Part shown: positions 1-64,000 of the stretch, piece after piece | Numbering within the stretch: position 1 is the stretch's first letter | Layout of the letters: each line of letters starts with the position of its first letter | Assembly (NCBI RefSeq): GCF_016026235.1 | Contig: NZ_CP065613.1 | From: Escherichia coli | GTDB taxonomy: Bacteria; Pseudomonadota; Gammaproteobacteria; Enterobacterales; Enterobacteriaceae | Length of the DNA: 64,000 bases | Strand: one strand, 5' to 3' | Position numbers and translations under genes: made by a program | The notes under the pieces: model-generated | What the model saw: the letters and a program-made list of their open reading frames with translations, nothing else | What the model was told of the DNA's origin: nothing | Database searches by the model: none

Positions 1-201
1 GATCTGCATTTTGATACTGAAAGCGGGCACTACCGCTTTGGTGAGATCGACTGGCAGGAGTTTAACGAAGTAATTAACGGTCGCGGAATTTGTAATCAGG
101 AGAGGCTCGACGCCAAACGTAAAGCCTGGGAAGAAGGTACCTGGGTACGGGAAGCAGCGCTGGCCCATGCACAAAAACAACATGCCCGTAAGGTCGCATA
201 A
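1..201 (+). CDS. paaA: Phenylacetyl-CoA epoxidase subunit A, 3' end only (5' end outside window)
   Basis: Frame-1 reading is open from window start to TAA at 199-201 (translated by hand; ends ...AHAQKQHARKVA). Sits immediately upstream of paaB in the canonical paa order. Confidence 0.8.
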   Translation, partial: DLHFDTESGHYRFGEIDWQEFNEVINGRGICNQERLDAKRKAWEEGTWVREAALAHAQKQHARKVA

Positions 202-212
202 GGAGATTCAAA

Positions 213-500
213 ATGAGTAATGTTTACTGGCCGTTATACGAAGTTTTCGTGCGTGGCAAACAGGGCTTATCACACCGCCATGTTGGCAGTTTACATGCTG
301 CCGATGAGCGGATGGCACTGGAAAATGCACGTGATGCTTACACCCGTCGTAGCGAAGGATGTTCAATTTGGGTGGTGAAGGCGAGTGAAATTGTTGCCTC
401 GCAACCGGAAGAACGCGGTGAATTTTTTGATCCGGCTGAAAGCAAAGTCTATCGCCATCCAACGTTTTACACCATCCCTGATGGCATTGAGCACATGTGA
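213..500 (+). CDS. paaB: Phenylacetyl-CoA epoxidase subunit B
   Basis: 95-aa ORF (MSNVYWPLYEVFVRGKQGL...) recognised as PaaB; ATG at 213 read directly. Confidence 0.9.
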   Translation: MSNVYWPLYEVFVRGKQGLSHRHVGSLHAADERMALENARDAYTRRSEGCSIWVVKASEIVASQPEERGEFFDPAESKVYRHPTFYTIPDGIEHM

Positions 501-508
501 GGTCGGAA

Positions 509-1255
509 ATGAATCAGTTAACGGCTTACACCTTGCGCCTGGGCGATAACTGCCTGGTGCTCTCCCAGCGGTTGGGGGAGTGGTGCGGTCATGCACCGGA
601 ACTGGAAATCGATCTCGCACTGGCAAATATTGGCCTCGATTTATTAGGCCAGGCACGCAACTTCTTATCGTATGCCGCTGAATTAGCGGGAGAAGGCGAT
701 GAAGATACCCTGGCCTTCACCCGAGACGAGCGCCAGTTCAGCAACTTATTGTTGGTTGAACAGCCAAACGGCAATTTTGCCGACACCATTGCACGCCAGT
801 ATTTCATCGATGCATGGCATGTGGCGCTCTTTACCCGTCTGATGGAAAGCCGTGATCCGCAACTGGCAGCGATTTCTGCCAAAGCAATTAAAGAAGCGCG
901 TTATCACCTGCGTTTTAGTCGTGGCTGGCTGGAGCGACTGGGCAATGGTACTGACGTTTCAGGGCAAAAGATGCAGCAGGCCATCAACAAGTTGTGGCGT
1001 TTTACCGCCGAACTGTTCGATGCCGACGAGATTGATATTGCACTGAGTGAAGAGGGTATTGCGGTTGATCCACGCACTTTACGCGCAGCGTGGGAGGCCG
1101 AAGTTTTTGCCGGGATCAACGAAGCCACATTGAACGTTCCGCAAGAGCAGGCGTATCGCACTGGCGGTAACAAAGGACTGCATACCGAACACCTTGGACC
1201 CATGCTGGCAGAAATGCAGTATCTCCAGCGTGTCTTGCCCGGTCAGCAATGGTAA
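509..1255 (+). CDS. paaC: Phenylacetyl-CoA epoxidase subunit C
   Basis: ORF 497..1255; the track start is GTG, the likely start is ATG at 509 (MNQLTAYTLRLGD...), giving 248 aa. Confidence 0.9.
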   Translation: MNQLTAYTLRLGDNCLVLSQRLGEWCGHAPELEIDLALANIGLDLLGQARNFLSYAAELAGEGDEDTLAFTRDERQFSNLLLVEQPNGNFADTIARQYFIDAWHVALFTRLMESRDPQLAAISAKAIKEARYHLRFSRGWLERLGNGTDVSGQKMQQAINKLWRFTAELFDADEIDIALSEEGIAVDPRTLRAAWEAEVFAGINEATLNVPQEQAYRTGGNKGLHTEHLGPMLAEMQYLQRVLPGQQW

Positions 1256-1269
1256 CAGAGGAGATGGGT

Positions 1270-1767
1270 ATGCAACGTCTGGCCACCATTGCACCGCCAC
1301 AGGTGCATGAGATATGGGCGCTACTCAGCCAGATCCCGGACCCGGAGATCCCGGTGCTGACCATTACCGATTTAGGCATGGTGCGTAATGTGACACAGAT
1401 GGGAGAAGGATGGGTGATCGGCTTCACGCCGACATATTCCGGTTGTCCGGCAACGGAACATTTGATTGGCGCGATACATGAGGCAATGACAACCAACGGG
1501 TTTACCCCCGTTCAGGTTGTGCTGCAACTCGACCCGGCATGGACCACCGACTGGATGACCCCCGATGCCCGTGAGCGTCTGCGACAGTATGGCATCAGCC
1601 CGCCCGCCGGACATAGTTGCCATGCCCATTTGCCGCCAGAAGTACGTTGCCCGCGCTGCGCCAGCGTCCATACCACACTTATCAGTGAATTTGGTTCCAC
1701 GGCCTGCAAAGCATTGTACCGCTGCGATAGTTGCCGCGAACCTTTCGATTATTTCAAATGTATTTGA
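1270..1767 (+). CDS. paaD: Phenylacetyl-CoA epoxidase subunit D
   Basis: ORF 1249..1767; likely start ATG at 1270 (MQRLATIAPPQVHEIW...), 165 aa, with C-terminal cysteine cluster. Confidence 0.85.
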   Translation: MQRLATIAPPQVHEIWALLSQIPDPEIPVLTITDLGMVRNVTQMGEGWVIGFTPTYSGCPATEHLIGAIHEAMTTNGFTPVQVVLQLDPAWTTDWMTPDARERLRQYGISPPAGHSCHAHLPPEVRCPRCASVHTTLISEFGSTACKALYRCDSCREPFDYFKCI

Positions 1768-1774
1768 GGATGCC

Positions 1775-2845
1775 ATGACAACGTTTCATTCCTTAACGGT
1801 GGCAAAAGTGGAGCCGGAAACCCGTGATGCGGTGACCATTACCTTTGCGGTGCCCCAGCCTTTGCAGGAGGCGTATCGCTTTCGCCCCGGTCAACATTTG
1901 ACCTTAAAAGCCAGCCTTGATGGTGAAGAATTACGCCGTTGTTACTCCATTTGCCGCAGCTACCTGCCTGGCGAAATTAGTGTGGCGGTGAAAGCTATTG
2001 AAGGCGGACGTTTCTCCCGCTATGCCCGCGAACACATCCGCCAGGGGATGACGCTGGAGGTCATGGTGCCGCAGGGGTATTTCGGCTATCAGCCGCAGGC
2101 CGAACGCCAGGGCCGCTATCTGGCAATTGCAGCAGGATCAGGTATTACGCCAATGCTGGCGATTATCGCCACCACTTTACAAACCGAGCCTGAAAGTCAG
2201 TTCACCCTGATCTACGGTAACCGTACCAGCCAGAGCATGATGTTTCGCCAGGCACTGGCAGACCTGAAAGACAAATATCCTCAGCGTTTACAGTTATTGT
2301 GTATTTTCAGTCAGGAAACCCTCGACAGCGATCTGCTTCACGGGCGTATTGACGGTGAAAAATTACAGTCACTTGGGGCCTCGCTCATTAATTTTCGTCT
2401 TTATGATGAGGCCTTTATTTGTGGTCCGGCGGCGATGATGGATGACGCGGAAGCTGCCTTAAAAGCACTGGGAATGCCAGAAAAAGCGATTCATCTGGAG
2501 CGGTTTAATACGCCTGGCACGCGCGTCAAACGTAACGTTAACGTGCAAAGTGACGGACAAAAAGTGACTGTACGTCAGGATGGGCGGGATCGGGAAATCG
2601 TGCTTAATGCCGACGATGAAAGCATTCTCGATGCGGCATTGCGCCAGGGGGCTGATCTGCCCTATGCCTGCAAAGGCGGCGTCTGTGCGACCTGCAAATG
2701 CAAAGTGCTGCGTGGCAAAGTGGCGATGGAAATCAATTACAGTCTGGAACCGGATGAACTGGCCGCAGGCTATGTGTTGAGTTGCCAGGCACTGCCGCTG
2801 ACCAGCGATGTGGTGGTTGACTTTGACGCGAAGGGGATGGCATGA
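1775..2845 (+). CDS. paaE: Phenylacetyl-CoA epoxidase reductase subunit (ferredoxin-NADPH reductase with 2Fe-2S domain)
   Basis: In-frame part of ORF 1565..2845; ATG at 1775 (MTTFHSLTVAKVEPE...) gives 356 aa; C-terminal CxxxxCxxC...C ferredoxin motif visible. Confidence 0.9.
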   Translation: MTTFHSLTVAKVEPETRDAVTITFAVPQPLQEAYRFRPGQHLTLKASLDGEELRRCYSICRSYLPGEISVAVKAIEGGRFSRYAREHIRQGMTLEVMVPQGYFGYQPQAERQGRYLAIAAGSGITPMLAIIATTLQTEPESQFTLIYGNRTSQSMMFRQALADLKDKYPQRLQLLCIFSQETLDSDLLHGRIDGEKLQSLGASLINFRLYDEAFICGPAAMMDDAEAALKALGMPEKAIHLERFNTPGTRVKRNVNVQSDGQKVTVRQDGRDREIVLNADDESILDAALRQGADLPYACKGGVCATCKCKVLRGKVAMEINYSLEPDELAAGYVLSCQALPLTSDVVVDFDAKGMA

Positions 2846-3609
2846 GCGAACTGATCGTCAGCCGTCAGCAACAAGTATTGTTACTGACCCTTAACCGTCC
2901 TGCCGCACGTAATGCGCTGAATAATGCCCTGCTGACGCAACTGGTAAATGAGCTGGAAGCTGCGGCTACCGATACCAGCATTTCGGTCTGTGTGATTACC
3001 GGTAATGCACGCTTTTTTGCCGCCGGGGCCGATCTCAACGAAATGGCGGAAAAAGATCTTGCGGCCACCTTTAACGATACACGTCCGCAGCTATGGGCGC
3101 GATTGCAGGCCTTTAACAAACCACTCATCGCAGCCGTCAACGGTTACGCGCTTGGTGCAGGTTGCGAACTGGCATTGTTGTGCGATGTGGTGGTTGCCGG
3201 AGAGAACGCGCGTTTTGGGTTGCCGGAAATCACTCTCGGCATCATGCCTGGCGCAGGCGGAACGCAACGTTTAATCCGTAGTGTTGGTAAATCGTTAGCC
3301 AGCAAAATGGTGCTGAGCGGAGAAAGCATCACCGCCCAGCAAGCACAGCAGGCCGGGCTGGTTAGCGACGTCTTCCCCAGCGATCTAACCCTCGAATACG
3401 CCTTACAGCTGGCATCGAAAATGGCACGTCACTCGCCGCTGGCCTTACAAGCGGCAAAGCAAGCGCTGCGCCAGTCGCAGGAAGTGGCTTTGCAAGCCGG
3501 ACTTGCCCAAGAGCGGCAGTTATTCACCTTGCTGGCGGCAACAGAAGATCGTCATGAAGGCATCTCCGCTTTCTTACAAAAACGCACGCCCGACTTTAAA
3601 GGACGCTAA
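2842..3609 (+). CDS. paaF: Enoyl-CoA hydratase (2,3-dehydroadipyl-CoA hydratase)
   Basis: 255-aa ORF recognised as crotonase-fold PaaF; start overlaps the paaE stop. Confidence 0.9.
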   Translation: MSELIVSRQQQVLLLTLNRPAARNALNNALLTQLVNELEAAATDTSISVCVITGNARFFAAGADLNEMAEKDLAATFNDTRPQLWARLQAFNKPLIAAVNGYALGAGCELALLCDVVVAGENARFGLPEITLGIMPGAGGTQRLIRSVGKSLASKMVLSGESITAQQAQQAGLVSDVFPSDLTLEYALQLASKMARHSPLALQAAKQALRQSQEVALQAGLAQERQLFTLLAATEDRHEGISAFLQKRTPDFKGR

Positions 3610-4397
3610 TGATGGAATTGATCCTCAGTCATGTAGAAAAGGGCGTGATGACACTAACGCTCAACCGCCCGGAACGCCTGAACAGTTTTAATGATGAGAT
3701 GCACGCACAACTGGCAGAGTGTCTGAAACAGGCCGAGCGCGACGACACTATCCGTTGCCTGTTGATTACAGGTGCCGGGCGCGGATTTTGTGCTGGTCAG
3801 GATCTTAACGATCGTAACGTTGATCCCACTGGCCCCGCACCGGATTTAGGTATGTCAGTGGAGCGTTTCTATAACCCACTGGTACGTCGCCTGGCAAAAC
3901 TGCCAAAACCGGTGATCTGTGCAGTTAATGGCGTGGCGGCAGGGGCAGGCGCAACACTGGCACTGGGGTGCGACATCGTTATTGCTGCCCGTTCAGCAAA
4001 ATTCGTCATGGCGTTTAGTAAGTTAGGTTTAGTACCCGATTGCGGTGGTACCTGGTTACTGCCACGCGTTGCCGGACGAGCGCGCGCCCTGGGGCTGGCA
4101 CTGCTGGGGAATCAACTGAGTGCTGAACAGGCGCACGAATGGGGGATGATCTGGCAGGTTGTTGATGATGAAACGCTGGCAGATACCGCGCAACAGCTGG
4201 CACGGCATCTGGCGACCCAACCGACATTTGGTCTTGGACTTATCAAGCAAGCGATAAATAGCGCTGAAACCAATACGCTCGATACGCAACTGGATCTGGA
4301 ACGCGACTATCAGCGACTTGCCGGACGGAGCGCAGATTATCGTGAAGGTGTCAGTGCGTTCCTGGCTAAACGCTCACCGCAGTTCACGGGGAAATAG
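3609..4397 (+). CDS. paaG: Enoyl-CoA isomerase (crotonase family)
   Basis: 262-aa ORF recognised as PaaG. Confidence 0.9.
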   Translation: MMELILSHVEKGVMTLTLNRPERLNSFNDEMHAQLAECLKQAERDDTIRCLLITGAGRGFCAGQDLNDRNVDPTGPAPDLGMSVERFYNPLVRRLAKLPKPVICAVNGVAAGAGATLALGCDIVIAARSAKFVMAFSKLGLVPDCGGTWLLPRVAGRARALGLALLGNQLSAEQAHEWGMIWQVVDDETLADTAQQLARHLATQPTFGLGLIKQAINSAETNTLDTQLDLERDYQRLAGRSADYREGVSAFLAKRSPQFTGK

Positions 4398-4398
4398 C

Positions 4399-5826
4399 AT
4401 GATGATAAATGTGCAAACTGTGGCAGTGATTGGGAGCGGCACCATGGGGGCTGGCATTGCTGAAGTTGCCGCCAGTCATGGACATCAGGTTTTACTGTAT
4501 GACATTTCTGCTGAAGCGCTGACCCGCGCAATCGACGGGATACACGCGCGGCTAAATTCACGCGTGACGCGGGGAAAACTGACTGCTGAAACCTGTGAAC
4601 GCACATTGAAACGCCTGATCCCGGTGACCGATATTCACGCGCTGGCAGCTGCGGACCTGGTCATTGAAGCGGCGTCTGAACGTCTGGAAGTCAAAAAAGC
4701 GCTCTTTGCACAGCTGGCGGAAGTTTGCCCGCCACAAACGCTATTGACCACTAACACTTCGTCAATCTCTATAACCGCGATTGCTGCGGAGGTAAAAAAT
4801 CCTGAACGTGTTGCGGGGCTGCATTTTTTTAACCCGGCACCGGTGATGAAGTTGGTGGAGGTGGTCAGTGGGCTGGCAACGGCAGCGGAAGTTGTTGAGC
4901 AGTTGTGTGAACTAACGTTGAGTTGGGGTAAGCAGCCTGTGCGCTGTCATTCGACCCCTGGATTTATCGTTAACCGTGTGGCGCGTCCTTATTATTCCGA
5001 GGCCTGGCGGGCACTGGAAGAGCAGGTTGCTGCACCAGAAGTGATTGACGCTGCACTTCGCGATGGCGCTGGTTTCCCGATGGGGCCGCTGGAATTAACC
5101 GATCTGATTGGTCAGGACGTCAATTTTGCTGTCACCTGTTCGGTGTTTAACGCTTTCTGGCAGGAGCGTCGTTTTTTACCTTCGCTGGTGCAACAGGAAC
5201 TGGTGATTGGTGGACGGTTGGGCAAGAAAAGTGGGCTGGGCGTGTACGACTGGCGCGCGGAACGTGAGGCAGTTGTTGGCCTGGAAGCGGTAAGCGACAG
5301 TTTTAGCCCAATGAAAGTAGAAAAGAAAAGTGACGGTGTCACGGAAATTGACGATGTTTTATTGATTGAGACACAAGGCGAGACGGCACAGGCGCTGGCA
5401 ATACGACTGGCACGCCCGGTGGTAGTGGTCGACAAAATGGCGGGCAAGGTGGTGACCATTGCTGCGGCAGCGGTGAACCCGGACTCAGCGACCCGCAAGG
5501 CCATTTATTACCTGCAACAGCAGGGCAAAACAGTGCTGCAAATTGCAGATTACCCAGGAATGCTGATTTGGCGAACGGTAGCAATGATCATCAATGAAGC
5601 CCTTGATGCGCTGCAAAAAGGCGTGGCCTCTGAACAGGATATCGATACCGCCATGCGTCTTGGGGTGAATTATCCATATGGCCCGCTTGCCTGGGGAGCG
5701 CAACTTGGCTGGCAGCGAATATTAAGGCTCCTGGAAAATCTACAATATCACTATGGCGAAGAACGCTATCGCCCATGTTCATTGCTGCGCCAACGAGCGC
5801 TTCTGGAGAGCGGTTATGAGTCATAA
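4399..5826 (+). CDS. paaH: 3-hydroxyadipyl-CoA dehydrogenase
   Basis: ORF 4318..5826; likely start ATG at 4399 (MMINVQTVAVIGSGTMGAGIA, NAD-binding GxGxxG), 475 aa. Confidence 0.9.
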   Translation: MMINVQTVAVIGSGTMGAGIAEVAASHGHQVLLYDISAEALTRAIDGIHARLNSRVTRGKLTAETCERTLKRLIPVTDIHALAAADLVIEAASERLEVKKALFAQLAEVCPPQTLLTTNTSSISITAIAAEVKNPERVAGLHFFNPAPVMKLVEVVSGLATAAEVVEQLCELTLSWGKQPVRCHSTPGFIVNRVARPYYSEAWRALEEQVAAPEVIDAALRDGAGFPMGPLELTDLIGQDVNFAVTCSVFNAFWQERRFLPSLVQQELVIGGRLGKKSGLGVYDWRAEREAVVGLEAVSDSFSPMKVEKKSDGVTEIDDVLLIETQGETAQALAIRLARPVVVVDKMAGKVVTIAAAAVNPDSATRKAIYYLQQQGKTVLQIADYPGMLIWRTVAMIINEALDALQKGVASEQDIDTAMRLGVNYPYGPLAWGAQLGWQRILRLLENLQYHYGEERYRPCSLLRQRALLESGYES

Positions 5827-6238
5827 GGCCTGGCAAAATGCCCATGCAATGTATGAGAACGATGCCTGCGCCAAAGCGCTTGGCATCGACATTATCTCAA
5901 TGGATGAAGGCTTTGCTGTAGTGACCATGACCGTCACTGTACAAATGCTTAATGGTCATCAAAGTTGCCACGGCGGGCAGCTATTTTCACTGGCTGATAC
6001 TGCCTTTGCCTACGCCTGCAATAGCCAGGGGTTGGCAGCTGTCGCTTCTGCCTGCACGATTGATTTTTTACGTCCAGGCTTTGCCGGAGACACCTTAACT
6101 GCGACTGCGCAGGTACGTCATCAGGGCAAGCAAACCGGTGTTTACGACATCGAAATTGTTAACCAACAACAAAAAACGGTTGCGCTGTTTCGCGGTAAAT
6201 CTCACCGCATCGGCGGCACCATTACAGGAGAAGCCTGA
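5816..6238 (+). CDS. paaI: Hotdog-fold acyl-CoA thioesterase
   Basis: ORF 5753..6238; likely start ATG at 5816 (MSHKAWQNAHAMYEND...), 140 aa. Confidence 0.85.
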   Translation: MSHKAWQNAHAMYENDACAKALGIDIISMDEGFAVVTMTVTVQMLNGHQSCHGGQLFSLADTAFAYACNSQGLAAVASACTIDFLRPGFAGDTLTATAQVRHQGKQTGVYDIEIVNQQQKTVALFRGKSHRIGGTITGEA

Positions 6239-7443
6239 TGCGTGAAGCCTTTATCTGTGACGGAATTCGTACGCCAATTGGTCGCTACGGCGGGGCATTA
6301 TCAGGTGTTCGGGCTGACGATCTGGCTGCTATCCCTTTGCGGGAGCTGCTGGTGCGAAACCCGCGTCTCGATGCGGAGTGTATCGATGATGTGATCCTCG
6401 GCTGTGCTAATCAGGCGGGAGAAGACAACCGTAACGTAGCACGGATGGCGACGTTACTGGCGGGGCTGCCGCAGAGTGTTTCCGGCACAACCATTAACCG
6501 CTTGTGTGGTTCCGGGCTGGACGCACTGGGGTTCGCCGCACGGGCGATTAAAGCGGGCGATGGCGATTTGCTGATCGCTGGTGGCGTGGAGTCAATGTCT
6601 CGGGCACCGTTTGTTATGGGCAAGGCAACCAGTGCATTTTCTCGTCAGGCTGAGATGTTTGATACCACTATTGGCTGGCGATTTGTGAACCCGCTCATGG
6701 CTCAACAATTTGGAACTGACAGCATGCCGGAAACGGCAGAGAATGTAGCTGAACTGTTAAAAATCTCGCGAGAAGATCAAGATAGTTTTGCGCTACGCAG
6801 TCAGCAACGTACGGCAAAAGCGCAATCCTCAGGCATTCTGGCTGAGGAGATTGTTCCGGTTGTGTTGAAAAACAAGAAAGGCGTTGTAACAGAAATACAA
6901 CATGATGAGCATCTGCGCCTGGAAACGACGCTGGAACAGTTACGTGGGTTAAAAGCACCGTTTCGTGCCAATGGGGTGATTACCGCAGGCAATGCCTCCG
7001 GGGTGAATGACGGAGCCGCTGCGTTGATTATTGCCAGTGAACAGATGGCAGCAGCGCAAGGACTGACGCCGCGGGCGCGTATCGTAGCCATGGCAACCGC
7101 CGGGGTGGAACCGCGTCTGATGGGGCTTGGTCCGGTGCCTGCAACTCGCCGGGTGCTGGAACGCGCGGGGCTGAGTATTCACGATATGGACGTGATTGAA
7201 CTGAACGAAGCGTTCGCGGCCCAGGCGTTGGGTGTACTACGCGAATTGGGGCTGCCTGATGATGCCCCACATGTTAACCCCAACGGAGGCGCTATCGCCT
7301 TAGGCCATCCGTTGGGAATGAGTGGTGCCCGCCTGGCACTGGCTGCCAGCCATGAGCTGCATCGGCGTAACGGTCGTTACGCATTATGCACCATGTGCAT
7401 CGGTGTCGGTCAGGGCATCGCCATGATTCTGGAGCGTGTTTGA
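6238..7443 (+). CDS. paaJ: 3-oxoadipyl-CoA / 3-oxo-5,6-dehydrosuberyl-CoA thiolase
   Basis: 401-aa ORF recognised as a thiolase ([19 protein letters not shown]...). Confidence 0.9.
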
Positions 7444-7469
7444 GCATATCAACCTGCGAGTACCCTACA

Positions 7470-8783
7470 ATGATAACCAATACAAAGCTTGACCCGATTG
7501 AAACCGCGTCTGTTGATGAGTTACAGGCGTTGCAAACACAGCGTCTGAAATGGACGCTCAAACACGCGTATGAAAATGTCCCGATGTATCGGCGCAAATT
7601 CGACGCAGCAGGCGTACATCCTGATGATTTCAGGGAACTTTCAGACCTGCGTAAATTTCCCTGTACCACCAAACAGGATCTGCGCGACAACTATCCCTTT
7701 GACACCTTTGCCGTGCCGATGGAACAAGTGGTGCGCATTCATGCTTCTTCGGGAACCACAGGTAAACCGACAGTTGTCGGTTATACGCAAAACGATATTG
7801 ATAACTGGGCCAATATTGTAGCGCGTTCTTTGCGTGCGGCAGGGGGCTCGCCCAAAGACAAAATTCATGTTGCCTATGGTTACGGCCTGTTTACTGGTGG
7901 GCTGGGCGCGCACTATGGTGCCGAACGTCTGGGCGCTACGGTGATCCCGATGTCTGGCGGGCAGACGGAAAAACAAGCGCAACTGATCCGCGATTTTCAA
8001 CCAGATATGATCATGGTTACGCCATCTTATTGCCTTAACCTGATTGAAGAGCTGGAGCGGCAGTTGGGCGGTGATGCCAGCGGTTGCTCGCTGCGGGTTG
8101 GCGTGTTTGGTGCTGAGCCGTGGACACAGGCCATGCGTAAAGAGATTGAACGGCGTCTGGGGATCACCGCACTGGATATTTATGGCCTGTCAGAAGTGAT
8201 GGGGCCGGGGGTGGCGATGGAGTGTCTGGAAACTACCGACGGTCCAACCATTTGGGAAGATCATTTCTATCCTGAAATTGTTAATCCTCATGACGGCACA
8301 CCGCTTGCCGATGGTGAACATGGCGAACTGTTATTCACCACGCTGACCAAAGAAGCATTGCCGGTCATTCGTTACCGCACGCGTGATTTAACCCGACTGT
8401 TACCAGGAACGGCGCGGACTATGCGCCGCATGGATCGCATCAGCGGACGCAGTGATGACATGTTGATTATTCGCGGTGTAAATGTCTTTCCGTCACAACT
8501 GGAAGAAGAGATTGTCAAATTCGAACATTTATCGCCCCATTACCAACTGGAGGTGAACCGCCGGGGGCATCTTGATTCACTTTCTGTGAAAGTGGAGTTG
8601 AAAGAAAGTAGCCTGACATTGACGCATGAGCAGCGTTGCCAGGTATGCCACCAGCTGCGCCATCGGATTAAGTCGATGGTGGGGATCTCTACCGATGTGA
8701 TGATCGTTAACTGTGGCAGTATCCCGCGTTCAGAAGGCAAGGCGTGTCGGGTGTTTGATCTGCGCAATATTGTTGGTGCCTGA
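7470..8783 (+). CDS. paaK: Phenylacetate-CoA ligase
   Basis: ORF 7386..8783; likely start ATG at 7470 (MITNTKLDPIETASVDELQ...), 437 aa. Confidence 0.9.
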   Translation: MITNTKLDPIETASVDELQALQTQRLKWTLKHAYENVPMYRRKFDAAGVHPDDFRELSDLRKFPCTTKQDLRDNYPFDTFAVPMEQVVRIHASSGTTGKPTVVGYTQNDIDNWANIVARSLRAAGGSPKDKIHVAYGYGLFTGGLGAHYGAERLGATVIPMSGGQTEKQAQLIRDFQPDMIMVTPSYCLNLIEELERQLGGDASGCSLRVGVFGAEPWTQAMRKEIERRLGITALDIYGLSEVMGPGVAMECLETTDGPTIWEDHFYPEIVNPHDGTPLADGEHGELLFTTLTKEALPVIRYRTRDLTRLLPGTARTMRRMDRISGRSDDMLIIRGVNVFPSQLEEEIVKFEHLSPHYQLEVNRRGHLDSLSVKVELKESSLTLTHEQRCQVCHQLRHRIKSMVGISTDVMIVNCGSIPRSEGKACRVFDLRNIVGA

Positions 8784-8791
8784 CGTGTCGT

Positions 8792-8823
8792 CTGGCCCTG
8801 GTGAGGTAAAGCGCCAGGGCCAG
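8792..8823 (+). terminator. Stem-loop downstream of paaK (CTGGCCCTGG ... CCAGGGCCAG); putative operon terminator
   Basis: 10-bp perfect inverted repeat directly after the paaK stop; no strong T-tract, so strength is uncertain. Confidence 0.35.
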
Positions 8824-8883
8824 AAGTCGATACGACCTGTGCTATGATTCATAAATCACAACAATAACAACAGACTGAATCGA

Positions 8884-9834
8884 ATGAGTAAACTTGATAC
8901 TTTTATCCAACATGCTGTAAACGCTGTTCCGGTCAGTGGCACATCTTTGATCTCCTCTCTGTATGGTGATTCGCTTTCCCATCGTGGTGGTGAAATCTGG
9001 CTGGGTAGTCTGGCTGCTTTGCTGGAAGGGCTGGGATTTGGTGAGCGTTTCGTGCGCACCGCTTTGTTTCGTCTTAATAAAGAAGGATGGCTGGATGTTT
9101 CCCGCATCGGGCGACGCAGTTTCTATAGCCTCAGTGATAAAGGCTTGCGCCTGACGCGACGGGCAGAAAGTAAAATTTATCGCGCAGAGCAACCTGCATG
9201 GGATGGTAAATGGCTCCTGTTGCTCTCGGAAGGTTTAGATAAATCAACGCTGGCTGATGTCAAAAAGCAGTTGATCTGGCAAGGTTTTGGCGCACTGGCA
9301 CCCAGCCTGATGGCATCGCCGTCGCAAAAACTGGCGGATGTACAGACACTTTTGCATGAAGCGGGGGTGGCGGATAACGTGATTTGTTTTGAAGCGCAAA
9401 TACCACTGGCGCTTTCTCGCGCAGCACTGCGTGCCAGAGTAGAAGAGTGCTGGCATTTAACTGAACAAAATGCCATGTACGAAACCTTTATTCAGTCATT
9501 CCGCCCGCTGGTGCCGCTGTTAAAAGAGGCGGCGGAGGAGTTAACCCCGGAGCGTGCATTTCATATTCAGCTTTTACTGATCCATTTTTATCGCCGTGTC
9601 GTCCTTAAAGATCCATTGTTGCCGGAGGAGTTGCTTCCGGCGCACTGGGCAGGGCATACGGCGCGTCAGCTGTGTATCAACATTTATCAGCGCGTAGCGC
9701 CTGCTGCTTTAGCGTTCGTTAGTGAAAAAGGTGAAACCTCGGTCGGTGAACTGCCTGCGCCGGGAAGCCTGTATTTTCAACGTTTTGGCGGTTTGAATAT
9801 TGAACAGGAGGCATTATGCCAATTTACCAGATAG
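8884..9834 (+). CDS. paaX: Phenylacetyl-CoA-responsive transcriptional repressor of the paa operon
   Basis: 316-aa ORF recognised as PaaX; position after paaK. Confidence 0.9.
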
Positions 9835-10406
9835 ATGGTCTGACTCCGGTTGTGCCAGAAGAGAGTTTTGTCCATCCGACAGCGGTATTGATCGGCGATG
9901 TTATTCTAGGCAAGGGCGTTTACGTTGGGCCAAATGCCAGCCTGCGTGGCGATTTTGGTCGTATCGTGGTGAAAGATGGCGCGAACATTCAGGATAATTG
10001 CGTTATGCACGGTTTTCCCGAGCAGGATACTGTCGTTGAAGAAGATGGGCATATTGGTCATAGCGCTATCCTTCACGGCTGCATTATCCGCCGCAATGCA
10101 TTAGTGGGAATGAACGCGGTAGTGATGGACGGCGCGGTGATTGGCGAGAACAGCATTGTTGGCGCATCCGCATTTGTGAAAGCCAAAGCAGAAATGCCTG
10201 CCAATTACCTGATTGTCGGCAGCCCGGCGAAAGCGATTCGTGAACTCAGTGAGCAGGAGCTGGCATGGAAAAAGCAGGGTACGCATGAGTATCAGGTGCT
10301 GGTGACTCGTTGTAAGCAGACGTTGCATCAAGTTGAGCCATTGCGGGAAGTTGAACCGAACAGGAAACGTCTGGTATTTGATGAGAATCTGCGACCGAAA
10401 CAGTAA
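9816..10406 (+). CDS. paaY: Hexapeptide-repeat (left-handed beta-helix) thioesterase / acyltransferase
   Basis: 196-aa ORF recognised as PaaY; overlaps the paaX 3' end. Confidence 0.9.
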
Positions 10407-10450
10407 CGTCCAGATACTGAACATTCTAATTTTTAGCATGTGATACCTAA

Positions 10451-10483
10451 ACCGCAACGCTGATACAGGTTGCGGTTTTTTTA
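10451..10483 (+). terminator. Rho-independent terminator after paaY
   Basis: CCGCAAC...GTTGCGG stem followed by a T7 run, about 45 nt after the paaY stop. Confidence 0.6.
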
Positions 10484-10637
10484 TTGCCGGATGCGGCGCT
10501 TTACGCGTTTTGTTTTGGTGTCTTTCAGGACAATAGAGCAACTCATCCAGTAATCTTGTTTACACCTTCGCATTATTTATCTCTTTTCATTTCTATACTG
10601 ATTTTTCTTAATCCGTTTTATTACAGGGCAGGGTGCG

Positions 10638-11498
10638 ATGAGCAGCAATACATTTACTCTCGGTACAAAATCCGTTAACCGTCTTGGTTATGGCGCGATG
10701 CAACTGGCAGGTCCTGGGGTTTTTGGCCCCCCAAGAGATCGCCACGTCGCTATAACTGTGCTGCGTGAGGCGCTGGCATTGGGCGTCACTCACATTGATA
10801 CCAGCGACTTTTATGGTCCGCACGTCACCAATCAGATTATCCGCGAAGCGCTTTATCCTTACTCTGACGACCTGACAATTGTCACTAAAATTGGTGCGCG
10901 GCGTGGAGAGGACGCTTCCTGGTTGCCCGCCTTTTCTCCGGCAGAGTTGCAAAAAGCGGTGCACGATAATCTACGTAATCTCGGCCTGGACGTACTGGAT
11001 GTGGTTAACCTGCGCGTTATGATGGGGGATGGTCATGGCCCAGCGGAAGGATCGATTGAGGCCAGCCTGACCGTGCTGGCAGAGATGCAACAACAAGGCC
11101 TGGTAAAACATATTGGCCTGAGCAACGTCACACCGACGCAGGTTGCAGAGGCGCGCAAGATTGCCGAAATTGTCTGTGTGCAAAACGAATACAACATCGC
11201 GCACCGTGCTGATGATGCAATGATTGATGCTTTGGCCCACGATGGCATTGCCTACGTGCCGTTCTTCCCGCTCGGGGGCTTTACACCGCTGCAATCGTCC
11301 ACACTTTCCGATGTTGCTGCGAGCCTGGGTGCAACACCCATGCAGGTGGCGCTGGCGTGGCTGTTACAACGTTCACCGAATATTTTGCTGATCCCAGGGA
11401 CGTCTTCTGTTGCGCATTTACGGGAGAATATGGCTGCTGAAAAATTGCATCTTTCTGAGGAAGTGTTGTCTACGTTGGATGGTATTTCGCGAGAATAA
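10638..11498 (+). CDS. ydbC: Aldo-keto reductase family oxidoreductase
   Basis: 286-aa ORF recognised as AKR-fold YdbC. Confidence 0.85.
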   Translation: MSSNTFTLGTKSVNRLGYGAMQLAGPGVFGPPRDRHVAITVLREALALGVTHIDTSDFYGPHVTNQIIREALYPYSDDLTIVTKIGARRGEDASWLPAFSPAELQKAVHDNLRNLGLDVLDVVNLRVMMGDGHGPAEGSIEASLTVLAEMQQQGLVKHIGLSNVTPTQVAEARKIAEIVCVQNEYNIAHRADDAMIDALAHDGIAYVPFFPLGGFTPLQSSTLSDVAASLGATPMQVALAWLLQRSPNILLIPGTSSVAHLRENMAAEKLHLSEEVLSTLDGISRE

Positions 11499-11507
11499 CG
11501 AATATAC

Positions 11508-11546
11508 AAAAGGGAAAGATGCATTTCCCTTTTGTTTCTTTTTTAA
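11508..11546 (+). terminator. Rho-independent terminator after ydbC
   Basis: AGGGAAA...TTTCCCT stem followed by a T-rich tract. Confidence 0.55.
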
Positions 11547-11561
11547 TGGCATGGAGTGCAT

Positions 11562-13868
11562 ATGTTTAAGGCCAGGATTTGCGGCTGGATAGGTTTACTT
11601 CCCCTGTTTATGCTGAGTCTTCCAGTACAGGCGGAACTTCGATGTGTTGCAAATACAGTTGATATTGAACCATTTTTTTCTGCGGCTACCGCTGAAGATA
11701 AACAACAAGTTGAACAAGCTATCAACAGTAGCGTGAATCTTGTCCCCTTCGGTTTATCTGCATCGGACTGGAAAGTGCATCGTGGCGATTTAGTGGTAGA
11801 AGGTAATATAGAGAGTAATCAAAAATTGATTGTTCTTGGTAATTTGACAGTCAAAGGTAATATTTCCACTTTCTCTCTTTCTAATCCATGGGTTATTCTC
11901 GGTAACGTGACGGCAACGAATATAGTTACGGATTCACCACTGTTAATTACCGGTTCGATAAATGCAAGTGGACTGGTATTTATCGACTCATATTACGATA
12001 ATCCGTCTACGATTAAGGGGAGTATTAATGCGCGTGGGATATTTATCAATGACATAATTGCACCTGTTGTTGCGTCTTCGACAAATAGTGAATTCATGGT
12101 CCGTGCGAGTGACAAAAATGACACTGAAAATGTCAAAAAAGCGCTGATGATAATAAATCCTGATGCATATTATTGGGGTCTAATAAATGATGAAGATGCT
12201 CTGAAAGAAATTTTTAAGCGAAGCAATATTCGCATGGCAGGGAATGTCTGTAATCAGATGAAAAAAAAAGCGCTGTTTCGCCCTAAGCCTTCTCCTGAGT
12301 TAGTGCAGGAATTGCAAATGCTGGATGAAGGCAACGTTGCTGCATTTGAAGGACGAGATATTGCGACATTTGATCTTGCCATAATGCGAACTCTCCCAAG
12401 GCTTAAAGGAATTTCAGCTAACCTACGCAAACAACTTATTAATAGCAATGATGAACAAACGATTGAAAGTATGGCGAGATATATGCCTGACAATGAGATT
12501 CTGGAGTTGACCGATCAGCAATTGGGTTACCAGCCTGTTGTTCTGGGGTTGCTCGACCGTGAACCGCTCTCTGTCGAAATAATGACGCGAATGAGTCGTC
12601 TACCTGATGGTGTCGGTCCGTTGAATCTTGCGCTACGTGAAAATCTCCCTCTGGATATCGTAATGACTCTGGCGAAAAGAGATTGGGATATGATCATTCA
12701 GGAGCTTTATAAAGATGCGTGGTTATTGCCTGAACCCATTATTGATGGCTATATCCGCAGTGATGATTCATCTATTCGTCAGGTCGGTGCTGGAGGACAA
12801 CTCACCTACAATCAGGCAATGCAGTTGGCGAACGATTCATCAAACAATGTTGTCACAAGCTTAGCGTTCAAGCTGGCAGAGATGAAACACCATGGTCAAT
12901 TATTGCGGATGACGCCACAAGAGAGTGACAAAGTTGCAGCCTATTTATACCAAAAATTCGAGAATGACGATGATCTAATACGTGTGTTATTTTTAGCATT
13001 GCCAGATAACTTACAGTTTAATTTTGTTAAAAGGATGAAGAAAAAATCCCCTGCCTACTTTTGCTGTCGGGATATGCAGGTAATTCACTCTGACGCTGCT
13101 CTACAACGGTTATTGACACGTTTCAACGATCCTGAGGGGTGGAGTAATCTGGCGAAAAATCAGTATCTGAGCACATCGATGAAACAAAAAATTTGGCAAC
13201 GTGCTTTATCGCATCGGAAAAATAATCCGAAAGCAGATTCAGCTGCGTATGAAACCAGCGCTGATATGATTTTGTCTGAGCTTATCAGCCACGGTGAAGT
13301 TGATGATCAGATGCTATTAAATGCCACCGCCCTGATACGTTTGGAAGACTGGGACTTTTTAGAGAGTGCATTAGTTAGTTGGGATAATTTACCCGCTGTT
13401 GTCCTCAAGGAATTACAGCAAAATACGCCACGCAATGATATTTGGGCGAAGTTTTTTCTGAGGCAGGAAAACAGCTCCCGTGCGCAGGTTGATGAAGCAT
13501 TACGCGTCTATTATGCACTCGACCCCGATGCGTTAGCACAACTGGATGTACTGGCAAAACAACCGGATCGTATATGGTGGAGTACACTGGCGAAAAGCAA
13601 TCTCACATTTTTCAAGTTCGGCGCACTTAACAACCGCCACACATCGCCTGCAGTACTGGCGGCAGAAATTGATCCCGAGTGGTGGATTGTGGCGATGAAT
13701 AATCCCCGTTTTCCAGTTGATGTATTAAAGGCGAGGCTGAAACGTGATCCTTTGCTGGCGTTAGAGCTTGTTAACCCTGAACTGGATTTAGTCCGCCAGC
13801 TGGCGCTTAACGGTAAGACGCGCGCAATACGGGAACAAGCGATGAGAAAACTTGATGAGTTGTATTGA
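11562..13868 (+). CDS. ydbD: Large secreted protein of unknown function, N-terminal signal peptide
   Basis: ORF 11556..13868 (track start GTG); ATG at 11562 (MFKARICGWIGLLPLFMLSLPVQA|ELR, signal-peptide-like). Recognised as YdbD. Confidence 0.85.
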   Translation: MFKARICGWIGLLPLFMLSLPVQAELRCVANTVDIEPFFSAATAEDKQQVEQAINSSVNLVPFGLSASDWKVHRGDLVVEGNIESNQKLIVLGNLTVKGNISTFSLSNPWVILGNVTATNIVTDSPLLITGSINASGLVFIDSYYDNPSTIKGSINARGIFINDIIAPVVASSTNSEFMVRASDKNDTENVKKALMIINPDAYYWGLINDEDALKEIFKRSNIRMAGNVCNQMKKKALFRPKPSPELVQELQMLDEGNVAAFEGRDIATFDLAIMRTLPRLKGISANLRKQLINSNDEQTIESMARYMPDNEILELTDQQLGYQPVVLGLLDREPLSVEIMTRMSRLPDGVGPLNLALRENLPLDIVMTLAKRDWDMIIQELYKDAWLLPEPIIDGYIRSDDSSIRQVGAGGQLTYNQAMQLANDSSNNVVTSLAFKLAEMKHHGQLLRMTPQESDKVAAYLYQKFENDDDLIRVLFLALPDNLQFNFVKRMKKKSPAYFCCRDMQVIHSDAALQRLLTRFNDPEGWSNLAKNQYLSTSMKQKIWQRALSHRKNNPKADSAAYETSADMILSELISHGEVDDQMLLNATALIRLEDWDFLESALVSWDNLPAVVLKELQQNTPRNDIWAKFFLRQENSSRAQVDEALRVYYALDPDALAQLDVLAKQPDRIWWSTLAKSNLTFFKFGALNNRHTSPAVLAAEIDPEWWIVAMNNPRFPVDVLKARLKRDPLLALELVNPELDLVRQLALNGKTRAIREQAMRKLDELY

Positions 13869-13901
13869 TCCACAACGTAATGTTTCTTAACCATTTGATT
13901 A

Positions 13902-13937
13902 ATTGGGGATAATCATTCCTGGCAGTGAGTCCCCAAT
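13902..13937 (+). terminator. Stem-loop downstream of ydbD (ATTGGGGA ... TCCCCAAT); putative terminator
   Basis: 8-bp inverted repeat with about 20-nt loop, 35 nt after the ydbD stop; a T-run follows further downstream. Confidence 0.3.
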
Positions 13938-14038
13938 ACCTTGATATATTCTGAATTTTTAATGAGGCGGCGTGTTGCGATATCTCCGTCAGGGGAATTG
14001 ATGCACCATAGCGCAAACCGAATTATCAAGGATTGATA

Positions 14039-14644
14039 ATGACGCTCTACCAGATAAAACCGCTCTTTCAGTCGCTGTTAAGGCCGACGATGTTTTGGCT
14101 TTATAAGCACCACGTTACAGCGAATCACATCACTCTTGCTGCACTGGCGCTTTCTCTTCTTACCGGTTTGCTGTTGATGTTGATGTCACAACCCATCCTC
14201 TTTATGCTATTGCCCATCGTGCTTTTTATCCGTATGGCGCTCAATGCGCTTGATGGCATGTTGGCGCGTGAGTGCAACCAGCAAACACGTCTGGGGGCGA
14301 TTTTGAATGAGACTGGCGATGTTATTTCCGATATTGCGCTCTATTTACCGTTTTTATTTTTACCGGAAAGTAACGCATCACTCGTAATACTCATGTTATT
14401 TTGCACCATATTGACTGAGTTTTGCGGTTTACTCGCGCAGACGATTAACGGTATTCGCAGTTATGCCGGTCCATTCGGCAAAAGCGATCGTGCGTTAATA
14501 TTTGGTTTGTGGGGGCTGGCCGTTGCCATTTATCCACAGTGGATGCAATGGAATAATCTTTTATGGAGCATTGCTTCAATTCTGCTTCTCTGGACTGCGA
14601 TTAATCGTTGTCGGAGTGTGCTTTTTATGAGTGCTGAAAGATAA
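14039..14644 (+). CDS. ynbA: CDP-alcohol phosphatidyltransferase family membrane protein
   Basis: ORF 14033..14644; ATG at 14039 (MTLYQIKPLF...), polytopic; recognised as YnbA. Confidence 0.85.
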   Translation: MTLYQIKPLFQSLLRPTMFWLYKHHVTANHITLAALALSLLTGLLLMLMSQPILFMLLPIVLFIRMALNALDGMLARECNQQTRLGAILNETGDVISDIALYLPFLFLPESNASLVILMLFCTILTEFCGLLAQTINGIRSYAGPFGKSDRALIFGLWGLAVAIYPQWMQWNNLLWSIASILLLWTAINRCRSVLFMSAER

Positions 14645-15540
14645 TGCTGGAAAAATCTCTGGTAACACTTTTCGCGTTGTTAATTTTAGCAACGCTGATA
14701 AACCATTTTCTGCTATGGCGGTTACCGGAGAGAAAAGGGGGTGAGGTTACATTACGTATTCGTACCTGGTGGGGCATCGTCATTTGTTTTTCACTGGTGA
14801 TTTCAGGTCCACGCTGGATGACGTTGACGTTTTTTGCGCTGATAAGTTTTCTGGCATTGAAAGAATATTGTACGCTTATATCCGTACATTTTCCGTGGTG
14901 GTTATATTGGGTTATTCCTCTTAACTATTTGCTTATCGGTTTTAATTGCTTTGAGCTGTTTCTGTTATTTATACCTTTGGCTGGGTTTCTGATATTAGCC
15001 ACCTGGCGAGTTTTTGTGGGTGACCCCTCCGGTTTTCTGCATACCGTGAGCGCCATTTTTTGGGGCTGGATAATGACCGTTTTCGCCTTGAGTCATGCCG
15101 CCTGGTTATTAATGTTGCCAACCACAAATATCCAGGGCGGGGCGTTACTGGTGTTATTTCTTTTGGCATTAACCGAGTCAAACGATATTGCACAGTATTT
15201 ATGGGGGAAATCCTGCGGCAGAAGAAAAGTGGTCCCCAAAGTCAGCCCGGGAAAAACACTGCAAGGTCTGATGGGTGGCGTAATCACCACCATGATTGCG
15301 TCACTGATTATTGGACCGTTGCTGACACCGCTAAATACATTACAGGCATTATTAGCGGGTTTGTTAATTGGTATTAGTGGTTTTTGCGGCGATGTAGTGA
15401 TGTCAGCCATCAAACGAGATGTTGGTGTTAAAGATAGTGGAAAACTATTACCAGGACATGGCGGACTCCTTGACAGGATTGACTCATTAATTTTCACCGC
15501 TCCGGTATTTTTTTATTTTATACGCTACTGCTGTTACTGA
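14644..15540 (+). CDS. ynbB: CDP-diglyceride synthetase (CdsA) paralog
   Basis: 298-aa polytopic membrane ORF; C-terminal region resembles CdsA (...KTLQGLMGG..., ...GHGGLLDRIDSLIFTAPVFFYF). Confidence 0.85.
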   Translation: MLEKSLVTLFALLILATLINHFLLWRLPERKGGEVTLRIRTWWGIVICFSLVISGPRWMTLTFFALISFLALKEYCTLISVHFPWWLYWVIPLNYLLIGFNCFELFLLFIPLAGFLILATWRVFVGDPSGFLHTVSAIFWGWIMTVFALSHAAWLLMLPTTNIQGGALLVLFLLALTESNDIAQYLWGKSCGRRKVVPKVSPGKTLQGLMGGVITTMIASLIIGPLLTPLNTLQALLAGLLIGISGFCGDVVMSAIKRDVGVKDSGKLLPGHGGLLDRIDSLIFTAPVFFYFIRYCCY

Positions 15541-15555
15541 AGGAAAATAGAGAAA

Positions 15556-18620
<3,065 letters not shown>

Positions 18621-18623
18621 GTG

Positions 18624-18662
18624 GATCTTGATGTGGACTGAACTACAGTCCACATCAAGATC
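18624..18662. terminator. Perfect 17-bp palindromic hairpin between convergent ynbD and azoR (bidirectional terminator candidate)
   Basis: GATCTTGATGTGGACTG aacta CAGTCCACATCAAGATC lies between the ynbD stop (18618-18620) and the azoR stop (18671-18673). Confidence 0.6.
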
Positions 18663-18670
18663 GTGTCCGG

Positions 18671-19285
<615 letters not shown>

Positions 19286-19476
19286 TTATAGATGTTTGAA
19301 TGGGCGATGCCCCGTTGCTTGCTGACACTTTATTCACAATCCTGCCACAGAGATAGCGCAATAAATCGAAGCCTATGTTCGAATTTATTGAACAACGCAT
19401 AGAAAGCCGCGATGTGGTACTCTATATCTATCATTTAAAAGAAAATTAATCAGGCAGCCTACTGCCCTCTAACGTT

Positions 19477-22400
19477 ATGACAGAACAACAAAAATTGACC
19501 TTTACAGCCTTGCAGCAGCGGCTGGATTCGCTGATGCTGCGCGACAGACAGCGTTTTTCTCGCCGTCTGCACGGTGTGAAGAAGGTTAAAAATCCTGATG
19601 CACAACAGGCCATTTTCCAGGAGATGGCGAAAGAGATTGACCAGGCGGCAGGGAAAGTCCTGCTGCGTGAAGCGGCACGTCCGGAAATCACTTATCCGGA
19701 CAATTTGCCGGTTAGTCAGAAAAAACAGGACATTCTCGAAGCGATTCGTGATCACCAGGTGGTGATCGTCGCCGGGGAAACCGGTTCCGGTAAAACGACT
19801 CAGCTACCGAAAATCTGTATGGAGCTGGGGCGCGGGATTAAAGGGCTGATCGGTCATACCCAGCCGCGTCGTCTGGCGGCAAGAACGGTGGCTAACCGTA
19901 TTGCGGAAGAGCTGAAAACGGAGCCGGGCGGTTGCATCGGTTACAAAGTGCGTTTCAGCGATCACGTAAGTGATAACACGATGGTCAAGCTGATGACCGA
20001 CGGTATCCTGCTGGCGGAGATCCAGCAAGACCGCCTGCTGATGCAGTACGACACCATCATTATTGACGAAGCGCACGAACGCAGCCTGAATATCGATTTT
20101 CTGCTCGGCTATTTGAAAGAGTTGCTGCCGCGGCGTCCTGACCTAAAAATCATTATCACTTCCGCGACTATCGACCCGGAACGCTTTTCGCGCCACTTTA
20201 ATAATGCGCCGATTATTGAAGTCTCCGGTCGGACCTATCCGGTGGAAGTGCGCTATCGCCCGATTGTTGAAGAAGCCGATGACACCGAGCGCGATCAGTT
20301 GCAGGCGATTTTTGACGCCGTAGATGAACTAAGCCAGGAAAGCCCCGGCGACATTCTGATCTTTATGAGCGGCGAGCGGGAAATTCGCGATACCGCCGAT
20401 GCGCTGAACAAGCTGAACTTACGCCATACCGAAATCTTGCCGCTTTATGCGCGGCTTTCGAATAGCGAACAGAACCGCGTGTTCCAGTCGCACAGCGGGC
20501 GACGCATTGTGCTGGCGACCAACGTCGCGGAAACCTCGCTGACTGTACCGGGGATTAAATACGTTATCGACCCCGGTACGGCGCGTATCAGCCGCTACAG
20601 CTATCGCACCAAAGTGCAGCGTTTGCCGATTGAGCCCATTTCGCAGGCGTCTGCCAATCAGCGTAAAGGCCGCTGTGGTCGTGTGTCCGAAGGGATCTGT
20701 ATTCGTCTCTATTCCGAAGACGATTTCCTCTCGCGCCCGGAGTTTACCGACCCGGAAATTCTGCGTACCAACCTGGCCTCGGTTATTTTGCAGATGACTG
20801 CGCTGGGGCTGGGCGATATCGCTGCGTTCCCGTTTGTCGAAGCACCGGATAAACGCAATATCCAGGATGGCGTGCGTCTGCTCGAAGAGCTGGGCGCGAT
20901 CACTACTGATGAACAGGCCAGCGCCTATAAACTGACGCCGCTCGGTCGCCAGCTCTCGCAGTTGCCTGTCGACCCACGTCTGGCGCGTATGGTGCTGGAA
21001 GCGCAAAAACATGGCTGCGTGCGTGAGGCGATGATTATCACGTCCGCGCTCTCCATTCAGGATCCGCGCGAACGTCCGATGGACAAACAGCAGGCATCGG
21101 ACGAAAAACATCGTCGCTTCCACGACAAAGAGTCTGACTTCCTCGCGTTTGTGAATCTGTGGAATTATCTTGGCGAGCAGCAAAAGGCGCTTTCTTCAAA
21201 CGCCTTCCGTCGCCTGTGTCGTACCGATTATCTCAACTATCTGCGCGTGCGCGAATGGCAGGATATCTACACCCAGTTGCGCCAGGTGGTGAAAGAACTC
21301 GGCATTCCGGTGAACAGCGAACCGGCGGAATATCGCGAAATTCACATTGCGTTGCTGACGGGTTTGCTTTCCCATATCGGCATGAAAGATGTCGATAAAC
21401 AAGAATATACCGGCGCACGTAACGCGCGTTTCTCCATCTTCCCCGGTTCTGGTTTATTCAAAAAACCGCCGAAATGGGTAATGGTGGCGGAACTGGTAGA
21501 AACCAGCCGCCTGTGGGGGCGCATTGCTGCGCGTATCGACCCAGAATGGGTGGAGCCTGTCGCTCAGCATTTGATTAAACGTACCTACAGCGAACCGCAC
21601 TGGGAACGGGCGCAGGGCGCGGTGATGGCAACGGAAAAAGTCACCGTTTATGGTTTGCCGATTGTTGCCGCGCGCAAGGTCAACTACAGCCAGATCGATC
21701 CGGCGTTATGTCGTGAACTCTATATTCGCCATGCGCTGGTGGAAGGTGACTGGCAGACGCGTCACGCATTCTTCCGTGAAAACCTGAAACTGCGGGCCGA
21801 AGTGGAAGAGCTGGAACACAAATCACGTCGCCGCGATATTCTGGTTGATGACGAAACGCTGTTTGAGTTCTACGACCAGCGCATCAGCCACGATGTAATC
21901 TCCGCTCGTCACTTCGACAGCTGGTGGAAAAAAGTCAGCCGCGAAACGCCTGATTTGCTCAACTTTGAAAAGAGCATGTTGATCAAAGAAGGGGCGGAAA
22001 AAATCAGCAAGCTGGATTACCCGAACTTCTGGCATCAGGGCAATCTCAAGCTGCGTTTGAGCTATCAGTTTGAGCCCGGCGCGGATGCTGACGGTGTGAC
22101 CGTACATATTCCGCTGCCGTTACTTAACCAGGTTGAGGAAAGCGGGTTTGAATGGCAGATCCCCGGTCTGCGCCGCGAACTGGTGATTGCTCTGATTAAA
22201 TCGTTGCCGAAACCGGTACGCCGTAATTTTGTACCCGCGCCAAACTACGCCGAAGCGTTTTTAGGCCGCGTCACACCGCTGGAGTTACCGTTGCTTGACA
22301 GCCTTGAGCGCGAGTTACGGCGGATGACCGGCGTTACCGTTGACCGCGAAGACTGGCACTGGGATCAGGTGCCCGATCACCTGAAAATCACCTTCCGCGT

Positions 22401-23379
22401 GGTGGATGACAAAAACAAGAAGCTAAAAGAAGGGCGCTCGCTACAAGATCTGAAAGATGCGCTGAAAGGCAAAGTGCAGGAAACGCTGTCTGCGGTGGCG
22501 GATGACGGTATCGAGCAGAGCGGCTTACATATCTGGAGTTTTGGTCAGCTGCCGGAAAGCTACGAACAGAAGCGTGGCAACTACAAAGTGAAGGCGTGGC
22601 CAGCGCTGGTGGATGAGCGCGACAGCGTGGCGATCAAACTGTTTGATAATCCGCTGGAGCAAAAGCAGGCAATGTGGAACGGTCTTCGCCGTCTACTGCT
22701 GCTGAATATTCCCTCGCCGATCAAGTATTTACATGAGAAGTTACCAAACAAAGCCAAGCTTGGACTGTACTTTAACCCGTATGGCAAAGTGCTGGAGCTG
22801 ATCGACGACTGTATCTCCTGCGGTGTGGATAAATTGATCGACGCCAATGGTGGCCCGGTCTGGACGGAAGAAGGCTTTGCTGCGCTGCATGAAAAAGTGC
22901 GTGCCGAACTGAACGACACGGTGGTGGATATTGCGAAGCAGGTCGAGCAAATTCTTACGGCAGTGTTCAATATCAACAAACGTCTGAAAGGGCGGGTGGA
23001 TATGACGATGGCGCTGGGGCTTTCTGACATTAAAGCGCAGATGGGCGGGCTGGTGTATCGCGGTTTTGTGACTGGTAACGGCTTCAAACGGCTGGGCGAC
23101 ACGCTGCGTTATTTGCAGGCGATTGAAAAACGGCTGGAAAAACTGGCGGTTGATCCACATCGCGACCGTGCACAGATGCTGAAAGTCGAAAACGTCCAGC
23201 AGGCGTGGCAGCAATGGATCAACAAACTGCCGCCTGCACGTCGTGAGGATGAAGACGTGAAAGAGATCCGTTGGATGATAGAAGAGCTGCGCGTTAGTTA
23301 CTTCGCTCAACAACTTGGTACGCCTTATCCGATTTCAGATAAGCGTATTTTGCAGGCGATGGAGCAGATTAGCGGTTAA
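19477..23379 (+). CDS. hrpA: ATP-dependent RNA helicase HrpA (DEAH-box)
   Basis: 1300-aa ORF with Walker A (GETGSGKTTQ) and DEAH (IIIDEAHERS) motifs. Confidence 0.95.
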   Translation: MTEQQKLTFTALQQRLDSLMLRDRQRFSRRLHGVKKVKNPDAQQAIFQEMAKEIDQAAGKVLLREAARPEITYPDNLPVSQKKQDILEAIRDHQVVIVAGETGSGKTTQLPKICMELGRGIKGLIGHTQPRRLAARTVANRIAEELKTEPGGCIGYKVRFSDHVSDNTMVKLMTDGILLAEIQQDRLLMQYDTIIIDEAHERSLNIDFLLGYLKELLPRRPDLKIIITSATIDPERFSRHFNNAPIIEVSGRTYPVEVRYRPIVEEADDTERDQLQAIFDAVDELSQESPGDILIFMSGEREIRDTADALNKLNLRHTEILPLYARLSNSEQNRVFQSHSGRRIVLATNVAETSLTVPGIKYVIDPGTARISRYSYRTKVQRLPIEPISQASANQRKGRCGRVSEGICIRLYSEDDFLSRPEFTDPEILRTNLASVILQMTALGLGDIAAFPFVEAPDKRNIQDGVRLLEELGAITTDEQASAYKLTPLGRQLSQLPVDPRLARMVLEAQKHGCVREAMIITSALSIQDPRERPMDKQQASDEKHRRFHDKESDFLAFVNLWNYLGEQQKALSSNAFRRLCRTDYLNYLRVREWQDIYTQLRQVVKELGIPVNSEPAEYREIHIALLTGLLSHIGMKDVDKQEYTGARNARFSIFPGSGLFKKPPKWVMVAELVETSRLWGRIAARIDPEWVEPVAQHLIKRTYSEPHWERAQGAVMATEKVTVYGLPIVAARKVNYSQIDPALCRELYIRHALVEGDWQTRHAFFRENLKLRAEVEELEHKSRRRDILVDDETLFEFYDQRISHDVISARHFDSWWKKVSRETPDLLNFEKSMLIKEGAEKISKLDYPNFWHQGNLKLRLSYQFEPGADADGVTVHIPLPLLNQVEESGFEWQIPGLRRELVIALIKSLPKPVRRNFVPAPNYAEAFLGRVTPLELPLLDSLERELRRMTGVTVDREDWHWDQVPDHLKITFRVVDDKNKKLKEGRSLQDLKDALKGKVQETLSAVADDGIEQSGLHIWSFGQLPESYEQKRGNYKVKAWPALVDERDSVAIKLFDNPLEQKQAMWNGLRRLLLLNIPSPIKYLHEKLPNKAKLGLYFNPYGKVLELIDDCISCGVDKLIDANGGPVWTEEGFAALHEKVRAELNDTVVDIAKQVEQILTAVFNINKRLKGRVDMTMALGLSDIKAQMGGLVYRGFVTGNGFKRLGDTLRYLQAIEKRLEKLAVDPHRDRAQMLKVENVQQAWQQWINKLPPARREDEDVKEIRWMIEELRVSYFAQQLGTPYPISDKRILQAMEQISG

Positions 23380-23403
23380 CCCTGCTATTTGCCTGATAAA
23401 TCT

Positions 23404-23439
23404 AAAACCCGGTAAGCATTTAGCGCCGGGTTTTTTATT
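23404..23439 (+). terminator. Rho-independent terminator after hrpA
   Basis: AAAACCCGG...CCGGGTTTTTTATT hairpin plus T-run, about 25 nt after the stop. Confidence 0.65.
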
Positions 23440-23650
23440 AATTCTAAAACGGTAAGGGCAAAAATTCAGGAATTCAGAAAAATACAATTCTCTGCTGCAA
23501 GATGAATAATGTTTATCTACAGCATTTCCTTAAAAGATATGTCAGGCTTGCGGAGTGGCGGTTAAGGAAATACGACTTCCTCCTTTCAGAGTGCTCCGCT
23601 TCTCACTATTATCTCATGCAGTATTCTTAAGGGAACGATAAGGAGGAACC

Positions 23651-24451
23651 ATGAACATTACCCCGTTTCCGACGCTTTCGCCGGCAACCATAGATGCCAT
23701 AAATGTTATCGGACAGTGGCTGGCGCAGGATGATTTCTCCGGTGAGGTGCCGTATCAGGCCGATTGCGTGATCCTTGCAGGCAATGCGGTTATGCCGACT
23801 ATCGATGCGGCATGTAAGATTGCCCGCGATCAGCAAATTCCTTTACTGATTAGTGGTGGTATCGGTCACTCGACCACTTTTTTGTATAGCGCCATCGCAC
23901 AGCATCCGCACTACAACACTATCCGCACCACTGGCAGAGCAGAAGCGACCATCCTGGCGGATATCGCTCATCAGTTCTGGCATATTCCGCATGAAAAAAT
24001 CTGGATTGAAGACCAGTCAACAAACTGCGGTGAAAACGCACGCTTTAGCATCGCGCTATTGAATCAGGCCGTAGAACGAGTTCATACGGCTATCGTTGTA
24101 CAGGACCCCACCATGCAGCGGCGCACGATGGCAACGTTCCGCCGTATGACCGGGGACAATCCCGATGTACCACGCTGGTTAAGTTATCCCGGATTCGTTC
24201 CTCAGTTAGGAAATAACGCAGACAGTGTAATCTTTATTAATCAGTTACAAGGATTATGGCCGGTTGAGCGTTATCTCTCACTACTCACTGGCGAGCTGCC
24301 GCGTTTACGCGATGATAGCGATGGCTACGGTCCCCGCGGGCGAGATTTTATCGTTCACGTTGATTTTCCGGCAGAAGTCATTCAGGCATGGCAAACGCTT
24401 AAACACGATGCGGTGCTCATCGAGGCGATGGAAAGTCGCTCGTTACGTTAA
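23651..24451 (+). CDS. ydcF: DUF218-family protein
   Basis: 266-aa ORF recognised as YdcF. Confidence 0.85.
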
Positions 24452-24455
24452 AAAT

Positions 24456-24490
24456 TGCCCGTTTGTGAACCACTTGTTTGCAAACGGGCA
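24456..24490 (+). terminator. Stem-loop after ydcF (TGCCCGTTTG ... CAAACGGGCA)
   Basis: 10-bp perfect inverted repeat with 15-nt loop right after the ydcF stop; weak T-tract. Confidence 0.4.
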
Positions 24491-24647
24491 TGACTCCTGA
24501 CTTTTATTTCTGCCTTTTATTCCTTTTACACTTGTTTTTATGAAGCCCTTCACAGAATTGTCCTTTCACGATGCCGTCTCTCTGATGATTGATGTTAATT
24601 AACAATGTATTTACCGAAAACAAACATATAAATCACAGGAGTCGCCC

Positions 24648-26087
24648 ATGTCAGTACCCGTTCAACATCCTATGTATATTGATGGACAGTTTGTTACCTG
24701 GCGTGGAGACGCATGGATTGATGTGGTAAACCCTGCTACAGAGGCTGTCATTTCCCGCATTCCCGATGGTCAGGCCGAGGATGCTCGTAAGGCAATCGAT
24801 GCAGCAGAACGTGCACAACCAGAATGGGAAGCGTTGCCTGCTATTGAACGCGCCAGTTGGTTGCGCAAAATCTCCGCCGGGATCCGCGAACGCGCCAGTG
24901 AAATCAGTGCGCTGATTGTTGAAGAAGGGGGCAAGATCCAGCAGCTGGCTGAAGTCGAAGTGGCTTTTACTGCCGACTATATCGATTACATGGCGGAGTG
25001 GGCACGGCGTTACGAGGGCGAGATTATTCAAAGCGATCGTCCAGGAGAAAATATTCTTCTGTTTAAACGTGCGCTTGGTGTGACTACCGGCATTCTGCCG
25101 TGGAACTTCCCGTTCTTCCTCATTGCCCGCAAAATGGCTCCCGCTCTTTTGACCGGTAATACCATCGTCATTAAACCCAGTGAATTTACGCCAAACAATG
25201 CGATTGCATTCGCCAAAATCGTCGATGAAATAGGCCTTCCGCGCGGCGTGTTTAACCTTGTTCTGGGGCGTGGTGAAACCGTTGGGCAAGAACTGGCGGG
25301 TAACCCAAAGGTCGCAATGGTCAGTATGACAGGCAGCGTCTCTGCAGGTGAGAAGATCATGGCGACTGCGGCGAAAAACATCACCAAAGTGTGCCTGGAA
25401 CTGGGGGGTAAAGCACCAGCTATCGTAATGGACGATGCCGATCTTGAACTGGCAGTCAAAGCCATCGTTGATTCACGCGTCATTAATAGTGGGCAAGTGT
25501 GTAACTGTGCAGAACGTGTTTATGTACAGAAAGGCATTTATGATCAGTTCGTCAATCGGCTGGGTGAAGCGATGCAGGCGGTTCAATTTGGTAACCCCGC
25601 TGAACGCAACGACATTGCGATGGGGCCGTTGATTAACGCCGCGGCGCTGGAAAGGGTCGAGCAAAAAGTGGCGCGCGCAGTAGAAGAAGGGGCGAGAGTG
25701 GCGTTGGGTGGCAAAGCGGTAGAGGGGAAAGGATATTATTATCCGCCGACATTGCTGCTGGATGTTCGCCAGGAAATGTCGATTATGCATGAGGAAACCT
25801 TTGGCCCGGTTCTGCCGGTAGTCGCATTTGACACGCTGGAAGATGCTATCTCAATGGCTAATGACAGTGATTACGGCCTGACCTCATCAATCTATACCCA
25901 AAATCTGAACGTCGCGATGAAAGCCATTAAAGGGCTGAAGTTTGGTGAAACTTACATCAACCGTGAAAACTTCGAAGCTATGCAAGGCTTCCACGCCGGA
26001 TGGCGTAAATCCGGTATTGGCGGCGCAGATGGTAAACATGGCCTGCATGAATATCTGCAGACCCAGGTGGTTTATTTACAGTCTTAA
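24648..26087 (+). CDS. aldA: Lactaldehyde / glycolaldehyde dehydrogenase (NAD+)
   Basis: 479-aa ORF recognised as aldehyde dehydrogenase AldA. Confidence 0.95.
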   Translation: MSVPVQHPMYIDGQFVTWRGDAWIDVVNPATEAVISRIPDGQAEDARKAIDAAERAQPEWEALPAIERASWLRKISAGIRERASEISALIVEEGGKIQQLAEVEVAFTADYIDYMAEWARRYEGEIIQSDRPGENILLFKRALGVTTGILPWNFPFFLIARKMAPALLTGNTIVIKPSEFTPNNAIAFAKIVDEIGLPRGVFNLVLGRGETVGQELAGNPKVAMVSMTGSVSAGEKIMATAAKNITKVCLELGGKAPAIVMDDADLELAVKAIVDSRVINSGQVCNCAERVYVQKGIYDQFVNRLGEAMQAVQFGNPAERNDIAMGPLINAAALERVEQKVARAVEEGARVALGGKAVEGKGYYYPPTLLLDVRQEMSIMHEETFGPVLPVVAFDTLEDAISMANDSDYGLTSSIYTQNLNVAMKAIKGLKFGETYINRENFEAMQGFHAGWRKSGIGGADGKHGLHEYLQTQVVYLQS

Positions 26088-26096
26088 TGAGTGAAA

Positions 26097-26121
26097 GAGG
26101 CGGAGGTTTTTTCCCTCCGCC
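26097..26121. terminator. Hairpin between convergent aldA and gapC (GGCGGAGG tttttt(c) CCTCCGCC)
   Basis: GC-rich 8-bp stem with a T-rich loop between the two stop codons. Confidence 0.4.
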
Positions 26122-26129
26122 TGTGCGCG

Positions 26130-27131
26130 TCAGAGTTTAGCGAATTTTTCGAGGGTGCGAATAAGCTGCGTGACGAAGCCATATTCGTTATCGTACCAGG
26201 CGACCGTTTTCACCAGTTGTAAATCGCCCACGGCGGTAATTTCCGTTTGCGTGGCATCAAACACTGAACCGAAATGGCTGCCAATGATATCGGAAGAGAC
26301 TATTTCTTCATCGGTATAACCAAATGACTCGTTATTGGTGGTTGCTTGTTTAAGTGCGTTATTCACCTCTTCGGCAGTCACTTTTTTTCCGAGAATCGAT
26401 ACCAGTTCAGTGACCGAACCTGTTTTCACCGGCACGCGTTGCGCATGACCTTTCAGTTTGCCGCTCAGTTCCGGGATCACCAGACCAATGGCTTTTGCCG
26501 CCCCCGTAGTGTGGGGAATGATATTTTCTGCCGCTGCGCGTGAAGCACGTAAATCTTTACCACGTGGGCCATCCACCAGTGACTGGGTGCCAGTATAGGC
26601 ATGAATGGTCGTCATCGTGCCGACTTCTATCCCGAAACTGTCATGCAAGGCTTTGGCCATCGGCGCAAGACAGTTAGTGGTGCATGACGCCACGGAAACA
26701 ATGGTGTCGTTGCCATCCAGAGTGTCGTCATTGACGTTATAAACGATAGTTTTCATTTCACCGGCAGGAGCGGAAATCAACACCTTCTTCGCACCAGCAT
26801 CAAGATGCGCCTGCGATTTATCGGCGGAGGTATAAAAGCCAGTACATTCGACAATGATTTCTGCCCCTTTCGCTTTCCACGGAATATTTTTAGCCTCTTT
26901 TTCGGCGTAAATCGCGATACTTTTCCCATCAACGATAAGTGAATCTTCCGTAAAATCAACGCTCCAGGGGAACGGTCCGTAGTTTGAATCATGTTTGAGC
27001 AGGTAGGCGAGAATTTTTGGAGAAGTGAGATCATTAATAGCGACAACGTCTATGTTGCTTTTGACTTCAAGTAATCGACGCAACACCAGTCGACCGATAC
27101 GACCAAAACCGTTAATACCAACTTTACTCAT
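26130..27131 (-). CDS. gapC: Glyceraldehyde-3-phosphate dehydrogenase paralog, apparently intact
   Basis: Uninterrupted 333-aa ORF ([20 protein letters not shown]...), NAD-binding motif and catalytic ...SCTTNCLAP... present. Confidence 0.9.
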
Positions 27132-27319
27132 GGTTTTCTCCTGTCAGGAACGTTCGGATGAAAATTGATCCTTTCCAGGCTTAGACCAGGATTGTGGGAT
27201 GGGCAATCTCCATTCTTACAGTGAAACGTAACGTACTGAAAACGGGTGAACAATATTTAATGAAATTTTGAGAAAAGCCCGTTATGTTAACGGAAAATTA
27301 TGTTGAAGCAGGAAATGTT

Positions 27320-27850
27320 ATGGAAAATAAATACTCAAGGTTACAAATCGGCATTCACTGGCTGGTCTTTTTGCTGGTTATCGCAGCGTATTGCGCAATG
27401 GAGTTTCGTGGTTTCTTCCCACGTAGCGAACGGCCGCTCATCAACATGATTCATGTTTCCTGTGGCATCTCAATTCTCGTGCTGATGGTGGTTCGTCTTT
27501 TGTTAAGACTGAAATACCCAACCCCGCCGATTATACCTAAGCCGAAACCGATGATGACGGGACTGGCGCATTTGGGACATTTGGTGATTTATCTCCTGTT
27601 TATTGCGCTGCCAGTGATTGGTTTGGTGATGATGTATAACCGGGGCAACCCGTGGTTTGCGTTTGGTTTGACGATGCCTTACGCTTCAGAGGCCAATTTC
27701 GAACGGGTAGATAGCTTAAAGTCGTGGCATGAAACGCTGGCGAATCTGGGATATTTTGTCATCGGTTTGCACGCTGCGGCTGCACTGGCACACCACTATT
27801 TCTGGAAGGACAACACACTTCTACGCATGATGCCGCGTAAACGTTCCTGA
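27320..27850 (+). CDS. cybB: Cytochrome b561
   Basis: ORF 27284..27850; ATG at 27320 (MENKYSRLQIGIHWLVFLLV...), 176 aa. Confidence 0.9.
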   Translation: MENKYSRLQIGIHWLVFLLVIAAYCAMEFRGFFPRSERPLINMIHVSCGISILVLMVVRLLLRLKYPTPPIIPKPKPMMTGLAHLGHLVIYLLFIALPVIGLVMMYNRGNPWFAFGLTMPYASEANFERVDSLKSWHETLANLGYFVIGLHAAAALAHHYFWKDNTLLRMMPRKRS

Positions 27851-27860
27851 AGAATATTTA

Positions 27861-27924
27861 AAGAAAACGCCTGTACTAAAACCGACCCGTGGTACAGGCG
27901 AAGAATACGGGTCTACATCGGAAG
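27861..27924 (-). ncRNA. rydC: Hfq-dependent small RNA RydC
   Basis: Reverse complement reads CTTCCGATGTAGACCCGTATTCTTCGCCTGTACCACGGGTCGGTTTTAGTACAGGCGTTTTCTT, which I recognise as RydC; K-12 position between cybB and ydcA is conserved. Confidence 0.75.
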
Positions 27925-28094
27925 CGCCTATTATATTTATTTGTATGACAAATAAAACCATAATCCTTGCCCATACGTCCATCTGGCTTATTTTTAATCA
28001 ATTCACCCGATCTTTGATCTCATCAACGGTATCAAAATAAACCAGCGTATAACGTTCAAATCGAACATAAGATTCGATAAACCATGGAGGTTAT

Positions 28095-28268
28095 ATGAAA
28101 AAACTGGCACTTATTTTGTTTATGGGAACGCTTGTTTCCTTTTATGCCGATGCCGGGCGCAAACCCTGTTCTGGTTCGAAAGGGGGGATCTCACACTGTA
28201 CGGCAGGCGGCAAATTTGTCTGTAATGATGGTTCTATTAGTGCATCGAAAAAAACATGCACTAACTGA
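28095..28268 (+). CDS. ydcA: Small secreted protein (57 aa, signal peptide)
   Basis: ATG at 28095 with an upstream GGAGG; MKKLALILFMGTLVSFYADA... to TGA at 28266-28268. Below the ORF-track length cutoff, read by hand. Confidence 0.75.
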   Translation: MKKLALILFMGTLVSFYADAGRKPCSGSKGGISHCTAGGKFVCNDGSISASKKTCTN

Positions 28269-28328
28269 AGTGTAAAAGGGGTGCCATGAGAAAATGAATC
28301 TGCTAGTCAGATGCGCGGGGAAAATCCC

Positions 28329-29622
28329 CTGAGGGATCCCCAGAAAATTTAGTAAACCATTATCATATTGGTATACCGTTGCTGTAGAACTTTCAGCCCT
28401 GCGTCAAGTGACAGTGTGTTTAGTATGAGTGGAGAATGTCGAATCACATTCTCCGCCAGTTTTAATAACGAGATGACTCGCCTGTGCTTCACTGTATTTG
28501 CCTGATATTTATGATGTATCCCTTTGTTTTCCAGGCTGAAACCGCTTAACCACATAATGATACTGGCTAATGTTGCGATCAGACTCAATACCGTGACCCG
28601 CCCGGATGAATGACTGGCACCAAACCGTAGTCCAAATCCCCAGCGAGGATTTTTTTCATCCCTGAAATTTTGCTCAATTTGCATTCTACGGCTGTATAAT
28701 TTCATTACCTGTTTTGGCGAGAACTCAGTACTGTTTGTGAAAATAAACCATGGTGATTTCCCGGCAGTACGAGCTTTAGCCGTCACCGATGGTCTGGTTG
28801 CTCTTTCCTTCGAGCGTTTAAATCTACGACCTTTAGGCTTACTTTTATAAAGATAAAAATGCCCTTCATGTTGTGCATTTTTATCTCGACCCAGCAGGCC
28901 TTCACCTAAATAAATTGCTGTCGTTGATGCTTTTGTGCCTGAGTCCGACACCTTTTCCCAGCCATTACCAACATTGTAATAATGATTGCCCAGTACCCGG
29001 CAAATATAGGTCCAGCCACGGGAGCGGAGCTGTTGGAACCATCGCCCCTGAAAACCGGCATCTGTAATAACAATGACATCAGTCCCGGGGGAAAAGCACT
29101 CAGCAAGCGATTCCAGAAAACGCTCATGTACATCTGCATTCGCTGTCTGTGATGATGGAACGACACAACTCATCAACGGTAAAGAACGCCCGTCACATGC
29201 CAGGCTTGCCCGCAAAAGCTGAAAACGAGAGGCATGATAAGCACTCCAGTCAATGAGTATCACAACACGAGACATTCCCCGCGTAATCTTTTGGGTAATT
29301 CGCTGAAAAATGGTGGAAACCTCATTTTGCAAATGTCGATTCCCCAACAGTCGATCCACCCGCTTTATTTTGTTTTTAACTGATGCCGTACCGGTTAAAT
29401 GACGCCCGATACTGGTAAGTGTGAGGGAAGCGCCATTTATTACAGCATTAGTTGCGTCAATCAGTGATTTTTGACGGTAAAGATGCAAAGGGGCCAGTAT
29501 GTTGTTAAGGAAATTTTGGCATAATGAACGTGCAGGCATAGTGGTGATCTCCTTGAAATTGTTAGCACAATCAATTAGATCACATCTCACTATGCCTGTC
29601 TTGTTTTCTGGGGATTCCTCAG
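28329..29622 (-). mobile_element. IS4-family (IS10-like) insertion sequence, about 1.29 kb, with 19-bp imperfect terminal inverted repeats
   Basis: Left end CTGAGGGATCCCCAGAAAA (28329-28347) and right end TTTTCTGGGGATTCCTCAG (29604-29622) match 18/19 as inverted repeats and resemble the IS10 terminus (CTGA..ATCCCC). Encodes a single transposase. Confidence 0.8.
28349..29539 (-). CDS. IS10-like DDE transposase (396 aa)
   Basis: Aligns by eye with the IS10 transposase as I recall it (KRVDRLLGNRHL, ILIDWS, DAGF, C-terminal YSRRMQIEQNFRDEK). Start taken as ATG at 29539 (MPARSLCQNF...); the track ORF extends 37 codons past the IS end. Confidence 0.85.
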   Translation of the reverse strand: MPARSLCQNFLNNILAPLHLYRQKSLIDATNAVINGASLTLTSIGRHLTGTASVKNKIKRVDRLLGNRHLQNEVSTIFQRITQKITRGMSRVVILIDWSAYHASRFQLLRASLACDGRSLPLMSCVVPSSQTANADVHERFLESLAECFSPGTDVIVITDAGFQGRWFQQLRSRGWTYICRVLGNHYYNVGNGWEKVSDSGTKASTTAIYLGEGLLGRDKNAQHEGHFYLYKSKPKGRRFKRSKERATRPSVTAKARTAGKSPWFIFTNSTEFSPKQVMKLYSRRMQIEQNFRDEKNPRWGFGLRFGASHSSGRVTVLSLIATLASIIMWLSGFSLENKGIHHKYQANTVKHRRVISLLKLAENVIRHSPLILNTLSLDAGLKVLQQRYTNMIMVY

Positions 29623-30917
29623 GGGAAGGCCACGCCTGCAACAGCGTCATGTTGACCGAGCAGGGTTAACGACAATTCGGTTTCCGTACCGGCGGCAATG
29701 GATTCCAGATTCCATTTGCCTTTTTCTCCCCAGCGGAAACCAATCGAACCGTTCGGCACTACCAATTCACCTGCGGTATTAACTGCTACGGTTTTCCACT
29801 GCGGATTGTTGCTTTCGCCCAGTCCATCCACCAGGTCAGATGCGCGGATCATGCGCCCAGGAACGTAGCTACCATCGTCGCGAGGCTCCAGCATTACCAG
29901 CATCGGCATGTCGCTGTAGCGGCGGCAGTAGTTGATAAAGTAGTCGCTGGGATTATCGAGATGAAACTCTTTTAAAATCACATGGCCCATTGCCATCGCC
30001 AGGGCGCTATCAGTGCCTTGTTTCGGTGCCAGCCACTGGTCGCACAATTTGGCCACTTCAGAGTAGTCAGGGGTAATGGCGATGGTTTTAGTGCCTTTGT
30101 AGCGTACTTCGGTAAAGAAGTGGGCGTCCGGCGTACGTGTCTGCGGTACGTTAGACCCCCAGGCGATGATGTAGCTGGAGTTATACCAGTCGGCAGATTC
30201 CGGTACGTCGGTTTGCTCGCCCTAGGTCATCGGCGAGGCGGGCGGCAGGTCGCAATACCAGTCGTAGAAACTTAAACAGGTGCCGCCAAGCAGCGACAGA
30301 TAACGCGTTCCGGCGGCGTAAGAAACCATCGACATCGCCGGGATCGGCGAGAAACCGGCAACGCGATCCGGGCCGTAGGTTTTGATGGTCCAGACGTTAG
30401 CGGCGGCAATCAGCTGGTTTAGTTCCTGCCAGTTGGAGCGGATAAACCCGCCGCGCCCACGCACTTGTTTGTAGCTCAGGCACTTTTGCGGATCGTTCAT
30501 AATCGATGCCCACGCCAGTACCGGATCGCTGTGTTGCTTGAGGGCTTCGCGCCACAGTTCAATCAGTCGTTTACGAATGAGCGGGTATTTCAGGCGGTTA
30601 GCGCTGTAAAGATACCAGGAGTAACTTGCGCCACGCGGGCAGCCGCGAGGTTCATGATTGGGCAGGTCAGGGCGAGTGCGCGGGTAGTCGGTCTGTTGGA
30701 TTTCCCAGGTCACCAGACCATTTTTAACGTAGATTTTCCAGCTACAGGAGCCTGTACAGTTAACACCGTGGGTGGAACGCACGATTTTGTCGAACTGCCA
30801 ACGCTGGCGATAGCTGTCCTCCCAGTCGCGGTTGCTATGCATCACCTGTCCGTGACCATCGGCAAAGGTTTCGCCCTTTTGTTTGAAGTAGCGAAAGCGA
30901 TCCAAAAGTTTACTCAT
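29623..30917 (-). pseudogene. narZ: Respiratory nitrate reductase Z alpha subunit, 5' remnant (truncated by IS, plus in-frame TAG)
   Basis: Starts [24 protein letters not shown] at 30917; in-frame TAG at 30222-30224 (plus strand CTA); frame continues to the IS right end at 29622. Only about 430 of roughly 1,250 codons remain; no narY/narW/narV follows. Confidence 0.85.
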
Positions 30918-30998
30918 GACATGACTCCTGCTCCAGGAATGAATTGGGATCTGATGTCTTGTCGGATGCGACACGGTTGTACATCAGGCATCGATCTC

Positions 30999-32387
30999 TT
31001 ATTTTTGGCTGAACTTCCGCCGACCATAAACCAGCCAGGTCAGCAGCACACAAACGATGTAGAAGATTAAAAACACTTTCATCGCGCCGACCGGAGAGTC
31101 GGTCATATTGAGCGACATGCCAAACGCCTGCGGAATAAAAAAGCCGCCCACTGCGCCAATGGCTGAGATAAAGCCCAGAGCCGCCGCCGTTTCGGTGACG
31201 GCTTCTTTCTGAGCTTGCTCATCACTACCGCCTTTCATCTTTACCCGATAAATGGTTATCTGGCGAAAGATGACGGCGATCATCTGGAAAGTAGAACCAC
31301 TTCCCAGACCCGCAGTCAGAAACAGCCCCATAAATACGGCGTAAAAGGCGATGAAATTACCGGAGCCTGTGCCCGGTAAGGTAAGGAACAGCAGGGCACT
31401 GAAAATCGCCATAAAAATAAAGTTGATCAACGTCACCCGCACGCCGCCGAACTTATCGGAAATAGCACCACCAACCGACCGCGCGATGGCACCGATAAAT
31501 GGGCCAAAGAACGCCAGGCGCAGAATATTCACATCCGGGAACTGGGTTTTTGCCAGCATGGCAAAACCCGCAGAAAAACCGATAAACGAACCGAAGGTGG
31601 CAAGGTAAAGCAGGCTCAGCAGCCAGAGATGCAGGCGTTGTAAGACAGGGAGCTGGTCGGCAATTGAGGCGCGTGAACTGGCGATATCATTCATCCCTGA
31701 CCAGGCGGCGATCGTGGCAATCGCCAGTAGCGGTACCCAAATCCATGCGGCATTCGCCAGCGACATCACCGAACCGTCGGCCTGCGGTACGCCATTGACG
31801 CCGAGAAAGGCAAATACAGGTACAAAAATGACCAGCGGTGCAACCAGCTGCATTACACTTACACCTAAGTTTCCTAATCCGCCATTAATCCCAAGAGCGC
31901 TCCCTTGTTTGGCTTTTGGAAAGAAGAAACTGATATTGCCCATGCTCGAAGCAAAGTTTGCACCTGCAAAACCGCATAGCAAAGCGATAACGATAAATAT
32001 CCCAAAAGGAGTATTCGGATTTTGCACGGCAATTCCGAGCCAGACGCAAGGAATAATCAGGATTGCAGTACTAAAAACCGTCCATCGGCGTCCACCGAAT
32101 ATAGGCACCATAAAGGAGTAGGGAACACGCAATAATGCGCCAGAAACGGAGGGTAATGCGGTTAATAAAAAGAGTTGATCGGTAGTAAAATTAAAACCGA
32201 TTTTATTGAGATTAACGGTAACTGCGCTAAATAGCATCCAGACACAGAAGGCAAGAAGTAGACAACTGACTGATATCCAGAGGTTTCTTCGAGCAATATG
32301 TTTTCCTTTATTTTCCCAGAAGGCCGGATTTTCTGGTTTCCAGTCGCGTAAAAGATAACGACTATTTTTCTCATTTTGCAGTGCCAT
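30999..32387 (-). CDS. narU: Nitrate/nitrite transporter (MFS)
   Basis: ORF 30999..32447; likely start ATG at 32387 (MALQNEKNSRYLLRDW...), 462 aa. Confidence 0.9.
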   Translation of the reverse strand: MALQNEKNSRYLLRDWKPENPAFWENKGKHIARRNLWISVSCLLLAFCVWMLFSAVTVNLNKIGFNFTTDQLFLLTALPSVSGALLRVPYSFMVPIFGGRRWTVFSTAILIIPCVWLGIAVQNPNTPFGIFIVIALLCGFAGANFASSMGNISFFFPKAKQGSALGINGGLGNLGVSVMQLVAPLVIFVPVFAFLGVNGVPQADGSVMSLANAAWIWVPLLAIATIAAWSGMNDIASSRASIADQLPVLQRLHLWLLSLLYLATFGSFIGFSAGFAMLAKTQFPDVNILRLAFFGPFIGAIARSVGGAISDKFGGVRVTLINFIFMAIFSALLFLTLPGTGSGNFIAFYAVFMGLFLTAGLGSGSTFQMIAVIFRQITIYRVKMKGGSDEQAQKEAVTETAAALGFISAIGAVGGFFIPQAFGMSLNMTDSPVGAMKVFLIFYIVCVLLTWLVYGRRKFSQK

Positions 32388-32710
32388 ATTGTTCCTCACA
32401 TGCACACATTGGTAATGAAAAAAGACAAAACAGGAGGTAAGGCGCAATAGCCAGTTATTAGAATTAAGGATGAATTGGGTGAAGTGCTGATTGAAAGAAT
32501 AGATAAGAAAGCGTAACCGCGGGGGCAGAATGGGGATTAAGTAGCCAGATATGTGTTACTAAATGTAACTAACAAGCTAACCTTCAAACGGGGGTTAATC
32601 TTTGAACGTATGTCATGTTTCAACCCTTCAGATCGTGAATCTAAAGGGTTACATATTAACTATATTATCAACAAGACCAGACACTTATAGAATTAGTGAT
32701 GATTTATTCA

Positions 32711-34042
32711 CTAAAAAGGCCATGAACTGGAGGAAAACGATCTGTCCAGAAGGTCTATCGGTTCCTCTCTTATTGCCTGATTGTAATAATCGTTATTACA
32801 GTAAGTATTGTTTATTTCATCTAAGGTCATGTTTTTAACTTTTATATTCCTCTGGTTTACAACTTCCTCTGTCTTGTAAGTGTGTATATTATATGGGGTA
32901 TATGCTTTTTTAATAGGATAGTGAAACAATTCGTTATCCACATCTATTCCGTCAGAGTGAACTTCAAATGCACCAGGCGAAAGAATTGCCAGGCCAGTAT
33001 TAAGCTTAAGTGCTGGGGAAAACAAATTAAATAACATGAGCTGCATAGTAGGGCAATTGTTCTTCCCAGAAACATTTAAAAAATTTAAGTTTTTGCTCTG
33101 TTTTATTATGGGGAATAAAGTTCCAATATCGGATGTATTATTAGTATCAATGTGGGTTATTTTATTATTGTCCAGTCTTAAACTTTTGATAGATGGAAGA
33201 TAAGTCAGGAAATCAAGATTTATATATTTCAACTGGTTGTTAGCAGCGTTTAATGTCTGAACATTGCAGAAGTTGCTATAGAATATTTTAATTTCAGAAA
33301 GCAAATTGTTGTTAATAAGTAACGTATTCAAGTTGGGAAATAAGTCGTTGTGTAAACTTGTTAGTTTATTATGGGATAGATCCAGCAGTAAGAGTTCATT
33401 TTTATTACCTGCAACAATATCAGTTAATTGATTATGGCTGAGATTCAGGTATTGCAGCCATTCGCAAGATTCTAATTGCACAAACTCTAGTTGATTATGT
33501 GCCGCACTAAAATAAGTAACTGATGAAAGCCTATCTATATCAATATTTCTGAGAGCATTATTATTCATAGATATATGTGTAATACTTACATTTCTGCCTT
33601 GAGGAAAATTTATTGACTCAAGAGCATTACTATTCAGACTTAGCTTTACGAGTCTATCGTAGTTGGTTGCATCAAAATGTGTGAGTTGGTTATTATCAAG
33701 ATTGATAGATGTGAAGTTTTGCAGCCCTGGTGGTTGAGTGGTTAAATTAAGTCCTGATAAATCAATGGTCACTTCATTAGTGTCATCAATTATATTTCTT
33801 ACTGCAGTCCAGTACTGCATTTGTGCAAGTGGATCATTGTTGATGCCGTTAACTAATACATGCCAAAGATGTTTTGATGATATTAGTTGATCAATGTCAT
33901 TGGTTGGCAGTAAATTGTTATTGCTTAAGTTTAAATATTCCAGTTTTGTAGTGTTTTTGGCGTTTAAATGTGCAATATGGTTGTCGTTTAAAGTGATTGT
34001 TTTCATCCTGGGATGATTGTGTAATATAAGGTCAGTGATCAT
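32711..34042 (-). CDS. yddK: Leucine-rich-repeat protein (about 11 LRRs), no signal peptide, AT-rich gene
   Basis: 443-aa ORF with repeated LxxLxLxxNxLxxI units (LNLSHNQLTDI, LDLSHNKLTSL, LRLDNNKITHI...). Visibly AT-rich. Assigned to the yddK/yddJ locus by position; my memory is that K-12 has this as two shorter ORFs. Confidence 0.8.
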   Translation of the reverse strand: MITDLILHNHPRMKTITLNDNHIAHLNAKNTTKLEYLNLSNNNLLPTNDIDQLISSKHLWHVLVNGINNDPLAQMQYWTAVRNIIDDTNEVTIDLSGLNLTTQPPGLQNFTSINLDNNQLTHFDATNYDRLVKLSLNSNALESINFPQGRNVSITHISMNNNALRNIDIDRLSSVTYFSAAHNQLEFVQLESCEWLQYLNLSHNQLTDIVAGNKNELLLLDLSHNKLTSLHNDLFPNLNTLLINNNLLSEIKIFYSNFCNVQTLNAANNQLKYINLDFLTYLPSIKSLRLDNNKITHIDTNNTSDIGTLFPIIKQSKNLNFLNVSGKNNCPTMQLMLFNLFSPALKLNTGLAILSPGAFEVHSDGIDVDNELFHYPIKKAYTPYNIHTYKTEEVVNQRNIKVKNMTLDEINNTYCNNDYYNQAIREEPIDLLDRSFSSSSWPF

Positions 34043-34065
34043 ATTGTGATGGGCACTTAACTCAA

Positions 34066-34356
34066 TCAGAGATTCTTGCCGCGCGAGCCGTTGGCTTCAT
34101 CGTTATAGCCTTTAAAATCATATTCCCAGTGACCAAAACCAATCATTTGATCATTGATTTGCGTTTCTCCTTTAAAGCCGAGACGGGCATAAGTTTTATC
34201 ACCATCGTCACGCTTATCATCAGTAAAATAACGTAGAGCGGTAACCTTGCCATAAAGGTCGAGTTTATTACCATCCTTGTTATAGACTTCGGCAGCGTGT
34301 GCTACGTTCGCAGCTAACAAACCAGTTACAACCACCGCAACTATTTTTAATTTCAT
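34066..34356 (-). pseudogene. yddL: OmpC/OmpF-family porin N-terminal remnant (signal peptide + first strands)
   Basis: 96-aa [41 protein letters not shown]... resembles a general porin N-terminus but stops after about 75 mature residues; ends 23 bp upstream of yddK. Confidence 0.75.

Positions 34357-64000: not shown

Follow-up and report, generated by a model that had tools for sequence, protein, structure and literature searches.

The adjacency of paaY and pdxI (formerly ydbC) in the E. coli genome examined here is very probably the scar left when a single deletion, long ago, removed chromosomal DNA in the E. coli lineage. An initial annotation of the 64-kb stretch of DNA that we analyzed, hereafter the window, had reported that paaY is followed directly by ydbC and ydbD with ydbA absent, and that a clean terminator lies in the intervening gap; the ORF listing and sequence bore out the former, and folding of the gap the latter. 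That annotation had left ancestral absence or deletion to be settled by a synteny comparison. We carried out this comparison and its outcome was deletion: a remnant of the ydbA 3' end persists at the site, ydbA occupies the same position in Pseudocitrobacter faecalis, and the junction is identical across strains, so the absence of ydbA is a loss rather than the ancestral state.

Table 1. Features of the paaY-ydbD interval, in window coordinates.
Feature	Position	Strand	Description	Source
paaY	9816..10406	+	Last gene of paaXY unit; stop TAA 10404-10406	ORF listing
paaY-pdxI gap	10407-10637		231 bp	ORF listing and sequence
Left junction edge	10407..10411	+	C (10407) common to ydbA+ genomes; GTCC (10408-10411), 4 nt of uncertain origin	
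ydbA 3'-end remnant	10412..10429	+	~18 nt; AGATACTGAAC-A-TTCTAA	
Former ydbA-pdxI spacer	10430..10637	+	208 nt, colinear with ydbA+ genomes	
Predicted Rho-independent terminator	10449..10482	+	Hairpin AAACCGCAAC...GTTGCGGTTT (10449-10478) and T-run to 10482	
pdxI (formerly ydbC)	10638..11498	+	NADPH-dependent pyridoxal reductase, aldo-keto reductase family	
Terminator-like hairpin, pdxI-ydbD interval	11506..11535	+	12 bp	Consensus terminator scan
ydbD	11562..13868	+	Intact, 768 aa	

The initial annotation placed an IS-disrupted ydbA between paaY and ydbC in K-12, and did so correctly: the order in MG1655 (NC_000913.3) is paaY(b1400)-ynbG(b4674)-ydbA(b4492)-pdxI(b1406)-ydbD(b1407), where ydbA is already a pseudogene in three fragments with IS2D and IS30C. 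The window and K-12 align as far as the first base beyond the paaY stop codon (position 5059 of the K-12 locus, L002), and alignment resumes at L002 position 14001, nine bases short of where the ydbA coding sequence ends, with window positions 10420-10700 aligning to 14001-14280 at 96.8%. The PaaY protein scores 377.5 bits against the TIGR02287 equivalog model (cut-off 319.6), and its gene shares 96.3% nucleotide identity with K-12 paaY. Searches of the window by tblastn with an intact 2820-aa YdbA and by blastn with the K-12 insert gave no match, and no ydbA, IS2 or IS30 sequence was found in the rest of the 64 kb. The window thus has no YdbA/BigA autotransporter gene, which we define as one encoding BigA_N and BigA_beta together with a beta-barrel at the C-terminus.

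What is left of ydbA lies within the gap. The junction reads ...CAGTAA-C-GTCC-AGATACTGAAC-A-TTCTAA-TTTTTAGC..., compared with ...GGCGTGATGCTGAACTTCAAGAAAACGTTCTAA-TTTTTAGC... at the end of K-12 ydbA. Homology to K-12 downstream of paaY ends after TAAC, and the GTCC that follows is present in 4/4 empty-site haplotypes read. The remnant corresponds to ydbA TGATGCTGAAC[TTCAAGAAAAC]GTTCTAA minus the bracketed 11 nt, and its TTCTAA (10424-10429) comprises the last ydbA codon (Phe) and the stop codon. Divergent empty alleles retain GATGCTGAACGTTCTAA; those at L086-L088 read GATGCTG(A/G)ACGT(T/G)CTAA, nearer to ydbA than the sequence in the window. By our own calculation, an 11-nt exact match at the position of the remnant has a chance probability of ~4e-5. 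The window therefore carries what we define as the ΔydbA allele, consisting of TAA-C-GTCC, the gapped remnant, TTCTAA and the ydbA terminator. The initial annotation had taken ydbA remnants in the gap to be incompatible with its claim of absence; the 18-nt remnant, stop codon, terminator and spacer are all there, yet the gene itself is gone, and the claim is refined rather than overturned.

The deletion begins a single base beyond the paaY stop codon and reaches to ~30 nt short of that of ydbA, a length of ~8.8 kb against intact alleles or ~8.9 kb against K-12, where two IS elements add to the span. It removed the paaY terminator native to the locus, the small gene ynbG, the promoter of ydbA and nearly all of the giant YdbA/BigA-family autotransporter gene. 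Of ydbA, ~18 nt at the 3' end are left, together with the stop codon, the terminator and the spacer before pdxI, whose upstream region is unchanged. The remnant has a further 11-nt deletion, with AAC repeats on both sides. The deletion event may have come about by a RecA-independent illegitimate or slippage mechanism. A search for microhomology at the main breakpoints gave no clear case; the candidates GATG and TAA were rejected, as neither gives the observed junction and GTCC is left over. The GTCC at 10408-10411 resembles neither flank convincingly, a feature that we counted against a single deletion.

As a consequence of the deletion, the paaXY transcript is predicted to end at the former ydbA terminator. 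Positions 10430-10495 fold at -24 kcal/mol (z=-4.1, 0/200 shuffles as good), a stable G+C-rich hairpin is followed by a U-run as expected for Rho-independent termination, and the same hairpin sequence lies 3' of the ydbA stop codon in L002-L005. By sequence, this predicted element is the ydbA terminator of ydbA+ strains and, in the window, the first terminator downstream of paaY. The consensus terminator scan missed the hairpin because its loop is above the 8-nt limit of the scan. The native paaY terminator hairpin of K-12 (-18.5 kcal/mol, z=-4.45) lies inside the deleted segment.

The 84-bp junction was found in 2043/5426 complete E. coli genomes (~38%) at 92.9-100% identity; top-ranked matches were 100% identical to the query, and the alignment was ungapped in 19/19 full-length rows of a spread sample. 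As more than one third of sequenced E. coli carry the same scar, the absence of ydbA from the window is real but ordinary. The polymorphism is common and has already been described, the paa-ydbA-ynb region being a known zone of gene-content heterogeneity (PMC4951805); our literature search found no mechanistic study. Comparison of nine flank sequences revealed that the empty-site junction sits on divergent flanking haplotypes, the pdxI region of the window being 98.0% identical to that of ydbA+ K-12 and 94.9% and 96.0% identical to those of two other empty genomes. The shared junction marks ΔydbA as a widespread allele of single origin, and from the flank comparison we infer that it would be old and spread by homologous recombination. 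Whether such a presence/absence polymorphism, moved by homologous recombination, persists across E. coli phylogroups through balancing or frequency-dependent selection on the giant surface adhesin is a more speculative proposal, which we consider doubtful. Selection might act on the adhesin as, for example, a phage receptor or immune target. Two observations fit this proposal: the surviving ydbA alleles are extremely divergent (60-100% nucleotide identity), and ydbA has been inactivated several times independently, through IS insertion or splitting.

Since the empty-site flanking haplotypes are not mutual closest relatives, they could also reflect independent deletions, with the empty state arising many times across phylogroups. 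However, flank recombination accounts for the haplotype pattern, and all sampled empty genomes carry one composite junction (TAAC, GTCC and remnant, with the same 11-nt gap) with zero length variation in 84 bp. Independent repetition of such a junction is very unlikely, and we therefore regard recurrent deletion as highly improbable.

The empty paaY-pdxI site would be the original state if ydbA, together with ynbG, had been inserted in carrier lineages, as the lack of ydbA beside pdxI in E. albertii and the heterogeneity of the region (PMC4951805) might suggest. Had ydbA been inserted, however, sequence already at the site would have had to supply its final codon, stop codon and terminator, and the empty site would need a chance 11-nt match to ydbA sequence 21 nt upstream of the stop codon. 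No mobile-element ends flank ydbA, and the nucleotide divergence among its alleles at the site, up to 20-40%, points to a gene long established there. The order paaY-ydbA-pdxI is moreover common to Pseudocitrobacter: in P. faecalis, paaK-paaX-paaY is followed by an intact ydbA homologue of 1982 aa, and this in turn by pdxI and hrpA. The order ydbA-pdxI also occurs on a divergent Escherichia contig (L007). These loci come from a scan of genome contigs anchored on PdxI that yielded at least four useful enterobacterial loci among the matches listed, with E. fergusonii, the cryptic Escherichia clades and Shigella outside it; the matches listed were mostly alpha- and beta-proteobacterial aldo-keto reductases, 72-79% identical. 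In light of the remnant, ancestral absence is largely refuted and hardly credible. Collapse or loss of a repeat-rich ydbA during assembly is a negligible possibility, for although ydbA has long internal repeats (multiple self-matching segments by tblastn) that are difficult with short reads, the junction is shared by 2043 closed genomes, independent NCBI assemblies contain exactly this locus as well, and collapse would not yield the specific 11-nt gap and GTCC junction.

The gene downstream of the scar, initially annotated as an aldo-keto reductase, does belong to that family (Aldo_ket_red, E=4.8e-50; NF007695, 557 bits vs 280), but the label is outdated: a passage of PMC9997740 citing Ito and Downs 2020 identifies ydbC as encoding the K-12 enzyme PdxI, a pyridoxal reductase that converts pyridoxal to pyridoxine in an NADPH-dependent manner. 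With 98% nucleotide identity and the same position, pdxI of the window qualifies by sequence as the orthologue of b1406. The description of ydbD as encoding a 768-aa signal-peptide protein agrees with the length of the ORF from its ATG (770 aa if translation began at the GTG two codons earlier) and with the N-terminus, MFKARICGWIGLLPLFMLSLPVQA|E, in which n, h and c regions are arranged as in a Sec signal peptide (predicted, aa 1-24); signal peptides are also predicted in ~25/35 YdbD family members. DUF2773 (PF10971) matches aa 688-768 (E=1.3e-44, 150.7 bits vs a gathering cut-off of 25), and no NCBIfam model matches YdbD. The structure prediction proposed in the initial annotation gave a confident model (pLDDT 88, pTM 0.76) with a beta-helix at aa 70-181 followed by an LRV/HEAT-like alpha-solenoid at aa 188-768 that ends in DUF2773. 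A fold search of full-length YdbD against the PDB turned up nothing beyond generic HEAT/armadillo matches (TM 0.1-0.27), none of which hinted at a function. YdbD is an uncharacterised and probably periplasmic protein.

The RefSeq label 'bactofilin' for YdbD is weakly founded, as the match to PF04519 is sub-threshold (21.1 bits vs a gathering cut-off of 27.9) and occurs in only 3/19 family members. Among the bactofilin structures compared with the N-terminal domain (BacA 2n3d and T. thermophilus 6ria), BacA gave E=0.22. The signal peptide predicted in YdbD and its relatives argues against a cytoplasmic cytoskeletal role. Because three remote YdbD homologues share neighbours neither with one another nor with E. 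coli, gene neighbourhoods lend no support to linking ydbD functionally with pdxI or ynbABCD. The gene ydbD itself belongs to the accessory genome, and in other strains it is frequently a pseudogene.

Taken together, these results have little import beyond the correct annotation of a strain that lacks the gene for a giant surface adhesin, a gene that is frequently defunct already. They do make the polarity of the polymorphism clear: it is a deletion, recognisable by its scar, which would exchange the paaY terminator for that of ydbA and drop ynbG. Two y-genes can be updated, ydbC to PdxI and YdbD, as modelled, to a probably periplasmic beta-helix and alpha-solenoid protein.

Compared with K-12 MG1655, the window agrees in the identity, order and orientation of the flanking genes and in the ydbA stop codon, terminator and spacer that precede pdxI, with 98.0% identity over pdxI and its 214 upstream bases, but lacks ~8.9 kb comprising the native paaY terminator, ynbG, the ydbA fragments, IS2 and IS30. 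Other ΔydbA E. coli, such as O121 RM8352, O111:H8 and E2865, have a junction identical to that of the window, although in RM8352 ydbD is frameshifted and IS600 lies between pdxI and ydbD, whereas ydbD of the window is intact. E. albertii (ydbL-pdxI-ydbD) resembles the window in that pdxI adjoins ydbD without ydbA, but it has no paa genes, ydbA terminator or remnant and shares with E. coli only ~50 nt upstream of pdxI; its arrangement is a different event or has a different history. We counted this locus against a single deletion with respect to polarity at the genus level. The family once present at the site is that of the YdbA/BigA giant autotransporter-like surface proteins (BigA_N, PF25784; BigA_beta, PF25783), of which intact E. 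coli YdbA alleles encode 2820-2838 aa with both domains, while the window keeps only 18 nt of the 3' end.

The initial annotation had placed paaY, ydbC and ydbD in direct succession, with a 231-bp spacer between the first two, and this order is borne out by the ORF table and the raw sequence. RefSeq now names the aldo-keto reductase gene pdxI, of which ydbC is an older name; PdxI is the pyridoxal reductase that works with NADPH in the salvage of vitamin B6 (PMC9997740, citing Ito and Downs 2020). Profile searches matched PaaY to TIGR02287 (377.5 bits versus a cut-off of 319.6), the pdxI product to Aldo_ket_red (E = 4.8e-50) and NF007695 (557 bits versus a cut-off of 280), and residues 688-768 of YdbD to DUF2773 (E = 1.3e-44). 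The 768-residue length noted for YdbD and its aldo-keto reductase neighbour both hold.

Features of the paaY-ynbC region in the window
Feature	Coordinates	Basis
paaY	9816-10406	ORF table and raw sequence
paaY-pdxI gap, 231 bp	10407-10637	ORF table and raw sequence
Hairpin in the gap (following T-run to 10482)	10449-10478	
REP-like fragment, degenerate	10484-10512	
pdxI, aldo-keto reductase gene	10638-11498	ORF table and raw sequence
ydbD, 768 aa from ATG (770 aa from an alternative GTG two codons upstream)	11562-13868	ORF table and raw sequence
ynbA	start at 14033	ORF table and raw sequence
ynbC, two overlapping ORFs (246 and 357 aa)	15556-17314	

One extra base, a T near 16290 that the 585-aa K-12 gene lacks, splits ynbC, which is thus either a pseudogene with a frameshift or the product of an error in sequencing; the same split is called in an independent NCBI assembly belonging to this sequence type. 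The window's lineage is poorly represented among closed genomes: of 5426 complete E. coli genomes, none matches positions 1-25000 at more than 98.7% over the 25 kb. Proteins identical to the window's YdbD occur in several NCBI assemblies (GCA_001907395.1, GCA_031665325.1).

As the initial annotation stated, MG1655 (NC_000913.3) carries an IS-disrupted ydbA (b4492; split into three fragments by IS2D and IS30C) between paaY (b1400) and pdxI (b1406), together with the 21-codon ynbG (b4674), and both are absent from the window. The alignment with K-12 ends one base past the paaY stop and resumes nine bases before the end of the ydbA coding sequence, while the intervening 8.9 kb of K-12 has no DNA or protein match anywhere within the 64 kb. 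The absence of the gene therefore stands, but a remnant of its 3' end does lie within the spacer. The window junction reads CAGTAA-C-GTCC-AGATACTGAAC-A-TTCTAA-TTTTTAGC, versus ...GTGATGCTGAAC-TTCAAGAAAAC-GTTCTAA-TTTTTAGC at the ydbA 3' end in all genomes retaining the gene, and an 11-nt exact match to ydbA at the junction would arise by chance with a probability of ~4e-5 by our own estimate. The scar keeps the final codon of ydbA, which encodes the C-terminal Phe, along with the stop, the terminator and all 208 nt of the spacer between ydbA and pdxI. In empty-site genomes that are more divergent, the sequence is GTCC(A/T)GATGCTG(A/G)ACGT(T/G)CTAA, which is the ydbA 3' end without 11 nt that are bounded by AAC repeats.

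On whether the arrangement is ancestral or derived, the adjacency of paaY and pdxI in the window is a deletion with a scar, because the junction holds this remnant, the outgroup has the order with ydbA, and ydbA is old at the site. In Pseudocitrobacter faecalis, paaK-paaX-paaY is separated from pdxI and hrpA by an intact ydbA homologue of 1982 aa, and a divergent Escherichia contig has the order ydbA-pdxI. Nucleotide identity in the barrel region of ydbA ranges from 60 to 100% in at least 2538 genomes, which marks the gene as a long-standing resident of the paaY-pdxI site. E. albertii has ydbL-pdxI-ydbD, without paa genes, ydbA or its terminator, and shares only ~50 nt upstream of pdxI with E. 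coli; that species reflects a different event, and polarity for the genus as a whole is not fixed by it. The deletion presumably arose by RecA-independent illegitimate recombination, although the four junction bases GTCC match neither flank. In one comparison locus, an intact 2820-aa YdbA (L004, 3548-12010) in which Pfam finds BigA_N and BigA_beta is labelled 'EntS/YbdA MFS transporter' by RefSeq, evidently an annotation error from a mix-up of ydbA and ybdA.

The terminator described in the spacer was confirmed as a hairpin followed by a T-run, with 10430-10495 folding at -24 kcal/mol (z = -4.1); a simple terminator scan missed it owing only to its loop-length limit. The deletion removed ynbG, the ydbA promoter, ydbA itself and the native paaY terminator (hairpin -18.5 kcal/mol, z = -4.45). 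The first terminator after paaY is now the former ydbA terminator, 43 nt past the paaY stop, and the region upstream of pdxI is unchanged; from this we infer that paaY would be served by the ex-ydbA terminator. Just past it lies the REP-like fragment (GCCGGATGCGGCGCTTTACGCG), and full inverted REP pairs occupy the equivalent place in the divergent Escherichia contig and Pseudocitrobacter.

Close homologues of YdbD occur only in E. coli and E. albertii, and an exhaustive HMMER search gave ~30 full-length relatives (750-820 aa, 20-31% identity). The structure prediction called for earlier, an AlphaFold model built with an alignment of these relatives (pLDDT 88, pTM 0.76), has a disordered signal-like N-terminal segment, a beta-helix (residues 70-181) and an alpha-solenoid (188-768). 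The signal peptide holds as a prediction, with ~25 of 35 family members having a similar N-terminus. LRV, LRV_2 and HEAT repeats are recognised in remote members, a fold search with the whole protein yielded generic HEAT/armadillo solenoids, and neighbourhoods of remote homologues have no conserved gene content. The RefSeq name 'bactofilin' is weakly founded (Pfam Bactofilin, 21.1 bits versus a cut-off of 27.9; BacA in the PDB, E = 0.22). Our tentative best guess is that YdbD is exported and acts in the envelope as a scaffold or binding protein.

The ydbD gene is accessory and decaying across E. coli, and only 3990 of 5426 genomes carry it. Among the loci read (the window, L001, L004, L005 and the divergent empty alleles L086-L088), it is intact in the window, disrupted in four (frameshifted with IS600 upstream in O121 RM8352; an internal stop in N96; truncated with IS1 adjoining in D72; in G12, an IS200 immediately upstream of a copy that has frameshifts and an internal stop) and absent from two strains that retain ydbA. 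Because P. faecalis and E. coli 4/4 have pdxI without ydbD or ynbABCD ahead of hrpA, the ydbD-ynbABCD block between pdxI and azoR may be either an insertion specific to Escherichia or a segment that has been lost repeatedly; azoR is annotated between pdxI and hrpA in strain 4/4, and was not confirmed in Pseudocitrobacter. PdxI shares 72-79% protein identity with aldo-keto reductases of Mesorhizobium, Burkholderia, Corallococcus and others, and within E. coli pdxI, taken together with the 214 bases upstream of it, shows nucleotide differences of up to 9%. Such unusual conservation across phyla and diversity within the species suggest horizontal exchange.

The scar is present in ~38% of complete E. 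coli genomes: an 84-bp junction query, counted at >= 80% of its length, matched 2043 of 5426 (92.9-100% identity), with no gaps in 19 of 19 full-length rows of a spread sample, and a 1683-bp paaY-pdxI query was contiguous in 2034. All four empty-site haplotypes read have the same composite junction, which argues for a single origin of the deletion. The flanks are not monophyletic; across the pdxI region, the identity of the window to K-12, which retains ydbA, is 98.0%, versus only 94.9% and 96.0% to two other empty-site genomes, one of which, G12, has also lost most of the paa operon. From this handful of sequences, as distinct from a genome phylogeny, we infer that the deletion allele is old and that homologous recombination has reshuffled it. 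The paaY-pdxI locus has already been described as a region of genomic heterogeneity, with full-length ydbA reported in ~42% of phylogroup A genomes (PMC4951805), and the absence of ydbA is an ordinary, already known strain-to-strain polymorphism.

Follow-up and report, generated by a model that had tools for sequence, protein, structure and literature searches.

Within the window, by which we mean the whole stretch of 64,000 nucleotides of Escherichia coli DNA that was analysed, gapC lies on the minus strand between aldA and cybB. The features of the locus were placed as follows, with positions counted along the window.

24648..26087, plus strand: aldA (aldehyde dehydrogenase A), the convergent neighbour of gapC, placed by its ORF and by synteny with annotated K-12 and FDAARGOS_943
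26098..26122, no strand: a 9-bp GC-rich hairpin in the 42-nt spacer of convergent aldA and gapC, from RNA folding
26130..27131, minus strand: the gapC CDS, 333 codons with an ATG start plus a TGA stop (26130-26132), for a type I NAD-dependent glyceraldehyde-3-phosphate dehydrogenase
26382..26388, minus strand: an A7 homopolymer in gapC codons 248-250 (G-K-K), gene nt 744-750; A6 in K-12, a -1 frameshift
27015..27017, minus strand: gapC codon 39 (AAA, Lys); by pairwise alignment the A at gene nt 115 is T in K-12, giving TAA (Lys39stop)
27132..27319, no strand: the divergent gapC-cybB intergenic region of 188 nt, the presumed promoter site, with 5 substitutions relative to K-12
27138..27142, minus strand: a Shine-Dalgarno sequence, AGGAG, 6 nt upstream of the gapC ATG, read from the sequence
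27320..27850, plus strand: cybB (cytochrome b561), the divergent neighbour of gapC; the start at 27320 fits the 176-aa annotated product
about 28330-29620, minus strand: an IS4-family element (ISEc60-like) of 1.3 kb directly after ydcA, with a mechanically called transposase ORF of 433 aa at 28349..29650

The initial annotation described gapC as an uninterrupted 333-aa ORF at 26130-27131 without stating a strand. The ORF listing of the window showed exactly this, a single ORF on the minus strand with no internal stop, and the chance that 333 random codons contain no stop was computed as about 1e-7. The order aldA-gapC-cybB is that of the canonical gapC locus and matched the annotated genomes, as expected of the gapC ortholog. 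The mechanical ORF of cybB began at 27284, compared to 27320 for a product of the annotated length. RNA folding gave the hairpin in the aldA-gapC spacer an energy of -19.3 kcal/mol (z = -4.2), with none of 200 shuffles equally good, and on this prediction it is a probable shared terminator. A T-tract-based intrinsic-terminator scan of 26000-27400 did not call the hairpin, and since this consensus scan was uninformative the structure was judged by folding instead. In the spacer as a whole (26088-26129), the loop of the hairpin was 1 nt longer than that of K-12 (TTTTTTCCC vs TTTTTTCC) and the stem was the same. A sigma-70 consensus scan of 26000-27400 returned one weak promoter-like site against a shuffled expectation of 1.8, and none above background.

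The gapC ortholog of K-12 MG1655 is annotated as 'frameshifted; internal stop', and the initial annotation had called it a split pseudogene. A global alignment over 1002 nt showed 12 SNPs and one 1-bp deletion between the window gene and the MG1655 gene. This alignment, which had been suggested as a check, bore the description out and located the K-12 damage in a nonsense codon and in a homopolymer that has lost 1 bp. The window has neither lesion, and its reading frame is not shared by K-12. In the A6 version of the homopolymer, GKK is followed by TGA directly after the slip. These two changes, Lys39stop and A7 to A6, inactivate gapC in K-12.

The strain had also been argued not to be K-12, and the wider comparison agreed. 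In addition to the 12 gapC SNPs, about 42 kb of flanking sequence was 98.0-99.0% identical when the window was locally aligned with 100 kb of MG1655, and two large structural differences emerged. At 10407-10420 there is a deletion point: the window runs almost straight from paaY to pdxI and lacks 8.9 kb of K-12 sequence in which the ydbA autotransporter pseudogene is disrupted by IS2 and IS30. On the other side of gapC, about 49.4 kb of K-12 sequence was replaced by the ISEc60-like element, after which the window resumes inside narZ. Compared to K-12, the window lacks hokB, trg, ydcI, opgD, tehAB, ydcR-V, patD, ansP, nhoA, narI, narW and narH, and of narZ it lacks the 3' two-thirds. Nitrate reductase Z would be inactive. 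When complete E. coli genomes were searched with the junction between the IS and narZ (27900-30100), it was found in no other genome.

The closest relatives were GCA_014155105.1 and FDAARGOS_943. GCA_014155105.1 showed 100% identity to the window along 7.5 kb. This match takes in the IS, which is inserted at the same position on the ydcA side and is followed in that genome by hokB and trg. The window gapC was 100% identical at the nucleotide level to the annotated gap of E. coli FDAARGOS_943 and of several other assemblies, and among the complete E. coli genomes of the collection none but FDAARGOS_943 was seen with this identical sequence. FDAARGOS_943 has IS600 in ydcF, and both IS1 and IS600 within its ISEc60 copy by ydcA; IS expansion has therefore gone further in this same lineage. 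The IS600 and IS1 copies near gapC of FDAARGOS_943 had raised the suspicion of a Shigella-like, IS-riddled genome, which was rejected once mapping to K-12 revealed a single IS across about 43 kb of comparable sequence.

The initial annotation had named the product a full-length GAPDH paralog with a catalytic cysteine motif, and the family assignment upheld this. GapC scored 446.2 bits against the type I GAPDH equivalog profile TIGR01534, for which the curated cut-off is 367.2 (E=7e-134), and residues 3-325 were aligned onto profile positions 1-330 of 330. Both Pfam domains, PF00044 (Gp_dh_N, residues 3-102) and PF02800 (Gp_dh_C, residues 155-313), were found far over their gathering scores, giving an N-terminal Rossmann NAD-binding domain and a C-terminal catalytic domain. 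The cysteine motif reads S149-C150-T151-T152-N153-C154 and is accompanied by His177. Residues S149, C150, T151, H177, T180, T182, T209, G210 and R232, which are the essential or ligand-binding residues in PMC8615399, were all present and were invariant in ten alleles. The NAD+ site, for which the residue list of EcGAPDH1 was taken from PMC8615399, was likewise complete, with a GxGxxG-type loop (G5-INGFGRIGR-14), the acidic D34 that goes with NAD over NADP, and R11, I12, K78 and S120.

A search of solved structures showed that GapC is identical at 331 of 333 residues (99.4%) to EcGAPDH1 (PDB 7C5F, 7C5H, 7C5P and 7C7K, and the C150/H177 mutants). By its sequence, EcGAPDH1 is established as the gapC product, a gene name that is absent from PMC8615399. 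The purified enzyme carried out NAD+-dependent oxidation of glyceraldehyde 3-phosphate (G3P) with a Km of 0.73 mM, under assay conditions (50 C, pH 10) that are not physiological (PMC8615399). The C150A substitution abolished the activity, H177A or C150S lowered it 10^3 to 10^4-fold, and a thioacyl intermediate was captured (PMC8615399). With 331 of 333 residues in common with the assayed protein, the window GapC is very probably an NAD+-dependent, phosphorylating G3P oxidoreductase.

Eight further alleles, which included those of a B strain, O157:H7, extraintestinal isolates and water isolates, had 95.5-98.8% nucleotide identity to the window gene and were all annotated as intact 333-aa proteins. 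Third codon positions accounted for 67 of the 75 segregating sites in ten gapC sequences, and the pairwise dN/dS relative to the window allele was 0.04-0.08, with a pooled value of 0.044. Only eight amino-acid positions varied among the ten GapC alleles, all of them conservatively, and the contacts to NAD+, G3P and phosphate were invariant (R11, I12, D34, K78, S120, S149, C150, T151, H177, T180, T182, T209, G210 and R232). A full-length ortholog with 90% identity was found in Citrobacter freundii. The low dN/dS and the bias towards third positions, over alleles that are up to 4.5% diverged, point to long-term purifying selection on gapC.

The gene was nearly universal in the species, with at least 80% of its length matched in 5409 of 5426 complete E. 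coli genomes by nucleotide search. The identity was at least 90% in every genome with a match, and at least 95% in all but 94, as expected of gapC orthologs. The allele census rests on allele-specific 41-mer and 80-mer searches, plus the eight annotated alleles. The 41-mer was built so that any megablast seed must contain the K-12 TAA, and with this probe the TAA haplotype at codon 39 was counted in 1155 of the 5426 complete genomes (about 21%), leaving about 79% without the K-12 stop codon. The exact 80-mer with the K-12 A6 was found in at least 1036 genomes, and all 23 of the sampled hits that were not exact spanned 81 nt, as expected for A7. An intact gapC is thus the majority state and the K-12-type broken copy is in the minority. 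As a strain marker an intact gapC is weak: it excludes K-12 and its clade, but with the K-12 stop missing from about 79% of complete genomes it discriminates little further.

The carriers of the TAA were not confined to laboratory stocks. In an evenly spaced sample of 30 carriers, about 20 came from clinical, livestock or river sources and had larger genomes than K-12, and both K-12 lesions were present in strain 720632, a sampled carrier from outside laboratory stock. Present in about 21% of genomes, many of them from non-laboratory isolates, the K-12 lesions are a natural lineage polymorphism and were not acquired in the laboratory. The natural clade with the K-12 double lesion amounts to about a fifth of the E. 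coli sequenced. The many carriers from outside the laboratory are at odds with a published remark that laboratory strains are the ones accumulating gapC mutations. Most or all of gapC was missing from 17 of the 5426 genomes, one of which, strain SCPM-O-B-7615, matched the first 205 nt of the gene only, and five gapC matches lay on records labelled as plasmids. These plasmid-labelled matches and the 17 gapC-poor genomes have the appearance of oddities of assembly or of rare disruptions that arose independently. With the K-12 nonsense allele in about a fifth of genomes and the gene largely or wholly absent from these 17, gapC is dispensable.

Published data on expression come mostly from K-12. 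A ChIP-seq peak of sigma-S RNA polymerase lies in the K-12 gapC-cybB intergenic region (PMC4447067), inactivation of rpoS resulted in fewer gapC transcripts (PMC2759082), and in EPEC the gapC mRNA was detected and was CsrA-dependent (PMC6333774). As quoted in PMC2949598 and PMC1796617, Espinosa-Urgel and Kolter (Mol Microbiol 1998, pmid 9622357) reported that gapC is expressed preferentially in fresh water and that environmental isolates carry an intact gene. The gene also serves as an E. coli qPCR marker, for which UniProt P58072 and Hidalgo et al. 1996 are cited (PMC10614358). In E. coli NEBExpress, of the B lineage, an IS1A was found about 170 bp upstream of an intact gapC, at the normal place of cybB, and the divergent gapC promoter region may therefore be altered by IS1A in B-derived expression strains.

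We favour, with a probability of about 0.9, the reading that the window carries an intact gapC of the ancestral type, encoding an NAD+-dependent phosphorylating GAPDH whose expression is probably aided by sigma-S and which would have an auxiliary role during slow growth, in stationary phase or out of the host. We infer both the expression and the physiological role for this particular strain. The divergent gapC-cybB promoter region would drive its transcription, probably with a contribution from sigma-S. In the predicted enzyme, Cys150 would attack the aldehyde of G3P with His177 acting as the base, a hydride would then pass to NAD+, and phosphate would resolve the thioester to give 1,3-bisphosphoglycerate. 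GapC would in this way act as an auxiliary GAPDH in slow-growth, stationary or out-of-host conditions. The suggestion in the initial annotation that the strain may have a functional second GAPDH fits the invariant catalytic and NAD-binding residues, the dN/dS of about 0.04-0.08 and the near-identity to an active enzyme, all of which make a functional product very probable.

The same intact gene could be cryptic, that is, too little expressed to matter and drifting towards loss as in the K-12 lineage. Because the loss of gapC is evidently tolerated, with the K-12-type stop fixed in 1155 of 5426 genomes including many natural isolates, such a state may hold for this individual strain; glycolytic flux is borne by GapA, and the scan of 26000-27400 found no strong sigma-70 promoter. 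Nevertheless, the dN/dS of about 0.04-0.08 and the 67 of 75 polymorphisms at third positions indicate long-term purifying selection, all eight of the diverse alleles sampled were intact, the Citrobacter ortholog is full length at 90% identity, and transcripts have been reported (PMC6333774, PMC2759082), so that we consider a cryptic gapC improbable. An enzyme of the GAPDH fold with another substrate, either an Epd/GapB-like erythrose-4-phosphate dehydrogenase or an ArsJ-associated GAPDH, would account for the matches to the NCBIfam profiles of these families, but the matches were below threshold, as expected of any GAPDH homolog. GapC scored 275.4 against a cut-off of 530.55 for TIGR01532 and 279.8 against 539 for NF010058, the two erythrose-4-phosphate dehydrogenase profiles, and 306 against 450 for the ArsJ-associated NF033735. 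Neither arsJ nor a pdxB-pathway gene lies next to gapC, which is flanked by aldA and cybB, and NAD+-dependent oxidation of G3P has been measured for EcGAPDH1, the protein with 99.4% identity (PMC8615399). This reading is left with a very slight chance.

The intact frame might also be produced by sequencing or assembly if a true A6 had been miscalled as A7, given that the A7 run, the site of one K-12 lesion, is an error-prone homopolymer. However, the nonsense SNP is independently absent and the same nucleotide sequence occurs in several independent assemblies, which excludes such an artefact for practical purposes, and the span of 81 nt in 23 of 23 sampled non-exact hits to the K-12 A6 80-mer is also consistent with A7. 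We regard its probability as negligible. A bolder version of the favoured auxiliary role would have GapC as a sigma-S-dependent GAPDH of low temperature or fresh water that selection maintains for life out of the host, with the K-12-lesion clade having lost an out-of-host fitness trait. We hold this version to be doubtful. If it were true, whether gapC is intact or broken would mark lineages by their ecological specialisation rather than reflect a laboratory artefact.

The biology in this picture is already known, including gapC itself, the K-12 lesions, the intactness of the gene in natural isolates (1998), the structure and the activity. The frequency of the K-12 pseudogene haplotype, and its wide distribution among non-laboratory isolates, is a small addition. 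Among known systems, EcGAPDH1 (GapC; UniProt P58072 for O157:H7) shares with the window the gene, the locus and Cys150/His177, and its phosphate-site residues, both of the Ps and of the 'new Pi' site, are also present in the window GapC. The crystallised EcGAPDH1 has V74 and E104 where the window GapC has I74 and D104, and no other residue differs. These two substitutions, I74V and D104E, are conservative, lie in the NAD-binding domain outside the listed ligand-contact residues and correspond exactly to the B-strain allele; the B lineage is apparently the one whose allele matches the crystallised protein.

The K-12 gapC pseudogene (gapC_1/gapC_2, b1417/b1416) is orthologous to the window gene at 98.7% nucleotide identity, with its neighbours and promoter region in common. 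In contrast to the window allele, which has none of the three, it carries Lys39stop, the A7 to A6 frameshift and R18G. The housekeeping GAPDH of E. coli, GapA, is an essential glycolytic enzyme that carries the glycolytic flux. GapA has the fold, the domains, the SCTTNCLAP motif and the dependence on NAD+ in common with GapC, whereas it is encoded at a separate locus and is only 46% identical. Doolittle and colleagues reportedly assigned GapA in 1990 to a eukaryote-like lineage, with GapC being of the typical bacterial type.

What the first reader, a model, noticed from the sequence alone, without database searches (positions are those of the whole stretch)
27861..27924. RydC small RNA conserved between cybB and ydcA, just before the deletion scar
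The minus strand reproduces the RydC sRNA sequence with its pseudoknot-forming 5' region and terminator. It lies about 400 bp from the IS left end, so the deletion removed the neighbouring hokB/sokB toxin-antitoxin module but spared this regulator.
Basis: partly seen in the sequence, partly recalled or inferred. Interest (0 to 1): 0.3.

Follow-up and report, generated by a model that had tools for sequence, protein, structure and literature searches.

The report
RydC small RNA beside IS deletion
This is the ordinary, well-studied RydC regulatory RNA gene of E. coli, intact and in its usual place; an insertion sequence 400 bases away marks a roughly 49 kb deletion that removed the neighbouring hokB/sokB toxin module but left RydC alone.

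Summary
Confirmed and ordinary. Rfam's RydC model (RF00505) matches window 27924..27861 on the minus strand over its full length at 92.5 bits (cut-off 48, E 5e-17). The 64 nt are identical to rydC (b4597) of E. coli K-12. The gene sits between cybB and ydcA as in K-12, and this locus is found in 5415 of 5426 complete E. coli genomes.

The known anatomy is all present:
- a single-stranded 5' seed
- two interleaved helices forming the pseudoknot
- a U tail
- a perfect TATAAT -10 box

The context claim also holds. Colinearity with K-12 stops at 28329 and resumes at 29621 inside narZ, with a 1.3 kb IS4-family element (ISEc60) in between. About 49.4 kb of K-12-equivalent DNA (hokB/mokB/sokB through narV/W/Y and most of narZ) is missing from this locus. 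The closest relative has the same IS insertion with matching target duplications and keeps hokB and narZ. In the window the two flanks do not match, which is the signature of an IS-associated deletion.

One detail is imprecise: the 5' end is the free seed, not part of the pseudoknot. Nothing here is new, so interest is low.

The parts
27861..27924 (-). rydC gene (64-nt RydC sRNA; nt 1 = 27924, nt 64 = 27861)
   Evidence: Rfam RF00505, 92.5 bits, E 5e-17, full length; 64/64 identical to MG1655 b4597
27914..27924 (-). 5' single-stranded seed (nt 1-11, CUUCCGAUGUA)
   Evidence: Unpaired in the Rfam consensus structure. Invariant in 8 Escherichia sequences. nt 2-12 pair with the K-12 cfa 5' UTR at about -110 to -99. 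Described as the seed in PMC4337610.
27884..27913 (-). Pseudoknot helix 1: nt 12-18 (27907-27913) pair with nt 35-41 (27884-27890), 7 standard pairs; A11/G42 is unpaired here
   Evidence: Direct pair check; Rfam consensus structure; 95% of cells paired across Escherichia
27868..27900 (-). Pseudoknot helix 2, which is also the terminator stem: nt 25-33 (27892-27900) pair with nt 49-57 (27868-27876), 9 standard pairs, interleaved with helix 1
   Evidence: Direct pair check; minimum-energy fold; 100% paired across Escherichia
27861..27867 (-). 3' U-rich tail UUUUCUU (terminator tail; binds the Hfq proximal face according to the literature)
   Evidence: Sequence; PMC4337610
27930..27935 (-). rydC -10 box TATAAT, at -11 to -6; no recognisable -35
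   Evidence: Sequence. The sigma-70 consensus scan found no full promoter, consistent with PMC11340327 ('perfect -10, no obvious -35').
27925..28095 (-). 171 nt upstream of rydC, the stretch that sufficed for YieP-regulated reporter expression in K-12; fully retained, with one substitution relative to K-12 at 27949 (-25, A to G)
   Evidence: Alignment with K-12; reporter construct described in PMC11340327
27320..27850 (+). cybB (cytochrome b561 / superoxide oxidase), convergent with rydC, 10 bp apart
   Evidence: NF008566, 378 bits, profile 1-176; K-12 annotation
28095..28268 (+). ydcA (57-aa periplasmic protein), divergent from rydC
   Evidence: NF007462, 147 bits; K-12 annotation
28317..28329 (.). 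Left copy of the IS target site, GGGGAAAATCCCC. This is the loop region of the hairpin GCGCGGGG-AAAAT-CCCCGCGC that lies between ydcA/yncP and hokB in K-12.
28330..29621 (-). IS4-family insertion sequence ('ISEc60'). The core is 1,292 bp from TGAGGGATCCCCAGAAAA to TTTTCTGGGGATTCCTCA. Its ends are ambiguous by up to 4 bp because the target consensus is GGGG...CCCC. The transposase gene is 28349-29539 (-).
   Evidence: NF033591 IS4 transposase, 360 bits; 100% identical copies in FDAARGOS_943; RefSeq name ISEc60; ends and duplications from 5 other copies
29622..29633 (.). Right flank GGGGAAGGCCAC, which is native narZ sequence. It fits the IS target consensus but does not match the left flank, so this is the deletion junction.
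29622..30917 (-). narZ remnant: the first 432 of 1,246 codons, with a W232 TGG to TAG stop at 30222-30224

Best explanation
Window 27861-27924 (minus strand) is the intact rydC gene of an E. coli/Shigella-lineage chromosome.

Sequence features shown here: it has its own sigma-70 promoter with a perfect TATAAT and no -35. It ends at an intrinsic terminator. The 64-nt RNA can fold into an H-type pseudoknot in which helix 1 (nt 12-18 with 35-41) interleaves with helix 2 (nt 25-33 with 49-57). That leaves nt 1-11 as a free seed and UUUUCUU as the 3' tail.

Function, taken from published work on the identical K-12 RNA and the Salmonella homologue: Hfq binds the U tail and the U-rich loops. The seed pairs with the long 5' UTR of cfa mRNA about 100 nt upstream of the start codon. 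This protects the mRNA from RNase E and from Rho and raises cyclopropane fatty acid synthase. RydC also represses yejABEF, csgD and other mRNAs. Transcription is repressed by the GntR-family protein YieP.

The neighbouring feature is an ISEc60 (IS4-family) element. It first inserted into the terminator-like hairpin between ydcA/yncP and hokB. It then became the left boundary of a deletion of about 45-49 kb that reaches into narZ. The most likely route is recombination with a second, same-orientation copy inserted at a consensus target site in narZ. An IS-end-mediated adjacent deletion is the alternative. The deletion removed hokB/mokB/sokB and some 50 other genes. It stopped 402 bp from rydC, outside everything known to be needed for its regulated expression.

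In summary, the sequence identity, anatomy, synteny, IS boundaries and missing segment are shown here. Expression, Hfq binding and target regulation in this particular strain are inferred.
For: - Rfam RF00505, 92.5 bits against a cut-off of 48, full length.
- 64/64 identity to K-12 rydC and 259/261 identity over the surrounding 261 bp.
- cybB-rydC-ydcA synteny.
- The locus is present in 5415 of 5426 complete E. coli genomes at 95% identity or more.
- Both helices pair fully: 7 and 9 standard pairs.
- 97.6% of cells are paired across five distinct Escherichia sequences, against 23-41% when the partners are slid.
- An A13-U40 to G13-U40 change in E. albertii, E. whittamii and one other Escherichia keeps the pair.
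- The seed is complementary to the K-12 cfa 5' UTR at about -110 to -99.
- Literature: pseudoknot, seed and Hfq crystal structure in PMC4337610; promoter, YieP repression and the sufficient 171-nt upstream fragment in PMC11340327.
- Deletion: K-12 colinearity breaks at 28329 and 29621, and 49,382 bp with 54 K-12 features is missing.
- The same IS insertion in FDAARGOS_943 has a matching GGGGAAAATCCCC duplication and intact hokB, trg and narZ.
- Five other copies show the target GGGG-N4/5-CC(C/A)C with 10-13 bp duplications, and the narZ junction GGGGAAGGCCAC fits that consensus.
- No sok or hok remains in the window.
Against: - Nothing contradicts the identification.
- The nested-only energy fold is no more stable than shuffled sequence (z = -0.48). 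That method cannot represent a pseudoknot.
- My own set of Escherichia homologues is too conserved to give any compensatory change (0 pairs changed on both sides). Independent support for the structure therefore comes from the Rfam model and the published crystal structure, not from covariation found here.
- The consensus promoter scan finds no sigma-70 promoter for rydC. This agrees with the published absence of a -35 box.
- Hfq, YieP and cfa are outside the window, so the integrity of the circuit in this strain is unknown.
- The mechanism of the deletion cannot be decided from a single product.
Confidence: 0.96

Rival explanations
1. The RydC gene is intact in sequence but no longer functional in this lineage, for example because a partner (hfq, yieP, cfa target site) has decayed, as often happens in IS-rich Shigella/EIEC-like genomes. 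It would then be a conserved relic rather than a working regulator.
For: The window shows active gene loss nearby: a 49 kb deletion, a second 7.4 kb deletion and a nonsense codon in the narZ remnant. The closest relative carries about 38 ISEc60 copies plus IS1 and IS600.
Against: The RNA is 64/64 identical to K-12 and the -10 box is intact. There is only one substitution in the 171-nt upstream region. The gene is near-universal in E. coli. No partner gene could be examined, so there is no positive evidence of decay.
Confidence: 0.05
2. The junction is not a net deletion. The hokB-to-narZ segment was moved elsewhere in the genome by recombination between ISEc60 copies, so hokB/sokB may still be present outside the window.
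For: Only 64 kb is visible. Relatives carry many ISEc60 copies that could serve as recombination partners.
Against: The sequence to the right of the IS continues in the K-12 order and orientation (narZ 5' part, narU, yddK-like, yddG, fdnGHI), which is what a simple deletion gives. A translocation needs extra events. An inversion is excluded by the orientation.
Confidence: 0.08
3. The deletion arose by an IS-end-mediated adjacent deletion (intramolecular or one-ended transposition of the resident ISEc60 into narZ), or by microhomology-mediated illegitimate recombination at the shared AGGGGAA. It did not arise by homologous recombination between two IS copies.
For: The junction lies exactly at the IS right end. 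The 7 bases AGGGGAA are shared by the ancestral IS-end/right-flank sequence and by native narZ. The closest relative has no IS copy in narZ.
Against: IS4-family elements transpose by cut-and-paste, which does not normally leave the donor copy in place (general knowledge of IS10/IS50, not tested here). The shared bases are explained by the element's target preference, since GGGG begins every right flank examined. All routes give the same product, so the sequence cannot discriminate between them.
Confidence: 0.35
4. The Rfam match is a chance or non-genic resemblance.
For: None.
Against: E = 5e-17; full-length match; identity to an experimentally characterised gene; conserved synteny.
Confidence: 0.01

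Closest known systems
RydC sRNA of E. coli K-12 (b4597; Rfam RF00505)
   Same: Identical 64-nt sequence, the same strand relative to its neighbours, the same cybB and ydcA flanks, and the same TATAAT -10 box.
   Different: One substitution at -25 in the promoter spacer and one 8 nt past the 3' end. In K-12 the hokB/mokB/sokB module lies about 420 bp upstream of rydC, beyond ydcA. Here that position is occupied by an IS followed by narZ sequence.
RydC of Salmonella enterica (crystallised with Hfq, PMC4337610)
   Same: The same family, pseudoknot fold, 5' seed and cfa target, according to the literature.
   Different: A different 5' neighbour (STM1638 rather than ydcA). The sequence differs enough that my 19-base conserved pattern did not retrieve it.
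ISEc60, an IS4-family insertion sequence, as found in FDAARGOS_943 and in EIEC strains such as CFSAN029787
   Same: 100% identical over 1,292 bp to the copies in FDAARGOS_943. It has the same terminal inverted repeats and the same insertion point between ydcA and hokB.
   Different: In the window the element is not flanked by a target duplication, and its right side abuts narZ. In FDAARGOS_943 the copy at this site is itself interrupted by IS600 and IS1.
hokB/mokB/sokB type I toxin-antitoxin locus
   Same: It is the normal neighbour of ydcA and rydC in K-12, in the closest relative and in other Escherichia species.
   Different: It is absent from the window.

Membership tests
RydC sRNA (Rfam RF00505) | Covariance-model score at or above the curated gathering score (48 bits), over the full length | tested here: met
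   92.5 bits, model 1-64/64, E 5.2e-17
RydC sRNA (Rfam RF00505) | Two interleaved helices forming an H-type pseudoknot | tested here: met
   nt 12-18 with 35-41 (7 pairs) and nt 25-33 with 49-57 (9 pairs), all standard pairs; 97.6% of cells paired across Escherichia against 23-41% in slid controls. No compensatory changes were available in my set.
RydC sRNA (Rfam RF00505) | Conserved unpaired 5' seed complementary to the cfa long 5' UTR | tested here: met
   nt 1-12 are invariant in 8 Escherichia sequences. There is an 11-bp duplex (one G-U) with the K-12 cfa UTR at about -110 to -99. The cfa gene of the source strain itself is not in the window.
RydC sRNA (Rfam RF00505) | Intrinsic terminator with a 3' U tail (Hfq proximal-face site) | tested here: met
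   The 9-bp G+C-rich helix 2 is followed by UUUUCUU.
RydC sRNA (Rfam RF00505) | Own promoter: perfect TATAAT, no clear -35 | tested here: met
   TATAAT at 27930-27935 (-); no full sigma-70 consensus; matches the description in PMC11340327
RydC sRNA (Rfam RF00505) | Genomic position next to cybB (and ydcA in E. coli/Shigella) | tested here: met
RydC sRNA (Rfam RF00505) | Expressed as a ~64-nt Hfq-bound RNA that regulates cfa, yejABEF and csgD | not testable with these tools
   Known for the identical K-12 RNA from the literature; needs a Northern blot or RNA-seq in this strain
IS4-family insertion sequence (ISEc60) | DDE transposase of the IS4 family | tested here: met
   NF033591, 360 bits against a cut-off of 152
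IS4-family insertion sequence (ISEc60) | Terminal inverted repeats | tested here: met
   TGAGG(G/A)ATCCCCAGAAAA at both ends
IS4-family insertion sequence (ISEc60) | Direct target duplication of about 10-13 bp flanking a simple insertion | tested here: not met
   In the window the flanks are GGGGAAAATCCCC and GGGGAAGGCCAC. Other copies, including the same site in FDAARGOS_943, have matching 10-13 bp duplications. The feature is met by the family but not by this copy, which is the evidence for a secondary deletion rather than against membership.

The most novel reading that the evidence does not exclude
All the sequence now upstream of rydC on its own strand (narU, the narZ remnant and the IS transposase gene) is transcribed towards rydC. 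The IS also split the hairpin that lay between hokB and ydcA. Read-through could therefore alter RydC levels, for example through nitrate- or stationary-phase-linked transcription entering the rydC promoter region. That would change cyclopropane fatty acid content in this IS-rich lineage.
Probability: 0.03. Interest if true: 0.3.

Novelty: already known. Interest (0 to 1): 0.07.

Why it matters
It matters little beyond correct annotation. RydC is a characterised, near-universal E. coli sRNA, and this copy is identical to the reference. The context is a neat example of IS-associated reductive evolution. A target-specific IS4-family element sits in a terminator-like hairpin and bounds a deletion of about 49 kb that took out three toxin modules (hokB/sokB, hicAB, ortT), trg, opgD, tehAB and the NarZ nitrate reductase. 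The deletion stopped short of the sRNA and its regulatory region. This could help lineage typing or the study of gene loss in Shigella/EIEC-like strains, but it raises no new question about RydC.

Tried and rejected
- Genome-collection scan for homologues. I scanned one genome per species with the pattern CTTCCGATGT-N11-CTTCGCCTG, hoping for diverse homologues to test covariation. Only six Escherichia loci and two chance hits in unrelated MAGs came back, and the MAG hits have no Rfam RydC match.
- Covariation count on the Escherichia alignment. It was uninformative: no pair changed on both sides, and the shuffles equalled the observed values.
- Nested minimum-energy fold. It recovers only helix 2 and is no better than shuffles (z = -0.48). 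This is not evidence against the structure, because pseudoknots are outside that method.
- Sigma-70 consensus scan. It found no rydC promoter, which is explained by the published lack of a -35 box.
- Second IS copy in narZ. I looked for one in the closest relative to settle the deletion mechanism. narZ is intact there, so the mechanism stays open.
- IS ends. I considered that the IS might be 1,300 bp with a 5-bp duplication, treating CCCC/GGGG as part of the element. I rejected this in favour of 10-13 bp duplications, because the mscL and yqeC copies have mismatches at the outermost flank bases. The ends remain ambiguous by a few bases.
- Identity of the source organism. I did not establish it beyond 'E. 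coli/Shigella lineage, closest to FDAARGOS_943'.

Full report
**Observation**

An Rfam (release 15) scan of the whole 64 kb window at curated thresholds returned two matches. One is RydC (RF00505) at 27924..27861 on the minus strand. It scored 92.5 bits against a gathering score of 48, with E = 5.2e-17, model positions 1-64 of 64, and no truncation.

The 64 nt are CUUCCGAUGUAGACCCGUAUUCUUCGCCUGUACCACGGGUCGGUUUUAGUACAGGCGUUUUCUU. They are identical to the annotated rydC ncRNA (b4597) of E. coli K-12 MG1655. The surrounding 261 bp differ from K-12 at two positions only. One is at -25 in the promoter spacer (window 27949). The other is 8 nt beyond the 3' end (27853).

**Context**

- Upstream on the plus strand is cybB (27320-27850; NF008566, 378 bits). 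It is convergent with rydC, with 10 bp between them.
- On the other side is ydcA (28095-28268; NF007462, 147 bits), divergent from rydC.
- This is the K-12 arrangement. It is also the arrangement described for E. coli and Shigella in PMC11340327.
- A 271-bp query spanning the locus matched 5415 of 5426 complete E. coli genomes, all at 95% identity or more. This is core-genome sequence.

**Anatomy**

I checked the published pseudoknot directly on the sequence.
- Helix 1 is nt 12-18 with nt 35-41: seven standard pairs. A11/G42 is unpaired in this sequence and is A-U in some other Escherichia.
- Helix 2 is nt 25-33 with nt 49-57: nine standard pairs.
- The strands occur in the order 1, 2, 1', 2', so this is an H-type pseudoknot.
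- Nucleotides 1-11 are left unpaired. The RNA ends in UUUUCUU.

A nested-only energy fold finds helix 2 alone and is no more stable than shuffled sequence (z = -0.48). That is expected, because the method cannot represent pseudoknots.

Six further Escherichia RydC genes came from a scan of one genome per species and were confirmed by Rfam at 88-91 bits. They differ at only four positions. One change, A13 to G13, keeps the pair with U40. The named structure has 97.6% of cells paired, against 23-41% when partners are slid by 1-3 columns. There is no compensatory change, so my data add no independent covariation support. The structure rests on the Rfam model and on the RydC-Hfq crystal structure and mutational work in PMC4337610.

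The 5' end is the free seed, and the pseudoknot is what exposes it.

**Promoter**

TATAAT lies at -11 to -6 (27930-27935, minus strand), with no recognisable -35. The consensus scan accordingly reports no sigma-70 promoter there. This matches PMC11340327: 'a perfect -10 box ... no obvious -35 box'.

That paper also reports three relevant results:
- A fusion carrying 171 nt upstream of rydC is repressed about 20-fold by the GntR-family regulator YieP.
- Mutants in neighbouring-gene regulators, including ydcI, do not change rydC transcription.
- In the window those 171 nt (27925-28095) are intact. ydcI is among the genes deleted.

**How it works** (from the literature on the identical RNA; not tested in this strain)

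Hfq binds the 3' U tail and the U-rich loops. The seed pairs with the long cfa 5' UTR. This stabilises the mRNA, counteracts Rho, and raises cyclopropane fatty acid synthase. RydC also represses csgD (PMC3985669) and other targets.

As a consistency check, RydC nt 2-12 form an 11-bp duplex (one G-U) with the K-12 cfa 5' UTR at about -110 to -99 relative to the start codon. cfa, hfq and yieP are not in the window.

**The 'deletion scar'**

blastn against K-12 shows colinearity from window 24416 to 28329 (K-12 1,488,000-1,491,911). It resumes from 29621 (K-12 1,541,294) onwards in the same order and orientation.

Between these points lies a 1,292-bp core element:
- It has inverted ends TGAGG(G/A)ATCCCCAGAAAA.
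- It carries a minus-strand transposase gene (NF033591 IS4 family, 360 bits).
- RefSeq names identical copies 'IS4-like element ISEc60'.

The missing K-12 interval is 49,382 bp with 54 annotated features. It includes:
- the 3' part of yncP
- hokB, mokB, sokB
- trg, ydcI, opgD, rimL, tehAB
- hicAB, ortT
- mcbR, ansP
- narV, narW, narY and the last two thirds of narZ

No Rfam sok match exists in the window. blastn of the K-12 hokB/mokB/sokB region against the window finds nothing beyond a 13-nt chance match.

The closest relative is 'E. coli' FDAARGOS_943, which is 99.9-100% identical over the flanks. It has the same IS at the same base between ydcA and hokB, further interrupted there by IS600 and IS1. 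In that genome the IS is flanked on both sides by GGGGAAAATCCCC, and hokB, trg and narZ are intact. The insertion therefore predates the deletion.

Five other ISEc60 copies (in mscL, next to an ibs toxin gene, in yqeC, on a large plasmid of EIEC strain CFSAN029787, and an 85%-identical relative on another plasmid) all show 10-13 bp duplications of a GGGG-N4/5-CC(C/A)C target. In the window the left flank is GGGGAAAATCCCC but the right flank is GGGGAAGGCCAC. The latter is native narZ sequence and itself fits the target consensus.

Non-matching flanks are the classical mark of an IS-associated deletion. The likeliest route is a second, same-orientation copy inserted in narZ, followed by recombination between the two copies. 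A direct IS-end-mediated adjacent deletion cannot be excluded, and neither can recombination at the shared AGGGGAA. All three routes give the same product.

None of 5,426 complete E. coli genomes contains this junction: no record covers 80% or more of a 5-kb query spanning it. The event is therefore lineage-specific, or lies in Shigella assemblies that are not in that collection. The window cannot show whether the segment survives elsewhere in the genome.

**Comparison with what is known, and verdict**

Every defining feature of the RydC family that can be tested on sequence is met. Expression and Hfq binding cannot be tested here. The gene is a known member of a known family, identical to the reference, in its usual place. 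The IS and the deletion are ordinary reductive evolution of the kind seen in IS-rich E. coli/Shigella lineages. The only mildly notable detail is the marked target specificity of ISEc60 for GGGG...CCCC palindromes. Novelty: already known. Interest: low.

Noticed in passing
window 36310-36368 (+): Rfam SECIS_3 (RF01989), 84.3 bits against a cut-off of 63: the selenocysteine insertion element inside fdnG (formate dehydrogenase N alpha subunit).
   Followed up: partly
window 47166: A second deletion with no IS at the junction. K-12 1,558,999-1,566,353 (7,355 bp) is absent: the ddpD 5' part, ddpC, ddpB, ddpA, ddpX, dosP and part of dosC. This fuses ddpD and dosC remnants. The segment is present in the closest relative, FDAARGOS_943.
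   Followed up: partly
window 30222-30224 (-), within the narZ remnant 29622-30917: The only amino-acid difference from K-12 in the 432 retained narZ codons is W232 TGG to TAG. This is a nonsense mutation in a gene that is also truncated by the deletion.
   Followed up: yes
window 26130-27131 (-): gapC is an intact 333-codon ORF here (as in FDAARGOS_943), whereas it is a pseudogene in K-12.
   Followed up: no
window 28294-28332 (+): The small protein gene yncP (22 codons in K-12) is cut to 12 codons by the IS, which supplies the stop codon.
   Followed up: yes
window 28317-28329 and 29622-29633; loci L002, L005-L009: ISEc60 shows strong target specificity for GGGG-N4/5-CC(C/A)C palindromes, with 10-13 bp duplications. 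At the ydcA/hokB site it sits in the loop of a perfect hairpin, GCGCGGGG-AAAAT-CCCCGCGC.
   Followed up: partly
window 40341-40552: About 180 bp more than K-12 between fdnI and yddM, made of REP/BIME-like palindromic units (GCCGGATGCGGCGTGAACGCCTTATCCGGCCTAC).
   Followed up: no
L015 1742-2389, L016 1135-1783, L013 1992-2143: In other Escherichia genomes (E. coli E69, E. whittamii, E. coli SCPM-O-B-8794), one or two tandem sok/hok modules (RF01794, 109-114 bits) lie 0.6-1.2 kb from RydC. The copy number of the toxin module at this locus therefore varies.
   Followed up: no
window 32711-34042 (-): A full-length 443-aa leucine-rich-repeat protein occupies the position where K-12 has yddK (318 aa) plus the yddJ pseudogene.
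   Followed up: no
L012 3558-3587, L014 2613-2642: Two exact matches of the 19-base RydC pattern in Lachnospiraceae and Verrucomicrobiaceae MAGs have no Rfam RydC hit, so they are chance matches.
   Followed up: yes

Follow-up and report, generated by a model that had tools for sequence, protein, structure and literature searches.

The window, the 64-kb stretch of E. coli DNA analysed here, contains, at 28329-29622, the 1,294-bp IS4-family element ISEc60, which lies between ydcA and a truncated narZ (Table 1). The ydcA reading frame stops at 28268, which leaves 60 bp between it and the element, and no open reading frame spans the ydcA-IS junction. On the other side, the element abuts the 5' part of narZ, and the remnant carries a nonsense codon, W232* (TGG to TAG, base 30223). 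The placement between ydcA and a truncated narZ had been given in a preliminary description of the sequence, and both the list of open reading frames and alignment to K-12 bear it out. The 19-bp terminal inverted repeats named there were also recovered: CTGAGGGATCCCCAGAAAA and CTGAGGAATCCCCAGAAAA, the right end being read as its reverse complement, agree at 18 of 19 positions, and the window contains no match besides these two, against 0 expected by chance.

Table 1. Features at the ydcA-narZ junction, in window coordinates.
Feature	Position	Strand	Basis
ydcA, 57 aa, last intact gene left of the element	28095..28268	+	ORF list; aligns to K-12 ydcA b1419
Surviving left copy GGGAAAATCCC of the 11-bp duplication, ydcA-hokB insertion	28318..28328	.	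K-12 empty site; two-copy relatives
ISEc60, probably a hybrid copy left by recombination	28329..29622	-	100% identical to annotated copies; 0 mismatches to both parental copies of GCA_014155105.1
Terminal inverted repeat, transposase 3' end, CTGAGGGATCCCCAGAAAA	28329..28347	+	
Transposase gene, intact, 396 aa + stop	28349..29539	-	NF033591 match; exact protein elsewhere
Leader hairpin, pairing the transposase Shine-Dalgarno and AUG with upstream sequence	29533..29598	-	inverted repeats I11, I12
Terminal inverted repeat, transposase 5' end, CTGAGGAATCCCCAGAAAA	29604..29622	-	
Surviving right copy GGGAAGGCCA of the 10-bp duplication, narZ::ISEc60	29623..29632	.	both copies in GCA_014155105.1 and GCA_902503985.1
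narZ remnant, 5' 1,295 bp of 3,741 bp	29623..30917	-	K-12 alignment, ORFs
narU, 462 aa, intact; same operon as the narZ remnant and upstream of it	30999..32387	-	

Immediately outside the element stand ...GGGAAAATCCC to the left and GGGAAGGCCA... to the right. No direct repeat of any length was found across the ends of the element in the window, so the earlier statement that it lacks a target-site duplication held after the ends were re-checked. In K-12, where the site is empty, GGGAAAATCCC makes up the loop and inner stem of a hairpin, GCGCGGGGAAAATCCCCGCGC, located between ydcA and hokB.

Against K-12 MG1655, the match on the left runs up to position 1491910 and resumes on the right at position 1541296, within narZ (1538850-1542590, minus strand). 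The alignment, which had been proposed as a check, thus defines a missing interval of 49,385 bp (K-12 1491911-1541295), in line with the earlier statement that ydcA and narZ are tens of kb apart in K-12. Both flanks are collinear with K-12, which points to a deletion and not an inversion. The genes lost are hokB/mokB/sokB, trg, ydcI, opgD, tehAB, ydcSTUV, patD, ansP, rhsE, nhoA, narV, narW and narY, together with the 3' 2,446 bp of narZ.

ISEc60 and its target sites

Several genomes, CFSAN029787 and FDAARGOS_943 among them, have copies annotated as 'IS4-like element ISEc60 family transposase' to which the element is 100% identical over its 1,294 bp. Its transposase matches the NCBIfam model NF033591 (transpos_IS4_2, IS4 family transposase) with 360.5 bits against a cutoff of 152, and a Pfam DDE_Tnp_1 domain is on record for the identical protein; it is an IS4-family DDE transposase. 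A protein identical to it throughout is found in 512 blocks of the public collection. The gene had been judged intact, and the identity of its 396-aa product to that of many other copies agrees with this. A 433-aa open reading frame reaching 29650 is the same frame, extended upstream into the narZ flank. The leader hairpin lies in a segment (29520-29622) with a predicted RNA folding energy of -37.9 kcal/mol (z = -6.65). Full-length ISEc60 copies are present in 14 of 5,426 complete genomes, and the FDAARGOS_943 chromosome alone has the element at 38 places. Among species-representative genomes, the left end gave a single, uninformative match in Candidatus Erwinia dacicola. No solved structure matched the transposase by sequence, and a literature search found ISEc60 named only in passing, in two papers.

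The preliminary description called the element IS10-like. ISEc60 is related to IS10, but it is not IS10. Like IS10/Tn10, it has an IS4-family DDE transposase, termini of the CTGA..ATCCCC form, a symmetric target preference and a leader hairpin over the start of the transposase gene, and to this extent the likeness in termini and a distant family kinship stand. However, its transposase is only 36% identical to that of IS10A/ISVsa5 over 93% of the length, its duplications are 10-11 bp long as opposed to 9 bp, and its targets are the loops of GGG-loop-CCC hairpins. IS10 is also 1,329 bp long, against 1,294 bp here. Neither the close transposase similarity nor the 9-bp duplication that together define the IS10 group was found.

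To determine duplication size, the IS ends were set at CTGAGG...CCTCAG in ∼17 simple insertions; these came from several plasmids, two contig-level genomes, FDAARGOS_943 and CFSAN029787, and the insertions shared at ydcA-hokB and narZ were counted once per genome. These copies carry both terminal inverted repeats and a duplication, mostly of 10 bp (GAGAATTCCC, GAGAATTTCC, GAATTATCCC, GGGAACTCGC, GGGTCAAAGC, GAGTGATCCC, GGTAAATCCC, GGGGAAACCC, GGGATTTTCC and GGGATAACCA are examples) and less often of 11 bp, at GGGAAAATCCC sites. The duplications of other copies are thus longer than the 9 bp anticipated. Every duplication has a G-rich start and is preceded by G, and in 10 of 11 sites it is followed by C. 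Many of the sites form the loop of a GC-stemmed hairpin. About one quarter of the ISEc60 copies examined have no duplication, which indicates that rearranged copies are common for this element.

The ydcA-hokB and narZ target sites have both been reused by ISEc60. An insertion of opposite orientation at the same narZ base occurs in a strain of unrelated background (locus L043). Tandem IS dimers were also seen. ISEc60 may be unusually site-selective, choosing GGG-loop-CCC hairpins (often terminators), reusing the same bases in both orientations and moving as tandem IS-10 bp-IS dimers, and the same few sites, including ydcA-hokB and narZ, could be repeatedly seeding parallel large deletions in enteroinvasive E. 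coli. We regard this proposal as plausible, though with somewhat more doubt than confidence.

Relatives carrying the parental insertions

Relatives with the insertions were found by look-up of the truncated NarZ products that the junction makes, and then of the predicted product of the other half of the gene. Some look-ups led elsewhere. Those of the 145-aa and 432-aa truncated NarZ products also led to narZ nonsense or frameshift variants without an IS (loci L023, L041 and L042), the look-up of a 797-aa downstream NarZ fragment returned only frameshift variants, and there was no record of the hypothetical 859-aa product of an insertion in the opposite orientation.

The ydcA side of the junction goes back to an ordinary insertion. 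FDAARGOS_943, which is 99.9-100% identical to the window wherever the two overlap, shares the ISEc60 insertion after ydcA down to the base and the orientation, with hokB on the far side and both 11-bp copies of GGGAAAATCCC. Its ydcA-narZ interval is present and its narZ is annotated as intact. This copy of ISEc60 is split by IS600 and IS1. The same ydcA-hokB insertion, uninterrupted and with both 11-bp copies, occurs in GCA_014155105.1 and GCA_901482675.2, and in the latter the interval between the insertion and narZ is again present. These relatives show that the window inherited its ydcA-side junction from an ordinary insertion. A further assembly, GCA_900449985.1, is 100% identical to the window over 12.7 kb (contig UGFA01000002.1) and is evidently where the window comes from.

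The narZ side also has an ordinary insertion behind it. GCA_902503985.1 contains both halves of a simple insertion of ISEc60 in narZ, which has a 10-bp duplication and agrees with the window in orientation and exact base. One contig (locus L044) runs from narU into the 5' part of narZ and ends with TGGCCTTCCC followed directly by CTGAGGAATCC. Another (locus L061) starts with the final 74 bp of the IS left end, which is followed by TGGCCTTCCC and, directly after it, CTACTTTGG, and continues through the rest of narZ into narY, narW and narV. In this genome codon W232 is intact, and the W232* mutation therefore arose after narZ had been broken. Another assembly, GCA_031665325.1, has the same narZ copy of ISEc60 joined to a Rac-like prophage instead (locus L081).

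Both insertions occur together on one 4.68-Mb contig (JAALAC010000002.1) of GCA_014155105.1. The narZ::ISEc60 copy is located at 4208430-4209723 and is flanked by a perfect 10-bp duplication of GGGAAGGCCA (locus L078). The copy between ydcA and hokB is located at 4256819-4258112 and is flanked by an 11-bp duplication of GGGAAAATCCC (locus L066). Both loci are forward, with the transposases on the + strand, and the copies are accordingly direct repeats. Their starts are 48,389 bp apart, the DNA between them measures 47,095 bp, and each copy is 100% identical to the IS of the window. The flanks are nearly as close, with 0 mismatches in 6,998 bp on the ydcA side and 1 in 9,771 bp on the narU side; the kinship of the source strain to GCA_014155105.1 is judged from these ∼17 kb of flanks only. 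The narZ W232* allele is common to both.

Origin of the deletion

The window has the same left junction as the ydcA copy and the same right junction as the narZ copy. Each flank therefore equals the flank of a separate parental insertion with a duplication of its own; the two parental copies are direct repeats, and precisely the DNA between them is missing. We consider it highly probable (roughly 0.9) that the deletion is the product of homologous recombination between two directly repeated copies of ISEc60. An ancestor would have carried two identical copies in the same orientation, ∼48 kb apart, one inserted in the loop of the ydcA-hokB hairpin with an 11-bp duplication of GGGAAAATCCC, and the other in narZ with a 10-bp duplication of GGGAAGGCCA. 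A single crossover between the 1,294-bp repeats would then have looped out the interval and one IS, amounting to 48,389 bp as measured in the two-copy relative or ∼49.4 kb in K-12 terms, and the excised circle would have been lost. The product would be a single intact hybrid IS that joins the flank of one insertion, on the ydcA side, to the flank of the other, on the narZ side, which is why it has no matching duplication. The exchange was presumably performed by host recombination of the RecA type. Recombination between IS copies is among the standard published causes of IS copies without duplications (PMC11708052). The two junctions could in principle have arisen independently through reuse of the same sites, but the near-zero divergence of the flanks makes this unlikely. 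The preliminary description had proposed an insertion followed by deletion of the whole block. The ydcA-side insertion did precede the loss, but the narZ junction is the right junction of a second insertion.

The same description read the junction as the footprint of an IS-mediated adjacent deletion. In a transposase-made event of this kind, a single ydcA-side ISEc60 would attack narZ on the same or a sister chromosome, and the DNA between would be removed while the IS stays in place. Low-frequency adjacent deletions promoted by IS10 were reportedly described by Roberts, Ascherman and Kleckner in Genetics in 1991. The likeness to such events lies in the end product, in which the IS is kept, one flank is replaced and no duplication is present, and in the related IS4-family transposases; adjacent deletions are also discussed in PMC11708052. 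In favour of such an event, the IS terminus coincides exactly with the junction, and the sequence on the narZ side resembles an ISEc60 target, ranking in the top 0.3% of interval positions under a matrix built from 11 real ISEc60 sites. Its leave-one-out score of 3.7 bits is below those of all 11 bona fide sites (6.1-17.9). The position weight matrix was rejected as a discriminator, since both mechanisms use a target chosen by the transposase. An adjacent deletion starts from one parental IS and creates its junction de novo at a site not occupied before, whereas here the junction already existed as a normal insertion in relatives: the narZ site is held by an ordinary ISEc60 with a 10-bp duplication in GCA_014155105.1 and GCA_902503985.1. 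GCA_014155105.1 moreover has the ydcA copy as well, in direct orientation, and differs from the window by 1 base in ∼17 kb of flanks. A single element would have had to strike the same base in the same orientation by coincidence, and we consider this origin very unlikely.

It is more improbable still that the deletion is an artefact of assembly, in which two IS copies were collapsed and the interval was dropped though present in the strain. Collapse across repeats is a known assembly error, and the narZ-IS contigs of ∼20 draft assemblies fit a precursor or a deletion product equally well. However, the 4.56-Mb source contig spans many IS copies, and the source assembly is one that we take to be based on long reads, which easily cross a 1.3-kb repeat. 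In addition, among contigs of more than 1 Mb, the Trg protein specific to this lineage was found on just two, one from GCA_014155105.1 and the other from FDAARGOS_943; the source contig was not among them. The chance that short-homology (illegitimate) recombination ended by accident at the IS terminus is close to nil: the IS end with the 11-bp duplication (CAG followed by GGGAAAATCC) does have 7 bases, AGGGGAA, in common with K-12 narZ (tAG followed by GGGAAGGCC), but these are explained by the preference of ISEc60 for a G-rich target start, and a real narZ insertion is present in close relatives.

Recombination between the two ISEc60 copies has known counterparts. Examples are the loss of the rbs operon through IS150 in the Lenski lines and gene loss through IS1 and IS600 in Shigella and enteroinvasive E. 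coli; there, too, a dispensable interval is flanked by two identical, directly repeated copies of an IS. The product is also the same, a single hybrid IS without a matching duplication and with the genes between lost. The present case differs in nothing essential, with ISEc60 as the element and hokB to narZ as the interval.

Distribution and meaning

The right junction between narZ and the IS was found in ∼20 public samples, and it is present in the enteroinvasive E. coli O143:H26 strain 4608-58 (JTCO01; PMC4319576). It was absent from all 5,426 complete E. coli genomes, and no exact match was found among JGI metagenome contigs. This junction is common to the precursor and the deletion product, and contigs assembled from short reads end inside the IS. 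It therefore does not discriminate between the two states, and the deletion is confirmed in the source genome only.

The event is a textbook route of gene loss that involves a catalogued IS in an IS-rich lineage of enteroinvasive E. coli. As such it has little importance beyond bookkeeping, as one step in the IS-driven genome reduction of this lineage. The functions lost with the interval are the hokB/sokB toxin-antitoxin system, trg, opgD, tehAB, the ydcSTUV transporter and the second nitrate reductase, NarZYWV. More curious are side features of the element: its targeting of hairpin loops, its tandem dimers and its repeated return to one narZ base. The general point concerns how a duplication-less IS is to be read: one genome is insufficient to call an 'adjacent deletion', and it is a close relative with both parental copies that settles the origin of such an element.

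ISEc60 target choice and reuse of the narZ site

ISEc60 duplicates 10 bp of its target, sometimes 11 bp, and its preferred site has the form G|G-R-R...C-C|C, as seen at loci L024-L040, L066 and L078 in other public genomes and at window 28318-28328. Many of the sites are loops of GC-stemmed hairpins with a terminator-like appearance. One target, GGGGAAAATCCCC, has received independent insertions, chromosomal as well as plasmid-borne, in both orientations.

The narZ site has also been used more than once. In GCA_030001855.1, which represents another E. coli background (99.4% identity), narZ is joined to ISEc60 at exactly the same base as in the window, but via the opposite end of the element and thus in the opposite orientation. 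The contig stops inside the IS. This junction (L043) represents an independent ISEc60 hit on the narZ site used in the window. GCA_031665325.1 (L081) has a right narZ-IS junction identical to that of the window and lacks the duplication; on the far side of the IS lie Gam, AAA_24, DUF1187, DUF1233, a phage integrase and a TtcA-like gene, a Rac prophage-like set. This looks like a parallel, larger rearrangement via the same narZ copy of ISEc60.

In FDAARGOS_943, a close relative that keeps the interval lost from the window, a further ISEc60 copy within that interval (L004 23867-25057) truncates ansP and borders on a Mu-like prophage; this copy lacks a duplication and is oriented opposite to the ydcA copy. 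Tandem ISEc60 dimers with the 10-bp spacer GGTAAATCCC are found in GCA_031665585.1 (L025/L026) and on pCFSAN029787_01 (L035). The ydcA-hokB gap of GCA_031665585.1 holds an ISEc60 dimer flanked by the 10-bp duplication GGAAAATCCC. Since the spacer matches the duplication of the ogt-adjacent ISEc60 copy in FDAARGOS_943, the data suggest that both IS copies of the dimer moved together, as one composite unit.

Coding changes in the narZ remnant and near its target site

Within the narZ remnant, codon 232 has become a nonsense codon (W232*, TGG to TAG). Comparison of narZ sequences showed that W232* is common to the window and its near-identical relative GCA_014155105.1, and is missing from FDAARGOS_943 and GCA_902503985.1. 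The nonsense change arose after narZ was disrupted, because GCA_902503985.1 already has the narZ insertion yet lacks W232*. An identical 231-aa truncated NarZ product is encoded, too, by unrelated E. coli with a full narZYWV operon.

Many public assemblies have differing narZ nonsense or frameshift changes no more than a few dozen bases from the IS target site, around CCTTCCCCTAC, and several contigs end exactly at this place. Either genuine variation or noise from assembly could account for this.

Features of the window and of the compared loci
Feature	Window position	Loci elsewhere
Region compared with FDAARGOS_943 (paa operon, ydbD)	1-13100	
gapC, intact, 333 aa	26130-27131	
Leader hairpin, minus strand	29533-29598	
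W232* codon (changed base 30223)	30222-30224	
Junction of 7,355-bp deletion	47166	FDAARGOS_943 record 1243360-1250714
narZ nonsense/frameshift variants near IS target		L023, L041, L042, L051-L056
Contig ends at narZ target-site region		L045-L050

Other differences from FDAARGOS_943

Window 1-13100 and positions 24255, 34053 and 43936 were compared with L005, L001, L004 and L006. The whole paa operon and ydbD are kept in the window and were lost between IS1 copies in FDAARGOS_943. FDAARGOS_943 further has several IS600 and IS1 insertions with no counterpart in the window; these lie in ydcF, near yddL and maeA, and within its ydcA ISEc60 copy. These two close relatives diverged mainly via IS activity. 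Relative to FDAARGOS_943, the window also has a clean deletion running from within ddpD, through dosP, into dosC; no IS is present at this junction, and the shared sequence is only 1 base. The window's lineage has an intact gapC; the K-12 gapC is a pseudogene.

A predicted hairpin in the transposase leader

Folding of the transposase leader predicts a strong hairpin (-37.9 kcal/mol, z = -6.65), pairing the Shine-Dalgarno sequence and AUG with sequence near the IS end. It resembles the fold-back inhibition that guards IS10 against read-through transcripts. This is relevant at this locus, because narU-narZ transcription now enters the IS in the sense direction.
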